Source of the DNA: Candidatus Melainabacteria bacterium
Lineage (GTDB): Bacteria > Actinomycetota > Actinomycetes > Mycobacteriales > Pseudonocardiaceae
Length of the DNA stretch: 64,000 bases
Assembly (NCBI GenBank): GCA_963702275.1
Contig: CAVPCF010000184.1
Coordinates: 55,548-119,547 of the forward strand
Reading direction: 5' to 3'
In this document: one piece after another, positions 1 through 64,000 of the stretch
How the letters are laid out: each line of letters starts with the position of its first letter
How positions within the stretch are numbered: the stretch's first letter is position 1
Made by a program: the position numbers and the translations under genes
The notes under the pieces: generated by a model
What the model saw: only the letters and a program-made list of their open reading frames with translations
Told to the model about the DNA's origin: nothing
Database searches by the model: none

Positions 1-194
1 TCTTCGACGTGTGGCACCAGCCGCTCGGCACGAACGCGGTCACCTCGGCAGAAGGCGCGGTCACCAGCTACGTCAACGGCAGGCGCTACACCGGAAATCC
101 ACGCACCATCCCGCTCACCCAACACGCCGCGATCCAGCTCGACGTCGGCCTTGACGTGGCGCCGATCCCGTACACCTTCCCGGACGGAGACTGA
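1..194 (+). CDS. 3' end of a CDS truncated by the window edge (hypothetical protein)
   Basis: The frame of ORF 9..194 is open from the window start to TGA at 192-194. No motif recognised. Confidence 0.35.
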   Translation, partial: FDVWHQPLGTNAVTSAEGAVTSYVNGRRYTGNPRTIPLTQHAAIQLDVGLDVAPIPYTFPDGD

Positions 195-195
195 C

Positions 196-963
196 TCAGT
201 TCCAGTAGTTCCTGGCGATGTCGCGAATCTCGCCGGCCAGTTTCTGTTGGACCTGGACGAAGAACCGGTCGTTGCGCAGCACAGGGGTGCGGTTGCGCAG
301 GCCCGGCTTCTCGCGCCGGAACACCGAGAAGCAGTCGGTGAAGTCCGGGCCGCCCCACGGGATCAGTTCCTGGACAACGCACCGCAGCCCGGCAGCGCGA
401 CACAGTTCCCGCAACCGGTCCGCGGACACGCCAGGGTCGCGCCAGTGCCCGTTCGCGATGGTCAGTTCGCCGGTGTTCCTGTCGCGATACGCGCCGAGAT
501 TGGAATGGTGGAACGCGCCGGTGGCACCCGGCTTGAGCTTGCGCCCCAACTGGTCCAGATAGGCGGCGAGGACGCTCTCCTCTGCGTGGATCAGTGAGTC
601 CCAACTGAACGCGAAGTCGACCGACCCGTCGTCGACCATGGCCAGGGAGCGCCCGTCGTTGACGTGGTACTCGATGTGCGGCACGTCGGCGAACCGTGCC
701 CGGCACGCCTCGATGCACCGCTCGGTCAGGTCAACCACGGTCAGCCTGGTGCAGGACCGCAGCAGGTACTGCGTGACCCTGCCGAAACCGGGCGCGATCT
801 CCAGAACATGTCCAGCCGGCAGGAAACTGCCGATTCTGGGCAGAATCGCCCATGCCCACATGGCTTCGGTGCCGCCGTAGCCGACGGACCACTCGTCACC
901 CCCGGTCGACCAGTCATGGTTCGACCACTGCTCGCGGTTGTCCTGGACGCTTGGCATCCACAT
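196..963 (-). CDS. class I SAM-dependent methyltransferase
   Basis: Part of ORF 196..1317. Protein-like sequence starts at internal ATG (MWMPSVQ, 961-963). Contains the VLEIAPGFG motif-I-like segment. The upstream extension is Arg/Pro-rich junk. Confidence 0.8.
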   Translation of the reverse strand: MWMPSVQDNREQWSNHDWSTGGDEWSVGYGGTEAMWAWAILPRIGSFLPAGHVLEIAPGFGRVTQYLLRSCTRLTVVDLTERCIEACRARFADVPHIEYHVNDGRSLAMVDDGSVDFAFSWDSLIHAEESVLAAYLDQLGRKLKPGATGAFHHSNLGAYRDRNTGELTIANGHWRDPGVSADRLRELCRAAGLRCVVQELIPWGGPDFTDCFSVFRREKPGLRNRTPVLRNDRFFVQVQQKLAGEIRDIARNYWN

Positions 964-1084
964 ACCTTTGGCCGTGCGGGTCCACCGCACAAGGTATGGA
1001 CCACTCGAATCGCCGCTGGTCGGTGCGTTCTGTCCCACTGATGTGGAATCGTTCGGTTGTCGCGGGCGCCGAACGGGGGAGTAC

Positions 1085-2257
1085 ATGGTGGGGGAGCGGA
1101 CCGCACTACCGCGGGGGCGGGTGGCGACCTCCCTGCTGTTCCTCTTGTTCGGTACCGCCCTCGGCACGTGGACCAGCCGCATCCCCGCGGTCAAGGCCCG
1201 GCTCGGCCTGAGCGACGGCAGCCTGAGCATCGCCCTGTTGGCCTTCGCCCTCGGCGCGATCGTCGGCATGGTCGTGCTGGGGCGGCTGGTCGACCGGTTC
1301 GGCAGCACCTCGGTCATGGTGCCGATGGCGCTGGGCGAGGGCGTGCTGCTCGTGCCGGCGGCCTACGCGCCGAGTCTGGTCACGTTGGCGGTGGCCCTGT
1401 TCGTGTTCGGCGCGGTGCACGGCACGCTGAACATCGCGATGAACGCCAACGCGATCGAGGTACAGCGGGCCGTTGGCCGGCCGATCATGTCCTCGTTCCA
1501 CGCCGTCTACAGCATCGGCGGCTTCGTCGGCGCGGCCATCGGTGGCCTGTTCGCCCGCGCGGACCTCGGCGCGGGAGCCACGTTCCTCGCGGTCGGCGGC
1601 CTCGTCGTCGGGTTGGCGGGGTGGGCGGCGCGGTGGGCACTGCCGGCCGCCTGCCGTGTGCCCGCGCAGCCGCCTGAACCGGACCCGAGCTCCGACCCGC
1701 CTGCCCGCCGCTTCGACCTGCTGTTTCTGGGGATCCTGGCGATGTGCGCGCTGGTTGGTGAGGGCACCGCCGCTGACTGGAGTGCGGTGTACACGCACGA
1801 GAACCTGGGTGCCGCGGCCGGTTTCGCGGCGGTGCCGTTCGCCGCGTTCTCGATCATGATGACCGTTGGCCGGCTGCTCGGCGATCGCCTTGCCGCGGCG
1901 TTCGGGCCGGTGCTGCTGGTGCGTTGCTGTGGGGTGCTGGCCTCGGTCGGCATGACGGCCGCACTGTTGATCGGCCGGCCGATCGCGGCGGTGATCGGCT
2001 TCGGCTGCCTCGGCGCTGGCATGTCCTGCATCGCGCCGCAGGTCTACTCGGCCGCGGGCAACCGCGACCCGGCGCGGGCCGGGCGTGCGCTGTCGCAGGT
2101 GGTGAGCCTCGGTTATGCCGGCTTCGTCATCGGCCCGATCCTCATCGGCAGTGCCAGCACGGTCGTCGGCCTGCCGACGGCGTTGGCGATTCCGGCGCTG
2201 CTCGTCCTGTTCGTCGCGGCCGCCGCGTCGGCGCTGCGCCCGCCTGTCTCAAGGTGA
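1085..2257 (+). CDS. MFS transporter
   Basis: ORF 938..2257 trimmed to ATG 1085 (MVGERTALPRGR). About 12 hydrophobic segments with typical MFS loop composition. Confidence 0.85.
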   Translation: MVGERTALPRGRVATSLLFLLFGTALGTWTSRIPAVKARLGLSDGSLSIALLAFALGAIVGMVVLGRLVDRFGSTSVMVPMALGEGVLLVPAAYAPSLVTLAVALFVFGAVHGTLNIAMNANAIEVQRAVGRPIMSSFHAVYSIGGFVGAAIGGLFARADLGAGATFLAVGGLVVGLAGWAARWALPAACRVPAQPPEPDPSSDPPARRFDLLFLGILAMCALVGEGTAADWSAVYTHENLGAAAGFAAVPFAAFSIMMTVGRLLGDRLAAAFGPVLLVRCCGVLASVGMTAALLIGRPIAAVIGFGCLGAGMSCIAPQVYSAAGNRDPARAGRALSQVVSLGYAGFVIGPILIGSASTVVGLPTALAIPALLVLFVAAAASALRPPVSR

Positions 2258-2294
2258 GACATCCCGAGGGCCATCCGCTGCCTACGGTGAGAAG

Positions 2295-2876
2295 ATGGCG
2301 ACCACCACACGGCAACCCGGCACGGTCCGGCACCTGGACACCCCGGCTGCCAACGCACTCGCGGATCTCGCCTCGATGCTGGACGACCTGCGGACGGTCA
2401 TCTACTGCTGCGAACGCCTCGTCGCCGAACTCGGCTCGCCCGACCCGGTCGTGGTCGAATCGGTGTGGGTGACCGCCGTACGGTCCTACGGCCGCTGCTT
2501 CACCGACGCAGGCCGTGGCATGGCGCTCACCGAGGACGACGTCACCGGGACATCGCTGCAGGGCGAGGTACTCGAATGGCACCGGCTGCTGCGCAGGCTC
2601 GACGAGCACTACAGGTCGTATCCGCACGGCCAGTTGTCGGTGGGGGCGGCCGTGGACCCGGACGGCCACGCGACCGGGATCGCCATCACGTCGGTCGACC
2701 AGCCGCCACCGGACGACCGGACGGTCCGCCAGACCGGCGCCATGGCCTACGAGCTGAGCCAGCTGGTCGAGCGACGCATGGCCGACCAACAGGAGCGCGT
2801 ACTCACCGCAGCCAAGGCGCTGTCCACCACAGAACTGGCCCGCCTACCACTGATCGACATCGCCGGTACCGACTAG
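2295..2876 (+). CDS. hypothetical protein (193 aa)
   Basis: ORF 2115..2876 trimmed to ATG 2295 (MATTTRQPG). Composition is protein-like, but no family recognised. Confidence 0.55.
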   Translation: MATTTRQPGTVRHLDTPAANALADLASMLDDLRTVIYCCERLVAELGSPDPVVVESVWVTAVRSYGRCFTDAGRGMALTEDDVTGTSLQGEVLEWHRLLRRLDEHYRSYPHGQLSVGAAVDPDGHATGIAITSVDQPPPDDRTVRQTGAMAYELSQLVERRMADQQERVLTAAKALSTTELARLPLIDIAGTD

Positions 2877-2927
2877 CGTGGCCGACTGGTCGGCGGCGCA
2901 GAGCCGAGTGACGGTCTACCGTTTGCT

Positions 2928-4319
2928 ATGACGTACATGCATCTTGGCGCGGTCCGCCTGACCGAACTGTTGGCCGCGGGCGAGGTGTCCGCCGCCGAGT
3001 TGACCAGGCAGGCGCTCGCCGGGATCGAGGCCAGCCAGCCGACGCTCAACGCGTTCCGCGTGGTCCGCACCGCGGCAGCGGCGGCAGCGGCGGCCGACGC
3101 CGATCGCCGGCTGCGGGCCGGCGAGCGAACCCCGCTGCTGGGGGTGCCGGTGGCGATCAAGGACGACCAGGACCTGGCGGGCGAGCCGACCGCGTTCGGC
3201 TGTGTCGGCGTGTTTCCCCCTGCCCCCACCGATTCCGACGTGGTGGCGCTGCTGAAGGCGGCCGGCGCGATCATCGTCGGGAAGACCAACGCGCCGGAAC
3301 TGGGGCAGTGGCCATTCACCGAGGGCATCGCGTTCGGCGTGACCCGCAACCCGTGGCATCTGGACCACACGCCGGGTGGCTCGTCTGGCGGTTCGGCCGC
3401 CGCGGTCGCGGCCGGTGTCGTGCCGATCGCGGTCGGCTCGGACGGTGCCGGTTCGATCCGGATCCCGGCTGCCTGGACGCATCTGGTCGGGATCAAGCCG
3501 CAACGCGGTCGGATCGGCACCGAATCGGACATGTTCCACGGTGTCAGTACCTGCGGTCCGCTGGCCCGAACCACCGCGGACGCCGCGCTGCTGCTGGACG
3601 TGCTGGCCGGCCAGCGCCCTGACGCGCCGGACAGCTTCCTCGCCGCGGCAGGCCGCCCGCCGGGCCGGTTGCGGATCGCGTTGTCGGTCCGCCCGCCGTT
3701 CACCGGGTACCGGTCCCGGCTGGACCCACAGGTGCGGGCGGCGGTGGTGCGCCTGGCGCGGGTGCTGATGGAACTGGGTCACGACGTGGTCGTCGCGGAG
3801 CCGCGCTACGGACTGGTCGGCCTGAACTTCCTCGCCCGCTCAGCGGGCGGCCTGCACGAGTGGGCGGCGAAGGTGCCGGACGTCGGCCTGCTCGACCCGC
3901 GCACCCTGCGCAACATCGCCAACGGCCGCCGCTTCGCCCGGCACCTGCACCCGCTGACCAGGCCCACCGCGTTCTGGTCAGAACGCCAGGTCGGCCGGAT
4001 CTTCGACCGGGTGGACGTGGTGCTCGCACCGAGCACCGCGGTGCCGCCGCCCCCGGTCGGAGCCTGGTCGGGGCTGGACTCCGGGGCGCTGAACCGGGCG
4101 ATGGTGTCCGGCTGCCCGTACGGCTGGCCGTGGAACGCGCTGGGCTGGCCCGCGGTGAACGTGCCGGCCGGGATCACCGCAGACGGCCTGCCCGTCGGCG
4201 CCCAACTGCTGGGCACGGCGGGCACCGAATCCCAACTGATCTCCCTGGCGAGCCAACTGGAACAGCACCAACGCTGGTCCGACCGCCACCCGCCGGCACC
4301 GAGCGCGGTGCGGGGCTAG
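2928..4319 (+). CDS. amidase (amidase-signature family)
   Basis: 463-aa ORF with the GGSSGGSAAAVAAG signature and the KDxxD region (VAIKDDQD). Confidence 0.9.
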   Translation: MTYMHLGAVRLTELLAAGEVSAAELTRQALAGIEASQPTLNAFRVVRTAAAAAAAADADRRLRAGERTPLLGVPVAIKDDQDLAGEPTAFGCVGVFPPAPTDSDVVALLKAAGAIIVGKTNAPELGQWPFTEGIAFGVTRNPWHLDHTPGGSSGGSAAAVAAGVVPIAVGSDGAGSIRIPAAWTHLVGIKPQRGRIGTESDMFHGVSTCGPLARTTADAALLLDVLAGQRPDAPDSFLAAAGRPPGRLRIALSVRPPFTGYRSRLDPQVRAAVVRLARVLMELGHDVVVAEPRYGLVGLNFLARSAGGLHEWAAKVPDVGLLDPRTLRNIANGRRFARHLHPLTRPTAFWSERQVGRIFDRVDVVLAPSTAVPPPPVGAWSGLDSGALNRAMVSGCPYGWPWNALGWPAVNVPAGITADGLPVGAQLLGTAGTESQLISLASQLEQHQRWSDRHPPAPSAVRG

Positions 4320-6499
4320 GCGACCGACTGAGGTTGCACCGGGACGGGTTCGATCAGCTGCCGTGCCAACCGTTCGCCTTCGATGTCGGGGTCGGGTACC
4401 CGCCGGGCGAACCACCTCGGGTGGTACCACAGCTTGTCGCCGACGATGGCCATCACCGCCGGTACCAGGGTCAGCCGGACCAGGAACGCGTCGACGAACA
4501 CCCCGATCGCGAAACTGAAACCGATGCTCTTGATCGTCGGATCGTTCGCGGCCATGAAGGCGACGAAGATCGCCACCATGATCAGTGCGGCCGCGGTGAC
4601 CACCCGCACGGACTTGCCGGTGCCGCGCACGATCGCGCCGCGCGCGTCACCGGTTGCCGTGTAGTCCTCCTTGATCCGCGACACGAGGAACATCTCGTAG
4701 TCGCTGGACAGGCCGAAGACGATGGCCAGCAGGATGATCGGCAGGAAGCTGACGATCGAACCGGGCGTGATGCCGATCAGGTTCGCCCCCCAGCCCCACT
4801 GGAACACCGCCACCAACGCCCCGAAGGACGCGCAGACCGACAGCAGGAAGCCGATGATGGACTTGATCGGCACCAGGATCGTGCGGAACGCGAACGTGAG
4901 CAGGATGAACGCCAGCACGATCACGACGAGCAGGAAGATCGGCAGCACCGAGGCCAGCTTCGCCGAGACGTCGATGGCCGACGCCGTCAGGCCGCCGACC
5001 AGGATCCGCGCACCCGTGTTGCCGGCGATCGAGGCGCGGTTGTCCCGGATCCGGTGCGCCAGGTCGGCGGTTGCCGGATCGTTGGGACCGGTCTTCGGCA
5101 CGACGTCGAACACGGCGGTGTCGGCAGTCAGCGCGGCCTGGCTCGCGGTCGCGACATCGGGTAGCGCGGACAGCGCCGTCGTGATCGGCGCCGCCTGGCC
5201 CGGCGTGCCGACGCCTTCCGCGACGACGACGAGTACGCCATTGAATCCCGGTCCGAAATGGGTGGTGGTGAGATCGTAGGCGCGACGGTCGGTGTCCGAG
5301 GTCGGTTTGGACTCCGCACCCGGCAGGCCGAGATTCATCGACAACGCGGGCAGCGCCAGCACGCCGATCAGCAACAGCCCGCCGATCGCGACCGGAATCC
5401 GCCTGCGGACAACAAACCTGGCCCAGCGGGCACCGAAGGTTCGGTCGGGATCCCGCACGGCGACGAGCGCCCTGCGGGCCGCGCCGTTCGTGACGAATCT
5501 CGCCACCCGCCGACCCGTGATGCCGATCATCGCGGGTGTCAGCGTGAGGCTGATCAGCAACGCGATCAGCACCGATGCGGCGGCAGCCAGGCCCATCGTG
5601 GTGAGGAACGGAATGCCCGGAATGGCCAGCCCGCACAGCGCGACGATGACCGTGAGTGCGGCGAACACCACAGAACCGCCCGCGGTGCCGGCCGCGCGCG
5701 CCGCCGATTCCTCGACGCTCATGCCGGTGAGCAGATTCGAGCGATGTCGGGACACGATGAAAAGGCCGTAGTCGATACCGCAGGACAGGCCAAGCATCAG
5801 CGCCACCGCGGTCGACGACGACGCCACACTGAGCACCGCCGCGATCGCGGTCAGCGCCATCAGGGTGGTGATGACGCCGACAAGGGCCGTCACGATCGGC
5901 AGCAACGCGGCGCCGAAGGCACCGAAGGTGAGCAGCAGGATCAGGAACGCGATGATCATCCCGATGATCTCCGGCGTCTCCGAGACGGCCGGTGTCGGAC
6001 TCGGCGACACACTGCCGGAATACTCAACGGCAACGCCGGCCGCGCGAGCAGGAGCCGTCGCGGTGTCCAGCGCGCTGACGTTGCCGGACAACACATCCGA
6101 TGCCGGCACCGTGAACCGGACCTCGGCCAGCGCGACGTGTCCGTCCGGCGAGACCGACTTCGCCGTGAACGGCTCGCTCACCGCGGCGACCTGGCCGACG
6201 CGTTCGAGATTGTGCACCGCGGCTTCGACTCCTGCCGAATACGGTGCCGCCGCGATATTCGCCCCGGGTGTGGCGAATACCACCTGCGTCGACCCGCCGG
6301 ACAGTGCCGGCAGTTTGGCGGCGAGTACCTGTTCCGCGTGATCCGCCTCGGTGCCGGGAATGGTCAGGTTGTCATTGGTGTGACCGCCTGCCGCGGTCGA
6401 AATGACGATAACGGCGATCGCCACCACCAGCCAGGCCGCGAGCACCGCCCAACGTCTGCGCATACACCACTTGGCAAGGCGGTACAGATAGACGGACAT
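4316..6499 (-). CDS. MMPL family (RND superfamily) membrane transporter
   Basis: ORF 4316..6613 trimmed to ATG 6499 (MSVYLYRLAKWCMRRRW). Two blocks of transmembrane segments are separated by soluble loops, typical of MMPL. Divergent TetR gene next door. Confidence 0.9.
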   Translation of the reverse strand: MSVYLYRLAKWCMRRRWAVLAAWLVVAIAVIVISTAAGGHTNDNLTIPGTEADHAEQVLAAKLPALSGGSTQVVFATPGANIAAAPYSAGVEAAVHNLERVGQVAAVSEPFTAKSVSPDGHVALAEVRFTVPASDVLSGNVSALDTATAPARAAGVAVEYSGSVSPSPTPAVSETPEIIGMIIAFLILLLTFGAFGAALLPIVTALVGVITTLMALTAIAAVLSVASSSTAVALMLGLSCGIDYGLFIVSRHRSNLLTGMSVEESAARAAGTAGGSVVFAALTVIVALCGLAIPGIPFLTTMGLAAAASVLIALLISLTLTPAMIGITGRRVARFVTNGAARRALVAVRDPDRTFGARWARFVVRRRIPVAIGGLLLIGVLALPALSMNLGLPGAESKPTSDTDRRAYDLTTTHFGPGFNGVLVVVAEGVGTPGQAAPITTALSALPDVATASQAALTADTAVFDVVPKTGPNDPATADLAHRIRDNRASIAGNTGARILVGGLTASAIDVSAKLASVLPIFLLVVIVLAFILLTFAFRTILVPIKSIIGFLLSVCASFGALVAVFQWGWGANLIGITPGSIVSFLPIILLAIVFGLSSDYEMFLVSRIKEDYTATGDARGAIVRGTGKSVRVVTAAALIMVAIFVAFMAANDPTIKSIGFSFAIGVFVDAFLVRLTLVPAVMAIVGDKLWYHPRWFARRVPDPDIEGERLARQLIEPVPVQPQSVA

Positions 6500-6681
6500 G
6501 CGGGTCCTCCCAAGGCAGTGCCAGGAATTGGCGGCGGTATGCGCGCCAACCGCGATCCGCCGCCTGCCAGGACCGCCGAGTCGTCGCGGCCCCTCCGCCA
6601 CCGACCGTAGCACAAACTTGAGGATACCCTCCAGTAGGAGCGTGCCCTCCGATAGAGTGCCCCTCGTACTACTATGAGTGC

Positions 6682-7368
6682 ATGGCGACCGAGTCCGAGG
6701 TGTCCCCGACGCAGGGTCGTCCGCTGCGCCGGCACGCCCAGCGCAACCGGGACGCCGTCCTGGCCGCGGCGCGGCTGGCGTTCACCCGGCACGGCCTGCA
6801 CGTGCCGCTGGAGTGGATCGCCAAGGACGCCGACGTCGGCATCGGCACGCTCTACCGCAACTTCCCGACCCGCAACGACCTGATCGAGGCCGTCGTCGCG
6901 GAGAAGCTCGTGGAGTGGATGGCCACCGCGGAACGCGCGGTCGAGTTCGCCGATCCGTGGGACGGTCTGGTCTTCTACCTCGAAGAGGTGTGCCACCGCC
7001 AGGCCGAGGACCGTGGCTTCATCGACATCGTGTCGATGCGGTTCCCGGATCTCACCGGCCTCGAGACAGAGCTACGCCGCATCCAGGAACTGTCCGACCA
7101 GGTCGTCACCAGGGCCAGGGACGCGGGCCAACTGCGGGCCGACGTCACGACCGAGGACCTGGCCCTGATCCTGTGGGGACATTCCAGGGTCGTCGAAGTC
7201 GCCCAGCCGGTCCGGCCGGACGTCTGGCGCCGCTACCTCGGCCTGCTGCTCGACTCGTTGCGCCCGGCGAACGCGCACCCGTTGCCGGTCCCGGCCCTTC
7301 GGCCGATCGAGGTGGCGGAAGCCATGGCCCTACAGGGAAAGCCGACCCACTCGACGGGCGCGCACTAG
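6682..7368 (+). CDS. TetR/AcrR family transcriptional regulator
   Basis: N-terminal HTH (RNRDAVLAAARLAFTRHG...IGTLYRNFPTRNDL). Divergent from the MMPL gene. Confidence 0.9.
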   Translation: MATESEVSPTQGRPLRRHAQRNRDAVLAAARLAFTRHGLHVPLEWIAKDADVGIGTLYRNFPTRNDLIEAVVAEKLVEWMATAERAVEFADPWDGLVFYLEEVCHRQAEDRGFIDIVSMRFPDLTGLETELRRIQELSDQVVTRARDAGQLRADVTTEDLALILWGHSRVVEVAQPVRPDVWRRYLGLLLDSLRPANAHPLPVPALRPIEVAEAMALQGKPTHSTGAH

Positions 7369-7400
7369 CCGGGACCGGACCAAGCGGCCCGGTCCCGGCT
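7367..7400. terminator. GC-rich hairpin between convergent genes (candidate bidirectional terminator)
   Basis: Perfect 12-bp stem AGCCGGGACCGG/CCGGTCCCGGCT with a 10-nt loop, between the TetR stop (7368) and the ferredoxin stop (7408). No U-tract. Confidence 0.45.
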
Positions 7401-7407
7401 GGGCGGG

Positions 7408-7599
7408 TTATTCGACGATCTGGACAGCGCCGGACGGGCAGACGTTGGCCGCCTCGCGCGCGGCAGCGCTGTCGTCGCCGTCGGGCTTGACCTGGAGCAC
7501 CTGGACGAGGCCGTCGTCGCCCTGGTCGAAGACGCCGGGCGCGGTCAGCGCGCACAGGCCGGCCCCGATGCAGACGTTCCGATCGGCGGTCACTCGCAT
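7408..7599 (-). CDS. ferredoxin (small Fe-S, P450 redox partner type)
   Basis: 63 aa (MRVTADRNVCIGAGLCA...CPSGAVQIVE). AAGGAG RBS 5 nt upstream of ATG 7599. Lies 20 nt downstream of the P450 gene. Confidence 0.8.
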   Translation of the reverse strand: MRVTADRNVCIGAGLCALTAPGVFDQGDDGLVQVLQVKPDGDDSAAAREAANVCPSGAVQIVE

Positions 7600-7619
7600 G
7601 GCCACTCCTTTCGCCGCGG

Positions 7620-8840
7620 TCACCAGGTGACCGGGAGTTCGTTCACACCCTGGATCGTGGTGCCGGGGCGCAGTGTCAGTTGCTCGACCGGCACCGCGAT
7701 GTGCAGCGTCGGAATGCGGTCGAACAACGCCTTGATGATCACTTCCAGTTCGAGGCGGGCCAGGTTCTGGCCAAGACACTGGTGTACCCCATAGCCGAAC
7801 GCGATGTGGTGGCGGGCCGAGCGGTGCACGTCGAAGGCGTCCGGGTCCTGGAACACCGAGCTGTCGCGGTTGGCGATGGAGTTGGTGACGATCACGCCCT
7901 CACCGGCCCGGATGAGCTGCCCGTCGATCTCGATGTCGGCCATGGCGATGCGGCCGCCCGCGATGTCGGCGATGGCCAGGTAGCGCAACAGTTCCTCGAC
8001 CGCGCCGGGTATCAGGCCCGGGTCGGCGCGCAGCGCGGCGTGCTGGTCGGGGTGGGCCAGCAGGGTGATCACGCTCAGCGAGGTCATCGAGGCCGTCGTC
8101 TCGTGGCCCGCGACGAGCAACAGCAGCGCGGTCGAGATCAGCTCGTCGCGGTCGATCTCACCGTTGGCCAACTGCTCGCCGATCAGGTTGCTGAGCAGTC
8201 CCGGCCGCGGTTGCGCCTGCAGCCTGGTGATCAGGCCGTCCAGATAGTCCACCAGGTCGTCGCGTGCGGCCGCCGAATCCGCCGCCGTCGTCGACTGCAG
8301 CAGCCGCCTGCTCGCGTCCTGGAAGAGCTCGTGATCCGCGTACGGCACGCCGAGCAGCTGGCAGATCACCATGGACGGCACCGGCAGAGCGAACCTGCTA
8401 ACCAGGTCGACCGGCGGCCCGGCGGCCAGCATCTCGTCGATGAAGCCGTGCACGATCCGCTCGATGTCCGGGCGCATGCCCTGCACGCGCCTGACGGCGA
8501 AGTCGCTGATCAGCATCCGCCGCTTCGGGCCGTGCTCGGGCGGATCCATGCTGATGAACGACCGGCGGCTGCCCCGGATGCTCTGGAAGCGCGGCGAGGT
8601 GGCGGGAAAGTCTTCATTGGTCCGGTCCGCGGACAGCCGGGGGTCGGCCAGCAGCTTGCGGGCCGTCTCGTGCCTGGTCACCACCCAGGCGGGTCGGCCG
8701 TCGAAGAGAGTCACCCGCTGCAGTGCGTCCGGTTCGTCCCGCAGTCGGACGTATTCCTCGGGTAGCTGGTAGGGGCAGGTGCGGTCGTTCGGGAAGGCGG
8801 GGGCGCCTTCGGTCTGGGGCGTCGTAACTGTCTCGGTCAT
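7620..8840 (-). CDS. cytochrome P450
   Basis: Heme-binding loop FGYGVHQCLGQNLA, ExxR (EELLRY) and I-helix AGHETT. Start trimmed to ATG 8840 (MTETVTTPQ). Confidence 0.9.
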   Translation of the reverse strand: MTETVTTPQTEGAPAFPNDRTCPYQLPEEYVRLRDEPDALQRVTLFDGRPAWVVTRHETARKLLADPRLSADRTNEDFPATSPRFQSIRGSRRSFISMDPPEHGPKRRMLISDFAVRRVQGMRPDIERIVHGFIDEMLAAGPPVDLVSRFALPVPSMVICQLLGVPYADHELFQDASRRLLQSTTAADSAAARDDLVDYLDGLITRLQAQPRPGLLSNLIGEQLANGEIDRDELISTALLLLVAGHETTASMTSLSVITLLAHPDQHAALRADPGLIPGAVEELLRYLAIADIAGGRIAMADIEIDGQLIRAGEGVIVTNSIANRDSSVFQDPDAFDVHRSARHHIAFGYGVHQCLGQNLARLELEVIIKALFDRIPTLHIAVPVEQLTLRPGTTIQGVNELPVTW

Positions 8841-8897
8841 CGATCCCCTCGAATCCGTAACGTAAGGAACTGTTAGTTCTCTAATCGCCACGCTAGA

Positions 8898-9551
8898 GTG
8901 TGCCAACAGGGAACGCAACGAACTCTCAGTAAACTCTCAGGAGTCACGCTGTCACTGAACGTCGTTGACCACCGCAAAGGGCCTCGCCGCCGTGGCGAGG
9001 AACTGGAGCACGCCATCCTGACGGCGACGCTGGCCGAACTCACCGAGGTCGGCTACGCAGCGCTGACCATGGACCGGGTCGCCGCACGGGCCCGCACCAG
9101 CAAGGCCGCGCTGTACCGCCGCTGGTCCGGCCGCGCCGAACTGGTCATCGACGCGTGCTGCCTGTTGAGCAGCTCCGATGTCGACCTCCCCGACACCGGC
9201 GCGCTCCGCACCGACGTGATCGCCCTGCTGCGCGCCATGTCCGCGAAGATGGACAGCCCGCTTGGCGGCATCCTGCGCGGCCTGCTCGCCGAGATGACCC
9301 GCGACGCCGAGTTCGCTCGACTGGTCCGGGAACGCGTCTACACCGCGGGTCCCGCGAAGATCCACGTCATCCTGGCACGTGCCGTCGAGCGCGGCGAGGT
9401 CGAGCCATGGATCCTGGGCTCCCGGCGGGCCACGGTCGCGACCGACCTGCTGCGCAACGAGTTCCTGCTGTTCGGCGCCCCCGTAGACGACGCGATCATC
9501 GCGGACATCGTCGACGACGTGTACCTGCCACTGGTCCGGAAACCGGAATGA
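8898..9551 (+). CDS. TetR/AcrR family transcriptional regulator
   Basis: HTH region (ILTATLAELTEVGYAALTMDRVAARARTSKAALYRRW). Divergent from the P450 operon. The GTG start at 8898 is uncertain. Confidence 0.8.
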   Translation: MCQQGTQRTLSKLSGVTLSLNVVDHRKGPRRRGEELEHAILTATLAELTEVGYAALTMDRVAARARTSKAALYRRWSGRAELVIDACCLLSSSDVDLPDTGALRTDVIALLRAMSAKMDSPLGGILRGLLAEMTRDAEFARLVRERVYTAGPAKIHVILARAVERGEVEPWILGSRRATVATDLLRNEFLLFGAPVDDAIIADIVDDVYLPLVRKPE

Positions 9552-9577
9552 CGGCGGTGGCCGTAGCCACCGCCGTC
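9550..9577. terminator. hairpin between convergent genes (candidate bidirectional terminator)
   Basis: Perfect 12-bp stem GACGGCGGTGGC/GCCACCGCCGTC with a 4-nt loop, between the TetR stop (9551) and the glucanase stop (9594). Confidence 0.5.
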
Positions 9578-9593
9578 ACCCGTCACAGGTCGG

Positions 9594-11420
9594 TCACCAG
9601 CCGACTGCTACCACCATGTACTGCGGGTTCTGGACGCCGATGTTCGAGGACTGTCCAGCGAAATCGTCGTACGGGAAGCCGTACTGCTTGGCGTTGATGG
9701 AATTCTGGTGCCAGAACTGGGCGTAGTAGTTCGCAGGCGCGGACTTGTAGTACTGGGTCGGGTCCGCCTGCTGCGCCGTGGTCAGCCCCGCGACGTGCCG
9801 GTTGAACGCGGCGCACAGCTGCGGATTGGCGGCCAGCGTGCCACCGCAGCCGAAGATCTGCGCCGTGGTGTCGCTGCTGTCGCCGTTGGCTGCCGCGTAG
9901 CCGGTCATGTAGTTCGCGAACTGGCCGCCCGGCTGGAACACCGGGTCGTTGCCCGGCGACGGGATGCCGAACGGCGCCTGGTCGGTCGCCAGCGACTTGA
10001 ACTCGGTCGGCACCGAGTTCTGGAACCGCTGGAACGTCGACGTCCTGCTTTCCTGGAAGGTGGCGAAGTTCTCGCCGATCTCCTGCTCCGAGCCGTCGTG
10101 GGCGTGCACGAGCATGGCCAGCTTGATGCCGAACCGGTCGACCCGGGTCGTGTCGACGTCGATGAACGACGCGCCGACGGTGAACTCGATGAAGTCGAAA
10201 TACTGGCCGTTGGGCGAGCCCAGGAAGAAGTTCATCCGGCCGGACGAGTTGGCCGGCATGTCGATGAACGGCTGTTGCGCGATCGATGCCGTCTGCCCGT
10301 TGAAGCTCCAGAAGACCTGGCTGTCGGGCCACTGGCCGTTCGTCTGGTTGATGATCTTGACTTCGAGGACGTTGTGCGCGGCCGGAATGGTGCTCACGTC
10401 ACCCCAGAACGACGCGGGCGGCGCGCCGGAGCCGGGCGGCGTGGTGACCGTGGTCGTCGGCCCGGTGGTGGTCGTGGGCGGCGGTGGCGAGCCACCGGTG
10501 GTGAAGATGCCGAACTCCCACAGCGAGTAGCCGAATGCCGTGCCGCGGGCGGTGCCGTTCATCCGGACGAAGCGGCCGGTGCCGGTCACGTTGAGCGTCT
10601 GGATGCCGCCGGTGCCGGTTGTGGTCGAGAAGATCGTGGTCCAGTTGACCGCGTCGGGCGATGTCTGGATCTGGAACGCGGTGGCGAACGCGGCTTCCCA
10701 GTTCAGCGAGACCTGGCAGACCGACTGCGTCGAGCCGAGGTCGACCTGGAGCCACTGCGGGTCGCTGAAGGCGCTGGACCACCGGGTGCCGGTGTTGCCG
10801 TCGGTGGCGGCGCTGGCCGGGAACGAGGCGTTCTCGGTGGAGGAGGCGGTCGTCGGTCGGTTGACCGCGACGTTGGTGGTGCCGCATCCTGCCGCGTTCA
10901 CCGAGCCGAACACCTGGAACTCCCACAGCGAGTAGCCGAATGCCGTGCCGCGGGCGGTGCCGTTCATCCGGACGAAGCGGCCGGTGCCGGTCACGTTGAG
11001 CGTCTGGACGCCGCCGGTCCCGGTGGTGGTCGAGAAGATGGTCGTCCAGTTCGCCGCGTCCTGGGACGTCTGAATCTGGAACGACTTGCCGAAGGCGGCC
11101 TCCCAGTTCAGCACCACCTGGCTGATGCTCGCGGACGAGCCGAGGTCGACCTGGATCCACTGTGGATCGCTGAAGGCGCTGGACCACCGGGTGCCGGTGT
11201 TGCCGTCGGTGGCGGCGCTGGCCGGGAACGTGGCGTTCTCGGTGGACGACGCGGTGGTCGGCTTGCCCTGCGACAGCAGGGTGGCGGCCGCGTGGGCGGC
11301 GGGCCCTGTGACGACGATGGTGTAGATGGCCACGCTGAGCACGACCAGTGTGGCCATCACCGTTGGCAGTGTTCGAGACAGTCTCCGTCGCGTCATTGCG
11401 TCGGAGGAGCGGACCTTCAT
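9594..11420 (-). CDS. secreted beta-1,3-glucanase-like protein (GH64-like catalytic region) with two F5/8 type C (discoidin/CBM32-like) domains
   Basis: Signal peptide ending AHAAA. Two ~135-aa discoidin-type modules (TDGNTGTRWSS...GYSLWEF) and a Pro/Thr linker. The C-terminal region (FGCGG...LCAAFNRH...YGFPYDDFAGQSS) resembles the laminaripentaose-producing GH64 fold as I recall it. GGAGAA RBS before ATG 11420. Confidence 0.7.
   Translation of the reverse strand: MKVRSSDAMTRRRLSRTLPTVMATLVVLSVAIYTIVVTGPAAHAAATLLSQGKPTTASSTENATFPASAATDGNTGTRWSSAFSDPQWIQVDLGSSASISQVVLNWEAAFGKSFQIQTSQDAANWTTIFSTTTGTGGVQTLNVTGTGRFVRMNGTARGTAFGYSLWEFQVFGSVNAAGCGTTNVAVNRPTTASSTENASFPASAATDGNTGTRWSSAFSDPQWLQVDLGSTQSVCQVSLNWEAAFATAFQIQTSPDAVNWTTIFSTTTGTGGIQTLNVTGTGRFVRMNGTARGTAFGYSLWEFGIFTTGGSPPPPTTTTGPTTTVTTPPGSGAPPASFWGDVSTIPAAHNVLEVKIINQTNGQWPDSQVFWSFNGQTASIAQQPFIDMPANSSGRMNFFLGSPNGQYFDFIEFTVGASFIDVDTTRVDRFGIKLAMLVHAHDGSEQEIGENFATFQESRTSTFQRFQNSVPTEFKSLATDQAPFGIPSPGNDPVFQPGGQFANYMTGYAAANGDSSDTTAQIFGCGGTLAANPQLCAAFNRHVAGLTTAQQADPTQYYKSAPANYYAQFWHQNSINAKQYGFPYDDFAGQSSNIGVQNPQYMVVAVGW
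10512..11270 (-). repeat. intragenic tandem duplication (405-bp period) encoding the two discoidin modules
   Basis: The string gaactcccacagcgagtagccgaatgccgtgccgcgggcggtgccgttcatccggacgaagcggccggtgccggtcacgttgagcgtctgga occurs at both 10512 and 10917. Similarity continues through both copies. Confidence 0.85.
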
Positions 11421-11483
11421 GGTTTCTCCAGCACGATTGCGGGCACGGGCGCGCGCCCTACGCCGGGGTTGCGCCAACGGCGG

Positions 11484-11497
11484 TGAGAGCGCTCTCA
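11484..11497. promoter_or_regulatory. LacI-family-type palindromic operator candidate upstream of the glucanase gene
   Basis: Perfect 14-bp palindrome TGAGAGCGCTCTCA, 64-77 nt upstream of ATG 11420. Same architecture as the CebR box TGGGAGCGCTCCCA. Confidence 0.45.
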
Positions 11498-11728
11498 GTG
11501 CGTAGCATGGGCGTTACGGAAATGACCTGTCAAGCCCGCTACCAGCGCTGTTGCATGTAAATACGACCGCTGCAACCGATTCAGCGCAGATGGCCCCGGT
11601 TCCGCAACCCGAGCACATAACACAAAAAATATCCGGCCCCGCCACCAGAACAGCCGACGGTCGACCCACCGGCCGCCCACGCGACCCGTCGAACGAACGA
11701 GCCAGGGAACCGGCTTTCTCCTCGTCGA

Positions 11729-12550
11729 TCAGAGCGGATTCTCCGGATAGGGCGCGAAGGCGATCGTCGGCAGGTCCGTCGCGGACGCGCCGGAGTCGGC
11801 GGTCACGACCGAACCGGTCATCGCCGCCGAGTCGTCGGACAGCAGGAACGCCACGATGCCGGCGATCTCCGCCGACGTCGCCGGCCGGCCCAACGGCGTG
11901 TTCTGGGTGACCAGCCGGTAGGCCGCCTCGCGGTCAAGGCCGCGCGTGGCACCGAGTTCGTCCATCTCCTCGTCCGCCATCGGCGTGCGGACCCAGCCGG
12001 GGCACAGCGCGTTCACCCGCACGCCGCGCCGGCCGTAGTCGCGGGCCAGCGAGCGGGTCAGGCCGATCAGCGCGTGCTTGGTGGTCACGTAGCCTGCCAC
12101 CCCCGGGCCGGCGAACAGGCCGGCCAGCGACGACACGACGACCACCGAGCCGCCCTGCTCGACCAGGTGCGGCAGCGCCTCGCGGATGGTGACGAACGCG
12201 CTGTTCAGGTTGGTGTCCAGGGATTCCCGCCATGCCTCGTCGCTGGTCTCGGCCACCGTGCCGAGGCCGTGGCCGCCCGCGTTGGCCACCACCAGATCCA
12301 GTCGGCCGTACCGTCGCACGCCGTCGGCGACGACCCGCCGGGCGTCCTCGGTCCGTGCGGCGTCGCCCGGTGCGACGAAACCGGCGTCCCCCAACTCGGC
12401 GGCCACCTCGCGGAGCGGGTCGGGTCGCCGGCCGCAGAGCACCACGTTGGCCCCCTCGGCGACCAACCGGCGTGCGGTGGCCGCGCCGATCCCGGTGCCG
12501 GCACCGGTGATCAGGGCTACCTTGCCCGCCAAGCGCTTCGTCGTGTCCAC
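11729..12550 (-). CDS. SDR family oxidoreductase
   Basis: TGAGTGIG cofactor motif, a YxxxK-type region (YVTTKHAL) and a GAGGAG RBS before GTG 12550. Confidence 0.9.
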   Translation of the reverse strand: MDTTKRLAGKVALITGAGTGIGAATARRLVAEGANVVLCGRRPDPLREVAAELGDAGFVAPGDAARTEDARRVVADGVRRYGRLDLVVANAGGHGLGTVAETSDEAWRESLDTNLNSAFVTIREALPHLVEQGGSVVVVSSLAGLFAGPGVAGYVTTKHALIGLTRSLARDYGRRGVRVNALCPGWVRTPMADEEMDELGATRGLDREAAYRLVTQNTPLGRPATSAEIAGIVAFLLSDDSAAMTGSVVTADSGASATDLPTIAFAPYPENPL

Positions 12551-12574
12551 AACAGACTCCTCAGCGGTCGCGCA

Positions 12575-12607
12575 GAAGCCCGCCGGGGCGAGGTCCCGGC
12601 GGGCTTC
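12575..12607. other. strong hairpin in a divergent intergenic region (leader structure or orphan terminator)
   Basis: Perfect 13-bp stem GAAGCCCGCCGGG/CCCGGCGGGCTTC with a 7-nt loop, 25 nt upstream of the SDR start. Confidence 0.4.
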
Positions 12608-12833
12608 ATACGTTATCCCCGATTCTCGCGGTACGGCCCCTGGCCTAAGGAGGGATGCAGGCGCCAGGAGCCGTACCGCTCACCCATCTTGCCTTGCTCG
12701 ACGGGCTAATCTGGAATGACTCCAGACTACGCCTTTCTCGGTCATCTGTTGTTACTCCAAACGAGTGAACGCCATTGGTTAACTTGACGGCTAAATAACT
12801 ACATGGTGAAGTAAGCGTCGGAAGGAGGCCGGG

Positions 12834-13628
12834 ATGACCAGCACCGAGAATCAACTCGACGCCGCGTTCGCCGCACTGGCCGACCCGACGCGCAGGGCGA
12901 TCGTCAACCGCCTCGCCAAGGGAGACGCCACGGTGAACGAACTGGCCGCGCCCTTCGACATGACCCTGCCGGGCATCTCCAAACATCTGAAGGTGCTCGA
13001 ACGGTGCGGGCTCATCTCGCGCAGCCGGCACGCCCAGTTCCGCCCCTGCCATCTGGAACGGGGCCCGCTCGACTCGGCCGTGGGCTGGATCGAGGAGAAC
13101 CGGCGAATCTGGACCGAACGGTTCGACAAGCTCGACGACACCTGCGCGACATCCAACAGTCGACCGCGGAAGGAACCACTGATCATGAGTAACACCAACG
13201 AACTCGTCTTCACCCGGGTCTTCGACGCACCACGCGAGCTCGTCTTCCGCTGCATGATCGACCCGAAGCACCTGACCCACTTCTGGGGCCCGGACGGCGT
13301 GCACACCCCGATCGACAGGATCGTGGTCGACCCTCGGCCGGGCGGCGTGTTCCAAACCGTCATGGTCAACGACGCGGACGGCACCGAGTACCCGTCGAAG
13401 GGGATCTTCGTCGAGGTCATCGAACCGGAGCGCCTCGTCTGGGTCGAGGACGACATGACCACCACGTCCACCTTCACCGACCTCGGCGACTCGCGCACCG
13501 AGATCCGCATCCACCAGGCCAACGTGCCGGCGGCGTACCTCAGCCCCGAAGCCCAGGCCGGCTTCAGGTCCTCGCTCGACCGCTGCGCCGCCTACCTGGC
13601 AGAACTCCTGACCGGGAACCAGCGATGA
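12834..13628 (+). CDS. ArsR/SmtB-type HTH regulator fused in frame to an SRPBCC (Aha1/START-like) domain
   Basis: The N-terminal ~105 aa is ArsR-like (LADPTRRAIVNRLAKGDATVNELAAPFDMTLPGISKHLKVLERCGLI). The C-terminal ~145 aa is SRPBCC-like (ELVFTRVFDAPRELVFRCMIDPKHLTHFWGP). No stop codon between them. An internal ATG at 13185 has a GGAAGGA element upstream. Confidence 0.75.
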   Translation: MTSTENQLDAAFAALADPTRRAIVNRLAKGDATVNELAAPFDMTLPGISKHLKVLERCGLISRSRHAQFRPCHLERGPLDSAVGWIEENRRIWTERFDKLDDTCATSNSRPRKEPLIMSNTNELVFTRVFDAPRELVFRCMIDPKHLTHFWGPDGVHTPIDRIVVDPRPGGVFQTVMVNDADGTEYPSKGIFVEVIEPERLVWVEDDMTTTSTFTDLGDSRTEIRIHQANVPAAYLSPEAQAGFRSSLDRCAAYLAELLTGNQR

Positions 13629-14245
13629 CCGCCGACCTGCGCGCGGAACTCGCGGCGAACCGCCGGGAACTGGCCGACATGGTGGCGGGCCTGCCGGCCG
13701 ACTCCTGGGACGCGCCGACGCTGTGCGCGGGATGGCGGGTACGCGAGGTGGTCGCGCACGTCACCATGCCGTTCCGGTACTCGACCGGCCGGTTCCTGGT
13801 CGAACTGGCCCGGTCCGGCCTGCGGTTCGACCGGATGTCCGACCGATGCGCCCGCCGGGACGCCGACGTTCCGCCCGCCGAGCTCGCGGCGGCCGTCCGG
13901 GACAACATCACCAACCCGTGGCGCCCGCCGGGCGGCGGCTTCGAGGGCGCCCTCGTGCACGACGTGATCCACGGCCTCGACATCACCGTGCCGCTGGGCA
14001 TCGATGCGCCGATCCCGCCCGACCGGCTGCGCGCGGTCCTGGACGGCGTCACGAAACCGGCGTCCCGCAAGCACTTCGGCATCGACCTGACCGGGATCGA
14101 ACTGCGGGCCGACGACCTTGACTGGTCGTTCGGCACCGGCACCACGGTGTCCGGCCCCGCCCGCTACCTGGCCCTCGTGCTGTGCCACCGCACGCTGCCG
14201 GCGGGCCACCTGGCCGGCACGGCGGCGGAGCGGTTCAGCGGCTAG
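13625..14245 (+). CDS. maleylpyruvate isomerase-family mycothiol-dependent enzyme (DinB/MDMPI_N-like)
   Basis: N-terminal pattern [35 protein letters not shown] overlap with the upstream gene. Confidence 0.7.
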
Positions 14246-14280
14246 TACCGTCCGCCTGTGGCCAACCGAAGGGGGAAGGC

Positions 14281-15042
14281 ATGACCGCCGACACCGACCT
14301 GCCGCGACTGCCCAACGGCATCACGGCGTGCCTGTTCGACCTGGACGGGGTGCTGACCAAGACCGCGACGGTGCACGCCGCGGCCTGGAAGGAGATGTTC
14401 GACGAGTACCTGCGCGCCAGAGCCGAGCGCACCGGCGAGAAGTTCGTGCCGTTCGACCCGGTCGCCGACTACGACGCCTACGTCGACGGCCTGCCCCGCG
14501 CGGACGGCACCCGCACCTTCCTGCACTCCAGGGGCATCGACCTGCCTGAGGGCGGGCCGAACGACCCACCCGACGCCGAGACCGTCCACGCGCTGAGCGA
14601 ACGGAAGAACCAGTTGGTACTGCACAAGATCGAGCACGACGGCGTCGAGGTCTACCCCGGCTCGGTGCGGTTCCTGCGGGCCGTGCGCGCCGCCGGGATG
14701 CCGGTCGCCGTGGTGTCCTCCAGCGCCAACTGCGCGCAGGTACTGGCCAGCACCGGCCTCGACCGGTACGTCGACACCCGGATCGACGGCATCGTCGCCG
14801 AACGTGAGCACCTGGCCGGCAAGCCGGCGCCGGACACGTATCTGGCCGGCGCCAGGGCGTTGGGCGTGCCACCGTCGGCCGCGGCCGTGTTCGAGGACGC
14901 GTTGGCCGGGGTCGCGGCGGGCCGCGCGGGCAACTTCGGTTACGTGGTCGGCGTCGACCGCGTCGGGCAGGCGGACGAACTGCGTCGCCACGGTGCCGAC
15001 ACCGTCGTGACGGACCTGGCCGAACTGCTGGTGACCGCATGA
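14281..15042 (+). CDS. HAD-superfamily hydrolase, beta-phosphoglucomutase family
   Basis: DLDGVLT motif I and a C-terminal [24 protein letters not shown] motif. Trimmed to ATG 14281. Coupled to the GH65 gene. Confidence 0.85.
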
Positions 15043-17396
15043 TCCGGCACACGGCGTTCGAGGTCCAGCCGTGGCTGCTGCGGGAGACCGAGCTGGACCT
15101 GGCGGTGCTCGCGCAGACCGAGTCGATCTTCGCGCTGAGCAACGGGCACATCGGCTGGCGCGGCAACGTCGACGAGGGGGAGCCGCACGGCCTGCCCGGC
15201 ACCTACCTCAACGGCGTCTACGAGACCCGCCCGCTGCCCTACGCCGAGGCGGGCTACGGCTACCCGGAGTCGGGCCAGACGGTGATCAACGTGACCGACG
15301 GCAAGCTCATCCGGCTGCTGGTGGACGACGAGCCGTTCGACCTCCGCTACGGTGAACTCCGTTCCCACGTAAGGGAACTCGACTTCCGGGCCGGTGTGCT
15401 GACCCGCACGGCCGAGTGGGTGGCGCCGACCGGCCGCGCGATCCGGATGCGCTCGCGCCGGCTGGTGTCGTTCACCCAGCGCGCCATCGCCGCCGTCTGC
15501 TACGACGTCGAACCGCTCGACGGCCCGACCCGGATCGTCCTGCAGTCCGAACTGGTCGCCAACGAACCGATGCCCGCGCCCGCCACGGCCGACCCCCGTG
15601 GCTCCGCCAACCTGGACGCGCCGCTGGTCGACGAGCGGCACGCGATCGAGGGCGGCCGCGTGAGCACGGTGTACCGCACGCGCGTGAGCGGCCTCGGCGT
15701 CGCCGCCGCGATGGACCACGAGATCAGCGCGCCGGTGGCACTGGAAGTGGCCACGGAGTCTGCCCAGAACCTGGGCAGGACAACGGTTTCCGCGCTGCTG
15801 ACGCCCGGCCAGCGATTGCGTGTCATCAAGTACGTCGCCTACGGCTGGTCGCTGCAGCGGTCCGCGGCCGGGCTGCGGGCGCAGGTGGCCGCGGCGCTCG
15901 TCGCGGCCCGCCAGACCGGCTGGGAGGGCCTGCTCGCCGAGCAACGCGCGTTCCTTGACGACTTCTGGGAGCGCGCCGACGTCCAGGTCGACGGCGATCC
16001 GGACGTGCAGCAGGCGGTCCGGTTCGGACTGTTCCACATCGCCCAGGCCGGTGCGCGGGCCGAGCGGCGCGCGGTGCCGGCCAAGGGCCTCACCGGTTCC
16101 GGCTACGACGGGCACTGCTTCTGGGACAGCGAGGTCTTCGCGTTGCCGGTGCTGACCTACACCCTGCCGGACGCGGCCCGCGACGCCCTGCTCTGGCGCC
16201 ACGACATCCTGCCCGACGCCATCGCGCGCGCCGCCGAACTCGGCTTCCGCGGCTCGGCGTTCCCGTGGCGGACGATCAGTGGCATGGAGTGCTCCGCGTA
16301 CTGGCCCGCTGGCACGGCCGCGTTCCACATCAACGCCGGCATCGCCGACGCCGTCGTCCGGTACGTCGACACCAGCGAGGACGACGAGTTCGCCCGAGGC
16401 CCCGGCCTCGACCTGTTGGTGAACACCGCACGGCTGTGGGCGTCGATCGGCCACACCGACGCGGCAGGCGGGTTCCGCATCGACGGTGTGACCGGCCCTG
16501 ACGAGTACAGCGCGATCGCCGACAACAACGTCTACACGAACCTGATGGCACGCAAGAACCTGCTGGCCGCGGTCGACGCCGTCGACCGGTTCGCCGACCG
16601 GGCCGACGAACTGGACGTCGACGCGGCCGAGGTCGCCGACTGGCGCCGGGCCGCCGATCACATGGTGGTGCCCTACGACGAACGACTCGGCGTGCACCCG
16701 CAGGCGGAGGGGTTCACCGACCACGAGGTGTGGGACTTCGAGTCCTGCGCGCCCGAGGACTACCCGTTGCTGTTGCGCTACCCGTATTTCGACCTGTACC
16801 GCAAGCAGGTGGTCAAGCAGGCCGACCTGGTACTGGCGATGTACCTGTGCCCTGACGACTTCACGCCAGAACAGAAGGCGCGGAACTTCGCCTACTACGA
16901 GGCGTTGACCGTGCGCGACTCGTCGCTGTCGGCCGGCACCCAGGCGGTGCTCGCGGCCGAGGTCGGCCACGCCGAACTGGCCGCGGACTACCTGACCGAA
17001 GCGGCCCTGATGGACCTGGACGACCTGGAGTCCAACACCCGCGACGGTCTGCACATCGCCGCGCTGGCCGGAGCGTGGCAGGCGCTGGTCGCCGGATTCG
17101 GCGGGATGCGCCACCGGGCAGGCGAACCACTGCGGTTCGCGCCGAGCCTGCCGCCCGGCGTGTCCCGGCTGGCGTTCCGGCTGTACTTCCGTCGCAGGCT
17201 GCTCAACGTCGAGATCACCGACGGCACCGCCACCTACACGCTGCTGGCCGGCGAACCCATGGCACTGCGCCACTACGACGAACCGTGCACGGTCGACGTC
17301 GACCGGCCGGTCACCGTCGCCGTGCCCGACCGGCCGCACCTCGAGCCACCCCGGCAGCCCGCGGGCCGCGCCCCGCACCGGCGCACCCTAAAGTGA
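15039..17396 (+). CDS. glycoside hydrolase family 65 disaccharide phosphorylase (trehalose/maltose/kojibiose type)
   Basis: 785 aa with an N-terminal pattern ([22 protein letters not shown]...YLNGVYE) typical of GH65. ATGA overlap with the beta-PGM-like gene, the classical pairing. Confidence 0.9.
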
Positions 17397-17452
17397 GCAG
17401 CAGCATCGACCGTCCTGGTCGAGCGTTGGCACGAGGACGGTCACAGGCGGCA

Positions 17453-18679
17453 ATGGTGGCTGGCAACAACATGCCCGGCGGTGCGCCCGGCGACGACCGG
17501 TCAAGCCCGCTGCCGGTGCTGCTGATCGAGGACGACGACGGCGACGCCCTGATCGTCGAGGACCTGCTGCTCGGTACGACCGCGACCATCCACGTGCACC
17601 GCGTCCGCACGCTCGCGGCGGCCCGGCCGCTGCTGTCCGACGTCTCGTGCGTGCTGCTGGACCTCGGTCTGCCGGACACGTACGGCCTGGAAGGCGTGCA
17701 CTGGTTGCAGGCGAACGTGCCGCAGGTCGCGGTCGTCGTGCTGACCGGCATGTCCGACGAGCACCTCGGCCAGGAGGCGGTCCGGTCCGGCGCGCAGGAC
17801 TACCTGGTCAAGGGCCAGGTGGACGGCCACCTGCTGCACCGGGTGATCCGCTATTCGGTGGCACGGCAACTGTCCGACGACATGCAGCGCCAACTGAGCG
17901 AGGCGCGGATCTACGCGGAGGAGAACGCCCGGCTGGAACGCGGCCTGCTGCCATCACCGCTGGTGTCCACACCGGACCTGACGGTGGCCGCCCGCTACCG
18001 CCCCGGTGGCCGGCGAATGCTGCTGGGCGGCGACTTCTACGACGTGGTGCAGTCCGCGGACGGCTGGGTGCACGCGCTGGTCGGCGACGTGTGCGGGCAC
18101 GGCCCTGACGAGGCGGCGCTCGGCGTGTGCCTGCGGGTGGCGTGGCGCACGATGATGCTGTCGGGTCGTCCCATGCAGGAGACCCTGACCGTCCTGGGCC
18201 AGGTCTTCGAGCACGAACGGCACAGGGCCGGGCTGTTCGCCACGCTGTGCACGGTCTCGGTGGCACCGGACCGGGCCACCGGCCGGCTGTTCCTGGCGGG
18301 CCATCCGCCACCCCTGCTGATCACCCAGGCCGGCATCGCGGAACTGTCCGCGCCGGTGCACACCCCGGTGGGCATCGGCGACACGCGGCACTGGCCCGAC
18401 GGCGAGATCGCCCTCGGCACGGCGTGGACGATCCTGATGTACACAGACGGGTTGGTCGAGGGCCGGATCGGCAACGGCAACGAACGACTGGAGACCGAAG
18501 GGCTGATCGGCCTCGTCGAGTCGTTCCGCGCGGTCGGGTCGGACAGCACCGGCGGCTCGCGCGACGAGCGGATGCTGGACACGCTGGTCGACCAGGTGCG
18601 CGTGCTCAACGGCGGCGACCTCACCGACGACCTGGCCGTACTGGCACTGAGCCACAACATCGACAACCACGGCGGCTGA
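17453..18679 (+). CDS. response-regulator receiver fused to a PP2C/SpoIIE-type phosphatase
   Basis: Receiver domain (VLLIEDDDGDALIVEDLL...LLDLGLPD). PP2C/SpoIIE region (GGDFYDV...GDVCGHG...YTDGLVE). Trimmed to ATG 17453. Confidence 0.85.
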   Translation: MVAGNNMPGGAPGDDRSSPLPVLLIEDDDGDALIVEDLLLGTTATIHVHRVRTLAAARPLLSDVSCVLLDLGLPDTYGLEGVHWLQANVPQVAVVVLTGMSDEHLGQEAVRSGAQDYLVKGQVDGHLLHRVIRYSVARQLSDDMQRQLSEARIYAEENARLERGLLPSPLVSTPDLTVAARYRPGGRRMLLGGDFYDVVQSADGWVHALVGDVCGHGPDEAALGVCLRVAWRTMMLSGRPMQETLTVLGQVFEHERHRAGLFATLCTVSVAPDRATGRLFLAGHPPPLLITQAGIAELSAPVHTPVGIGDTRHWPDGEIALGTAWTILMYTDGLVEGRIGNGNERLETEGLIGLVESFRAVGSDSTGGSRDERMLDTLVDQVRVLNGGDLTDDLAVLALSHNIDNHGG

Positions 18680-18680
18680 C

Positions 18681-20312
18681 GTGACACAACTGGGCACCCC
18701 GCCTTCGGTGCGGCCGCACGCACCGCAACGGCCCTTCCGGCAGTGGCCGCTGAGCCGGATCATCGGCGTTTCGGTGCTGGTCATGGCGCTGTTCTCGGTG
18801 CTCGCGGCGGTCTTCGTCGGCATGGCGCTGACGAACGTGGGGCAGGTCAAGGACCAGGTGGTCAACCAGGTCGATCCGGCCGTCCAGCAGGCGCTGCGCC
18901 TGAACGCGGCACTGCTTGACCAGGAGAACGGCGTACGCGGCTACGCGCTGTCCGGCGGCCAGTCCGACTTCCTCAGCCCCTACACGTCCGGCCTCGCGAT
19001 CCAGCAGGACGCGGTCAACCAGCTCAACGGCCTGCTGGCCGACCTGCCCACCGCGGCCACCGACCTCAGGCAGGTGCTGAGCAGGGTGAACGCGTGGCGC
19101 GCCGGCTACGCCCAGCCGACCATCGACAAGGTCGCCGCGACCAAGGCGCCGGTCTCCGGCGCCTCGTTGGATCTCGCCAGGGCCTCGTTCGACTCGCTGC
19201 GGGCGGCGGCCGGCGCGCTGCAACACGATCTCGACCAGGCTCGCCGGGCGGCGACCGCCGCGCTGAACAGCGCGGCCAACCGGGTGAACACGGTCTGTGT
19301 CGTCCTGGGCGGCGTGCTGATCCTGATCGTGGTGGCGCTCGCGGTGGCCCTGCGGGCCGCCGCGATCCGGCCGCTGTCCCGGCTGGCGGGCGAGGTGCGC
19401 CAGGTCGCGGGCGGCGACTTCGAGCACGCCGTCGAACCGGCAGGGCCGCGCGAGGTCCGTGAGCTGAGCTGGCATGTGAACAGGATGCGCGAACGCATCC
19501 TGCACGAGCTGTCCTCGGCGCGGGCCGCGCACACGGTGCTCGACGCCCGCACCCAGGACCTGCAACGCTCCAACGCCGAACTCGAGCAGTTCGCCTACGT
19601 CGCATCACACGACCTGCAGGAACCGCTGCGCAAGGTGGCCAGCTTCTGCGAACTGCTGCAACGACGCTACGGCGGCAGGTTGGACGAACGAGCCGACCAG
19701 TACATCGGCTTCGCGGTGGACGGCGCCAAACGGATGCAGGTCCTGATCAACGACCTGCTGGCGTTCAGCCGGGTCGGCCGGATCACCGGCGACCGGCAGC
19801 CGGTGTCCGCCGACGTCCTCGTGGACCAGGCCAAGGCGAACCTGGCCGACGCGCTGGAGCGGACCGGCGCGACCGTCGAGGTCGGCGACCTGCCGATGGT
19901 GCTGGCCGAGGCGCCGCTGCTGACCGCGGTGTTCCAGAACCTGCTGAGCAACGCACTGAAGTTCCACGGCGACCAACCGCCGCACGTCACCATCGCCGCG
20001 CGGCGCGACGGCCCGGACTGGGAGTTCTCCTTCGCCGACCGGGGTATCGGCATCGGCGCGAAGTACGCGGAGCGGATCTTCATCATCTTCCAGCGCCTGC
20101 ACCCGAAGGACGAGTACCCCGGCACCGGGATCGGCCTTGCCATGTGCCGGAAGATCATCGAGTACCACGGCGGCAGGATCTGGCTGGACAACACGGCGGA
20201 GGTAGGCTCCCGGTTCCTGTTCACGCTCCCCGCCCTGCCTGCCGCCCCGCCAACGGACTCGGCCCCGTACGCAGCTCCGCTCAGCAACGAAGGGGACGCG
20301 ACCGATGACTGA
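18681..20312 (+). CDS. sensor histidine kinase with CHASE3-like, HAMP, HisKA and HATPase_c domains
   Basis: One N-terminal TM, then a CHASE3-like segment ([18 protein letters not shown]). H-box [16 protein letters not shown] and G-boxes DRGIGI/GTGIGLA. GTG start 1 nt after the upstream stop. Confidence 0.85.
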
Positions 20313-20745
20313 CGCCTTTCTCGACGTGATCGACATCCTCCTCGTCGAGGACGACGAGGGCGACGTCCTGATGACGCGGGAAGCCTTCGAGTACCACAAG
20401 ATCCGCAACCGGCTGCACGTGGTGAGCGACGGTGAGAAGGCGTTGCAGTTCCTGCGCCGCCAGGGCCCGTACGGCGATGCTCCCCGGCCGGGCCTGATCC
20501 TGTTGGACCTCAACCTGCCCCGCAAGGACGGCACGGAGGTCCTCGCGGACCTGAAGGCGGACCCGGAACTGTGCGTGATCCCGGTCGTCGTGCTGACCAC
20601 GTCCGAGGCGGAGGAGGACATACTGCGCAGTTATTCGCTGCACGCCAACGCCTATGTCAGCAAACCGGTCGACTTCAGCAGGTTCGTCGAGGTGATCCGT
20701 CAGATCGACGAGTTCTTCGTCACGGTCGTGAAATTGCCGCAATAG
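20305..20745 (+). CDS. stand-alone response regulator (receiver domain only)
   Basis: 146 aa ([10 protein letters not shown]...[11 protein letters not shown]...YVSKP). 8-nt overlap with the kinase gene. Confidence 0.85.
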
Positions 20746-20990
20746 AACGGACTCCGCCGGTGTGTCGGAGCAGGACAGGAGTGGCGGAGCCCGTCGGTGT
20801 CGTGGTACCCGCTTTGTGGCGCACCGAATCGGGACCGCCCCGGCCGCTCGAGGGGGAGTCGCGGCCGGGGCGGAGTGTGAGAGGTCGGTGTGGCGGTCGC
20901 CTCGCGGCGGTGTCCGAACGCGGCTCCAGCATTATCGGTATTCCGCGACGGCGCTGGTGGGTCCGGGGGACTCGAACCACACCGACCAAT

Positions 20991-21230
20991 CTAGTCAACG
21001 GGGAAACCCGGGAATTCGTTCCCCGGTGTCGTGTGGTGGCGGTCACCGCGCGTGGTGTCGGTCCCTGGCGTCTCGTCGGTCCCTGATGTTTCGTCGGTCC
21101 CCGGTGCCTCGTCGGTCGTCTCGTTGGGCCGGTTCACGTCGGGCAGGTCCGTCGGTGGGTACTGGGGGATCTCGTCCGGCGGCAGTGCGGCTTCGGCCAG
21201 GTTGCGCGGATCGTGCTCGGGTCTGGTCAT
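20991..21230 (-). CDS. small acidic Thr/Pro/Asp/Glu-rich repeat protein (79 aa, hypothetical)
   Basis: GGAGG RBS 5 nt upstream of ATG 21230. Contains three 18-bp tandem units encoding TDE[TA][PS]G-like hexapeptides. Confidence 0.45.
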   Translation of the reverse strand: MTRPEHDPRNLAEAALPPDEIPQYPPTDLPDVNRPNETTDEAPGTDETSGTDETPGTDTTRGDRHHTTPGNEFPGFPVD

Positions 21231-21454
21231 GGTCGCCTCCCGTTCGGGGTGTACCCAGCCGCGCCGAGCCTCGAACCTGACTGCCGCGCACGCCAGACCG
21301 CCCTAGTTTGCGCGACGAGCCGGACGAGGACCGCCCACCAGACAGCACTTCCAGCAAGTGACCCCTCCTCTGGCGGCCCCACGCCCGTGGAGATCGAACG
21401 GATGAGCCGTTCACGTTTAGCTACGGTCCGTGCTGTCTACTCCTGAGTCACCCG

Positions 21455-21546
21455 TTGGTTGAACCGCACGTGATGGAGCTTGGGCCGATGCCGAACCTGC
21501 TGGACGCGACCATGATCGACACCCCCGACGAGTACGCGTTCATCAG
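21455..21546 (+). pseudogene. 5' fragment of a small gene interrupted by the IS element
   Basis: Reading frame ...MELGPMPNLLDATMIDTPDEYAFI(R) runs directly into the IS left end at 21547. Possible starts at TTG 21455 or ATG 21473. Confidence 0.6.
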
Positions 21547-23263
21547 ACCCGATTCCGCGAGTAGCGGGATGATTGGATCTTCAACCATTTTGTTGATCTT
21601 CGATGGGTGGTTGTCAGGGCAGGGCGCATGCCACCAGCCCGGGTGTCGCGCCGGGCTCGCGGGTTCCGAGGTCGCTGGGTTGGGGCCGACAGGCCGGACA
21701 GTCACTGCACTGTGGGTAGCGCGCGCAGCCGGGCGAGGATCTCGGCGAGTAGATCCTGGCCGGGTGGCAGCCGCAGGATCGCCTGACCGGCATGGGAAAC
21801 CAGCCGTGCGGGAACCCGAATCAGCCGGTGCCGCAAGGTTTCGATCATGGCCTTGCCCGCACGAACTCCCCAGCCCGACAGTCGGCCGTGCGGGCCTTCG
21901 GTCGCGGTGAGTTGGTGTAACCAGCCGGCCATGGTCGCGGCGAGCAACGCGCCCCACATCCACGCCGTGTTGACTTCGACATATCCGCTGGGCAGGTGCC
22001 GCAGCGCTGCGCCGTGTTTGCTGTCGCGGAAGATGTTCTCGATGCTGGTGCGGTGCCGGTACCAGTGCTCCACCACAGCCGCCTTGCCCGGTGTGGACAC
22101 GTCAAGGTTGGTCAGGATAAACGAATAGGCGTAGATCGCGTCGGCGTTGGCCAGTTCGGCGATCGGCAGGGCACGCTGGTCGGGGCGCAGGGTGCGGCGG
22201 CGCCGGGACCGGGGATCGGCCGAGACCTGGGTGATGTCCAGCCGGACCCGCCGAATCAGCAGGAATGTCTTGGCGGGCCACCAGTCTGGCCGATAGTCGG
22301 CCACCGCGACTTGCGCGCCGGTCATACCGATCGCCTCGGCCCAGCCCTGCTCGCTGATACCGGCCAGCAGCCGCCACAGTGGGGCGATCCGCTTGGCGCC
22401 GATCGCGAACTGGACACCGGCGAAGAACGCGACGCGGGCCAGTTCCCCGGCGAAGTAGCCCGCGTCGGCCCGTAGCCGCACCCGGCCGGTTCTGGCCTGG
22501 CGGGGCAGCGCGGCCAACGCTCGCCGCAACAACACCGCCGCACCCGCCCGCGGATCGTCGTTACCCGACACCAACTCCGCCGCCAGCACGGTCTCGGTCT
22601 CGGCCCACGTCGCGACATGCGGACGCCCGACCCGCTGGCCCTGGTGGTTGTAGGCGACACCACGCTTGCGCCGCCCGTACACCTCGACGTCGGTAGCGTC
22701 CAGATCGATCGTCACCGTGGCGCACAGCCGCGCCCGCCGCGCGACGGGCACCCGCGCCACCATCCGCTCGGTAACTCGCGCTACCCCGGTCTCCACCGCC
22801 GTCCACTGTGGACCTGTGATCCGCCGCGCCAGCCCCGCAGCGGTCGTCGAGCACAAGCCGGGCACAGGCGCGATCACCTGCCCTGCCACATCCGCGCGCT
22901 GCCGGTCCAGCCCGACCAGGAAGTCCTCCCCCGCCCACTGCGCCGCCGCCAAGCCGACCAGCAGTTCACCGGCGCCACACCCGCGATCACGCTGCTTGAT
23001 CGGCCCCACCGCCGCGTCCAGCGCCTCGATCACACCCAACCGATCACACAACTCGCTGACCGCGGCCATCCCCGACACCGCCGTCAGGCTCGGGTCCGGC
23101 GCGCCGATGCGCACCTTCGGTCGCCCACCACGTACGCTACCCACCAGATAGGTGTCCTCACCATGAGATCGATATGGTCTTCGCAACCCACATCATCCCA
23201 GGCCAGAGCGGCACCTATCGCTATCTCCAGGCACGTGTCACCGCACTACTCACGGAAACGGGT
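21547..23263 (-). mobile_element. IS1380-family insertion sequence (~1.72 kb)
   Basis: Single DDE transposase ORF. Imperfect terminal inverted repeats: ACCCGATTCCGCGAGTAGCGGG (21547-21568) against the reverse complement of 23241-23263, ACCCGTTTCCGTGAGTAGTGCGG. CAG is present on both flanks. Confidence 0.8.
21702..23186 (-). CDS. IS1380 family transposase (DDE)
   Basis: 494-aa ORF with an N-terminal pattern (APDPSLTAVSGMAAVSELCDRLGVIEALDAAVGPIKQRDRG) typical of IS1380-family transposases as I recall them. The TTG start at 23186 is uncertain. Confidence 0.8.
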   Translation of the reverse strand: MRRPYRSHGEDTYLVGSVRGGRPKVRIGAPDPSLTAVSGMAAVSELCDRLGVIEALDAAVGPIKQRDRGCGAGELLVGLAAAQWAGEDFLVGLDRQRADVAGQVIAPVPGLCSTTAAGLARRITGPQWTAVETGVARVTERMVARVPVARRARLCATVTIDLDATDVEVYGRRKRGVAYNHQGQRVGRPHVATWAETETVLAAELVSGNDDPRAGAAVLLRRALAALPRQARTGRVRLRADAGYFAGELARVAFFAGVQFAIGAKRIAPLWRLLAGISEQGWAEAIGMTGAQVAVADYRPDWWPAKTFLLIRRVRLDITQVSADPRSRRRRTLRPDQRALPIAELANADAIYAYSFILTNLDVSTPGKAAVVEHWYRHRTSIENIFRDSKHGAALRHLPSGYVEVNTAWMWGALLAATMAGWLHQLTATEGPHGRLSGWGVRAGKAMIETLRHRLIRVPARLVSHAGQAILRLPPGQDLLAEILARLRALPTVQ

Positions 23264-23651
23264 CAGAGGTCTGCGCGGCTATTTGGCCGCGGTGGCAACC
23301 GGTCTCGGCGTCGGGTTGGAGTCCTGCGCGATCGACTCGCTGTCGCCCGCGGCCGCCTATGTCGCACTAGAGGGGCGGGCGCTGCGCTTCCCCGAACGTG
23401 ACCTGGCGCTACTGTGGGAGGAGCGTTTCGGCTGGTCGGCGGCCGTGGAGGTGCCCTCAGGTGGCGACCTGATCGTGTTGACCTACCACGGCGGCGACCT
23501 GGTGCCCCCACCATCGGAGGTAGACGCCTTCGTAGCAGCCGTCCGCCGCGGCTCCCACCCGGTCGGGCAACCGACCCCGCCAACCCCCACCGCCCCCGTC
23601 CCACGACACGAACTAACCGTGCGGCTGCGAATCTACGAACCACACCAGTAG
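23264..23651 (+). pseudogene. 3' fragment of the IS-interrupted gene (DUF6292-like by recollection)
   Basis: Frame (R)GLRGYLAAVATGLGVGLESCAIDSLSPAAAYVALEGRALRFPERDLALLWEERFGWSAAVE...IYEPHQ* begins exactly at the IS right end. Confidence 0.6.
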
Positions 23652-23816
23652 GTTGAAATGCTCTCAGGACGGTTTTGTCCTATTTAGAAGATTTGTCTTG
23701 TTGAGGCTGGGTACCCGTTCACCATGAGTCATCCGACCAGCGCCAACCCAATCCACGCCGCCGACCCCATGCAGACCAGCACGGACACCATCCGGGCGAC
23801 CACGGCCTCCATGCAC

Positions 23817-24148
23817 GCCAGCGCAGACCCCACAGGCCCCACCACCGATCCCACGCGCGCCAGCGCAGATCCCACAGGGCTGACCACGGATTCCCTGCGC
23901 GCCAGCGCAGATCCCACGGGGCCGGCCACCGATCCCACGCGCGCCAGCGCAGACCGCACGGGCCCGACCACGGATTCCGTGCGCGCCAGCACAGGCCGCA
24001 CAGGCCGGACGATCCCAGGCGCCAAGAGGCCAGGGGCCGGCCACCGATCCCACGCGCGCCAACGCAGGCCGCACCGGGCCGGCCACCGGCACAGGCCCCA
24101 CGGGCCTGACCACCGATCCCGCGTCGGCCTCCGATCCCGCGCCGGTCA
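23817..24148 (+). repeat. 42-bp tandem repeat array (4 regular units plus degenerate units)
   Basis: Units gccagcgcagaccccacaggccccaccaccgatcccacgcgc start at 23817, 23859, 23901 and 23943. Later units are degenerate, with lengths of about 38 and 35 nt. Confidence 0.9.
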
Positions 24149-24672
24149 GCGCGGACGTCGCGCGAGCCGAAGGTCCGAGCGTGGTCCGGAAGGGTCCGCG
24201 CGGGGCCGTCGCCGTCGTGGTGCTCGATCCCGCGGGCCACGCCAAGCACGGCGAACTGCCGGCGACCTGGCGGCCGCTGACCGAGGACGTCGAGGTGGTC
24301 TGGTGCCGGCTGCCGGCCGCGCCGCGCACCGGCCTGGACCCCCACCAACTGCTCCGCGAGCTCGCCGCGGACGGACGCCGACTGGTGTTGGTGTCGTACG
24401 GCGCCGCGGCGTTGTTGACGCTGTCGCTCGCGGTGTCGGAGCCCGATCACGTGCGCGGGGCCGTGCTGGTGAATCCGCCGTGGCCGGCCGGGGACCTGCC
24501 GGCGCTGCGGCTCGTGGTGAACCATCCGGACCTGATCCTTGGCCAGGTCGACGCGGAGTCGGCGACCTGGGCCGGGCCGGATCCGCTGCCGATCGGCCAT
24601 CCCGAGGTGGTGGGTGCGGTGGTGCGGATGCTGCTGACCATCGGTGTCGGCCTCGACGAGCCACCGCCTGCG

Positions 24673-24744
24673 CTGCCTGGTGCCGGCTCGCTGCCTGGTG
24701 CCGGCTCGCTGCCTGGTGCCGGCTCGTTGCCTGGTGCCGGCTCG
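24673..24744 (+). repeat. 18-bp tandem repeat x4 encoding (LPGAGS)4
   Basis: ctgcctggtgccggctcg repeated at 24673, 24691, 24709 and 24727. The fourth unit begins ttg. Confidence 0.9.
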
Positions 24745-25354
24745 CTGGCGCAGCATGCTTGGGATGCGGTGCGGGCGCGGCTGGTCGGGTTGCTGGAAAC
24801 GCTGAGTGGTGGTCGGGACGGCTGAGTGGAGTGGTGGTCGGGGAGGGCTGAGTGGTCGTCGGGAGGGGTTGCGTGGCGGTTGGGTGAGGTGCTGCGTGGC
24901 GGTGCGGAGAGCTGTGGTCGCAAGGGCATGGTGGCGGTCGCGAGCGGGGGGCTGTTTTGTTTTTTTCGCTCAACGAACGGGACCGGGTGGTTTGATCCCG
25001 GGTTCGGGGATGATCACCCGGTCGAGTGATCATTGGGTGGTCGTGCCGGGGACCGGGCGGTCCGACGGTACGGGTTGATCATATGCCGGCGCCGGCGAGT
25101 TGGCATGTCCTGCAACGGTTTGCTCGCTACGAGCGCGCTGGTGGGTGCGATGCTGATTGTCGTCGCGATCCGGGTCGGGCTGGTCGCGTTGGCTGCGGCG
25201 ATCGTGATCGGGTTCGCTGTTCGTGTTGTCCGGCCTGCTGAATCTGATCGTGCAACGCACGGGACGATCGACTACCTGGCCTTCGCGATCCGGACGTCAT
25301 CTGAGCCTGGTGGTTGGGATCGCCTTGCTGTTCATCGGATTCTACGGGTGCCGG

Positions 25355-26605
25355 TCAGACTGGGGTGGGCTGGGATGGCGCCGGTTCGGCGTAGGCCTTG
25401 GCCACGGTCGCGCGGTCGAATACGCGCCATGTTGTTGCTGTCACGATGATCGCGACCACGAAACCGACCCAGTAGGGCGCGGTCAGGCCGAAGCGGGCGG
25501 CCAGCGCGCCACCGAGTAACGCGCCGACGCAGTTGCCGCTGGCCGCGACGAACAGGATGCTGCTGCCGATCCGGCCCAGCATCTCCGGCGGCGCAAGGCG
25601 CTGGCGCAGCGAACTGCCGACCATGCCCCACAACGCGCCGTGTACGCCGAAGGCGAACAACGCGAACCCGATCAGGTACGGGCTGCGCGAGGCCGCCAGG
25701 GCCAGGTGCATGCCGGCCTCGATCAACAGGCCGACGCGGATTGTCCAGGTCGCGGTGAACCACCTGATCAGCCGGTCACCGATGACCGAGCCCAGGATGC
25801 CGCCGACCGCCATGCAGGTGAACAGCAGGCCGTAGCCGACCGAGTTCAGGCCGAGTCGCTGCTTCGCGAGCAGCACGAGTACCGACGTTGCCGCGATGAG
25901 CGTCACGTTCAACAGTCCGATGAGGACTGCCATGGTGCGCAACAGCCGTTGGTGCGCAAGCCAACGGAGCCCGTCGACCACCTCCTTGCGCACCGATCTC
26001 CGCGGGCCCTGCATGCTGGTCGCCTTGTAGGCGCCCGCGACAACGCCCAGCAGCACCGCGCTGGCCGCGTAGGTGCCCGCGTTGGCGAAGAACGGGATGC
26101 ACGCCGCGACGACGAACAGGAAGCCGCCCAACGGTCCGGCGATCATGCCCTGCATCAGGGTGGCGCCGCCGGCCAGCCAGCCGTTGGCCCGCTCCAACTG
26201 GTCCCGCGCCACGACCGACGGAATCATCGCCTGGCTCGCACTGCGGAAGACGACCTCGCCGGTGTTGACGAGGAACAGCACCACGTACAACAACGCGATA
26301 TCGGCCCGGTCGGCAAGGATCGCGACGGCCAGCACGCCGACCGCACCGACCCGAACACAGTCGATGACGATCATCAGTCGGCGCCGGTCCACCCGATCGA
26401 CCAGCACGCCGCCCGGCAGCGAGAACAACAGCCACGGCAGCCACGACACCGCGAACGACGCCGACACGACCAGCGGATTGGTGGTGCGCGCGGCGACGAA
26501 CAGCGGCGCCGCGATCGTGGCCAGTCCACTGCCCAACGCCGATGTCGTGCTTGCCGCCCACAGCTTGGCGTACCGCCCGCCCAGCCGCCCCTCGTCCCCC
26601 GCCAT
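25355..26605 (-). CDS. MFS transporter (EntS/MFS_3-like)
   Basis: 416 aa and about 12 TM segments. N-terminal pattern YAKLWAASTTSALGSGLATIAAPLFV...LPGGVLVDRVDRRR. Confidence 0.85.
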   Translation of the reverse strand: MAGDEGRLGGRYAKLWAASTTSALGSGLATIAAPLFVAARTTNPLVVSASFAVSWLPWLLFSLPGGVLVDRVDRRRLMIVIDCVRVGAVGVLAVAILADRADIALLYVVLFLVNTGEVVFRSASQAMIPSVVARDQLERANGWLAGGATLMQGMIAGPLGGFLFVVAACIPFFANAGTYAASAVLLGVVAGAYKATSMQGPRRSVRKEVVDGLRWLAHQRLLRTMAVLIGLLNVTLIAATSVLVLLAKQRLGLNSVGYGLLFTCMAVGGILGSVIGDRLIRWFTATWTIRVGLLIEAGMHLALAASRSPYLIGFALFAFGVHGALWGMVGSSLRQRLAPPEMLGRIGSSILFVAASGNCVGALLGGALAARFGLTAPYWVGFVVAIIVTATTWRVFDRATVAKAYAEPAPSQPTPV

Positions 26606-26664
26606 TCGCTCGACGCTACCAGGGCGGCAATCGCCTGACCGGCTGCTTCTCTTTCGGCGAACGG

Positions 26665-27081
26665 TCAGCGAACCGGCATCCAGATTTCGATCTCGTCATG
26701 GCGACGGTAGAACTCGACGTCGTGGCGCGTGTCGTCCGCGGTGGCCAACGTGTGCAGGTGGCGCACGGTCGGTCCGATGTGCTCGTAGATCGCCGGCGGT
26801 TCGCCCTGTAACAGGGCCCGCAGATACGTGCCGCCGGCCAACTCCCCGGTTTCCAGGCCGAAGTGGTCGGACGGGTCGTCGGACCGGACGGCGGTGCACA
26901 GGTGGTACTCGCCCGCCTTGTCGTCGACAACGCCGTAGAACTTCCGGCCACGCAGGCCGACCAGGTTCTCGAAGTGGTCCCAGCCGCGCTGGATCGCTGG
27001 CAACTCGTCAGCCACCCGCATCAGCATGATCGGGCTCGGCTCGCGCGTGAAACGTTTGACCTCGAACATGTGTTCGATCAT
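26665..27081 (-). CDS. GyrI-like small-molecule-binding domain protein
   Basis: 138 aa. The pattern (GLRGRKFYGVVDDKAGEYHLCTAV...ETGELAGGTYLRALLQGEP) fits the GyrI-like/effector-binding fold. Recognition is moderate. Confidence 0.6.
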   Translation of the reverse strand: MIEHMFEVKRFTREPSPIMLMRVADELPAIQRGWDHFENLVGLRGRKFYGVVDDKAGEYHLCTAVRSDDPSDHFGLETGELAGGTYLRALLQGEPPAIYEHIGPTVRHLHTLATADDTRHDVEFYRRHDEIEIWMPVR

Positions 27082-27144
27082 AGCGATACGACGGGCAGTG
27101 GTCGAGGCGGGATGAGACCCGCGTGCTCTTGCGGCAACGGGCCG

Positions 27145-27585
27145 TCAGCCGAGCTGCTCGGCGAGTCCGACGACGATGCCCTCGGGACCGCGGACGTAGC
27201 AGAGCCGATAGATGTTCTCGTATCGCACCAGTTCGCCCACGAGTTCGGCGCCGTGGGTGCCCAGGCGGGCAATGACATCCTCGATGTCGTCGACCGCGAA
27301 CATGATGCGACGAATGCCCAGCGTGTTCGCCGGCGCTTCCTTCGGCTCGGGGGTGATGGCCTTCGGCCGGTGGAACTTCGCCAGCTCTATCCGTCCGTGG
27401 CCGTCCGGGATCCGCAGCATGGCGACGTCCTGCCGGACGTCCTCAAGCCCGATGACACGTTCCGCCCCGCGCCAGTCGAGTGGGCCCTTGCCCTCCAGTT
27501 CCATGCCCAGCTCGACGAAGAACGCGACAACAGCGTCAAGGTCGTCGACGACGATGAGGACGTTGTCCATCCGCTGGATCGCCAC
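27145..27585 (-). CDS. VOC family (glyoxalase/bleomycin-resistance fold) protein
   Basis: IQRMDNVLIVVDDLDAVVAFFVELGMELEG. AAGGAGG RBS 6 nt before GTG 27585. Confidence 0.85.
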   Translation of the reverse strand: MAIQRMDNVLIVVDDLDAVVAFFVELGMELEGKGPLDWRGAERVIGLEDVRQDVAMLRIPDGHGRIELAKFHRPKAITPEPKEAPANTLGIRRIMFAVDDIEDVIARLGTHGAELVGELVRYENIYRLCYVRGPEGIVVGLAEQLG

Positions 27586-27690
27586 GTTGGACCTCCTTCT
27601 TCGATGGCGCACGCGCAAGGTTCGGTGGCACAGCACAATAACGAACGCCCAGGCCGGTCAGTGACCGGCCTGGGCGCATCCGAAGTGGTG

Positions 27691-29154
27691 TCAGAACACA
27701 GGGGTGGGGAACGCGACCGGGCTGTGCTTGCCGGCCGTGTTCACCGCGCGGACGCCGAGGAACACGTTGTCCTTGGCCAGTGGCACGGTGAACGTGGTGA
27801 CGTTGCCGACCGGGACGGCGTGCGTCCAGTCGGGTTCGGTGCACGGCCGCCACACGATCTCGTATCCGGCGATGTCCGGATCCGTGTTGGCGTCCCAGCG
27901 CAACGTGCTGCTGTTGGTCAGCGTCGTGTCGTCGAGCACGGCGTTCTTCGGCGTGCCGGGGCCGTTGGCCAGCGACCACATGGCGGCCGCGTTGACCTTG
28001 GCGACCCGCTGGAGGAAGTCGAAGTCGCAGAAGTCGATCAGGTCGCCGAACTGGACGCCGTTCACGAGCCTGGTGTCCTGGTGCTGGTGCGCGAAGTTCT
28101 CGTGCGGCTCGGTGAACCTTGCTGCCGGGTAACCATGCTGCAGGAACGGGATGTGGTCGCCGCCGCGCAGGTAGCGGTCCCGCCGGTAGATGACGTGCAC
28201 GGACATGTCGGTGGCGTCGTTGTTGGCGACGCTGGTGACGAACCGCGCCAGTTGCCGGCTCGGCGAGTCGGCCTCGCTGCCCTCGGCCTGCCGGACCGCG
28301 GTCTGCTGCGGGGTTTCCGTTGTCGGCACGCCCTCGGAGAACAGGCGCAGCGCGTGCGGGTCACGGGTGCCGTCGTCGGCGACCGGGCTGCCGACGATGT
28401 CGTTGGTGAACATGCCCTGTACATCGGCGTTCGCGGCGCGGAACTGCGTCGCCATGAAGTTCGCGCCGAACAGGCCCTGTTCCTCGCCGGACACCGCGGT
28501 GAACACGATCGTGGACTTGGGGCTGCGGGTGGCCATCACCCGTGCCATCTCCATCACCGCGGCCACACCGGAGGCGTCGTCGTCGGCGCCGGGTGCGTCA
28601 CTGGTGAAGTTCATGATGTCGGTGACTCGGGAGTCGAGGTGCCCGGACACCACGTAGATCCGGTCCGGGGTCACCGAGCCGTGCAGGGTCGCGACCACGT
28701 TCGTGATCGTCGTGGGCGTCGGAATCCGGGATACGGGTGGTTGGACGTAGGACTGCAGTGCCACGGTCATCCGGCCGCCCGACGGCGCGGCGATGGCCTG
28801 CATCTGCGCGAAGACCCAGTCCCGGGCGGCCCCGATGCCGCGGACGGGGTCGGTCTGGCTGGACAGCGTGTGCCGGGTGCCGAACGTGGTCAGCTTCGCC
28901 ACGGTGGCACGCATCCGGTCGCGGTCCAGGGATCGCAGGATCTCCATGAGCTCACGGTCGGGCGCTTGTGGGCGGATCGGCTGGCCTGGCCCGGACGGCC
29001 AGCCCTTCGTGAAGTCCGCGGTATCCGCGAATGCGGTGCCGGGGGCGGCGATGCTCGCCGCCCCGGCTGCCGCCGCGACCGCGGAAGCGGCGAGAAAACC
29101 TCGCCGATTCGGCCGTAACGGTGAGGATTCGTGTCCTGGTCTGTTGGTGGACAT
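27691..29154 (-). CDS. secreted M28 family metallopeptidase with a Tat signal and a C-terminal FN3-like domain
   Basis: Twin-arginine motif NRRGFLAASAVAAAAGA. M28 motifs HLDS and GADDDASGVAAVMEMARV, followed by SGEEQGLFG. Confidence 0.85.
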   Translation of the reverse strand: MSTNRPGHESSPLRPNRRGFLAASAVAAAAGAASIAAPGTAFADTADFTKGWPSGPGQPIRPQAPDRELMEILRSLDRDRMRATVAKLTTFGTRHTLSSQTDPVRGIGAARDWVFAQMQAIAAPSGGRMTVALQSYVQPPVSRIPTPTTITNVVATLHGSVTPDRIYVVSGHLDSRVTDIMNFTSDAPGADDDASGVAAVMEMARVMATRSPKSTIVFTAVSGEEQGLFGANFMATQFRAANADVQGMFTNDIVGSPVADDGTRDPHALRLFSEGVPTTETPQQTAVRQAEGSEADSPSRQLARFVTSVANNDATDMSVHVIYRRDRYLRGGDHIPFLQHGYPAARFTEPHENFAHQHQDTRLVNGVQFGDLIDFCDFDFLQRVAKVNAAAMWSLANGPGTPKNAVLDDTTLTNSSTLRWDANTDPDIAGYEIVWRPCTEPDWTHAVPVGNVTTFTVPLAKDNVFLGVRAVNTAGKHSPVAFPTPVF

Positions 29155-29284
29155 GAGGTCGGGTCTACGCCGCGCCCGATGCGCTGTCCATCCTCCCTAA
29201 GTACGAACTATTTGCCACGTCATCCCAGGTCCGTTGCCATTCGCCCAAACCCACCCACGATGGGGGGTCCGGCAGGACGCCGGC

Positions 29285-29440
29285 AAAGTTGGCTTGGCGG
29301 TTGTCAAGGCCCTCGCCCACATGTGCACAACTTTTCGAGTTGCCCACAGATTGCCATAGGGCCACCCATTTAGGGCTTGACAGGCATAGGGTTGAAAAGG
29401 GCCGAAGCCCCCAGGGTTGGGCGGGGGTCTGTCCGCCCGG
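29285..29440 (+). repeat. copy A of a ~140-nt conserved intergenic element (partner at 48560-48699, opposite strand)
   Basis: Shared blocks TGTCAA, CGCCCACAT/CCGCCACAT, CCACA..TTGCCA, GGGCTTGACA, AAAAGGGCCG[A/T]AGCCCCC and GGGTTGGGCGGGGGTCTGT, in the same order and spacing. Confidence 0.75.
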
Positions 29441-29726
29441 TCTGTGGAATCGCGGCTCGGAACTTGGTCGCTTTGCTGGGATTAGTGGTGGGTCGTTGAC
29501 CTTGCCAGAGACGGGTGCAAGGTCCGGCAAAGTCGCATAACGGCTGGTTGGAGGGCCTCTAAGTGCCTCTTCGTCGAATCGGCTGATCCTCCATTGAGGA
29601 GGGTTGGTTGGGCAGGTGCGAGGGATCTCTGCGCCGGGCCTGGTTGGAAGCGGCGCCGATCACCAGGGCAGATCGTGCTCATTAGCCGTCTGATCTGTGG
29701 AAGCACGACCTTGCCGAGGCTCTGGA

Positions 29727-29967
29727 GGCCCGGGGGCGAAGCCCCGCTGGCTAGGGGGCTTGGCTCCCAGAGGGCACGGACAACGAATCCGGGCGAGCCC
29801 GCGCCAGCGGGCGAACACGGCTAGCCAATGAGGAGGGGGGTCCGGGGGCGAAGCCCCGCCGGCCGGGGGTCTGGGGGCTTGGCCCCGGGCTTGGCCCCCA
29901 GAGGGCACCGGCGACGAATCTCGGCGAGCCCGCGCCAGCGGGTGAGCAGGGGTCGCCCAATGAGGAG
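29727..29967. repeat. two tandem direct repeats (109 and 130 bp) rich in GC hairpins
   Basis: Both units run GG[C/T]CCGGGGGCGAAGCCCCG ... CCCAGAGGGCAC..GACGAATC..GGCGAGCCCGCGCCAGCGGG ... CCAATGAGGAG. They lie immediately 3' of the ABC-2 permease gene. Confidence 0.8.
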
Positions 29968-29972
29968 TGACG

Positions 29973-30764
29973 CTATTCCGGGCGTGGGTCCCACCGGAAG
30001 CGGCGGATTCCGACTGCTGCGCCGCCGACGCCCCACGCCAGGAGTACGGCGAGGTGGGACCAGTCGAAGCCGGTGTGTTGGGCGAACGGCCCCAGCAGTG
30101 CCTCGTTGAACGGTCTTACCGGCAGGACGTCGGCGATGCGGTTGAGCACTGCGGAGTGGATCGGGAAGTAGGTGCCGGAGATGAACACCAGTGGGAAAAG
30201 AATGAACTGCACGACCGCCGGTGCGGCCTCGGAGTTGCGCACCAGCGAGGCGACGGCGACGCCCAGTGCGCAGAAGCTGGCGGCGCCGAGCACCAGCGTG
30301 ACCAGGATCGCCGTCCAGTGCGTCGGCATCGGCACGCCGTAGAGCCGGCCGACGCCGATGATCAGTGCGACCTCGATGACGCTGATCACGACGCAGTGTG
30401 CCAGCAGCCCGATGAAATAGATCCACGTCGGCAGGGGAGTGGCCCGCAGCCGTTTGAGAATGCCATCCTGGCGTCGCACGGCGAGCACGATGGCCAGATT
30501 GCTGTAGCAGGCGCCGAGCACGGACAGCGCGGCGATCGTCGGAATGTAGTACTGGAGACCCGACAGGCCGTAGAAGAACGAGTCGTTGGAGCCGCCGTTG
30601 AACACCGCGCCGAAGATGATGATGATGACGACGGGGAACACGAACGTGAAGAACGCGCTCTGCGGATTGCGCCAGAACGACAACTGCTCGTAGCGGACCT
30701 GGTGGACGAGCAACGCAAGGTCGTTGCGCCGCGCGGCGGGTGTGGTCTCGGTCGCGGTGGTCAT
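29973..30764 (-). CDS. ABC-2 type transporter permease
   Basis: 263 aa and 6 TM segments. ATGA overlap with the upstream ATPase gene. Confidence 0.85.
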   Translation of the reverse strand: MTTATETTPAARRNDLALLVHQVRYEQLSFWRNPQSAFFTFVFPVVIIIIFGAVFNGGSNDSFFYGLSGLQYYIPTIAALSVLGACYSNLAIVLAVRRQDGILKRLRATPLPTWIYFIGLLAHCVVISVIEVALIIGVGRLYGVPMPTHWTAILVTLVLGAASFCALGVAVASLVRNSEAAPAVVQFILFPLVFISGTYFPIHSAVLNRIADVLPVRPFNEALLGPFAQHTGFDWSHLAVLLAWGVGGAAVGIRRFRWDPRPE

Positions 30765-31738
30765 CGTCCACTCCTCGCCATGCTGCGGCGGCGACGCGGT
30801 TTCGCCGGTGCGGCCTCTTCGGTCTCGGCGCCGCTGCCGGTGAGCCGCAGGTAGATGTCCTCAAGGCTGGGCCGCTCCACGGACAGCCGGGCGAGCGTCG
30901 TGCCGCGGTCCAGCGCCCAGCCGGTGAGCTGGTGCAGCAGGCCGGTCGGCTCGTCGGCCTCGATGGTGACCAGGCCGTCGGCGCCGGTTGTCATGGCGGC
31001 GCTCGCGGGGACCGGCAGGTCGGCGACGGTGGTGTCGGCCGGCAGCGCGAACCGGATCCGGGTCAGTGCCGAGTCCCGACCGCCGATGGTGGCCGGGGTG
31101 CCCTCCGCCACGATCTCGCCGTTGGCGATCACGGCGACCCGGTCGGCCAGTACCTGCGCCTCGTCCATGTAGTGCGTGGTCAGGACGATCGTGGTGCCCG
31201 CCGTCCGCAGGTTCTCCACCACCTGCCAGGCACCGCGGCGGGCGTTCGGGTCGAACCCGGTCGTCGGCTCGTCCAGGAAGAGCAGCTTCGGGTTCCCGAC
31301 CATGCCCAGCGCCAGGTCGAGGCGGCGCTTCTGGCCGCCGGAGAGCTGCTTGACCTTCTGCTTCTGCTGCGGGCCAAGGTCGACGAGGCCGATCACCTCG
31401 TCGATCCCGCGTGGATTCGGGTAGTAGCCGGCATTGCGCGCGATCGTCTCGCGCACCGTGAGGTACGGCTCGACCGCGATGTCCTGCAGCACCAGCCCGA
31501 TCTGTTCGCGCAGTACTCGGCCCGACGCCCGGTGACCGGGATCGTGGCCGAGCACCCGCACGTCCCCGGCGTCGCGCTGCCGGAACCCCTCCAGGATCTC
31601 CAGCGTGGTCGTCTTGCCCGCACCATTGGGCCCGAGCAGCGCGAAGATCTCGCCCTCCTCGACGGTGAAGCTCACCCCTCGGACAGCTTCGACCTGGCCG
31701 TAGGTCTTACGTAGGTCCGTCACGACCACAGCACTCAC
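30761..31738 (-). CDS. ABC transporter ATP-binding protein (DrrA-like)
   Basis: Walker A GPNGAGKTT, signature LSGGQKRR and Walker B LLFLDEPT. GGAGGGGG RBS before GTG 31738. Confidence 0.9.
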   Translation of the reverse strand: MSAVVVTDLRKTYGQVEAVRGVSFTVEEGEIFALLGPNGAGKTTTLEILEGFRQRDAGDVRVLGHDPGHRASGRVLREQIGLVLQDIAVEPYLTVRETIARNAGYYPNPRGIDEVIGLVDLGPQQKQKVKQLSGGQKRRLDLALGMVGNPKLLFLDEPTTGFDPNARRGAWQVVENLRTAGTTIVLTTHYMDEAQVLADRVAVIANGEIVAEGTPATIGGRDSALTRIRFALPADTTVADLPVPASAAMTTGADGLVTIEADEPTGLLHQLTGWALDRGTTLARLSVERPSLEDIYLRLTGSGAETEEAAPAKPRRRRSMARSGR

Positions 31739-31857
31739 CGGGCACCCCCTCCTCGACCGACTGCTCAAGCATTCACCTGGAACCCGGTTGGTGCCTAGTA
31801 CATCTGTCACTCATGTGGACAGTGGGGACAGCCCCGCGCGAGGGGCTGTCCCCACTG

Positions 31858-32469
31858 CTAGCTCGCCTGCCGGTACCGGTCCAGGATGCCGGCCCGCAAC
31901 TCCGGGACCGACACGTCGAGTGTCGACAGGATGTGCGCCGCCGCGCTGGACTTCGTGTTGAGCAGCGCGAGGGCGAGGTGCTCGACGCCCAGGTAGCCGC
32001 TGTGCAGCTCGGTTGCCTCGTGCAGGGACTGGGCAAGGCACTTCTTGGCCCGCTGCGTGAACGGGAAGTGCCCAGAGCGTTGCCTCGGCCTGCGGCCGGC
32101 CCTCGGCCTGCGCCACCAGCGCCGGTCGGGTTGGCGTGGCGGCCGCAGCGCGTTCGGGCCGAACATCTCCTCCACCTTGCCGCGCACCACGTCCAGGTCG
32201 ATGCCGATGGCGGCGAGGGCGTCCCGGTCCAGCGTGTCGAACAGGCTGGCCGGCACGTCCCGTGCCGGGCCGATCATGCGCAGGATCTCGGCCCTGATGA
32301 GTTCCGGTCGGACACCCGCCTCGCGCAGGGCGGCACCGGTCGGTTCCTCGGCCGACGCGACGGCGAGCAGCAGGTGTTCGCAGCCGATCCAGCGGTGGCC
32401 GAGCAGTCGCGCGTGGTGTTGCGCGGCCACGACGGTGGCGCGGGCATCGGGCGTGAATCGCTCGAACAT
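31858..32469 (-). CDS. Clp amino-terminal (Clp_N / Clp R) domain protein
   Basis: MFERFTPDARATVVAAQHHARLLGHRWIGCEHLLLAV plus a second repeat, GYLGVEHLALALL. Confidence 0.8.
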   Translation of the reverse strand: MFERFTPDARATVVAAQHHARLLGHRWIGCEHLLLAVASAEEPTGAALREAGVRPELIRAEILRMIGPARDVPASLFDTLDRDALAAIGIDLDVVRGKVEEMFGPNALRPPRQPDRRWWRRPRAGRRPRQRSGHFPFTQRAKKCLAQSLHEATELHSGYLGVEHLALALLNTKSSAAAHILSTLDVSVPELRAGILDRYRQAS

Positions 32470-32690
32470 CAGCGCCTCCCGTGCTTGCGGTGCACGGTCT
32501 GCTTCGTGACGCCGAGCCTGGCCGCGATGTCAGCCCATGACCAGCCCAGTTTCCGTGCGTTGTCGACCTGGAGGATCTCCAGTTGTTCGGTCAGTGTGCG
32601 TAGTGCCGCGACCGCCCGGAGCCCGATGTCCGGGTCGTTGCTCGCGGCACCCTGGGTAAGTTCGAGTGTCGTCTCCATGTCCGTCAGCAT
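32469..32690 (-). CDS. small helix-turn-helix DNA-binding protein
   Basis: 73 aa with a C-terminal HTH (GWSWADIAARLGVTKQTVHRKHGRR). Its stop overlaps the Clp_N gene start. Confidence 0.7.
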   Translation of the reverse strand: MLTDMETTLELTQGAASNDPDIGLRAVAALRTLTEQLEILQVDNARKLGWSWADIAARLGVTKQTVHRKHGRR

Positions 32691-32728
32691 ATGCTGACGG
32701 AGGCCGGTTCGTCAACATATGCTGACGG
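32681..32728. promoter_or_regulatory. two adjacent 20-bp palindromic operator candidates
   Basis: CCGTCAGCATATGCTGACGG (32681-32700) is a perfect palindrome that covers the HTH start codon. TCGTCAACATATGCTGACGG (32709-32728) has 2 deviations. They sit in the divergent region between the HTH and VOC genes. Confidence 0.55.
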
Positions 32729-32792
32729 TCGACCGCGGGCCGGTCGAGGAGTATCGTTACGTTTGAAGGTTCAACTATTAGGGAGAACGGAC

Positions 32793-33302
32793 ATGCCGAT
32801 CCAGCGCCTGAACCACGCCGTACTCTACGTCCGCGATGTGGCGGAGAGTGGTGCCTTCTACCACGATGTGCTCGGCTTCCGCACGGTGATGGAGATCCCC
32901 GGTCGCGCGCTGTTCCTCCAGGCCGCCGGTTCGACGAACGACCACGACCTCGGCCTGTTCGCGATCGGCACCAACGCCGGCGACTCGCCTGCCGGCCAGA
33001 GCACGGTCGGGCTCTACCACCTGGCCTGGGAGGTCGACACGCTGACCGAACTCAGCCGGGTCGCCGAGCGGCTGACCGCGGCCGGCGCACTGGTCGGCGC
33101 GTCCGACCACGGCACCACCAAGGCCCTGTACGCCAAGGACCCCAACGGCCTTGAGTTCGAGGTCTGCTGGCTGGTGCCGGCCGACCGGCTGCCCGATGAG
33201 CGGCCCTCGACCCGCGAACCGCTGGACATCGACGCCGAGATCGCGCGGTACGGCGCGGAAACCCGCGGTGGCGTCGGCGTGTCAACGCCCGCACTGGCCT
33301 GA
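32793..33302 (+). CDS. VOC family protein (glyoxalase/extradiol dioxygenase fold)
   Basis: MPIQRLNHAVLYVRDVAESGAFYHDVLGF. Trimmed to ATG 32793, with GGGAGA upstream. Confidence 0.85.
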   Translation: MPIQRLNHAVLYVRDVAESGAFYHDVLGFRTVMEIPGRALFLQAAGSTNDHDLGLFAIGTNAGDSPAGQSTVGLYHLAWEVDTLTELSRVAERLTAAGALVGASDHGTTKALYAKDPNGLEFEVCWLVPADRLPDERPSTREPLDIDAEIARYGAETRGGVGVSTPALA

Positions 33303-33342
33303 CACCGATGGGCCGGCCCCGCGTGGCCGGCCCAACCGGTGT
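33302..33342. terminator. hairpin between convergent genes (candidate bidirectional terminator)
   Basis: ACACCG..GGGCCGGCC ccgcgt GGCCGGCCC..CGGTGT. A 9-bp perfect inner stem plus a 6-bp outer stem. Confidence 0.5.
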
Positions 33343-33729
33343 CTAGGTCCTGGCGCGAACGCCAAGCGGAATCCGTCTTGCCAGCGGTACGGCCAGCAAC
33401 AGCAGGACGGCGATCTCGACCACCAGGCTGAGCAACGCCTGCGGTGCCGGTTGCAGGCCGTGCTCCACGAACCCGTACAGGCCAACGGTTCTGGACAACA
33501 CGAAGCCGCCCAACGCGCCAGCGACCAGACCGGCCGCCAGCACCCGCAGCACCGGCGAGTTGCTGACGACCAGGAGCACCGCGACCGCGAACGAACCGCT
33601 CGCCTGCACCAGGAACGCCGGGCCGATCACCGGAATCGCCTGGTAGCCGTGCACATACAGGTCGGCGTGCAGGTAGCCGGCCACGGCGAGACAGGCCGCG
33701 GCGGGCAGCCGGAGCAGGACGCGCCTCAT
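33343..33729 (-). CDS. small integral membrane protein (128 aa, 4 predicted TM)
   Basis: Hydrophobic ORF trimmed to ATG 33729, with ATGA overlap to the upstream phosphoesterase gene. Confidence 0.6.
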   Translation of the reverse strand: MRRVLLRLPAAACLAVAGYLHADLYVHGYQAIPVIGPAFLVQASGSFAVAVLLVVSNSPVLRVLAAGLVAGALGGFVLSRTVGLYGFVEHGLQPAPQALLSLVVEIAVLLLLAVPLARRIPLGVRART

Positions 33730-34664
33730 GCCAGCCTCCGGTCCTTGACGGCCAGCCGCTGCCCGCCGCCGACGTAGCCGACCTCGCGGATGCCCAGCGC
33801 GGCATGCAACTGGCCGGCCGGCAGCGTGACCGGGCTCGGCGCGGGGCCGTCGCCCGGCTTGGGCAGCGGATAGGCCGTCGTGGTGGCGCTGAAGAACGTC
33901 ACGTTGCCCTCGGTCTTGGTGAACAGCTGGTGCACGTGGCCGTTCAGGCACGTCACCGACGCGAACCGGCGCAGGTAGCTCAGCGCCTGGACCGAGTCGT
34001 CGGTGGCCCAGCCCCATTTCGGATACATGGCGAACAGCGGAATGTGGCTGAACACCACGATCGGCGTGTCGTTGGACAGCCCTGCGACGTCCTTGCGCAG
34101 CCAGTCGAGCTGGTCATTCCCCAGGTGCCCCAACGTTTCCAGGCCGAGCGTGTTGACAAGTGCGACGAAGTGCACGCCGTGCGTGTCGAAGCTGTACCAG
34201 CCGTCGCCGATGGTGCCGGCGCCGAAGAACTGCCGGTACTGCTTGCCGTTGTCGCCGATGCCGTCGTGCTCGCCGGGCACCGCGAACACGTGCCCGGTGT
34301 GCAGCCCGTCCAGCATCTGCTTGACCTGGTCGAACTGGCCCGGCATGGACAGGTGGGTGAGATCGCCGGTGTGGATCACGAAGTCCGGGCGGTAGGGCAG
34401 CGCGTTGACCTGCCCGATCGCCTCGCCGAACGACTCGGTGACCATCGTGTTCGCAGGGCCGGTGAAACCGATGTGGCTGTCGCTGATCTGCACGAACCGC
34501 AACGCCTTCGGGTCGGCGGCCGCCGCGGCCGTGTCGATGGGCTGCTGCGCGACGTGGCTGAGCACCTCGCCGCCGGTGACGGTGAGCACCACCGCCGCGC
34601 CGAACCACGCGGTGTGCCGCAACAGTTGGCGCCGGGTCATGCCATGCGGGTCCTGTTCGGTCAT
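33726..34664 (-). CDS. Tat-exported metallophosphoesterase
   Basis: Twin-arginine motif MTRRQLLRHTAWFGAAV. Calcineurin-like motifs ISDSHIG, HTGDLTH and VPGEHD, with GHVH later. ATGA overlaps on both sides. Confidence 0.85.
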   Translation of the reverse strand: MTEQDPHGMTRRQLLRHTAWFGAAVVLTVTGGEVLSHVAQQPIDTAAAAADPKALRFVQISDSHIGFTGPANTMVTESFGEAIGQVNALPYRPDFVIHTGDLTHLSMPGQFDQVKQMLDGLHTGHVFAVPGEHDGIGDNGKQYRQFFGAGTIGDGWYSFDTHGVHFVALVNTLGLETLGHLGNDQLDWLRKDVAGLSNDTPIVVFSHIPLFAMYPKWGWATDDSVQALSYLRRFASVTCLNGHVHQLFTKTEGNVTFFSATTTAYPLPKPGDGPAPSPVTLPAGQLHAALGIREVGYVGGGQRLAVKDRRLA

Positions 34665-35086
34665 GGGGTCACCACCACCGTCGCGGTCATGAAGGGATGG
34701 ATGGTGCACAGGTAGTTGTACGTGCCAGGCTTGGTGAACGTGTACTGGTATGTCGAGCCGGAGTTCAGGGGCGATGAGTTGAACGTGCCGTTCTTCGCGG
34801 TCACCGTGTGCGCCTCCTGGTCGGTGTTGGTCCACGTGACCGTGGTGCCGACCTTGACCGTCACGGCGGCCGGCACGAACGCGAAGTTCTTGATGCTCAC
34901 GGTGTTCGCGGCAACCGGCGCACCGGCGGCGGAGGTGGCCGTCGGCATGGCGGCCATCGAGTCGCTTGTGGACGGTGCGCCGGGCGCGACCGCCTGGGTC
35001 GTGCCGCCGCAGGCGGCCAGTCCGACCAGGCCCGCGACGGTCGCCAGCGCGGCCACCAGGCCGGCCGTCCGTTGGTGCAGTGGCAT
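34661..35086 (-). CDS. cupredoxin (plastocyanin/amicyanin-like) lipoprotein
   Basis: Lipobox LAAC. Copper-ligand pattern H...YLCTIHPFM. Confidence 0.8.
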   Translation of the reverse strand: MPLHQRTAGLVAALATVAGLVGLAACGGTTQAVAPGAPSTSDSMAAMPTATSAAGAPVAANTVSIKNFAFVPAAVTVKVGTTVTWTNTDQEAHTVTAKNGTFNSSPLNSGSTYQYTFTKPGTYNYLCTIHPFMTATVVVTP

Positions 35087-35162
35087 AGTGCTCGTCTCCG
35101 TGCGCGGCCGCCGCCCGATGCGGGGGCCCTCACCCCTCAGATAGGGGGGTGGGTTACACGGG

Positions 35163-36338
35163 TCAGATGCTGTCGCGGACCTTGACGAAACCGGCGACCG
35201 CGCGGCGCACCTCGTCCTCGGAGTGGGCCGCCGAGAGTTGCACGCGGATGCGGGCCTTGTCCTTGGGCACCACCGGATACGAGAACGCGATGACGTAGAT
35301 GCCCAGCGCCAGCAGGGCCTGCGCCATCCGGTCGGCCGTGGCCGCGTCGCCGATCATGACCGGCGTGATCGGATGGCTGCCGGGCAGGATGTCGAAGCCG
35401 GCGGCCGTCATCTCGGCGCGGAACAGTTCCGTGTTCCGCCGCAGCCGGTCCCGCGCGTCGTCCGAAGTGGACAGCAGTTCCAGCACCCGCAGCGACGCCA
35501 CCGCGATCGACGGGGCGAGTGAGTTCGAGAAGAGGTAGGGTCGGGAGCGCTGGCGCAGCAGGGCCACGATCTCCGCCCGCGCGCTCACGTAGCCGCCGCT
35601 GGCGCCGCCGAGGGCCTTGCCGAGCGTGCCGGTGATGATGTCGATCTTGTCCATGACACCGTGCAGTTCCGGGGTGCCGCGGCCGCTGGCGCCGATGAAG
35701 CCGACCGCGTGCGAGTCGTCGACCATGACGAGGGCGTCGTGGCGCTCGGCGAGCGCGCAGATCTCGGCCAGCGGCGCGAAGTAGCCGTCCATGGAGAACA
35801 CGCCGTCGGTGACGATCAGGCGGTAGCGGGCGCCCGCCGACTCCTCGAGGCATCGCTGGAGGTCGGCCATGTCGCGGTTGCGGTACCGGAAGCGCCGCGC
35901 CTTGCACAGGCGGATGCCGTCGATGATGCTGGCGTGGTTGAGCTCGTCGGAGATGACCGCGTCCGCGTCGGTCAGCAGCGTCTCGAACACACCGCCGTTC
36001 GCGTCGAAGCACGAGCTGTAGAGGATCGTGTCCTCCTGGCCGAGGAACGCCGACAGCCGGGCTTCGAGTTCCTTGTGCGGCTCCTGGGTGCCGCAGATGA
36101 AGCGCACCGACGCCATGCCGAAGCCCCACTCGTCCAGCGCGCGCTGCGCCGCGGCGATCACGTCGGGGTGGTCGGCGAGACCCAGATAGTTGTTCGCGCA
36201 GAAGTTGACGACGTCCGCGCCGCCGACCCGGATGCCGGCCGCCTGCGGGCTTGCGATGACGCGTTCGCCCTTCCACAACCCGGCCGCCCTGATGTCCGCA
36301 AGGGTGGTGCGCAGGTCCTCACGCATGCGGTCGAACAC
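35163..36338 (-). CDS. kbl: glycine C-acetyltransferase (2-amino-3-ketobutyrate CoA ligase)
   Basis: PLP-enzyme motifs ([30 protein letters not shown]). GAGGAGG RBS before GTG 36338. Immediately downstream of tdh. Confidence 0.9.
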
Positions 36339-36349
36339 CGCGATCCTCC

Positions 36350-37390
36350 TCAGTGGACGATGGCCCTTGTCCAGTCGATGATGATCTTGCCACACTGCCC
36401 GGACCGGGCCGCGGCGAACGCCTCCGCGTGCTGGGCGTAGCCGAACCGGTCGGTGATCACCGGCGAGATGTCCAGGCCTGCCTGCAACAGCACGGACATC
36501 GCGTACCACGTGTCGTACATCTCGCGCCCGTAGATGCCCTTGATGGTCAGCATGTGCGTGACGACCCTGGCCATGTCGATCGTGATGTCCTCGGACGGCA
36601 GGCCGAGCACCGCGATCCGGCCGCCGTGCGTCATGTTGGCGATCATGTCGCGCAGCGGCGCAGGCTGTCCGGACATCTCGAGGCCGACGTCGAAGCCCTC
36701 CTTCATGCCAAGCCGCTGCTGCGCCGCCGCGACGGTCTCCGTCAGCGCGTCCAGCGCCAGGCTCACGCCCACCTTCCGCGCCAGTTCCAGCCGGTAGGGG
36801 CTGACGTCGGTGATGACGACATGCCGCGCACCCGCGTGCCGGGCAACGGCCGCGGCCATGATGCCGATCGGACCCGCGCCGGTGACCAGCACGTCCTCGC
36901 CGAGCACCGGGAACGCCAGCGCGGTGTGCACCGCGTTGCCGAAGGGGTCGAAGATCGCCGCCACGTCCAGGTCGACCTCGTGCCGGTGCACCCACACGTT
37001 GCTCTCCGGCAGCACCACGAACTCGGCGAACGCGCCGTCGGTGTGCACGCCGAGGCCGACGGTCCGGATACACAGGTGGCGCCGGCCCGCCATGCAGTTG
37101 CGACACGTGCCGCACACCAGGTGCCCCTCGCCGCTGACCACGTCACCCGACCGCACGCCGACCACGCCCGCGCCGATCTCGGCGACCTCGCCGACGAACT
37201 CGTGGCCGAGCACGAGCGGCGGCGTTATCGCGCCGGCCGCCCAGGAATCCCACGCGTCGATGTGCAGGTCGGTGCCGCAGATCCCGGTCCGCAGCACCCT
37301 GATCAGCACCTGCCCCGCGCCGAGCGCCGGGATCGGCACGTCGACCAGTTCGAGCCCCGGTCGTGCCGCGGTCTTGACGAGCGCCTGCAT
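36350..37390 (-). CDS. tdh: L-threonine 3-dehydrogenase
   Basis: Zn-ADH motifs ([17 protein letters not shown]-x2-C-x2-C-x7-C as [15 protein letters not shown]). The N-terminus MQALVK aligns with E. coli Tdh MKALSK. Confidence 0.9.
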
Positions 37391-37462
37391 GGCGGTACCC
37401 CTCACGAACGGACACTCTCCTGCGGCCCGATAGTACAGTCCATCTAGATTTTCTGGCGTCTT

Positions 37463-37499
37463 CTGTGTAGCTGAGCTTCACAGTCGTGTCAGACTGACA
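37463..37499. promoter_or_regulatory. LysR-type (T-N11-A style) inverted repeats in the tdh/LysR divergent region
   Basis: CTGTG-N11-CACAG (37463-37483) and TGTCAG-A-CTGACA (37487-37499), just upstream of the LysR GTG. Confidence 0.35.
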
Positions 37500-37501
37500 G
37501 C

Positions 37502-38404
37502 GTGATCGACCCCCGCAGGCTGCGTGTGTTGCGCGCACTGGCCGACCACGGCACGGTGACCGCGGCCGCGCGGGCGCTGTACCTGAGCCCGTCCGCGGTG
37601 TCCCAGCAACTGGCGGCGCTGGAGGCCGAGGCGGGCCAGTCGCTGCTGGAGCGGCGGGGCCGCGCGGTGCGGCTGACCGCCGCCGGTCACGTGCTTGCCG
37701 CGCACGCGAGCGTGATCGCGGCGCAGTTGGAGCGGGCCGCCGCGGACCTGGCGGCGTGCTCGGCGGGCAGCGTGGGGGAGGTGACGGTCGCGGCGTTCGC
37801 GACCGCGATCACCGAGGTCGTGGCGCCTGCCATCGCGTCGCTGCGGACCAGTTCGCCCTCGCTGCGGGTGCGCGTGCGGGACGCCGAGGGCAACGCCAGC
37901 GTGCCCTTGTTGATCGAGCGCAAGGTCGACGTGGCCGTCGCCGTGGAGTATCGAGGCGCACCGGCAGCGGACGACCAGCGGATCCTGCGCGAACCCCTGT
38001 ACGCGGAACCGTTCGACGTGGTCCTGCCGCCCGGCCACCCGTTCGCGGACACGCCGGAGATCAGCCTGGCGGAGCTGGCGCCGGAGCCGTGGATCATCCC
38101 GTGGCCGGACAACCCGTGCCACGACGTGGTCCTGCTGGCCTGCGAACGAGCGGGTTTCCAGCCACGCGTCGACTGCCTGTCCGACGACTTCCGAGCCGTG
38201 GCCGCACTGGCCGCGGCAGGCGCGGGGGTCGGGCTGGTGCCCAGGTCGGCGTTGCGCGGGGTCGACCTGGGCGGCGCGGTCGTGCGACCGATGGCGGGGG
38301 AGCGACCAACCCGACGCGTGTTCACCGCGGTACGACGCGGCGGCGAGTCGCACCCCCTGTGGGCCGTGGTCCTGGCGGCCCTACGCCAACACGTCCCCGC
38401 TTGA
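37502..38404 (+). CDS. LysR family transcriptional regulator
   Basis: N-terminal HTH (LRVLRALADHGTVTAAARALYLSPSAVSQQLAALE). Divergent from tdh-kbl. Confidence 0.85.
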   Translation: MIDPRRLRVLRALADHGTVTAAARALYLSPSAVSQQLAALEAEAGQSLLERRGRAVRLTAAGHVLAAHASVIAAQLERAAADLAACSAGSVGEVTVAAFATAITEVVAPAIASLRTSSPSLRVRVRDAEGNASVPLLIERKVDVAVAVEYRGAPAADDQRILREPLYAEPFDVVLPPGHPFADTPEISLAELAPEPWIIPWPDNPCHDVVLLACERAGFQPRVDCLSDDFRAVAALAAAGAGVGLVPRSALRGVDLGGAVVRPMAGERPTRRVFTAVRRGGESHPLWAVVLAALRQHVPA

Positions 38405-38551
38405 CCACTTCTCGAACAGAGACGGCATCCGAATTTGGAACCACCGCTCAGGTCATCCCATCTTTTGTGCATATCGGCGTGAACAGTGCGACTGAACGGG
38501 TTAGCCGCGGGTTGACCGGTCCGATGTCTCGCTCGTAGTCTGGCCGGCGCT

Positions 38552-38565
38552 TGAAAACGTTTACA
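38552..38565. promoter_or_regulatory. LacI/GalR-type (cre-like) operator candidate
   Basis: TGAAAACGTTTACA is 12/14 palindromic and fits TGnAAnCGnTTnCA. It lies 26 nt upstream of ATG 38591. Confidence 0.35.
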
Positions 38566-38590
38566 GTCCAAACGGAGCGTTGGAGGACGA

Positions 38591-40696
38591 ATGAGGGGTC
38601 GGGGTCTCACGGTGCTGGCGTGCGCGACGGTCGTCGCCGCGGCACTGATGACGACGGCGGTCGCCGGCGGGCACGCGGCGCCGCTCGCGGATCCGCTGCT
38701 GTCCCAGGGCAAACCCGTGACGGCATCGTCGGCTGGCGGCTGTTGTCCCGCGGCGGCTGCGGTGGACGGCAACTCGGCGACCCGCTGGGCCAGCGTCGCC
38801 GGCACCGATCCACAGTGGCTCTACGTCGACCTCGGCGCGGTCGCCCACGTGAGCCGGGTGCGGTTGCAGTGGGACACGTCGTGCGCCACCGCCTACGAGA
38901 TCGACGTCTCGAACGACCACGCCACCTGGTCGAAGATCTTCTCGACCACCGCGGGGAAGGGTGGCGTCGAGGACCTGACCACGCTGGACGGCGTCGGCAG
39001 GTTCGTCCGGATGTTCGGCACGAAGCGCTGCCGCGCCGACGCGACCCACGGCTACTCGCTGCAGGAGTTCGGCGTCTTCGGCACGATCGGCGGCGACACG
39101 ACACCCCCGACACCGCCCGGCACCCCGACCCTGGTCGGCGACACGTCCAACAGCATCACCGTCTCGTGGACCGCGTCCACCGACAACGTCGGCGTGACCG
39201 GCTACGAGGTCCTGCACGACGGGCAGCTCTGCCAGACCGTCAGCGGCACGACCCTGACCGGCACCTGCGACAACCTGAGCCCGAACACCCAGTACGGGAT
39301 GTTCGTCAATGCCATCGACGCGGCCGGCAACGTGTCCCAGGCCAGCGGCACGCTCAACGTGACGACACCGCCGTCCACCGACCACACGCCGCCAACGGTG
39401 CCGACGAACGTGCACACGACCGCGGTGACCAACGACAGCATCAGCCTCGCGTGGACCGCGTCCACAGACAACGTCGGTGTTACCCGCTACACAGTCTTCA
39501 ACGTTGTGAACGGTGTCCCCACCAAAGTCGGCGAGTCAACGGGCAACAGTCCCGCCGCCACGGTCGCCAACCTCACGCCGAGCACGGCCTTCCACCTGGA
39601 CGTCACCGCGTCGGACGCCAACGGCAACGCGAGTGCCGCCAGCACACCGATCCTCGACGTGACCACGTTGGCCGGCGCGTCGTGCACGCCGTCGCAGGGC
39701 GTCTGCACGGCCACCCAGGTCGGCACGGACGACGACGTCGTGTGGGGCCTTGTCACGCTGCCGGACGGCACGATCCTGTTCAACGAGCGCGACGCGCACG
39801 ACATCGTCCACCTGAACCCGAAGACCGGCGCGAAGAACACGATCGGCACGGTTCCCAACGTGCAGAGCACCGACGGCGAGGGCGGCCTGACCGGCCTGGA
39901 GATCAACCCGGCCAGTTTCGCCACCGACCACTGGCTCTACATCATGCACACCTCGCCGACGGACAACCGGATCGTCCGCATCAAGTACGACCCGACCGGC
40001 GACACGCTGCAGACGAGCACCGAGCAGATCCTGCTGACCGGCATCGCGCGCAACAAGTTCCACAACGGCGGCCGGCTGCGCTTCAGCCCGGACGGCAAGT
40101 TCCTGTTCGCCGGCACCGGTGACGCGGAGAACGGCGCCAACGCGCAGAACACCAGCAGCCCCAACGGAAAGGTGCTGCGCATCAACCCGGACGGCTCGAT
40201 CCCGCCGGACAACCCGTTCCACAACGCGGTGTGGAGCATCGGCCACCGCAACGTGCAGGGGCTGGCGTTCGACTCGCAGGGCCGGCTGTGGGAGCAGGAG
40301 TTCGGCAACAACATCATGGACGAGACCAACCTCATCGTGAAGGGCGGCAACTACGGCTGGCCCTCCTGCGAGGGCACCTCCGGCACCTGTGGCACGGCGG
40401 GCTTCATCGCGCCCAAGCAGACCTACCCGGTGGCCCAGGGCTCGTGCAGCGGCATCACGATCATCCGTGACTTCCTCTACGTGGCATGCGAACGCGGCAC
40501 ACGGCTGTACCGGGAGCAGATCAGCGGCAGCAGCCTGACCAAGGTCCGGCAGTTCTTCGTCGGCACGTTCGGCCGGCTGCGCACCGTCGAGCCGGCACCG
40601 GACGGCGGCATGTGGATGGCCACGTCCAACGGCGGTGACAAGGACAGCATCCCGCACAACAGCAACAACATCATCTTCCACGTGACGGTGTCGTAG
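38591..40696 (+). CDS. secreted multidomain protein: F5/8 type C domain, 2 FN3 domains and a PQQ-dependent (soluble glucose/sorbosone) sugar dehydrogenase beta-propeller
   Basis: Signal peptide. Discoidin module (VDGNSATRWAS...GYSLQEFGVFG). Two FN3 modules (WTASTDNVGVTGYEV / WTASTDNVGVTRYTV). The propeller carries HNGGRLRFSPDG and GHRNVQGLAFD motifs. Confidence 0.8.
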   Translation: MRGRGLTVLACATVVAAALMTTAVAGGHAAPLADPLLSQGKPVTASSAGGCCPAAAAVDGNSATRWASVAGTDPQWLYVDLGAVAHVSRVRLQWDTSCATAYEIDVSNDHATWSKIFSTTAGKGGVEDLTTLDGVGRFVRMFGTKRCRADATHGYSLQEFGVFGTIGGDTTPPTPPGTPTLVGDTSNSITVSWTASTDNVGVTGYEVLHDGQLCQTVSGTTLTGTCDNLSPNTQYGMFVNAIDAAGNVSQASGTLNVTTPPSTDHTPPTVPTNVHTTAVTNDSISLAWTASTDNVGVTRYTVFNVVNGVPTKVGESTGNSPAATVANLTPSTAFHLDVTASDANGNASAASTPILDVTTLAGASCTPSQGVCTATQVGTDDDVVWGLVTLPDGTILFNERDAHDIVHLNPKTGAKNTIGTVPNVQSTDGEGGLTGLEINPASFATDHWLYIMHTSPTDNRIVRIKYDPTGDTLQTSTEQILLTGIARNKFHNGGRLRFSPDGKFLFAGTGDAENGANAQNTSSPNGKVLRINPDGSIPPDNPFHNAVWSIGHRNVQGLAFDSQGRLWEQEFGNNIMDETNLIVKGGNYGWPSCEGTSGTCGTAGFIAPKQTYPVAQGSCSGITIIRDFLYVACERGTRLYREQISGSSLTKVRQFFVGTFGRLRTVEPAPDGGMWMATSNGGDKDSIPHNSNNIIFHVTVS

Positions 40697-40708
40697 CCCC
40701 GGTCCACC

Positions 40709-40738
40709 TTGACACTGTCACATTGACAGTGTCAGTAT
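40709..40738 (+). promoter_or_regulatory. MerR-type promoter/operator candidate
   Basis: TTGACA (40709-40714), an 18-19-nt spacer and CAGTAT (40733-40738). The spacer holds the perfect inverted repeat GACACTGTCA-cat-TGACAGTGTC (40711-40733). ATG 40745 is 7 nt after the -10, so the mRNA may be leaderless. Confidence 0.5.
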
Positions 40739-40744
40739 CGAGGC

Positions 40745-41311
40745 ATGGACGAACTGTGGACGATCGATGAGCTGTCGGCGCTGGTCGCCGAGGCACTGGT
40801 CGTCGACTACCCGGGTCCGCCCAACGGGCGGGCCCGGGTCGTGCCTGACCAACGCACCATCCGCTGGTACACCACCATCGGCCTGCTCGACCGGCCGACC
40901 GCGATGCGCGGCCGCACCGCGCTCTACGACCGCCGCCACCTGCTGCAACTCGTGGCCATCAAGCGTTTGCAGGCCGACGGCCACACCCTTGCCGATGTCC
41001 AACAGCGGTTGGTCGGCGCGACCGACCCGGTCCTCACCGACATCGCGCGCCTGCCCGTCCAGTCGCCGCCCAACGGCAAAGCGGCTCGGCCCGCGCCGCC
41101 TCATCGGGACAGATTCTGGGCGGCCCCGCCCACCAGTGCGCTCGTGCACGGTGTGCGCCTCGCCGACGGTGTCACCGTCATGCTCGCCGCCGCTCGTGTC
41201 CCGACAAGGGACGACCTCGCCGCGATCGAGGAAGCGGCAGGCCCACTGCTCGACGTGCTGCGCCAACGCGGCCTGAATCCCGAAGGGAATGCCCATGACA
41301 ACGCACGTTGA
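40745..41311 (+). CDS. MerR family transcriptional regulator
   Basis: N-terminal HTH (WTIDELSALV...RTIRWYTTIGLLDRP...ALYDRRHLLQLVAIKRLQADGHTLADVQ). Confidence 0.8.
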   Translation: MDELWTIDELSALVAEALVVDYPGPPNGRARVVPDQRTIRWYTTIGLLDRPTAMRGRTALYDRRHLLQLVAIKRLQADGHTLADVQQRLVGATDPVLTDIARLPVQSPPNGKAARPAPPHRDRFWAAPPTSALVHGVRLADGVTVMLAAARVPTRDDLAAIEEAAGPLLDVLRQRGLNPEGNAHDNAR

Positions 41312-43625
41312 CCCGATGACCGCGGACGAACTCGCCCGGCACGCGAACCCGCTCGACGACGCGGGCTGCGGCACGCTCGGCACCGCGCGCGGCAACCTGC
41401 CACTGGACGAACTGGACCTGCGGGCCAGCATCGCGGGCCTGGCCACGGACATGGAGCTGACCCAGAGCTTCCACAACCCGTACGACGAGCCGCTCGAGGC
41501 GACCTACATCTTCCCGCTGCCCGACCGCGCGGCCGTGACCCGGCTGCGGATGACGGCGGGCGACCGGGTGGTCGAAGGGGTGCTGAAGGAACGCGGCGCC
41601 GCGCGCGCCGACTACGACCAGGCACTGGACGCCGGGCAGCGAGCCTCGATCGCCGAAGAGGAACGGCCCGGCGTGTTCACCATGCGGGTCGGGAACATCC
41701 TGCCCGGCGAGCGGGTGACCGTCGCCCTCACACTGGCCGGGCGCCTGCCGTTCGAGGACGGCGAGGCCACCTTCCGGTTCCCGCTCGTGGTCGCGCCCCG
41801 GTACATTCCCGGCTCGGTGTTGCCCGGCGGTTCGGTCGGCGACGGCGTCAGTCCGGACACCGACGCCGTGCCGGACGCGTCGCGGATCAGTCCGCCGGTG
41901 CTGCTGCCGCATTTCCCCAACCCGGTGCGGCTGTCCGTCTCGGTGGACATCGACCCGGCCGGATTGCCGTTGGGGCGGGTCAGTTCCAGCCTGCACGTGA
42001 CCACTGTGGACACATCCGGTGATCGTTGCCTGGTCAGCCTGGCAGTGGGGGACCGAGTGAACCGGGACTTCGTGCTGCGGCTGCGCCTAGGTGCCGATGA
42101 CGCCGTTGCCAGTTCGCTGGCCGTGGTGCCGGACGAGCAGGGCGGCACGTTCGCCTGCACCGTGTTGCCGCCCGCGATCGCCGCGCCCGACCGGCCGCGT
42201 GACGTCGTGTTGGTGCTGGACCGGTCCGGCAGTATGGACGGCTGGAAGATGGTGGCCGCTCGGCGTGCCGCCGCTCGGATCGTGGACACTTTCGGTTCTG
42301 CTGACCGGTTCGCGGTGCTGGCCTTCGACCACGGCGTGGAGTCGCCGCCCGGGTTGCCGGGCGCGCTGGTGGCCGGGACCGATCGCAATCGGTTCCGTGC
42401 CATCGAACATCTGGCCGGGTTGGCCGCTCGCGGTGGCACCGAGATGCTGGCGCCGTTGCGTCAGGCCGCTGCGCTGCTGTCCGCTTCCGGTGCGCGGGAA
42501 TCGGTGATCGTGCTGGTCACCGATGGCCAGGTCGGCAACGAGGACCAGATCCTGCAGTCACTCGCGCCCGTCGTGGCGGGTATCCGCATTCATACCGTCG
42601 GCGTCGACACGGCGGTCAACAAGGCGTTTCTGCAGCGGCTGGCCGGTCTCGGCGGCGGCCGGTGTGAGTTGGTGGAGTCCGAGGACCGGTTGGACGAGGC
42701 CATGCGGCACATCCACCGGCGGATCGGCAGGCCGCTCGTCACCGATCTGCGGCTGGTGGCGGACGGCCTGTCGGTTGACACGTCGACCATCGCGCCCGCC
42801 GTGCTGCCGGACCTGTATCCGGGGGCGCCGGTGGTGATCACCGGTCGCTACCATGGTGCGCCTTCTGGCGGTGTCACGGTGACCGGTCGGGCCGCCGACA
42901 GCGACTGGCGGACTTCGGCGGTCGCGTCGCCGAGTGGCCACCATGGGTTGCGGGCCATCTGGGCCAGGGCGCACGTGCGGGACCTTGAGGATCGTTACGT
43001 CACCGCGTCGTTCGCCGATCATGACGCGCTGGAGCGGCGGATCGTCGCTGTGTCGTTGGAGTTCGGTGTGCTGTGCCGGTTCACCGCGTTCGTCGCCGTC
43101 GACGATCGGGTGGTGAACGCGGGCGGCACGCTGCATCGGGTGACGCAGCCGGTGGAACTGCCGCAGGGATGGTCGATGCCGGCCGCGCCGTCGGCCGCCG
43201 CGTTCACCGCGATGTCCGCGTCCTCGGCACCGATGCCTCGGCCGGCCGGCAAGACACGTGCCCGGCGTACCGCGGGGGCAATGGACGCAGGGGCTATGGC
43301 AGTGCCGTTGAGCGCGATCATTCCGGCGCTTCCGGTTACGCTGCACGCCTTTGCCAGGCAGGCACTGGACCGCCTGCGCGCGGCCGCTGACCAGCCGTTG
43401 GACGAGCGGATTCGGCTGCTGGTCGAGTTGGGCGTCGAACTCGTTGCCGTGTTGGACCGCGTTCCCGGCCTGCCAGCGGAGACTCTGGCGCAGTTGCGTG
43501 AGCTGGCGGCCAGGTTGTCGGGTCCGGCGACCGATGTTGACACCGACTGGCAGGCCGCGGTTGACATCTTCGAGCCGCTCGCGGGGGAGACGACGCGTCG
43601 CGGGCGGCCGTTCTGGAAGCGGTAA
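41295..43625 (+). CDS. VIT domain plus von Willebrand factor A (vWA) domain protein
   Basis: VIT-like N-terminus (LDLRASIAGLATDMELTQSFHNPYDEPLEATYIFPLPDRAAV). vWA MIDAS motif (VLVLDRSGSM). The start is chosen at the second ATG because of the GAAGGGA spacing. Overlaps the merR-like 3' end. Confidence 0.85.
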   Translation: MTTHVDPMTADELARHANPLDDAGCGTLGTARGNLPLDELDLRASIAGLATDMELTQSFHNPYDEPLEATYIFPLPDRAAVTRLRMTAGDRVVEGVLKERGAARADYDQALDAGQRASIAEEERPGVFTMRVGNILPGERVTVALTLAGRLPFEDGEATFRFPLVVAPRYIPGSVLPGGSVGDGVSPDTDAVPDASRISPPVLLPHFPNPVRLSVSVDIDPAGLPLGRVSSSLHVTTVDTSGDRCLVSLAVGDRVNRDFVLRLRLGADDAVASSLAVVPDEQGGTFACTVLPPAIAAPDRPRDVVLVLDRSGSMDGWKMVAARRAAARIVDTFGSADRFAVLAFDHGVESPPGLPGALVAGTDRNRFRAIEHLAGLAARGGTEMLAPLRQAAALLSASGARESVIVLVTDGQVGNEDQILQSLAPVVAGIRIHTVGVDTAVNKAFLQRLAGLGGGRCELVESEDRLDEAMRHIHRRIGRPLVTDLRLVADGLSVDTSTIAPAVLPDLYPGAPVVITGRYHGAPSGGVTVTGRAADSDWRTSAVASPSGHHGLRAIWARAHVRDLEDRYVTASFADHDALERRIVAVSLEFGVLCRFTAFVAVDDRVVNAGGTLHRVTQPVELPQGWSMPAAPSAAAFTAMSASSAPMPRPAGKTRARRTAGAMDAGAMAVPLSAIIPALPVTLHAFARQALDRLRAAADQPLDERIRLLVELGVELVAVLDRVPGLPAETLAQLRELAARLSGPATDVDTDWQAAVDIFEPLAGETTRRGRPFWKR

Positions 43626-43660
43626 CAGATGTCACCACCGTCCATGATCATCACATTCTT

Positions 43661-44770
43661 TCACGCCCCGCTGAACCGGTAGGCGCGTTTCGCGTTTTCG
43701 TGGCCGATCATGCGACAGATGCGGTCCGCGTCGTCGGATGTCCAGGTGTCCTCGGCGAGTCCTTCGCTGAGGACACCGGACAGTCCGCGACGGAACAACA
43801 GGGCACCCAAATGGTAGTGTTCGGCGAGACCGAAGGCGTCGCTTGAGTAAAGGACCTTGCCGAATGGCGCTATTTCCAACAGTTCCGCGATGAGGGCCTG
43901 ACTTCGGAAACCAGCATGGTGCATGGCCAGGCCGACATCGACGAACACATGGCGGAATACCTGGGCGAGATAGCCCGCGTTCCGGTGGAACGGGTAATTG
44001 TGCAAAAGCATGATCGGCACGCCGGTGTGCTGAGTCGCGCGCAGCAAGTCCGTGAGCAGCAACGAATCGCATTCGCGGAGGTTCAGGTCGGCGTCGCCGT
44101 AACCCACGTGGAACTGGACCGGTAGGCCGTTGTCGATGGCCAGCCAAATGAGATATCTGTGCAGGGTCTCGTTGGCCAATCTTGGCTTGCCGGACTGTCG
44201 CCAGCGGTCGGCTGCCGTGCGTACTTCCGCGTCTGTTGGGCGGGTGCCGGACAGGCGTAGGCCGACTCGGTAGGCGGCGATCGACTTGCAGCCGATCGCG
44301 TCGCGTTTGGCCAGTGCTTCCGCGCAGTTCGTGGCGAAGTCGCCGTCGTTGTGTAGGACGGACTCCGCCAGGGTTTCCAGGCGGACTATCTCGTGGGTTC
44401 GGATGCCGGCAAGTGTGGCCAGTTCGTCCGGCGTGGTCAGTTGTTCTTGGCGGAAACCGCTGTCTACCAACAGGTCGGTGCTCCCTGTGGTGGCCAGCAT
44501 GCGGTGGTTTACTTCCGTTGCGCCGAGTTCTGCTCTGCGGGCCAGGTAGTCCTCGGGGGATGCGTGTGGCGGTAGGTCCAGTACGGGGGCGCACCAGCGT
44601 CTTACCGCAAGGCCGATCGCGGAGTCGAACAGCGTCGTGCCCAGTGGGCTGATCGTGTCGGCTTCGGTGAGCAGCTCCTCGAAGGACGTGCGGTCCAGGT
44701 CGGTGCGTATCAGGCCGTGGCAGTGGTGGTCGATCAGCGGCAGGTCCGCGATGCACGACAGGATGGTCAT
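43661..44770 (-). CDS. amidohydrolase family metal-dependent hydrolase
   Basis: N-terminal IDHHCH metal motif. 369 aa. ATGA overlap with the upstream permease gene. Confidence 0.75.
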   Translation of the reverse strand: MTILSCIADLPLIDHHCHGLIRTDLDRTSFEELLTEADTISPLGTTLFDSAIGLAVRRWCAPVLDLPPHASPEDYLARRAELGATEVNHRMLATTGSTDLLVDSGFRQEQLTTPDELATLAGIRTHEIVRLETLAESVLHNDGDFATNCAEALAKRDAIGCKSIAAYRVGLRLSGTRPTDAEVRTAADRWRQSGKPRLANETLHRYLIWLAIDNGLPVQFHVGYGDADLNLRECDSLLLTDLLRATQHTGVPIMLLHNYPFHRNAGYLAQVFRHVFVDVGLAMHHAGFRSQALIAELLEIAPFGKVLYSSDAFGLAEHYHLGALLFRRGLSGVLSEGLAEDTWTSDDADRICRMIGHENAKRAYRFSGA

Positions 44771-46230
44771 GTTGCGTTCGCGTCGGTGAGTCGGGTGGCC
44801 ATGCGGCGCGCCAACCGTGGCGCTGCCAGCACCAACACGACGGCCAGTACCAGGATGCCGCCCGCGGCCACCGGGAACCATTGCGCCGGGCCGGTTGTCG
44901 GGTACGGCACGACGTTGACATACACGGTATATCCCAATAGCCCGATAGCGCCGATCGGGAAGATCACCTGCCACAGTGGTACCGACATCTTGCGCTGCAC
45001 GAACACCAGACGGATCGCGCCGACCGTGGTCAGCAGATAGACAACCAGGATGATCAACGTGCCGATGGTGCCGGACCAGGCAAAGGTATCGGTCGCCGTG
45101 GCACCGAACGCCAACGCGCACAGGAGGATGATCCCGGCCGCGATGCCGGCGACCGTGGTCACCGCGCCGGCCGGCGTGCCACGCCGGGAGAGCCGGCCGA
45201 TGCCGCGTTCGCCGATCGTGTCCCGGCCCAGCGCGTAGAGCAGTCGGGAACCGCCGACCACGCAGGCCAGGCAGCAGCCGAACGCGCTGATCGCGGCGCC
45301 GAGACTGATGATGTCGCCGACCCACGACCCGAGGTAGCCGGTACTCAGATCACCGAGCAGCGACGACGACTTCGTGAACCGGCCGACCGACGCCGAGTCG
45401 GTGCCGAAGGCCATCATCTCGACGGCAGTGACCACCACGAAGTACACGCCGCCGAAGATCGCCGTGCCGAGGATGGCGCGTGGAATGTTGCGCTTCGCGT
45501 CGTTCGTCTCCTCGCCGAGCGTGGCGGCCGCCTCGAAACCGGCGAACGACAGGAAACCGAACACGGCGCCGAGGAACACACCCGACAGGCCGACGTTCGA
45601 GGTGAACGTGAACACGCTGGTGGTGAAGTGTTGACCTGCCGGCGCGGTGCCGCTGATCAACCGGACCCCGATGATCACCGTGACCAGCAGGATCAGCGCG
45701 ACCGTCGCGCCTTCCAGACCGAGCAGGATGCTGGTGCCACGCTTGGCAGGCGTGACCGCCAACAGCCACGCCCCGACCAGCGCGACCGCGACCAGCACGA
45801 ACGGCCCCCACGTCGGTGGGTTCGGCCAGATGCCGGTCTCGGTCAGGAACGCCGTGCCCAGATTGCCCGCCGCCGACGACGTGACGACCGCGTAGAAGGT
45901 GTACGTGCCGAGCAGGCCGATGCCGGACACCACGCCGGTCCGCAAGCCGAGCGTCGCGCCGACGAACGCGTAGACCGAACCGGCGTGCTGATAGTACTGG
46001 CACAGCCGGACAAAACCGTACGCGACGAGCAGGACACCGATGGCGGACAGGAAGAACGCCAGCGGCACGGCCCGCCCCGCGGCCACGCCGGTCTGCTGGG
46101 GGTTGATGTTGGCGGCCATGCTCGGCGCCATCAGGGCGACGGACAGGCCGACGGCCTGCCAGACCGACAGGTTGCGCCGCAGCCCGGTCGTGGTCGGCGT
46201 GTCGACTCGCGCCTGAACTTGTTCGGACAT
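44767..46230 (-). CDS. APC family amino acid/polyamine permease
   Basis: About 12 TM segments. N-terminal GLRRNLSVWQAVGLSVALMAPS. Trimmed to ATG 46230. Confidence 0.85.
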   Translation of the reverse strand: MSEQVQARVDTPTTTGLRRNLSVWQAVGLSVALMAPSMAANINPQQTGVAAGRAVPLAFFLSAIGVLLVAYGFVRLCQYYQHAGSVYAFVGATLGLRTGVVSGIGLLGTYTFYAVVTSSAAGNLGTAFLTETGIWPNPPTWGPFVLVAVALVGAWLLAVTPAKRGTSILLGLEGATVALILLVTVIIGVRLISGTAPAGQHFTTSVFTFTSNVGLSGVFLGAVFGFLSFAGFEAAATLGEETNDAKRNIPRAILGTAIFGGVYFVVVTAVEMMAFGTDSASVGRFTKSSSLLGDLSTGYLGSWVGDIISLGAAISAFGCCLACVVGGSRLLYALGRDTIGERGIGRLSRRGTPAGAVTTVAGIAAGIILLCALAFGATATDTFAWSGTIGTLIILVVYLLTTVGAIRLVFVQRKMSVPLWQVIFPIGAIGLLGYTVYVNVVPYPTTGPAQWFPVAAGGILVLAVVLVLAAPRLARRMATRLTDANAT

Positions 46231-46306
46231 AGTCACCCCCGGTGATCCCGCTGCCGTCTGCGGTAGCCTGCGCGCTGTCCTGCGAGTGTGCAAGTGTGAG
46301 GTGGCC

Positions 46307-47668
46307 ATGGACGAACGGGAACGTCGAGAGGCCAGGGAGCGCGCACGTGGCGTGGTCGCCGACCTGGCGACGCGCGGGGTGCACGCGGTCGCGGTCACCT
46401 GGGTGGACAACAGTGGGATCACCCGGATGAAGGCGGTGCCGAGGACCAGGGTCGCCGCGGCAGCGGCGTGGGGGATCGGTGCGTCGCCGTGTTTCGATAC
46501 GTTCCTGTTCAACGACGTGCCGGTCACGTCGGGCGCCGTCGGCGACCTGCGGCTGCACCCGGACCTGGCCCGCGTGACGGTCCTGGCAGGCCAACCCGGC
46601 TGGGCGTGGGCCCCCGCCGACCGCTACGACCTCGACGGCCGCCCACACCCGGTCGACCAGCGCATCCTCGCGCGCACCGCGACGGACCGCCTGGCGGCAC
46701 AGGGTTTCACGGCCAAGGTCGCGTTCGAGGTGGAGTGGGTGATCGGCGAGGACACCGATGCCTTCCATCCGGCCGTGCGCGGCCCCGGCTACGGTTTCGC
46801 CCGGCTGGTCGAGCGCTCGGACTACGTGCGGGACCTGGTCGTGGCGTTCGCCGAGCAGGGTGTCGAGGTCGACCAGATCCACCCGGAGTACAGCCCCGGC
46901 CAGTTCGAGGTGTCGGTTGCCGCGGCCGACCCGGTGCGCGCGGCTGACGACTACGTCCTGGTGCGGGAGACGATCAGGGCGATCAGCGCGCGGCACGGGC
47001 TGCGACCGTCGTTCTCCCCGAAGGTCCTCGCCGAAGGTGTCGGCAACGGTGGCCACGTGCACCTGAGCCTGTGGCGCGACGACACCAACCTGTTCGCCGG
47101 CGGCGACGGCCCGTGTGCCATGACGACGACGGCCTCGTCGTTCACGGCCGGCATCCTCGATCGATTGCCGGCGCTGCTGGCGATCGGGGCGCCGTCGGTG
47201 GTCAGTTACCTGAGGCTGGTTCCGCAGCACTGGGCCGGCGCGTTCGCCGTGTGGGGCCCGGAAAATCGCGAAGCGGCCTTGCGTCTGGTGACCGGTCCGG
47301 CCGGCAACCGTTCGTCGTCGGCGAATCTCGAGGTGAAGTGCTTCGATCAGACGGCGAATCCGTATCTGGTGGTCGCCGCTCTGATCTTCGCCGGTCTGGC
47401 CGGCATCGCCGAACGGGCACAGCTACCCGAACCGGTCGACGTCGACCCGGCGTTGTTGGCCGAGGACGAGCGAAATCGGCGTGGCATTCGCCGGCTGCCT
47501 ACTTCCCTGGCGTTGTCGACCGACGCGTTCGAGGCCGATTCGGTCCTGACAGCCGACTTCGGGCCCGAACGCACGGCGGCGATCGTCGCGGTGCGGCGCG
47601 GCGAGATCGCGCATTTTGCCGACGCCACACCGGAAGAGATCACCGAGCAACTCAGGTGGGTGCACTGA
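46307..47668 (+). CDS. glutamine synthetase family protein (GlnA-like gamma-glutamyl ligase)
   Basis: GS catalytic motifs (HPEYSPGQFEVS, NGGHVHLSLW). Divergent from the permease-amidohydrolase pair. Confidence 0.85.
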   Translation: MDERERREARERARGVVADLATRGVHAVAVTWVDNSGITRMKAVPRTRVAAAAAWGIGASPCFDTFLFNDVPVTSGAVGDLRLHPDLARVTVLAGQPGWAWAPADRYDLDGRPHPVDQRILARTATDRLAAQGFTAKVAFEVEWVIGEDTDAFHPAVRGPGYGFARLVERSDYVRDLVVAFAEQGVEVDQIHPEYSPGQFEVSVAAADPVRAADDYVLVRETIRAISARHGLRPSFSPKVLAEGVGNGGHVHLSLWRDDTNLFAGGDGPCAMTTTASSFTAGILDRLPALLAIGAPSVVSYLRLVPQHWAGAFAVWGPENREAALRLVTGPAGNRSSSANLEVKCFDQTANPYLVVAALIFAGLAGIAERAQLPEPVDVDPALLAEDERNRRGIRRLPTSLALSTDAFEADSVLTADFGPERTAAIVAVRRGEIAHFADATPEEITEQLRWVH

Positions 47669-47747
47669 GGCGTCGTGTTGTTCACGCCGCCGCAGGCTCC
47701 TCAGGGCTGTCTCCGAATTCCCTGGGCTGGGTCTGTCCCTTTGGTGT

Positions 47748-47955
47748 GGTGGGCGTCTTGCTGTTCGGTGTTTGGCTGGTCCGCACGCTGTGGGCTTCTG
47801 CATCACCCCGATACTCGATTGTCGTGACGGTTGGTGGGGTTTGTCAAGGCGGGAAAGAGTACCTTGACAAACCCCACCAACCGCTTTAACAGAGGGCCCG
47901 TATCGGGGTGATGCAGAAGGACTGGGCAAACAACGGAATGCCGCGTTGTTGAGGC
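47748..47955. repeat. left arm of a 208-bp near-perfect inverted repeat
   Basis: Reverse complement of 48344-48551 with 2 mismatches by manual alignment (ctttaacagag vs ctttcaaagag). Contains the internal extended hairpin 47795-47919. Confidence 0.9.
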
Positions 47956-47974
47956 CGGTCCCATCGAAGCTAAA

Positions 47975-48343
47975 TGACGCCCCGGTGGGGGAGGCCACTC
48001 TGGTTCGTCCGGCGAGCCCGGTCTGTGGGTGGTCGCCAGCGCCTCGGTGGGGAGCCTGCCCTTGTTGGTCCGGCGGGTCGCGTTCGCTCGGCGAGTCGTG
48101 GCAGGCCTGGCCTGGGCACCAGCACCAGTAATCACTGCCGGGGGACCACCTCCGAACGGAACCCGCCGGACGAACACCAGCGGACTCCCCACCGAGGCGT
48201 CAGCGACCACCACCGACAACGCGACCCGCCGGATGAACGACAGTAGGCTCCCACCGAGGCGCCAGCGACCACGACCACAACGGGACCCGCCGGACGAACA
48301 AGAGCAGCTCCCAACCGAGGCGCTCTCTCCGTTTCCGGCCCTA
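47975..48343. repeat. head-to-head arrays of 61-63-nt units forming the palindrome core
   Basis: The CCCGCCGG anchor occurs at 48162, 48225 and 48286 on the plus strand (spacings 63 and 61). The complementary CCGGCG anchors occur at 48009 and 48070 (spacing 61), with a partial unit at 48087. Confidence 0.8.
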
Positions 48344-48551
48344 GCCTCAACAACGCGGCATTCCGTTGTTTGCCCAGTCCTTCTGCATCACCCCGATACG
48401 GGCCCTCTTTGAAAGCGGTTGGTGGGGTTTGTCAAGGTACTCTTTCCCGCCTTGACAAACCCCACCAACCGTCACGACAATCGAGTATCGGGGTGATGCA
48501 GAAGCCCACAGCGTGCGGACCAGCCAAACACCGAACAGCAAGACGCCCACC
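48344..48551. repeat. right arm of the 208-bp inverted repeat
   Basis: See the left arm. Contains the mirrored hairpin module 48380-48504. Confidence 0.9.
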
Positions 48552-48559
48552 CCCAAAGA

Positions 48560-48699
48560 ACAGACCCCCGCCCAACCCAGGGGGGCTACGGCCCTTTTCC
48601 AATCTACCGTTGTCAAGCCCCGAATGGGGGACCTACTGGCAAGTTGTGGATTGAACGGCCGTTATCCACAGATGTGGCGGACGGGGTTGACAGCCGGAG
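48560..48699 (-). repeat. copy B of the ~140-nt conserved element (partner 29285-29440)
   Basis: Its reverse complement aligns block by block with 29285-29440. It is contiguous with the right palindrome arm and starts right after the stop of the 168-aa ORF. Confidence 0.75.
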
Positions 48700-49206
48700 T
48701 CAGCTGGGCCACGTCCACGTGCCGTCGCCCATGACGACCACGTTCTTCTGCTGCCGCCACGAGACGGCCTGCCCGAACATGTAGTCCAGCGTGATCGACA
48801 TGGTGAGCGGCATGCCGGCGATCACGTCGTCGTCCGTGCCGAACTTGTTGCCGTGGGTGGGGAAGTTGGCCTGAACGTCCACCGTGAAGTCGATCGGCAG
48901 GTAGCCGACCTCGAGTGTCGCGGTGATCTGGTCGATGTAGTGGCCGTGGCCGTCCTTGTGGACGCCCCACAGCCAGCTCACGCCGACGGTGAAATCGAAG
49001 TCCGCGTTGAGGAAGTCGTACCAGTCGCTGCTCTGCTTCCACTTCTTGCTGACCTGCTTGAAGGTGCCGCCGGACGAGCCGTTTCCGTCGTAACCCATCG
49101 GGAAACCGTTGGCGTAGCCGCCTTGTACGGTCTGCACACCCGCATGGTTGGCCAGCAGGTGGATGATTGCCACACCGCTGTTGACGATGTCCGCTACCTC
49201 ACCCAT
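48700..49206 (-). CDS. hypothetical protein (168 aa), no family recognised
   Basis: Clean ORF with a GGAGG RBS 5 nt before ATG 49206, located inside the end of the upstream small ORF. Beta-rich, with W/D/G-rich composition. Confidence 0.65.
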   Translation of the reverse strand: MGEVADIVNSGVAIIHLLANHAGVQTVQGGYANGFPMGYDGNGSSGGTFKQVSKKWKQSSDWYDFLNADFDFTVGVSWLWGVHKDGHGHYIDQITATLEVGYLPIDFTVDVQANFPTHGNKFGTDDDVIAGMPLTMSITLDYMFGQAVSWRQQKNVVVMGDGTWTWPS

Positions 49207-49207
49207 G

Positions 49208-49405
49208 TCACGCCTCCACCACGTCGGTCTCGGCGGCCTGCAGCATGTTCGCGAACAGGTCGTCGGTCAGCGGATGTTGTTGGGCGGCCTGCTGGCCGCT
49301 GTGCTCCGCGCTGTGCTGCGCCTGGTCGACGAGCTGCCACTGGGCGCCGTCCCACCAGTAGTGGCCGTCCTCGGATCTCGGTGCGTCCGCGGGAATGTCT
49401 GCCAT
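49208..49405 (-). CDS. hypothetical small protein (65 aa) with a HYWWDGAQW motif
   Basis: Its stop codon (49208-49210) lies 1 nt from the start of the 168-aa ORF, which suggests translational coupling. Confidence 0.5.
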   Translation of the reverse strand: MADIPADAPRSEDGHYWWDGAQWQLVDQAQHSAEHSGQQAAQQHPLTDDLFANMLQAAETDVVEA

Positions 49406-49560
49406 GGTGACCCCTTACCTCGTGCTACGACGCCAAGATGACACCGGGACGGCCGCTGCGACATGGCCGAACGGGCGCCCATTGGGGCACCCGTCCGTAC
49501 ACCTGAGGGAGCCACGTTGACGCCCTTGAGGTTCCATGGTTGGCTGGCCCGAGTCTTTGA

Positions 49561-50391
49561 ATGACTGTTCATTTGGGAGCGCACGTGACCGCACCGACCG
49601 CAGACCTCACCGGCTGGCGTGTTGCGCCGTTCACCGGCGCCGGTCGTACCCACGACTGCTACGAGAAGGGCGATGGCCCCGGCGTGATCCTCGTGCCGGA
49701 GGTTCCCGGCATCACGCCGCAGGTGCTCGGCCTGGCAGAGCACCTGGTCGAAGAGGGATTCACCGTGGTGATGCCGTCGCCGTTCGGGACGCCGGGCAGG
49801 CCGGTGACCGGCGGCTACACCGCCGGTGTGGTCGCTCGGCTGTGCGTGTCGGCCGAGTTCCGGGCGTTCGCGACCAACGCGCACCGGCCGATCGCCGACT
49901 ACCTGCGGGCGTTGGCCCGCGAGCTGAACGCGCGCACGCCCGGCCCGGGTGTCGGGGTCATCGGCATGTGCTTCACCGGCGGGTTCGCGCTGGCGGCCGC
50001 CGTGGACGACGCCGTGATCGCGCCGGTGCTGAGCCAGCCGTCCGTGCCGATGCCGCTTGGCGCGGCCCGCCGTCGTGACCCCGGACTGTCCGAGGCGGAA
50101 CTGGCCACGGTGGTGGCGCGCACGACCGACGCGAACCTCTGCGTGCTCGGGCTGCGGTTCAGCGAGGACGGCGTGGCGGCCCGGGAACGTTTCGCCACCC
50201 TGCGCGCGCGTCTCGGCGACGCGTTCGAGGTGATCGAACTGGACTCGTCGCCGGGCAACATCGGCGGCTTCAAGAAGGGCGCGCACTCGGTGCTCACCGC
50301 CGAGGTGCGCGAGACACCGGGCAACCCGGCGCTGGCCGCGCGCGAGCGGGTCGTGGCGTTCCTGCGCGAACGGCTGATGCCCGCCCAATAG
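49561..50391 (+). CDS. dienelactone hydrolase family protein
   Basis: Alpha/beta-hydrolase pattern with GVIGMCFTGGFA (nucleophile Cys elbow, typical of DLH). Confidence 0.75.
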   Translation: MTVHLGAHVTAPTADLTGWRVAPFTGAGRTHDCYEKGDGPGVILVPEVPGITPQVLGLAEHLVEEGFTVVMPSPFGTPGRPVTGGYTAGVVARLCVSAEFRAFATNAHRPIADYLRALARELNARTPGPGVGVIGMCFTGGFALAAAVDDAVIAPVLSQPSVPMPLGAARRRDPGLSEAELATVVARTTDANLCVLGLRFSEDGVAARERFATLRARLGDAFEVIELDSSPGNIGGFKKGAHSVLTAEVRETPGNPALAARERVVAFLRERLMPAQ

Positions 50392-50487
50392 GGTTGCGCG
50401 CAAAGACGGCGTCAAAGTTTCGGGCGGGAGCGTTGGCGATGCGTCAGTGCCCTGGTCCGGCCAACGGCGGACGGCTTCGCTTGATGT

Positions 50488-50898
50488 GTGACTCTGGTTC
50501 GCACGGTACCGACCCGACGCCAGGCCCTGCCGACGCCGGGGCGGATGTCGGCCGCGGTGGGAATCTCGGCCGGCTTCGGCGTCTATCTGGTAGTGGCGGC
50601 GCTGCTCACGGCCGTGTCGTTCGGTCACACCGCGGGCATCGTGCTGCTGTTGGCGATCGCCGGGACGCTGAGCTGGTGGGCGACGATCCCGGGCGCGGTC
50701 GGCATCGGCGCGTTGGGCTGGTTGTTCTACTCCGGCTTCGTCGCGCACACCCACGGCCAACTCGGCATCACCGGGCCGACGGACGCCGTGGTACTCGGCG
50801 TGTTGGTCGGGGGAGCGCTGCTCAGCGCGGCGGTGCGGAGTCTGCTGTCGCGGGGCGCCGCGCCGTCGATTCCGTCGCCTCGATCTACTGTGGACTGA
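50488..50898 (+). CDS. hypothetical membrane protein
   Basis: 3-4 hydrophobic segments. The start is uncertain (GTG 50488 or ATG 50545). Confidence 0.45.
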   Translation: MTLVRTVPTRRQALPTPGRMSAAVGISAGFGVYLVVAALLTAVSFGHTAGIVLLLAIAGTLSWWATIPGAVGIGALGWLFYSGFVAHTHGQLGITGPTDAVVLGVLVGGALLSAAVRSLLSRGAAPSIPSPRSTVD

Positions 50899-50906
50899 TT
50901 GTCAAC

Positions 50907-50916
50907 TGAACGTTCA
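50907..50916. promoter_or_regulatory. short palindrome upstream of the TetR gene (operator candidate)
   Basis: TGAACGTTCA is a perfect 10-bp palindrome, 19 nt upstream of ATG 50935. Confidence 0.3.
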
Positions 50917-50934
50917 CTCACTTACAGTGGGTCC

Positions 50935-51489
50935 ATGGCGGTACGAGATCCCGAGGCCAAACGGCGGCGACTCCTGGACGCCGGCCTGGCCGAGTTCGCC
51001 ACCTACGGCATCGCGGGCGCGCGGATCGACCGCATCGCCAAGCTCGCCGGGTGCAGCGCGGGCCTCGTCTACACGTACTTCGGCAGCAAGGACGAACTGT
51101 TCGAGGCGGTCTTCGAGGCGATCGTCCAACGGGCCATCGCCGACATCCCCATCACGCCGGACGACCTCCCTGGCTACGCGGGCCGCCTGTTCGACAGCCA
51201 CGACTCCTACCCGGAGGTGGTGCGACTGATCACATGGCACCAATTGGAACGGGTCGGCCCACCGTTGAAGGCGGTGTGCGAGGCCGTCACAGCCAAGACA
51301 GCGGCGATCAGCGCCGCGCAGCGGACCGGCGCCGTGTCCGACCGGTTCCAACCCGAACAGATCGTGGCCCTGGTGCTGAGCCTGTCCGCGATGTGGTCGT
51401 CACCTGGGCCGGAAACCGGCGCGATGACCGATCGCGCCTTCCGCCGCGCGACCGTGGTCGACGCGGTCCGACGCCTGGTCGAACCCTAG
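50935..51489 (+). CDS. TetR/AcrR family transcriptional regulator
   Basis: HTH region (LLDAGLAEFATYGIAGARIDRIAKLAGCSAGLVYTYFGSKDELF). Its stop overlaps the stop of the convergent PKS gene (CTAG). Confidence 0.85.
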   Translation: MAVRDPEAKRRRLLDAGLAEFATYGIAGARIDRIAKLAGCSAGLVYTYFGSKDELFEAVFEAIVQRAIADIPITPDDLPGYAGRLFDSHDSYPEVVRLITWHQLERVGPPLKAVCEAVTAKTAAISAAQRTGAVSDRFQPEQIVALVLSLSAMWSSPGPETGAMTDRAFRRATVVDAVRRLVEP

Positions 51490-52529
51490 CCGTCGGCCCG
51501 CAGCAGTGCCGCGTACAGCGTCAGGCCGGGGCCGAATGCCATCACCACGGCGGGCCTGCCGTCGGCGAGGCGCCCTGCGCGGCGGAGTTCGTCCAGGATC
51601 ACCAGGACCGTCGCCGACGAGCAGTTGCCGCGTTCCCGCAACACCGCGCGGGAGACGTCCAGCGCGTCGGCCGGTAATCGGAGTTCGCGTTCGACGGTCT
51701 CCAGGATGCGCGGCCCGCCGGGATGCACGGCCCACGCGCCGACGTCAGCGATCGTCAGGCCGTGTCGGTCCAGCAGGTCGTCCATCATCGGGCCGACCTG
51801 TTCGGCGAGTACGGCCGGCACCTCGGGGGACAGGCCCATTCGGAAGCCCAGATCCGTGATGTCCCAACGCATGTGGTCGGCGGTGGTGTTGTCGGTGCGG
51901 GCTGCTATGTCCACAATCGACAGACCATTGCCGGACGGCCGGACCACCACGGCGGCCGCCGCGTCGGCGAACAGCGCGTGCGTGACGACCTGCCCGAGAT
52001 CGTCGGTGGGCGGCTGGACGTGCAGCGACGTCAGCTCGATGCACAGCAGGACAGCGGGCCTGCCACGGGCCACCACGAAGTCCGACACCGTGCCGAGCCC
52101 GGGAATGGCGGCGTAGCAACCCATGTGCCCGATCATCAGGCGCAGCACGTCGGCCGGCATGCCCAGGTCCGCGGCCAGTCGGATGTCCAGGCCAGGCGTC
52201 GTGTAACCCGTGCAGGACACCACCGCGAACAGGCCGATCTCGTCCGCGCCCATGCCGGCGTCCGCCAGCGCCGCGCTGACCGCCTCCTTGCCAAGCGGCA
52301 TCGCCTCGGCCGCGTAGCGACGCATCCGTTGGCCCGTCGACCATCCCGACACGTCCTCCACCAACGGGTCGGCAACCGCGTGTCGGTGGCTGACCCCGGC
52401 GGACCGGAAGATCCGGCCCGCGACGCGGGAGTTGCCGTTCATGCGTGGCTCGAAGAAACCCGACCAGAGCGTGTCCTGGTCCACCTGACCGGGGAAGGCG
52501 CAGCCGCCGCCGGTGATCGCGGCGGTCAC
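51486..52529 (-). CDS. type III polyketide synthase (chalcone synthase superfamily)
   Basis: Catalytic Cys in VVSCTGYTTPG, His in WAVHPGGPRIL and Asn in RERGNCSSATVL. GTGA overlap with the upstream gene. Confidence 0.9.
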   Translation of the reverse strand: MTAAITGGGCAFPGQVDQDTLWSGFFEPRMNGNSRVAGRIFRSAGVSHRHAVADPLVEDVSGWSTGQRMRRYAAEAMPLGKEAVSAALADAGMGADEIGLFAVVSCTGYTTPGLDIRLAADLGMPADVLRLMIGHMGCYAAIPGLGTVSDFVVARGRPAVLLCIELTSLHVQPPTDDLGQVVTHALFADAAAAVVVRPSGNGLSIVDIAARTDNTTADHMRWDITDLGFRMGLSPEVPAVLAEQVGPMMDDLLDRHGLTIADVGAWAVHPGGPRILETVERELRLPADALDVSRAVLRERGNCSSATVLVILDELRRAGRLADGRPAVVMAFGPGLTLYAALLRADG

Positions 52530-53722
52530 CAACGGGGCACCGCGGCATCCGCGTCCGGGTCGCCGCCCGCCGCCGCCGCGCCGAGCCAGTCGGCGCACAC
52601 GTCGGACGTGGCCGGCTGCAGCGCGCCGCAGCGCGCGTCCCGGTAGAGGCGTTCCAACGGGTGGCCGCGCCGGCTGGCCGACGTGCCGGCCGCCTCCAGC
52701 ATGGACGACGCCACGTCCGCCGCCGCGTCCCCGGCCAGCAGTTTCGCCCGCCACACCCAGCGGTTCGTGTCCGGCTCGCCCGGCGCGCTGTCCACCCGGC
52801 GCGCTGCCTCGGCGACCGCGAGCCGCGCCGCGGCCACGGTGGCGTCCGCGCGGCCGATGCGAGCCCGAACCGCCGGCAGCGTGTGCAGGCCGCGTTCGCG
52901 CAGATGTGCCGCTGCCGCGTCGATGGCGGCCTGCGCGACACCGACGTACACCGCGGCGTACGAGGCGACCAGCCACTGCGGCATCACCTGCGCCAGCAGC
53001 AGGGCAAGGCCTTCGACGCCGCCGAGCAGCGCGTCCGGCCCGACCGTCACGTCGAAGTGGACGTCGTGGCTGCCGGTGGCCCGCATGCCGAGCGAGTCCC
53101 ACGTGGGCTCCACCTTGACGCCGTCGCCTGCCGGGATCAGGAAGTGGGACACGACAGGGGCCGCGTCGGGGGCCGTCGCGGCGGCGCGTGCGGCGACCAG
53201 GTAGCCGTCGACGTGGCCCGCGCCGGAGACGAACGCCTTGCTGCCGCTGATGTGGAAGCCGCCGTCGGTCTTCGTGTAGGCGGTGGTGATCGCGGACAGC
53301 CGCGAGCCGACGCCGCGTTCGCTCATCGCCACGCCGTAGAGCCGGCCCGCCAGCGCGTCGGTCAGGACCTTGTCACGGGCGGCGAAGAACGAGTCCGGCA
53401 CGCCGAACGCGCGGATCAGCTCGTCCGGCGTGTGCGCGAGGGCACCGGTGACGGAGGCGTGCATGTTGAACACCAGCGCGGTGGCACCGGCGCCTGCTGC
53501 CAGTTCGCTTGCCACCTCGGTGTAGTCGGCGAAGGTGGCGCCCGGTCCGCCCAGTCGGGCCGGGACCATCAGGCCGAGCAGGCCCGCGGCTCTCAGGTCG
53601 GCGAAGTCGGCGGCCGGGAACTCCCCCCGCTCGTCGTGCTTTGCCGCGCGCGCGGCGAACTCGGGGGCCAGCGCCCGCGCCGCGGCGACGGCTGCCGCCG
53701 GATCCGCGAGGGTGTCCGTCAT
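52526..53722 (-). CDS. acyl-CoA dehydrogenase-family flavoprotein
   Basis: 398 aa. ACAD-like architecture (N-terminal helical domain, middle GSKAFVSGAG segment, C-terminal helical domain ending in LERLYRDARCG). ATGA overlap with the upstream gene. Confidence 0.75.
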   Translation of the reverse strand: MTDTLADPAAAVAAARALAPEFAARAAKHDERGEFPAADFADLRAAGLLGLMVPARLGGPGATFADYTEVASELAAGAGATALVFNMHASVTGALAHTPDELIRAFGVPDSFFAARDKVLTDALAGRLYGVAMSERGVGSRLSAITTAYTKTDGGFHISGSKAFVSGAGHVDGYLVAARAAATAPDAAPVVSHFLIPAGDGVKVEPTWDSLGMRATGSHDVHFDVTVGPDALLGGVEGLALLLAQVMPQWLVASYAAVYVGVAQAAIDAAAAHLRERGLHTLPAVRARIGRADATVAAARLAVAEAARRVDSAPGEPDTNRWVWRAKLLAGDAAADVASSMLEAAGTSASRRGHPLERLYRDARCGALQPATSDVCADWLGAAAAGGDPDADAAVPRW

Positions 53723-54441
53723 GCGTGCTCCTTCCGGCCGATGCCCTGGAACAGCACCGACGTCGTCGCGACCGGAACCATCCTGACCAGTTCGGCACGG
53801 CCGGCGAGCCAGCGGGCCGTGCCGATCATCGACGGCCGAATACCCCGCAGCGCCAGACGCACACCGTGCCGTGCGCACTCGGCGACGAGCTCTTTCCTGT
53901 TTACGAACAACGCGGGGTCATGGATTCCCGGCGGCGGCCCGCCCGGCAGCCGTTCGGCCAGTGTGACGGCGACGAACCGGCTCAGCGGCGTGTCGGCGAG
54001 GGTGTCCACGACCAGCAGCCCGCCCGGCCGCAGCAGCCGGCAGGCCTGTGCGATCGCGGCCGGCAGATCGGTCACGTGCTCCAGGATCTCGCCCGCGGTG
54101 ACCACGTCGGCGCAGGCATCGGCCAGCGGCGCGGCCCGCACGTCACCCCGGACCGCGGCCACGCCGTGCGCCAGCGCCTGGGGGAGTGCCGTGGCGGACA
54201 GGTCGACGCCGACGTGCCGGTAGCCAAGCCGCGCGACGTGCGGCGCCATCAGGCCGCCGCCGCAGCCGAGGTCGACCAGCACCGCACCGGGCCGGGCGGC
54301 AGGCGGGACCAACGCGGCCCTGGCAGCGGCGAGCCAGTGCAACATCGCGAACATCCCGCGCGGCCGCCACCACTCTGGCGCGAGCGCGTCGTACTGCGCC
54401 GGGTCGTTGCGGACGATGGTCACGACTCCACATTGGCACAT
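53719..54441 (-). CDS. class I SAM-dependent methyltransferase
   Basis: Motif I VLVDLGCGGG and post-I/II segments (VVTAGEILEHV, LLRPGGLLVV). The start is uncertain. Confidence 0.8.
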   Translation of the reverse strand: MCQCGVVTIVRNDPAQYDALAPEWWRPRGMFAMLHWLAAARAALVPPAARPGAVLVDLGCGGGLMAPHVARLGYRHVGVDLSATALPQALAHGVAAVRGDVRAAPLADACADVVTAGEILEHVTDLPAAIAQACRLLRPGGLLVVDTLADTPLSRFVAVTLAERLPGGPPPGIHDPALFVNRKELVAECARHGVRLALRGIRPSMIGTARWLAGRAELVRMVPVATTSVLFQGIGRKEHA

Positions 54442-54468
54442 CCGAAGTTGCGCTCGGGTAACCCCAGG

Positions 54469-55593
54469 TCAACGGCTTGTGCGCAACCAGAGCTGGCTTA
54501 AGGTGTCGTCGGTGGTGGCGAGCAGGAGGCCGTCCGGTAATTCGCCGATCCGGACCTCATTGGATGTGATCGGGAGTGGGACGTCCCGCCATCCGGAGCA
54601 GTCGCGGGCCGTTGATTCGAGGCGGGCCTTGTCATTGACGCGCAGCGCGATGAGTGTGTCGGCGCCGTGCACGAGCACCTGGGACACCTGCACGGTCGTG
54701 CCGGCGGGCCCGGTGGTGCCGGCGCCGACCGTGCTGCCGTCGACCGGCCAGCACATCGCGTGCCACGGGCTGCCAAGGGCGATGCCGGCCACCGCGCAAC
54801 CGGCGTCGTCACACGCGGCGCGGTTCGCGGTCGCGCCGTCGGTGGTGGTCGGGATGGTGATCCGGTGCCACGCGCCGCCATCGGGCGAGGTCCAGACCAC
54901 TGGGGTGAGCTGGGCTCCGTGCAGGGTGTCGCCGACGGCAAGGAAACTCCTCGGGCCCGCGGCGGCGCCCAGTGCGCTGGTCTGTTCGCCGACGGCCGAG
55001 GCCAGGGCGGGGTCGTCGGCGTCCCGGTGCCAGGTCACGCCGTCGGCCGAGGTCCAGACCGCGGCGCCGTACCGGCCGGTCGGACCGTCCCACTGGCCGA
55101 CCAGCAGCGCGGTGCCGGGCAGGGCGGCCGCGTCGTTGGTGGCGATCGCGTGCGGGCCGCCGAACATCTCGAATGGCTGCTCGTGCTCGACAAGGCCCGC
55201 GCTGTCGCCGGTCCACACTGTCAACCGTGGATTGCTGTGTGCCCCACCGAATGCCTGCCCGAGGACGGTGAGCCTGCCGGCCGCGGAACCGACGGCGACG
55301 AGCTCGGCCTGGGCCGCGTATACGGTATGCGGTATGAGGGGTACCGGATGCCATGACTGACCGTCCGTGGTGGTCCACGCGGCGGGGGCACGTCCGGTCG
55401 GGCCGGGCACCGAACCCACGACCAGCAGTCCCGTGCCGTCCGGCACGACGGCCAGCACCCGCGCGTCCAACGCCGGCATCGGCATCGGCCGCCAGCCGTT
55501 GACCGTAGCCCCAGCAGCGCTCCCGCTCGCGGTGCAGCCGGCCGCCATGACCAGCGCCAGGGCCGCCACCAGCCACTTCGCTCGACGAGCCAT
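54469..55593 (-). CDS. lipoprotein with repeated Asp-box/BNR-like motifs (probable beta-propeller)
   Basis: Lipobox MAAGC. Repeats WTTTDGQSWH, WTSADGVTWH and WTSPDGGAWH. Trimmed to ATG 55593. Confidence 0.6.
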   Translation of the reverse strand: MARRAKWLVAALALVMAAGCTASGSAAGATVNGWRPMPMPALDARVLAVVPDGTGLLVVGSVPGPTGRAPAAWTTTDGQSWHPVPLIPHTVYAAQAELVAVGSAAGRLTVLGQAFGGAHSNPRLTVWTGDSAGLVEHEQPFEMFGGPHAIATNDAAALPGTALLVGQWDGPTGRYGAAVWTSADGVTWHRDADDPALASAVGEQTSALGAAAGPRSFLAVGDTLHGAQLTPVVWTSPDGGAWHRITIPTTTDGATANRAACDDAGCAVAGIALGSPWHAMCWPVDGSTVGAGTTGPAGTTVQVSQVLVHGADTLIALRVNDKARLESTARDCSGWRDVPLPITSNEVRIGELPDGLLLATTDDTLSQLWLRTSR

Positions 55594-55747
55594 GCCGTAA
55601 CAGTGCCACAGACGAGACGGCAAGTGCGGCCGCGGTTTCACCGCGACCGCACTTGACGCCAACGACCAGGGGCGGGGCAGAGGAGGACCCGCTCCCTGGT
55701 CGTTGCCGGCTTCCGGCTCCCCGGTCACCTCCCCAGGGTGTGCCTCC

Positions 55748-56383
55748 CTAGGGCGTGACCGACTCAGAGCCGGCCGAGGGCTGCCGGCGCAGGTTGAGCC
55801 GGATTCCGCCGAGGCGGATGGACGACGTGGTCGCGGTCGCGCCGAGCAGCACCACCGCGCCGCTGATCAGCACCAGGTTCTTCAGCACGAACTCGCCGTC
55901 CATGTTGAGCAGCAGCAGGTTCCCGTTGTGCATCATCCAACTCGGCGCGTCGATGAAGGTCAGGAACGTGCCGGCCAGGTGCGCCACAACGCCGATCAAC
56001 GCGAAGCGTCGCGCCTGGGGGATGACAAGACCGATGGCGATCATGATCTCGATCGACCCGAGCAGCGGCACGAACCAGTGCGCGTCGAACCACGGGATCG
56101 TGACCTGTACCAGGCCGAACACGTCGGAGTGGCCGATCACCTTGAGCACGCCGAACCACACGTAAACAAGCGCTAGTACGGTCCGCAGCAGCGGCATGCC
56201 CAATTTGCCGGCCACACCGGTCAGCCAGTCAAGCGGATTGTTCGCCAGTCGGGCCAACAAATGTTCGGGCGCCGGAATTGGATCCATTCCAGACTCGGAC
56301 GAGGTGGTGGCGGATCCGGTGATTTTTTCACCAGATGGTTCTGTAGTGGTCGATTTGCGATTAACACCCTGCGTGGTGCTCAT
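55748..56383 (-). CDS. integral membrane protein (possibly DoxX/DUF417-like)
   Basis: Ser/Thr-rich N-terminus followed by 4 TM segments. Trimmed to ATG 56383. The family call is tentative. Confidence 0.5.
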   Translation of the reverse strand: MSTTQGVNRKSTTTEPSGEKITGSATTSSESGMDPIPAPEHLLARLANNPLDWLTGVAGKLGMPLLRTVLALVYVWFGVLKVIGHSDVFGLVQVTIPWFDAHWFVPLLGSIEIMIAIGLVIPQARRFALIGVVAHLAGTFLTFIDAPSWMMHNGNLLLLNMDGEFVLKNLVLISGAVVLLGATATTSSIRLGGIRLNLRRQPSAGSESVTP

Positions 56384-57002
56384 GTTGGCATCCCCAAAAT
56401 ATGGTCGAATGGAAACGGCCTCGACACACGCCGGAAACAGTCCTCGACGCGTCCGGATCCAGATCGCACGCCACCACGAACACTGGGGTGGCGCAGGCTC
56501 GCGCTTCGTTGCTACGAGACGAATCAGCGAGCGTAAGACGCACGTCCCCGATCGGGCCGGCAGCGAACGCCGCACCGCCTGTCGCTGGTGTCAGGCAACG
56601 GTTCGCTACTGGTCAGCCGCTGTATCGGAGCGGCGCGGGCGTGCGGTGCGACTAGTGTGACCGCACGACAATGGGTGGTCTCTGGAACCAGAAACTGCTG
56701 TCGGCCCACGGGCCGACGCGATTCGAGCAGGGCATGACGCCTCGCCTCCCGGTTGTTGTGCCTGCAATCGAACGGTAAGGCCTTCCCCACGGATCGGCCA
56801 ATGACGAACCGTACTTAGGTGCCGGCCACCAGAATTGGATCGACGGCGTGGGAGACCGTTTCGGCGGCGGGCCGGGCGACAGTTCTGGCGTATACCCGCC
56901 GATGACAAGCCGTCTGCCGGCCTAATCCACCGGCAACGACTTGATCTGCGCACGAGCCGAAATCCGGATCGGCGGCATGGTCACGTCATACGCCAAATGG
57001 AC

Positions 57003-57635
57003 TCAGGTACCCGCCATGCCGTTGCGCACGGCGTGCAGGGCTGCCTGGGTACGGTCCTGCACCCCAAGTTTGCTCAAGATTGCACTGACATGGCTTTTAA
57101 CAGTTTTCTCGGATACCGCGAATACCCGGGCGATCTCACGGTTGGATCTGCCGTGCGCGAGTTCGGCCAGCACCTCGCGTTCCCGCGCGGTCAGCCGCAC
57201 GCCCGCGGACCGGTCGTCGCCGGTGGACAGCAGTCGCGCCACATCTGGATGCAGCAACACATGTCCGGCATGCACGGCGCGGATGGCGGCGACCAGCGCC
57301 GGTGGATCGATGTCCTTGTAGACGTAGCCCGCGGCCCCGGCCCGTACCGCCGGCAGCACGGCGGCGGGCTCGGTGAAACTGGTGATGACCAGCACCCGCG
57401 CCGGATTCCCGGTGCGCCGCAACTCCCGCAGGGCCGCCACGCCGTCGCTGCCGGGCATTCGCAGGTCGAGTAGTATGACGTCGGGCCGGTACTCCTGCGC
57501 GGCTACGACACAGGAGGCGCCGTCCGCGGCCTCGCCCACCACGGTGAGGTCGTCCTGCAGGTCGAGGAACGTGCGGATTCCTTGCCGCACAACGGGGTGG
57601 TCATCCACCACGAGTACCCGGATCGGCTCAGTCAT
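57003..57635 (-). CDS. NarL/FixJ (LuxR-type) response regulator
   Basis: Receiver domain (VLVVDDHPVVRQG...ILLDLRMPGSDG) and a LuxR HTH (LTAREREVLAELAHGRSNREIARVFAVSEKTVKSHV). 8-nt overlap with the kinase gene. Confidence 0.9.
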   Translation of the reverse strand: MTEPIRVLVVDDHPVVRQGIRTFLDLQDDLTVVGEAADGASCVVAAQEYRPDVILLDLRMPGSDGVAALRELRRTGNPARVLVITSFTEPAAVLPAVRAGAAGYVYKDIDPPALVAAIRAVHAGHVLLHPDVARLLSTGDDRSAGVRLTAREREVLAELAHGRSNREIARVFAVSEKTVKSHVSAILSKLGVQDRTQAALHAVRNGMAGT

Positions 57636-58767
57636 TCGTCGGCACCACCAGTCGCACCGTGGCGCCCCTGCCGGGCCGGGAGTCGACGGACAGTCGCCCG
57701 CCAACGGCGTGCGCCCGTTCGCGCATCGACAGCAGGCCAAGGCGTTGCGACGCGGTGGCATGCGGGGCCGCGTCGGCGTCGAAGCCGTCGCCGTCGTCGG
57801 TGATCTCCAGCAGCGCCGTGCCGTCCTGGCCGGCCAACGAGATCCGCACCAGGGTCGGGTTGGCGTGGCGCAGCGCGTTGTGCAGCGCCTCCTGCGCGAT
57901 CCGGTACGCCGCCTCCTGCCGGGCGGCGCTCAGCCCGGCCACCGGCTCGCCCGTGAACCGCACCGACGCGCGATGCACCCGGTCGAGCAGGTCGGCCTGC
58001 TTGCGCAGCGCCACGTCGAGGCCGTCGCCGGCGAGGTCCACCGGCCGCAGCCCGACCATGACGGCCCGCAGTTCGCCGGTGGCCTCCGCCGCCAGTTGCC
58101 GCACCGTGGCCAGTTCCGCGGCGGCGCGGGCCGGGTCGCGCGCCAGCAGGGTGGCCGCGGCGTCGGCGGTCAGGCGCAGGCTGAACAGCTTCTGGGTGAC
58201 CGCGTCGTGCAGCTCGCGCGCGATCCGGTTGCGTTCCTCCATAATGGACAGTTCCCTGCTGCGCTCGTAGAGCCGGGCGTTCACCAGCGCGATCGCGGCG
58301 TGCGTGGCGAGCAGTCGCAGCAGCTCCTGGTCCTGCGCGGTGAAACCACCCGGGGTTTGCTTGTTCGCCAGGAACAGCTCACCCAGGATCTCGTCGCCGT
58401 CGGTGATCGGCATCCCGATGAAGTCGGTCAGCACCGGATGCGCGGCAGGCCACCAGCCGAACCGGGGATGCGCCCTGATGTCTTCCAGCCGCACCGGGTT
58501 CGGGTCGCGCAGCAGCACGCCGAGCAGTCCGTGCTGGCGCGGCACCGGGCCGATCGCGCGCCACTGCTCGTCGGTGAGCCCGTCGGCGAGGAACTCGGCG
58601 AACGAGCCGTTGTCGTCCGGCACGCCGAGCGCGGCGTAGCGGGCGTCGAGCAGCTTCCGGGCCGAGACGAGGATCGTGCCGAGCACCTCGCGCACGGACA
58701 CGCGCGACGCCACCGCGAGTACCGCGGCGCTCACCTCGCGCAACTCCGTGCCGTCGAAGCCGGCCAT
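57628..58767 (-). CDS. GAF-domain sensor histidine kinase (HisKA_3 / NarX-DevS type)
   Basis: GAF-like N-terminus. H-box ARELHDAVTQKLF. HATPase segments (NALRHA, DDGDGF, GLLSMRERA). The start is uncertain (ATG 58767 or an upstream GTG). Confidence 0.85.
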   Translation of the reverse strand: MAGFDGTELREVSAAVLAVASRVSVREVLGTILVSARKLLDARYAALGVPDDNGSFAEFLADGLTDEQWRAIGPVPRQHGLLGVLLRDPNPVRLEDIRAHPRFGWWPAAHPVLTDFIGMPITDGDEILGELFLANKQTPGGFTAQDQELLRLLATHAAIALVNARLYERSRELSIMEERNRIARELHDAVTQKLFSLRLTADAAATLLARDPARAAAELATVRQLAAEATGELRAVMVGLRPVDLAGDGLDVALRKQADLLDRVHRASVRFTGEPVAGLSAARQEAAYRIAQEALHNALRHANPTLVRISLAGQDGTALLEITDDGDGFDADAAPHATASQRLGLLSMRERAHAVGGRLSVDSRPGRGATVRLVVPTND

Positions 58768-58923
58768 ACCCCGAACGGTACCCACGTTCGCGCTGTTCGG
58801 CGGCCTGTACGACAGTCGTAGGTCCAAAGGCCCATACGACGAGCGCCCTGCGCCCGATGAGCCGCCTGCCGGCCGCGCCTAGCGTCGAGATCGTCGATCA
58901 ACTCAGGGAACGGAGGTGGCGGG

Positions 58924-59592
58924 ATGTCCGTCGCCATCATCACCGGGGCGTCCCGCGGCCTCGGCCGCGCGCTGGCCACCGGATTGGCCGGCGCAGGCTG
59001 GCGGCTGGTCATCGACGGCCGCGACCAGGGGGCACTGGCCGAAGTGGGCGTGGCGACCGGTGCCGTGGCCGTGCCCGGCGACGTCACCGACCCGGTCCAC
59101 CGGGCCGACCTCGTCGCCGCTGCGGAGCGACTCGGCGGCGTCGACCTGCTGGTGAACAACGCCGGCATCCTCGGCCCGAGCCCGCAGCCGGTCTTGGCCG
59201 ACTATCCGCTGGGCGCGCTGCGATCGGTCTACGAGGTGAACGTGTTCGCACCGCTGGCATTGGCCCAACTGGTGTTGGGCCAAGCAGGCGCGATCGTCAA
59301 CATCACGTCGGACGCGGCGGTCGAACCGTATCCCGGCTGGGGTGGATACGGCTCGGCCAAGGCGGCGATCGAGCAGGTCAGCCGGGTTCTCGCGGCCGAG
59401 CACCCCGCGGTGCGGGTGTGGGCGGTGGACCCGGGGGACCTGCGGACCCGGATGCACCAGGAGGCGTTTCCCGGCGAGGACATCACCGACCGGCCGCTGC
59501 CGGAGACCGTGGTACCGGCCTTCCTGCGGCTACTGGCCAACCGGCCCGAGTCCGGCCGGATCCGGCTGGCGGACCTGCTGGTGTCGACATGA
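58924..59592 (+). CDS. SDR family oxidoreductase
   Basis: TGASRGLG motif, NNAG and YGSAK catalytic motifs. Confidence 0.85.
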   Translation: MSVAIITGASRGLGRALATGLAGAGWRLVIDGRDQGALAEVGVATGAVAVPGDVTDPVHRADLVAAAERLGGVDLLVNNAGILGPSPQPVLADYPLGALRSVYEVNVFAPLALAQLVLGQAGAIVNITSDAAVEPYPGWGGYGSAKAAIEQVSRVLAAEHPAVRVWAVDPGDLRTRMHQEAFPGEDITDRPLPETVVPAFLRLLANRPESGRIRLADLLVST

Positions 59593-60605
59593 CGGCGCTG
59601 GACTTCGAACTGCCGAGCCGGCTGGAGGCGCACGAGCCGGCCGAAGTACGCGGCCGGTCCCGGTCCGACGTGCGGCTGCTGGTCGGTGCGGGCGACGAGG
59701 TGAGCCATCACCGGTTCACCGCGCTGCCCGGCCTGCTGCGTGCCGGTGACGTGTTGGTGGTGAACACGTCCGCGACCGTGCCGGCCGCCGTGCCGATCCC
59801 CGGCACCGGCCTGACGCTGCACCTGTCCACCCAACAGCCCGACGGCGACTGGCTCGTCGAACTGCGGCGTGACGCGAACAAGGCGACCGTGCCATATCCC
59901 GGCGGCACGCCCGGCCAGCGTTACGCGCTGCCCGGTGGCGCGGAACTTGTTCTGCGGCAACGGTATTCGCGGGAGCGGCTGTGGATCGCCGGATTACGGA
60001 CCGGTGGCTCGGTGCCGGACTTCCTGCACCGGCACGGCATGCCTATCCGGTACGGGTACGTGCCGCGCCGGTGGCCGCTGTCGGCCTACCAGACCGTGTT
60101 CGCGACGCAGCAGGGCAGCGCCGAGATGCCCAGCGCGGGCCGGCCGTTCACCGACCGGCTCGTCACCCTGCTGGTCGCGGCTGGTGTGCAGGTCGCGCCG
60201 CTGCTGCTGCACACCGGCGTGGCATCGCCGGAGGCACACGAACGGCCCTACCCGGAACGGTTCGCGGTGCCGGCGACGACGGCCCGGCTCGTCAACCAGG
60301 CCAGGGCGGCGGGCGGCCGGGTGATCGCGGTCGGCACGACCGTGGTGCGCGCGTTGGAAAGTGCCGTCGACGGGAACGTCGTGCGGGCGGCGGAGGGCTG
60401 GACGGAACTGATCGTGACCCCGGAACGCGGAGTGCGGGCGGTGGACGGGCTGCTCACGGGGTTCCACGAGCCGCGCGCGTCGCACCTGGACCTGCTCGCC
60501 GCGATCGCGCCACCGGCACTGTTGGACCGCTGCTACGCCGCGGCCATCGACGGCGGCTACCTGTGGCACGAGTTCGGCGACGTCAACCTGCTGCTGCCCG
60601 GATAA
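59589..60605 (+). CDS. queA: S-adenosylmethionine:tRNA ribosyltransferase-isomerase-like protein
   Basis: 338 aa, collinear with E. coli QueA as I recall it (DFELP...GDVLVVN...YQTVFA...AGRPFT...LHTG...VIAVGTTVVRALES...TGFHEP.S.L). ATGA overlap with the SDR gene. ORF 58857..60605 is trimmed to ATG 59589. Confidence 0.75.
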   Translation: MTALDFELPSRLEAHEPAEVRGRSRSDVRLLVGAGDEVSHHRFTALPGLLRAGDVLVVNTSATVPAAVPIPGTGLTLHLSTQQPDGDWLVELRRDANKATVPYPGGTPGQRYALPGGAELVLRQRYSRERLWIAGLRTGGSVPDFLHRHGMPIRYGYVPRRWPLSAYQTVFATQQGSAEMPSAGRPFTDRLVTLLVAAGVQVAPLLLHTGVASPEAHERPYPERFAVPATTARLVNQARAAGGRVIAVGTTVVRALESAVDGNVVRAAEGWTELIVTPERGVRAVDGLLTGFHEPRASHLDLLAAIAPPALLDRCYAAAIDGGYLWHEFGDVNLLLPG

Positions 60606-60702
60606 ACCCGTTGCCCGGCCGTTTCGGCGACCGCTACCGCGCACCGCGCCGCTGCGGTCGGAGTACTCGATCCCGGTGCCGGCCCGAGCCGTCAATGCGC
60701 CA

Positions 60703-60743
60703 AGGTGGTCTAGACCTTGACAGGTTTAGTGGTCTAGTCCACT
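60703..60743 (+). promoter_or_regulatory. two DasR-responsive-element (dre)-like boxes upstream of the chitinase gene
   Basis: GGTGGTCTAGACCTT (about 60704-60718) and AGTGGTCTAGTCCACT (60728-60743), compared with the Streptomyces dre consensus A[GC]TGGTCTAGACCA[CG]T. Confidence 0.6.
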
Positions 60744-60774
60744 GTCAAGATAACGAAAGTACCGGGAGGTTCGC

Positions 60775-62441
60775 ATGACGGTACGGGCCCGCCGGCTGGC
60801 TGCCGGCGCCATCGCCATCGCACTGACGTGGGCCGGCGCGGCGACCGCCACCGCCGCGACCACCAACCTGCTCGCCAATCCGGGCTTCGAGTCCGGGCTC
60901 GCCGGCTGGACGTGCACATCGGGCACGGCTGCCGTCACCACCCCCGTGCACGCCGGGTCCACCGCCCTGTCCGGCACACCGGCCGGTCAGGACTTCGCGC
61001 AGTGCTCGCAGGTCGTGTCGGTGGCGCCGAGTTCGTCGTACACGCTGACCGATTTCGTGCAGGGCGGCTACGTCTTCCTCGGCGACATCGGCACCGGCAC
61101 GTCCGACACCAGCACGTTCTCCCAGGGGGCGTCGACCTGGCAGCAGTTGTCCACGTCGTTCACCACCGGCGCGTCGACCAAGACCGTGACGATCTTCGTG
61201 CACGGCTGGTACGGCCAGCCCACGTACTTCGCGGACGACCTGTCGCTGTCCGGCCCGCCCGGAAGTGGCGGCGGTGGCACCACGGTGCCGGCGGCGCCGG
61301 CCGGTCTCGGCGTGACCGGCACGACGTCCTCGTCCGCGTCGCTGTCCTGGAGCGCGTCGACCGGCGCGACCGGCTACAACGTCTACCAGAACGGCACCAA
61401 GGTCAGCTCGGTGACCGGCACGTCGGCGACCGTCGCCGGACTCGCCGCGTCGACCTCGTTCACGTTCGCCGTGACCGCGACCAACAGCGCGGGTGAGTCG
61501 GCCAAGTCGGCTTCGGTCACCGGGACCACGCAAGCTGCTGGCAGCGGGGCGGCACCGCCGGTCCGGAGCCCGGTTTCGGGCCGTACATCGACATCACCCG
61601 GGGCACACCGCTGCTGCAGGACGTGGCAAGGGCGACCGGGCAGAAGTACTTCACGCTCGCGTTCGTCCTCGGCGACAGCACCGGCTGCGACCCGTCCTGG
61701 GGCGGCACGATCGCGTTGACCGATCCCGGCATCATGAGCCAGATCGGCGCTCTGAGGGCGATGGGCGGCGACGTCGCGGTGTCGTTCGGCGGCGCGCAGG
61801 GCCCGTACCTGAACCAGACCTGTGCCAGCCAGGCCGCGCTCACGTCCGCGATCGAGAAGGTCATGGACACGCTCGGCGTGCACCACCTCGACTTCGACAT
61901 CGAGGCGTCGGTGCCGATCGACACCATGAACAAGGCCATCGCGCAGGTGCAGCACGACCGCCCCGGCACGACGGTGCGCTACACGCTGGAGATCCAGGCG
62001 GACAGCTTCGGCCTGACCCCGGCGCTTGGCACGGACGTGCTGAGCAACGCGGTCGCCGACGGCGTCCAGATCGGCATCGTGAACCCGATGCTGATGGACT
62101 TCGGGACCAGCGGCGAGGAGTTCGGCCAGGCCGTCATCCTGGCCGCGCAGAGCACCCTGAAGCAGATGGCCGCGATCTGGCCGAGCCTGAGCACCGCGCA
62201 GCTGGACAAGATGTTCGGCGGCACGGTGATGATCGGCGACAACGACACCGGCCCGGTGTTCAGTCTCGCCGACGCCAGCACGTTCATCAGCTGGGCGAAC
62301 AGCAACCACATCGCGTTCGTGTCGTTCTGGTCGGTCGGCCGGGACAACGGCGGCTGCTCCGGCGGCGTCAGCCCGGCATGCAGCGGGCTGTCCCAGTCGC
62401 AGTACCAGTTCACGTCGATCTTCCGCGGTTTCACCGGATGA
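60775..62441 (+). pseudogene. secreted CBM4_9-like + FN3 + GH18 chitinase, split by an apparent 1-nt frameshift
   Basis: ORF 60775..61719 encodes a signal peptide, a NLLANPGFESG-type CBM and an FN3 module, then runs into Arg-rich junk. The GH18 domain (GPYIDITRGTPLL...HHLDFDIE...) is open in the adjacent frame from 61497 to 62441. The junction is near 61556-61562. Confidence 0.75.
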
Positions 62442-62454
62442 CCTGACCGGGGTG

Positions 62455-62487
62455 GGTGGCTCGCCGGCAGCCAACCGGCGGGCCACC
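62455..62487. terminator. hairpin between the convergent chitinase and ku genes
   Basis: GGTGGCTCGCCGG cagccaa CCGGCGGGCCACC forms a 13-bp stem with one mismatch. Confidence 0.45.
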
Positions 62488-62556
62488 GCCGAACTGAAGC
62501 GTCCTCAGTGGACGAACAGGAAGCGTTGCCCGGCCCGGGTTACCGCGCGGCGACCC

Positions 62557-63366
62557 TCAGCCGCTTTCTTCCCCGGCCGCTTCCCTGGTCTTCTTCGCCG
62601 CCGTGACGCTGGCCATCAGCGCGGACATCAGGTCGGCGGGCTGCTCTTCCGGCTCTGCCGGCTTCGGGGTGAGCTCCCGGCCCTCGATCTTCGCGTCGAT
62701 CAGTTCCTGCAGGGCTTCCTGGTAGTGGTCGTGGTACTTGTCGGGGTCGAACACCGTGTCCGACATCGAGTCGATCAGCGACCCCGCCATGTTCAGTTCC
62801 TGCGGCTTCACCTGCGGTGCCGCGTCGCGCAGGAACGCGAAGTCCGGCTTGCGGACCTCGTCGGGCCACAGCGTGGTGGTCAGCACCAGCACGTCCTGGT
62901 ACACCCGCAGGATCGCGAGGGTCTCCCGCTGCCGCAGCACGACCTGGGCGATCGCGACCTGCCCGGACTTGTGCAGCGCGTCGCGCAGCAGCATGTACGG
63001 CTTGACGGCGATCTTCTGCGGCTCGATGTAGTAGCTGCGGTCGTACACGATCGGGTCGATCGCCTCCAGCGGCACGAACTCGACCACCTCGATGCCGCGC
63101 TGCGATGGCAGCGGCAGGTCGGCGAGGTCGTCGTCGGTGAGGACGATCATCTCGCCCTCCTCGGTCTCGTAGCCCTTGGCGATGTCGGCGTACGGGACCT
63201 CCTCGCCGTCGATCGAGCACACCCGCCGGTACTGGACGCGGCCGCCGTCCTCTCGATGGACCTGCCGGAAGCTGACGTTGTGGCTCTCCGTGGCGGAATA
63301 CAGGTGCACCGGGATGGACACCAGCCCGAAGGCAACCGTGCCCTTCCACATCGACCGCATCACCAT
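62557..63366 (-). CDS. ku: Ku protein (NHEJ DNA end-binding)
   Basis: MRSMWKGTVAFGLVSIPVHLYSAT. GGAGG RBS 7 nt before ATG 63366. The long N-terminal extension of ORF 62557..63996 is rejected. Confidence 0.9.
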   Translation of the reverse strand: MVMRSMWKGTVAFGLVSIPVHLYSATESHNVSFRQVHREDGGRVQYRRVCSIDGEEVPYADIAKGYETEEGEMIVLTDDDLADLPLPSQRGIEVVEFVPLEAIDPIVYDRSYYIEPQKIAVKPYMLLRDALHKSGQVAIAQVVLRQRETLAILRVYQDVLVLTTTLWPDEVRKPDFAFLRDAAPQVKPQELNMAGSLIDSMSDTVFDPDKYHDHYQEALQELIDAKIEGRELTPKPAEPEEQPADLMSALMASVTAAKKTREAAGEESG

Positions 63367-63504
63367 TACCGCACCTCCGGCCCCGTCACAGCACCCCGAC
63401 CATGGGTATTCTCCTATGATCGACGGTACGCTGCGTCGCAGGTCAGCGGCAGTGCCAAGTTTGCTCTCTGCCGGTGGGGCACGTGCGGCGCGAAAGGGTC
63501 GGCG

Positions 63505-64000
63505 GTGGCGACGGTTTCGGTGTCGGTGGACGGCCGGGTACTGCGGCTGTCCAACCTCGACAAGGACCTGTATCCGCAGGTCGGGTTCACCAAGGGCGAG
63601 GTCATCGACTACTACGTCGCGGTCGCCCCCTACCTGCTGCCACGACTGGCCGGCCGGCCGCTCACGTTGCGTCGCTACCCGAACGGCGCTGACGGCGACG
63701 GCTTCTACGAGAAGCACGCCGCCCGGCACGCGCCCAGTTGGATTCGCAGCGTCATGCTGCCCACCCGGCACGCCCAGAGCGACCCGACCGGGCCGACCGA
63801 GACCGAGTACGTGCTGCTGGAGGACCTGCCAGGGCTCGTGTGGGCCGCCAACCTGGCCGCCCTCGAACTGCACGTGCCGCAGTGGACCATGGCCGAGGAC
63901 GGTGGCCGCGGCCTGCCCGACCTGCTGGTGTTCGACCTGGACCCCGGTCCGCCCGCGGACATCGTGGCCTGCTGCCGGGTGGCCGAACTGCTGCACGACG
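63505..64000 (+). CDS. ligD: NHEJ DNA ligase D, polymerase/primase (LigD_Pol) domain, 3'-truncated by the window edge
   Basis: My own translation gives VDGRVLRLSNLDKDLYPQVGFTKGEVIDYYVAVAPYLLPRLAGRPLTLRRYPNG...FYEKH...LVFDLDPG. The frame is open to the window end. Divergent from ku. The GTG start is uncertain. Confidence 0.8.
   Translation, partial: MATVSVSVDGRVLRLSNLDKDLYPQVGFTKGEVIDYYVAVAPYLLPRLAGRPLTLRRYPNGADGDGFYEKHAARHAPSWIRSVMLPTRHAQSDPTGPTETEYVLLEDLPGLVWAANLAALELHVPQWTMAEDGGRGLPDLLVFDLDPGPPADIVACCRVAELLHD

Follow-up and report, generated by a model that had tools for sequence, protein, structure and literature searches.

The question raised by this locus was what occupies the gene-free gap of about 1 kb between the stop of a GS-like gene (47668) and the stop of a 168-aa gene (48700). 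The gap lies in a 64,000-nt stretch of DNA, referred to below as the window (assembly GCA_963702275.1, contig CAVPCF010000184.1, positions 55,548-119,547, forward strand). A first-pass annotation had placed in this gap a nested palindrome of ~860 bp that fitted no named class of element. The palindrome was confirmed as genuine, and the best explanation (probability roughly 0.6) is that it belongs, as a single copy, to a family of composite palindromic elements (0.6-1 kb, non-coding and so far undescribed) of uncultured soil Pseudonocardiaceae, which would work as folded DNA and resemble REPIN, BOX or MITE repeats.

Anatomy of the gap and related elements at other loci

As claimed earlier, two arms of 208 bp (47748-47955 and 48344-48551) were complementary at 206 of 208 positions, with a spacing of 388 nt. 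Both mismatched pairs (47888/48411 and 47890/48409) fell within an internal loop that stays unpaired in the hairpin of the arm itself. The weaker complementarity that had been noticed outside the arms continued, with gaps, to about 47729/48567 (gapped BLAST of the palindrome: 81.8% over 859 nt), and is due to a degenerate inverted copy of the module end in the GS-side tail. The core was only roughly self-complementary (69-82%, gaps allowed), again as described, and no second long inverted repeat of this kind was present across the 64 kb. When folded as RNA, a 901-nt stretch was very stable, reaching -748.6 kcal/mol versus -376 +/- 8 in shuffles (z = -46).

The 1,031-bp gap filler is made of a dispersed module of ~150 bp and the composite palindromic element (Table 1). 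The module, which had not been separated out by the earlier reader, contains a TGTCAA box, the motif CTTGACA-N4-TAGATT, a GGGCCGTAGCCC hairpin, an invariant GGGTTGGGCGGGGGTCTGT and two DnaA-box-like motifs (TTATCCACA and CAATCCACA). The tandem repeat of the core has a period of 61 (2.9 copies, 81% matches), and the boxes GCGCCTCGGTGGG and GTTCGTCCGGCGGGT are conserved in the ~61-bp units. The surrounding genes are syntenic and chromosomal (GS-like, amino-acid permease, TetR, type III PKS); the 168-aa ORF, formerly considered an orphan, is a conserved gene.

Table 1. Coordinates of the repeat features in the window.
Feature	Position	Strand	Details
GS-side tail	47669-47747	.	57% identical to L046
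Degenerate inverted copy of module end (CCCTGGGCT..GGGTCTGTCCCTTTGG)	47703-47747		From alignments; missing from L046 and L045 at the corresponding place
GS-side arm, type A	47748-47955	+	Read from outside to centre
GS-side arm, outer region	47748-47794		
GS-side arm, two-tier hairpin	47795-47919		
GS-side arm, inner arm	47920-47955		
GS-side hairpin, outer stem	47795-47814/47900-47919		20 bp
GS-side hairpin, inner stem	47828-47849/47862-47883		22 bp
GS-side hairpin, apical loop	47850-47861		CGGGAAAGAGTA
GS-side hairpin, asymmetric internal loops			13 and 16 nt
Promoter-like site, outward-facing	47818-47847	-	TTGACA-N18-GACAAT
Core	47956-48343	.	
GS-side ~61-bp units (n = 2)	47971-48028, 48033-48088		
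Core centre	~48089-48150		
Tandem units (n = 3)	48151-48329		Orientation opposite to GS-side units
Module-side arm, now type A	48344-48551	-	Inverted copy of GS-side arm (206/208)
Module-side arm hairpin	48380-48504		Stems 48380-48399/48485-48504 and 48416-48437/48450-48471
Promoter-like site, outward-facing	48452-48481	+	TTGACA-N18-GACAAT
Module	48553-48710	-	Separate dispersed repeat
Second module copy	29282-29437	+	

The first-pass view that the element holds no coding frame, internal transposase or CRISPR-like spacers was borne out. A coding hypothesis was rejected because ORFs over the arms and units shift frame between relatives and the unit period (60-63 bp) breaks the frame; no ORF was conserved in frame across the gap among the relatives. 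Spurious ORFs of the element family, used as protein baits, found few relatives among 5.8 and 1.84 billion proteins, and a bait with the L035 ORF gave almost no matches. A CRISPR array was also discarded, as the 61-bp units are alike over their full length and lack unique spacers.

The same layout was found at unrelated loci (L036 at 7880-8692 and at 4-81, L037 and L035), and every readable flank of these elements was the 3' end of a gene. The arms were accompanied by ~61-bp units numbering 2+3 in the window, about 2+3 in L036, 1+2 in L037 and 3 in L035. The 64-kb window contains one element, and two were found within 8 kb of L036. The earlier reader had stated that arms matching the ends of a catalogued, many-copy IS or MITE would make the structure a trivial nested insertion. 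The arms are indeed dispersed, at four or more unrelated loci, but their family is uncatalogued and apparently rare, so that a trivial insertion of a known IS or MITE is not what is seen here.

Database searches gave little. Among 185,579 representative genomes, the arm 20-mer GTTGGTGGGGTTTGTCAAGG had two chance matches (Actinacidiphila); as only type A arms carry this 20-mer, the scan says little on the other types. Six of ten metagenome matches to a module 19-mer were dismissed as chance. No match to Rfam was obtained with the whole window at gathering threshold, and permissive local searches returned generic hairpin noise at E <= 10 (e.g. MIR820, 32.8 bits versus a 196-bit cutoff). No tRNA or tmRNA was detected in the window, and blastn of the whole element against plasmids (PLSDB) and phages (INPHARED) gave no match. 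Viral scans with four patterns yielded nothing, or unrelated back-to-back phage promoters. In the literature searched, no description of a similar element was found, and a verbatim motif search returned nothing; that no named class had been recognised is in keeping with these results.

The arm hairpin and its possible readers

To judge from the aligned arms, the conserved and compensated unit is the ~125-nt hairpin inside each arm, and not the arm-to-arm pairing. The nested ~860-bp palindrome was not upheld as a conserved unit, as the two arms of relatives match each other at 76-92% over 80-120 nt. The building block is a two-tier hairpin of ~125-135 nt. Over 11 arms, 98% of cells were paired and 16 of the 42 pairs had double (compensatory) changes (38 double-change cells, with G-U in 2 of 441 cells); 0 of 500 shuffles scored as high, and slid registers paired at 37-47%. 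DNA folds of six arm variants ranged from -50 to -54 kcal/mol (z = -13 to -16.4), with values of -51.3 kcal/mol (z = -13.1) for the GS-side hairpin and -52.1 kcal/mol (z = -13.0) for the module-side hairpin. Invariant parts of the hairpin were the apex TTTGTCAAGG-CGGGAAAGA.T.-CCTTGACAAA, with its asymmetric apical loop, the CCCCGAT/ATCGGGG stem top and the ATTGT loop motif; the remaining stem positions co-vary as strict Watson-Crick pairs. The module-side arm hairpin matched that of L037, an unrelated locus, at 100%: identity was complete over a 137-nt hairpin core, and the adjoining segments matched at 65-90%.

Each arm holds an outward-facing promoter-like site (two found versus 0.1 expected, none in the core). 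In the site at 47818-47847, the -35 lies within the inner stem and the -10 within the internal loop. Both hexamers are retained in every arm type, with a spacing that drifts from 18 to 20 nt, and in all types TTGACA is located in the perfectly paired inner stem and nACAAT in the unpaired internal loop (A2 and T6 kept). At the arm apex, 27 of 27 nt recur at the tip of a hairpin, larger and imperfect, of the Bacillus cereus plasmid pMRY14-0075_3 (6 kb), in which this hairpin is located in a non-coding island; this plasmid has a weak RepL-like protein. The plasmid hairpin is unique in PLSDB and is not an annotated or recurrent sso.

Such features would suit arms that are ssDNA-active hairpins (single-strand origins or ssDNA promoters), the element being left over from, or riding non-autonomously on, a system that replicates by rolling circle, conjugates or transposes as ssDNA; this reading is unlikely. 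In the folded strand the -35 would be double-stranded and the -10 already melted, so that host RNA polymerase or a primase could start a primer or transcript there, and the oppositely oriented arms would provide one active signal per strand. The paired TTGACA and unpaired nACAAT of all arm types, the Watson-Crick-only compensation, the invariant asymmetric apical loop and the apex identity to the plasmid hairpin favour this explanation. The anatomy also fits the descriptions of Frpo, a ssDNA promoter (PMC11541004), and of sso, a signal that by definition drives, in one orientation, second-strand synthesis or early transcription of an element with a single-stranded stage (PMC4595007). As in sso and Frpo, an imperfect ssDNA hairpin has -35-like and -10-like hexamers inside; however, the spacing in the arms is 18-20 nt and not fixed at ~17, and pairing in the arms comes much closer to perfect than in known sso and Frpo hairpins. 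The context argues against this explanation as well: the flanks are chromosomal and syntenic, with ordinary core-type genes, and no Rep, relaxase, primase or other rolling-circle or conjugative machinery was seen nearby, so that residence on a rolling-circle plasmid, an ICE or a conjugative leading region was not found. The uniqueness of the plasmid hairpin in PLSDB and the empty viral scans count against it too.

A wider proposal, tentative and rather unlikely, was also considered. In it, each arm hairpin is a portable module read as ssDNA (a priming signal, a ssDNA promoter or the recognition hairpin of a HUH/Y1-type enzyme), which would be common across phyla in view of the 27-nt identity with the Bacillus plasmid hairpin. 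The elements would form a new actinobacterial non-autonomous class, with the signal present on each of the two strands, and would propagate or undergo repair via folded ssDNA. A module of this kind would explain both the Watson-Crick-only compensation and the copying of one arm onto the other.

Quite unlikely, too, is an element acting at the RNA level, where arm hairpins in read-through transcripts would be bidirectional 3'-end stabilisers or terminators lacking a U tract, or where outward promoters would make short or antisense RNAs; one RNA of the window would end at the UNCG-tetraloop hairpin and U tract of the module. The reverse strand of the module does read GGGC-UACG/UUCG-GCCC-UUUUC downstream of an arm promoter-like site, in the window and in L035. 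The position directly after stop codons between convergent genes, the very stable hairpins and the outward direction of the promoter-like sites agree with an RNA role, and similar roles have been assigned to REP, BOX and SPRITE repeats (PMC3049150). However, no U tract follows the arm hairpins, Rfam gave no match even in permissive searches, and close relatives (L044, L049-L052) lack the element. The covariation also speaks against RNA: double Watson-Crick changes number 38, and G-U is seen in just 2 of 441 cells, although it is normally tolerated in RNA helices. An RNA function, or a terminator or insulator role useful to the host, may exist.

Presence, loss and arm replacement at the orthologous site

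All the relatives compared were metagenome assemblies. The stops of the two flanking genes are 15, 4 or 11 nt apart at the orthologous site without the element (L003-L007, L044, L049-L052), and the orthologous gap measures 621-1,031 nt in the window, L038, L042, L045 and L046. The 1,031-bp filler is lineage-specific: the gap of some relatives is only 4-15 nt. The sister contig L046, which was assembled independently, has the same order of parts (1,026 versus 1,031 bp) and an equal core orientation. Partial losses were also seen: in L038, the interior of one arm hairpin was lost exactly, between GAT repeats, and the module-side arm was missing from L045 and L048. Six contigs end at arms. Together with these losses, the contig ends suggest that instability is linked to the arm hairpins. 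The element is present in two clades and absent in a third (at an 11-nt spacer), a distribution that is readable as vertical inheritance and loss, with no need for mobility.

Three further interpretations of the locus were set aside. That the element evolves faster than the DNA beside it was not established (window-L038 identity was 76%, versus 78.5% for the 3' end of the GS gene). The sequences GGCTGTC...GACAGCC were rejected as terminal inverted repeats, since the left copy is a native spacer/module box that is found at empty sites too, and the right copy is part of the degenerate module-end patch. The contig L035 was not accepted as hypervariability or as a giant natural palindrome: its two halves match at ~95% evenly along their length, with indels scattered throughout, and it is therefore a noisy foldback chimera.

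Two different arm types are present at the locus in L046 and L047, and only in the window is the GS-side type found on both sides; a type B arm adjoins the module in L046, L047 and L035. The GS-side arms of the window and L046 were 92.6% identical, and the preserved parts included the module and the GS-side hairpin, both at 91%, and the inner part of the GS-side arm at 92% (91-92% for hairpin and inner arm versus the orthologous arm of L046). Across the module-side arm, identity dropped to 55-69% (outer region 69%, hairpin 69%, inner arm 55%), compared with 91-94% in the flanking parts. Within L046 the two arms matched at 84% over 80 nt, versus 98.3% over 230 nt within the window. As read from these alignments, an ancestral type B module-side arm has been replaced by a type A arm in the window lineage. 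Since relatives have two arm types and the window has one, one arm was recently copied over the other: the GS-side (type A) arm would have been copied, inverted, over the ancestral type B arm beside the module, and the 99% arm identity would be the product of recent intra-element gene conversion. The first-pass annotation had proposed that the arms were homogenised or selected; homogenisation is shown by the comparison with L046 and L047, which have two arm types, and a long arm-arm pairing as the selected unit was not supported.

An assembly artefact (a foldback or a mis-polished inverted duplication) is very improbable. Arms are indeed places where contigs of relatives break, and the whole of contig L035 is a foldback; however, the window flanks differ from each other and are syntenic, the diverged core has 2 units on one side and 3 on the other, 2 differences separate the arms, and L046 agrees in part order and nearly in length as an independent assembly. 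Moreover, types A and B are about 69% identical with many gaps, which is beyond conversion by polishing. Identical inverted repeats of the 208-bp scale are inversion substrates, and the two isomers of an asymmetric core would differ, but an invertible switch, in which RecA or an invertase flips the 388-bp core, is hardly credible: the promoter-like sites lie only in the arms and are unaffected by flipping, no recombinase is found nearby, the core has the same orientation in the window and L046, and relatives lack identical arms, so that switching cannot be the function of the family.

Comparison with known repeat families

Palindromic repeats between genes have been studied well in proteobacteria and in streptococci, and no actinomycete counterpart of the element was described in the literature searched. 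In the preferred reading, a composite family resembling REPINs, BOX repeats and MITEs, two inverted hairpin arms bracket inverted arrays of ~61-bp units, and the elements directly follow gene stop codons, typically between convergent genes, and are present, absent or partly deleted among close relatives. The arms would fold as hairpins in single-stranded or supercoiled DNA, a trans-acting protein would read the folded arms and could mobilise the elements in trans, and the elements would spread or persist like non-autonomous repeats of the REPIN, BOX and MITE types.

REPINs consist of two conserved inverted segments and a spacer that form a hairpin, with compensatory changes across the spacer (PMC3116915). 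Each arm has this form, its inverted conserved segments and spacer being kept as a ssDNA hairpin by co-varying sides (16 of 42 pairs compensatory, 98% paired in the arms analysed), and both kinds of repeat are extragenic, non-coding and dispersed, with turnover within the genome. REPINs are associated with a single-copy RAYT, an IS200-like Y1 transposase, which REPIN clusters flank. Unlike in REPINs, no RAYT/Y1 transposase was seen: a PF01797-type gene was absent from the contig gene tables and from the ~35 window ORFs scanned against Pfam. The apex and asymmetric loop are the most invariant parts here, and not only flanking REP-like ends; the elements are larger (0.6-1 kb), with added inverted arrays of 61-bp units, and are found in an actinomycete host. 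The copy number is apparently low, unlike that of classical REPINs or MITEs; REPINs number tens to hundreds per genome, with a short palindromic seed that is over-represented.

In BOX repeats (boxA-boxB(n)-boxC; boxE/F in S. suis), the end modules A and C pair around a variable number of tandem B units (PMC3049150). The elements share this modular composite build, with pairable ends and variable internal tandem units, the position near 3' ends or between convergent genes, the clustering with other repeat families and the lack of coding capacity. The resemblance is one of architecture by analogy, with no sequence homology, and hence not membership. The elements are several-fold larger than BOX, their unit arrays are inverted around a centre, and each end has its own long, perfect two-tier hairpin.

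As in MITEs and eukaryotic Foldback elements, the ends are inverted, the elements appear non-autonomous and close relatives differ in insertion, and long inverted arms with tandem sub-repeats are a Foldback trait. In contrast to these elements, the arms differ from simple terminal inverted repeats, and in most copies they belong to two sequence types. No clear target-site duplication was recognised between empty and filled sites, whose short and diverged intergenic flanks do not let the junctions be placed. Terminal repeats common to an autonomous IS were not found in the window transposase, PLSDB or INPHARED; the only transposase of the window (DDE, 21702-23186) was rejected as partner, as nothing in it resembles the ends of the element. 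None of the contigs examined showed a partner of the transposase, Rep or relaxase kind. The missing partner, the lack of a definable target-site duplication and the apparently low copy number count against the family reading.

A single locus here provides a natural series (empty site, full element, arm deleted, hairpin interior excised, arm overwritten), which lets long DNA hairpins of a high-GC genome be followed as they stay perfect, disappear or become homogenised. The Watson-Crick compensation and the invariant asymmetric apex predict a protein that reads folded DNA; finding this predicted reader would identify a new mobilisation system or host function, and the 27-nt identity with the Bacillus plasmid hairpin hints at a cross-phylum signal. 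The elements also have a practical consequence for Pseudonocardiaceae MAGs, in which they break short-read assemblies and cause foldback chimeras and spurious ORFs.

Structure and kinship of the palindromic element

The stop codons of the glutamine-synthetase-like (GS-like) gene and of the 168-aa gene enclose the gap that the first-pass annotation had delimited, and the palindrome within it is real and belongs, as a variant not described before, to the intergenic palindromic repeats. Its GS side faces the former gene, and its module side faces a separate repeat (the module) and the latter gene. The inverted repeat was recovered where it had been reported: the arms are 99% complementary, lie 388 nt apart and mismatch twice (47888/48411, 47890/48409). 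Gapped self-complementarity reaches from ~47729 to 48567 (81.8% over 859 nt), in agreement with the weaker pairing noted outside the arms, and the core, described as roughly three-quarters self-complementary, measured 69-82% with gaps allowed. Folding the 901 nt as a single strand gave -748.6 kcal/mol, far below shuffled sequences (-376 +/- 8; z = -46). No second long repeat like the arm pair was found elsewhere in the 64-kb window. A two-tier hairpin lies inside each arm.

Positions of the element, its neighbours and related copies (window coordinates unless a contig is named)
Feature	Position	Strand	Size or number	Remarks
GS-like gene	stop 47668			left border of gap
GS-side arm	47748-47955		208 nt	inverted-repeat search
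Arm outer stem	47795-47814 / 47900-47919		20 bp	paired
Arm inner stem	47828-47849 / 47862-47883		22 bp	paired
Arm internal loops			13 and 16 nt	asymmetric
Arm apical loop			12 nt	CGGGAAAGAGTA
Core units, opposite orientation	47971-48088		2 of ~61 bp	other side of core
Core units, tandem	48151-48329		3 of ~61 bp
Module-side arm	48344-48551		208 nt	inverted-repeat search
Module	48553-48710	minus	~150 bp	beyond right arm
168-aa gene	stop 48700	opposite to GS-like gene		right border of gap
Module, second copy	29282-29437	plus		about 80% identity to 48553-48710
Module, elsewhere	L030 6099-6255; L032 4980-5132; L033 2255-2416; L035 3525-3677			also in L045-L048
Element copy	L036 7880-8692			between convergent FAD-monooxygenase and 207-aa genes
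Partial element copy	L036 4-81			5 nt past stop of metallophosphoesterase gene
Element copy	L037			adjoins 3' end of another gene
Element copy				seen from ORF P0025 alone
Element copy	L035			module, one arm, three units and terminal 42-nt hairpin; metagenome scan for module end

Each arm has the structure that defines a REPIN (PMC3116915); of the RAYTs that accompany REPINs, however, none was seen among the contigs examined, and the copy number of the element looks low. BOX elements (PMC3049150) share its build, in which end modules able to pair enclose tandem units of variable number, and its enrichment where genes converge, but they are unrelated in sequence, and only here are the internal units palindromically arranged. 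No Rfam family matched the element. A CRISPR array was rejected on the ~61-bp repeat units, the element did not qualify as a MITE when compared with the window's only IS, and no target-site duplication could be defined.

Elsewhere in the window, a DDE transposase gene (PF13701/PF01609; 21702-23186, minus strand), unrelated to the palindromic element, is adjoined by arrays of 42-bp (5 copies) and 18-bp (4.3 copies) repeats (23797-24010, 24671-24747). A 300-bp direct repeat (10512-10811 and 10917-11216; 89% identity) inside gene 9594-11477 is an ordinary domain duplication, because the repeated segments are the two F5/8 type C domains of the encoded beta-1,3-glucanase-like protein.

Occupancy of the site and dispersed copies

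All the relatives compared came from metagenome assemblies. The spacer between the two stops at the orthologous site measures 15 nt in L003-L006 and 4 nt in L007 (168-aa gene of these at 83-85% nucleotide identity), and 11 nt in L044 and L049-L052 (92%). The L038-L043 clade (89-90%) carries the element directly after the stop codon and without the module (621 bp in L038); the window's own clade, L045-L048 (95%), carries module and element, and L046 has every part, within 1,026 bp. This comparison shows that the gap filler is lineage-specific. Gene identities order the clades roughly as ((window clade, empty clade), L038 clade), which implies either that two clades gained the filler independently or that one lost it cleanly. 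The 11-nt spacer of the empty sites (L044 6508-6518, L049 1176-1186, also L050-L052) contains GCTGTCA(A/G), a match to the first box of the module. This motif, missing from the empty sites of the outgroups (L003, L007), could be a relic of loss or a target sequence.

Spurious ORFs that span an arm or units were used as bait and led to copies at unrelated loci; the one genome scan relied on a 20-mer that represents arm type A alone and gave chance hits only. Three baits returned two, one and two matches (among 5.8 billion or 1.84 billion proteins), and the family is dispersed but rare in public data. All seven readable flanks are gene 3' ends. Contig L035 folds back on itself over its entire length (1-4966), about a centre at ~2487 that lies in a P450-like gene. 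A natural 5-kb palindrome was rejected: the two halves agree at about 95%, with small indels scattered throughout, which marks a chimeric noisy assembly, and the contig was therefore tallied as one copy.

The 168-aa gene, at first called an orphan ORF, is conserved, with 24 homologues (52-98% identity) mostly from soil metagenomes and some from named Pseudonocardiaceae MAGs. The module is a second dispersed repeat, separate from the palindromic element, with different neighbouring genes at every locus (the L032 copy lies about 100 nt upstream of a proA-like gene). It contains a TGTCAA box, two DnaA-box-like TT(A/G)TCCACAG motifs, CTTGACA-N4-TAnnnT, the invariant GGGTTGGGCGGGGGTCTGT and a hairpin, GGGCCG(A/T)AGCCC, that on the reverse strand gives a UNCG tetraloop and a U tract. 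The 29-kb copy is followed by a non-coding, repeat-rich stretch (29433-29972) between ABC-2 permease and M28 peptidase genes, which includes a ~112-131-bp tandem duplication dense in GC hairpins (29724-29957); L033, the orthologue of this locus, diverges completely downstream of about 29509.

The conserved hairpin and the near-identical arms

Covariation was assessed in 11 arms, which fall into four or more sequence types. Standard pairs fill 98% of pair cells, G-U only 2 of 441, and both sides have changed in 16 of the 42 pairs (38 cells); none of 500 shuffles reached the observed covariation, and shifted registers pair at 37-47%. The apex TTTGTCAAGG-CGGGAAAGA.T.-CCTTGACAAA, asymmetric loop included, is invariant, as are the stem top CCCCGAT/ATCGGGG and ATTGT in one internal loop. 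Folded as DNA, all arm variants lie at -50 to -54 kcal/mol (z-scores -13 to -16.4). Window and L037, at unrelated loci, share the 137-nt hairpin core at 100% identity, with neighbouring segments at only 65-90%. Long arm-to-arm pairing, as emphasised in the first-pass annotation, is not the conserved unit: the arms match at 98.3% over 230 nt in the window, and within single elements of relatives at 84% over 80 nt (L046), 92% over 119 nt (L042) and 76% over 115 nt (L036).

In L046, the module-side arm is of type B (L035-like) and the GS-side arm of type A, 92.6% identical to that of the window. L047 shows the start of a type-B arm after the module, in L045 and L048 the arm is gone and the type-B outer region is left, and L035, from another locus, joins module and type B. 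Window and L046 share 91% identity in the module and the GS-side arm hairpin, 92% in the GS-side inner arm, and 94% and 84% in the flanking genes; the module-side outer region and arm hairpin are each at 69%, and the inner arm at 55%. These identities and the type-B arms of the relatives show that an inverted type-A copy (~208 bp) displaced the type-B arm in the window lineage only. Recent arm-to-arm gene conversion would explain the near-identity; the homogenisation proposed earlier is borne out by the replacement, as a one-lineage event and not as a family property. On the GS side, the module end recurs in inverted, degenerate form (47703-47747); this copy occurs only in the window, being absent there from L046 and L045, and would imply a second, opposite-direction copying event or a single complex template-switch event.

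Possible function and behaviour as DNA

We infer mobility, a trans-acting partner and a function for the element. The hairpin and hexamer anatomy of the arms resembles ssDNA promoters (PMC11541004) and single-strand origins (PMC4595007). A role as ssDNA signals seems unlikely. A consensus scan found two promoter-like sites (TTGACA-N18-GACAAT; 0.1 expected by chance), one per arm and pointing outward; the inner stem contains the -35 hexamer, and the internal loop contains the -10-like one. Both hexamers persist in all arm types (the latter as GACAAT, AACAAT, CACAAT, TACAAT or TACGAT), but the spacing between them drifts from 18 to 20 nt, which weakens the promoter reading. The arm apex GTCAAGGCGGGAAAGAGTACCTTGACA is identical over 27/27 nt (E = 5e-5) to Bacillus cereus plasmid pMRY14-0075_3 (AP022897.1 4258-4284; L053 3001-3027), where it caps a larger imperfect hairpin within a non-coding island of higher GC content; this 6-kb plasmid encodes a weak RepL-like protein. 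Its hairpin region was unique in PLSDB, with no further plasmid carrying it, and the apex motif was not found in the searchable literature.

An RNA-level role, as 3'-end stabiliser, terminator or antisense RNA, is less probable still. That the hairpins count as DNA is suggested by the Watson-Crick-only compensation of the arm stems, the losses of hairpins or arms and the contig ends at arms. One arm of L038 (~7028-7054) lacks exactly its hairpin interior (CTTCTGCATCACCCCGAT|GCAGAAG), and a GAT direct repeat marks the junction; the same arm is intact in its close relative L042 (1411-1505), and the loss looks like a palindrome-stimulated deletion. In L045 and L048, the arm was lost along with adjacent units. 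Six independent metagenome contigs break off within or beside an arm hairpin (the ends of L039, L040, L041, L043 and L048, and the start of L036, 4-81): the elements break up short-read assemblies, and they create spurious ORFs (P0025, P0026, P0028).
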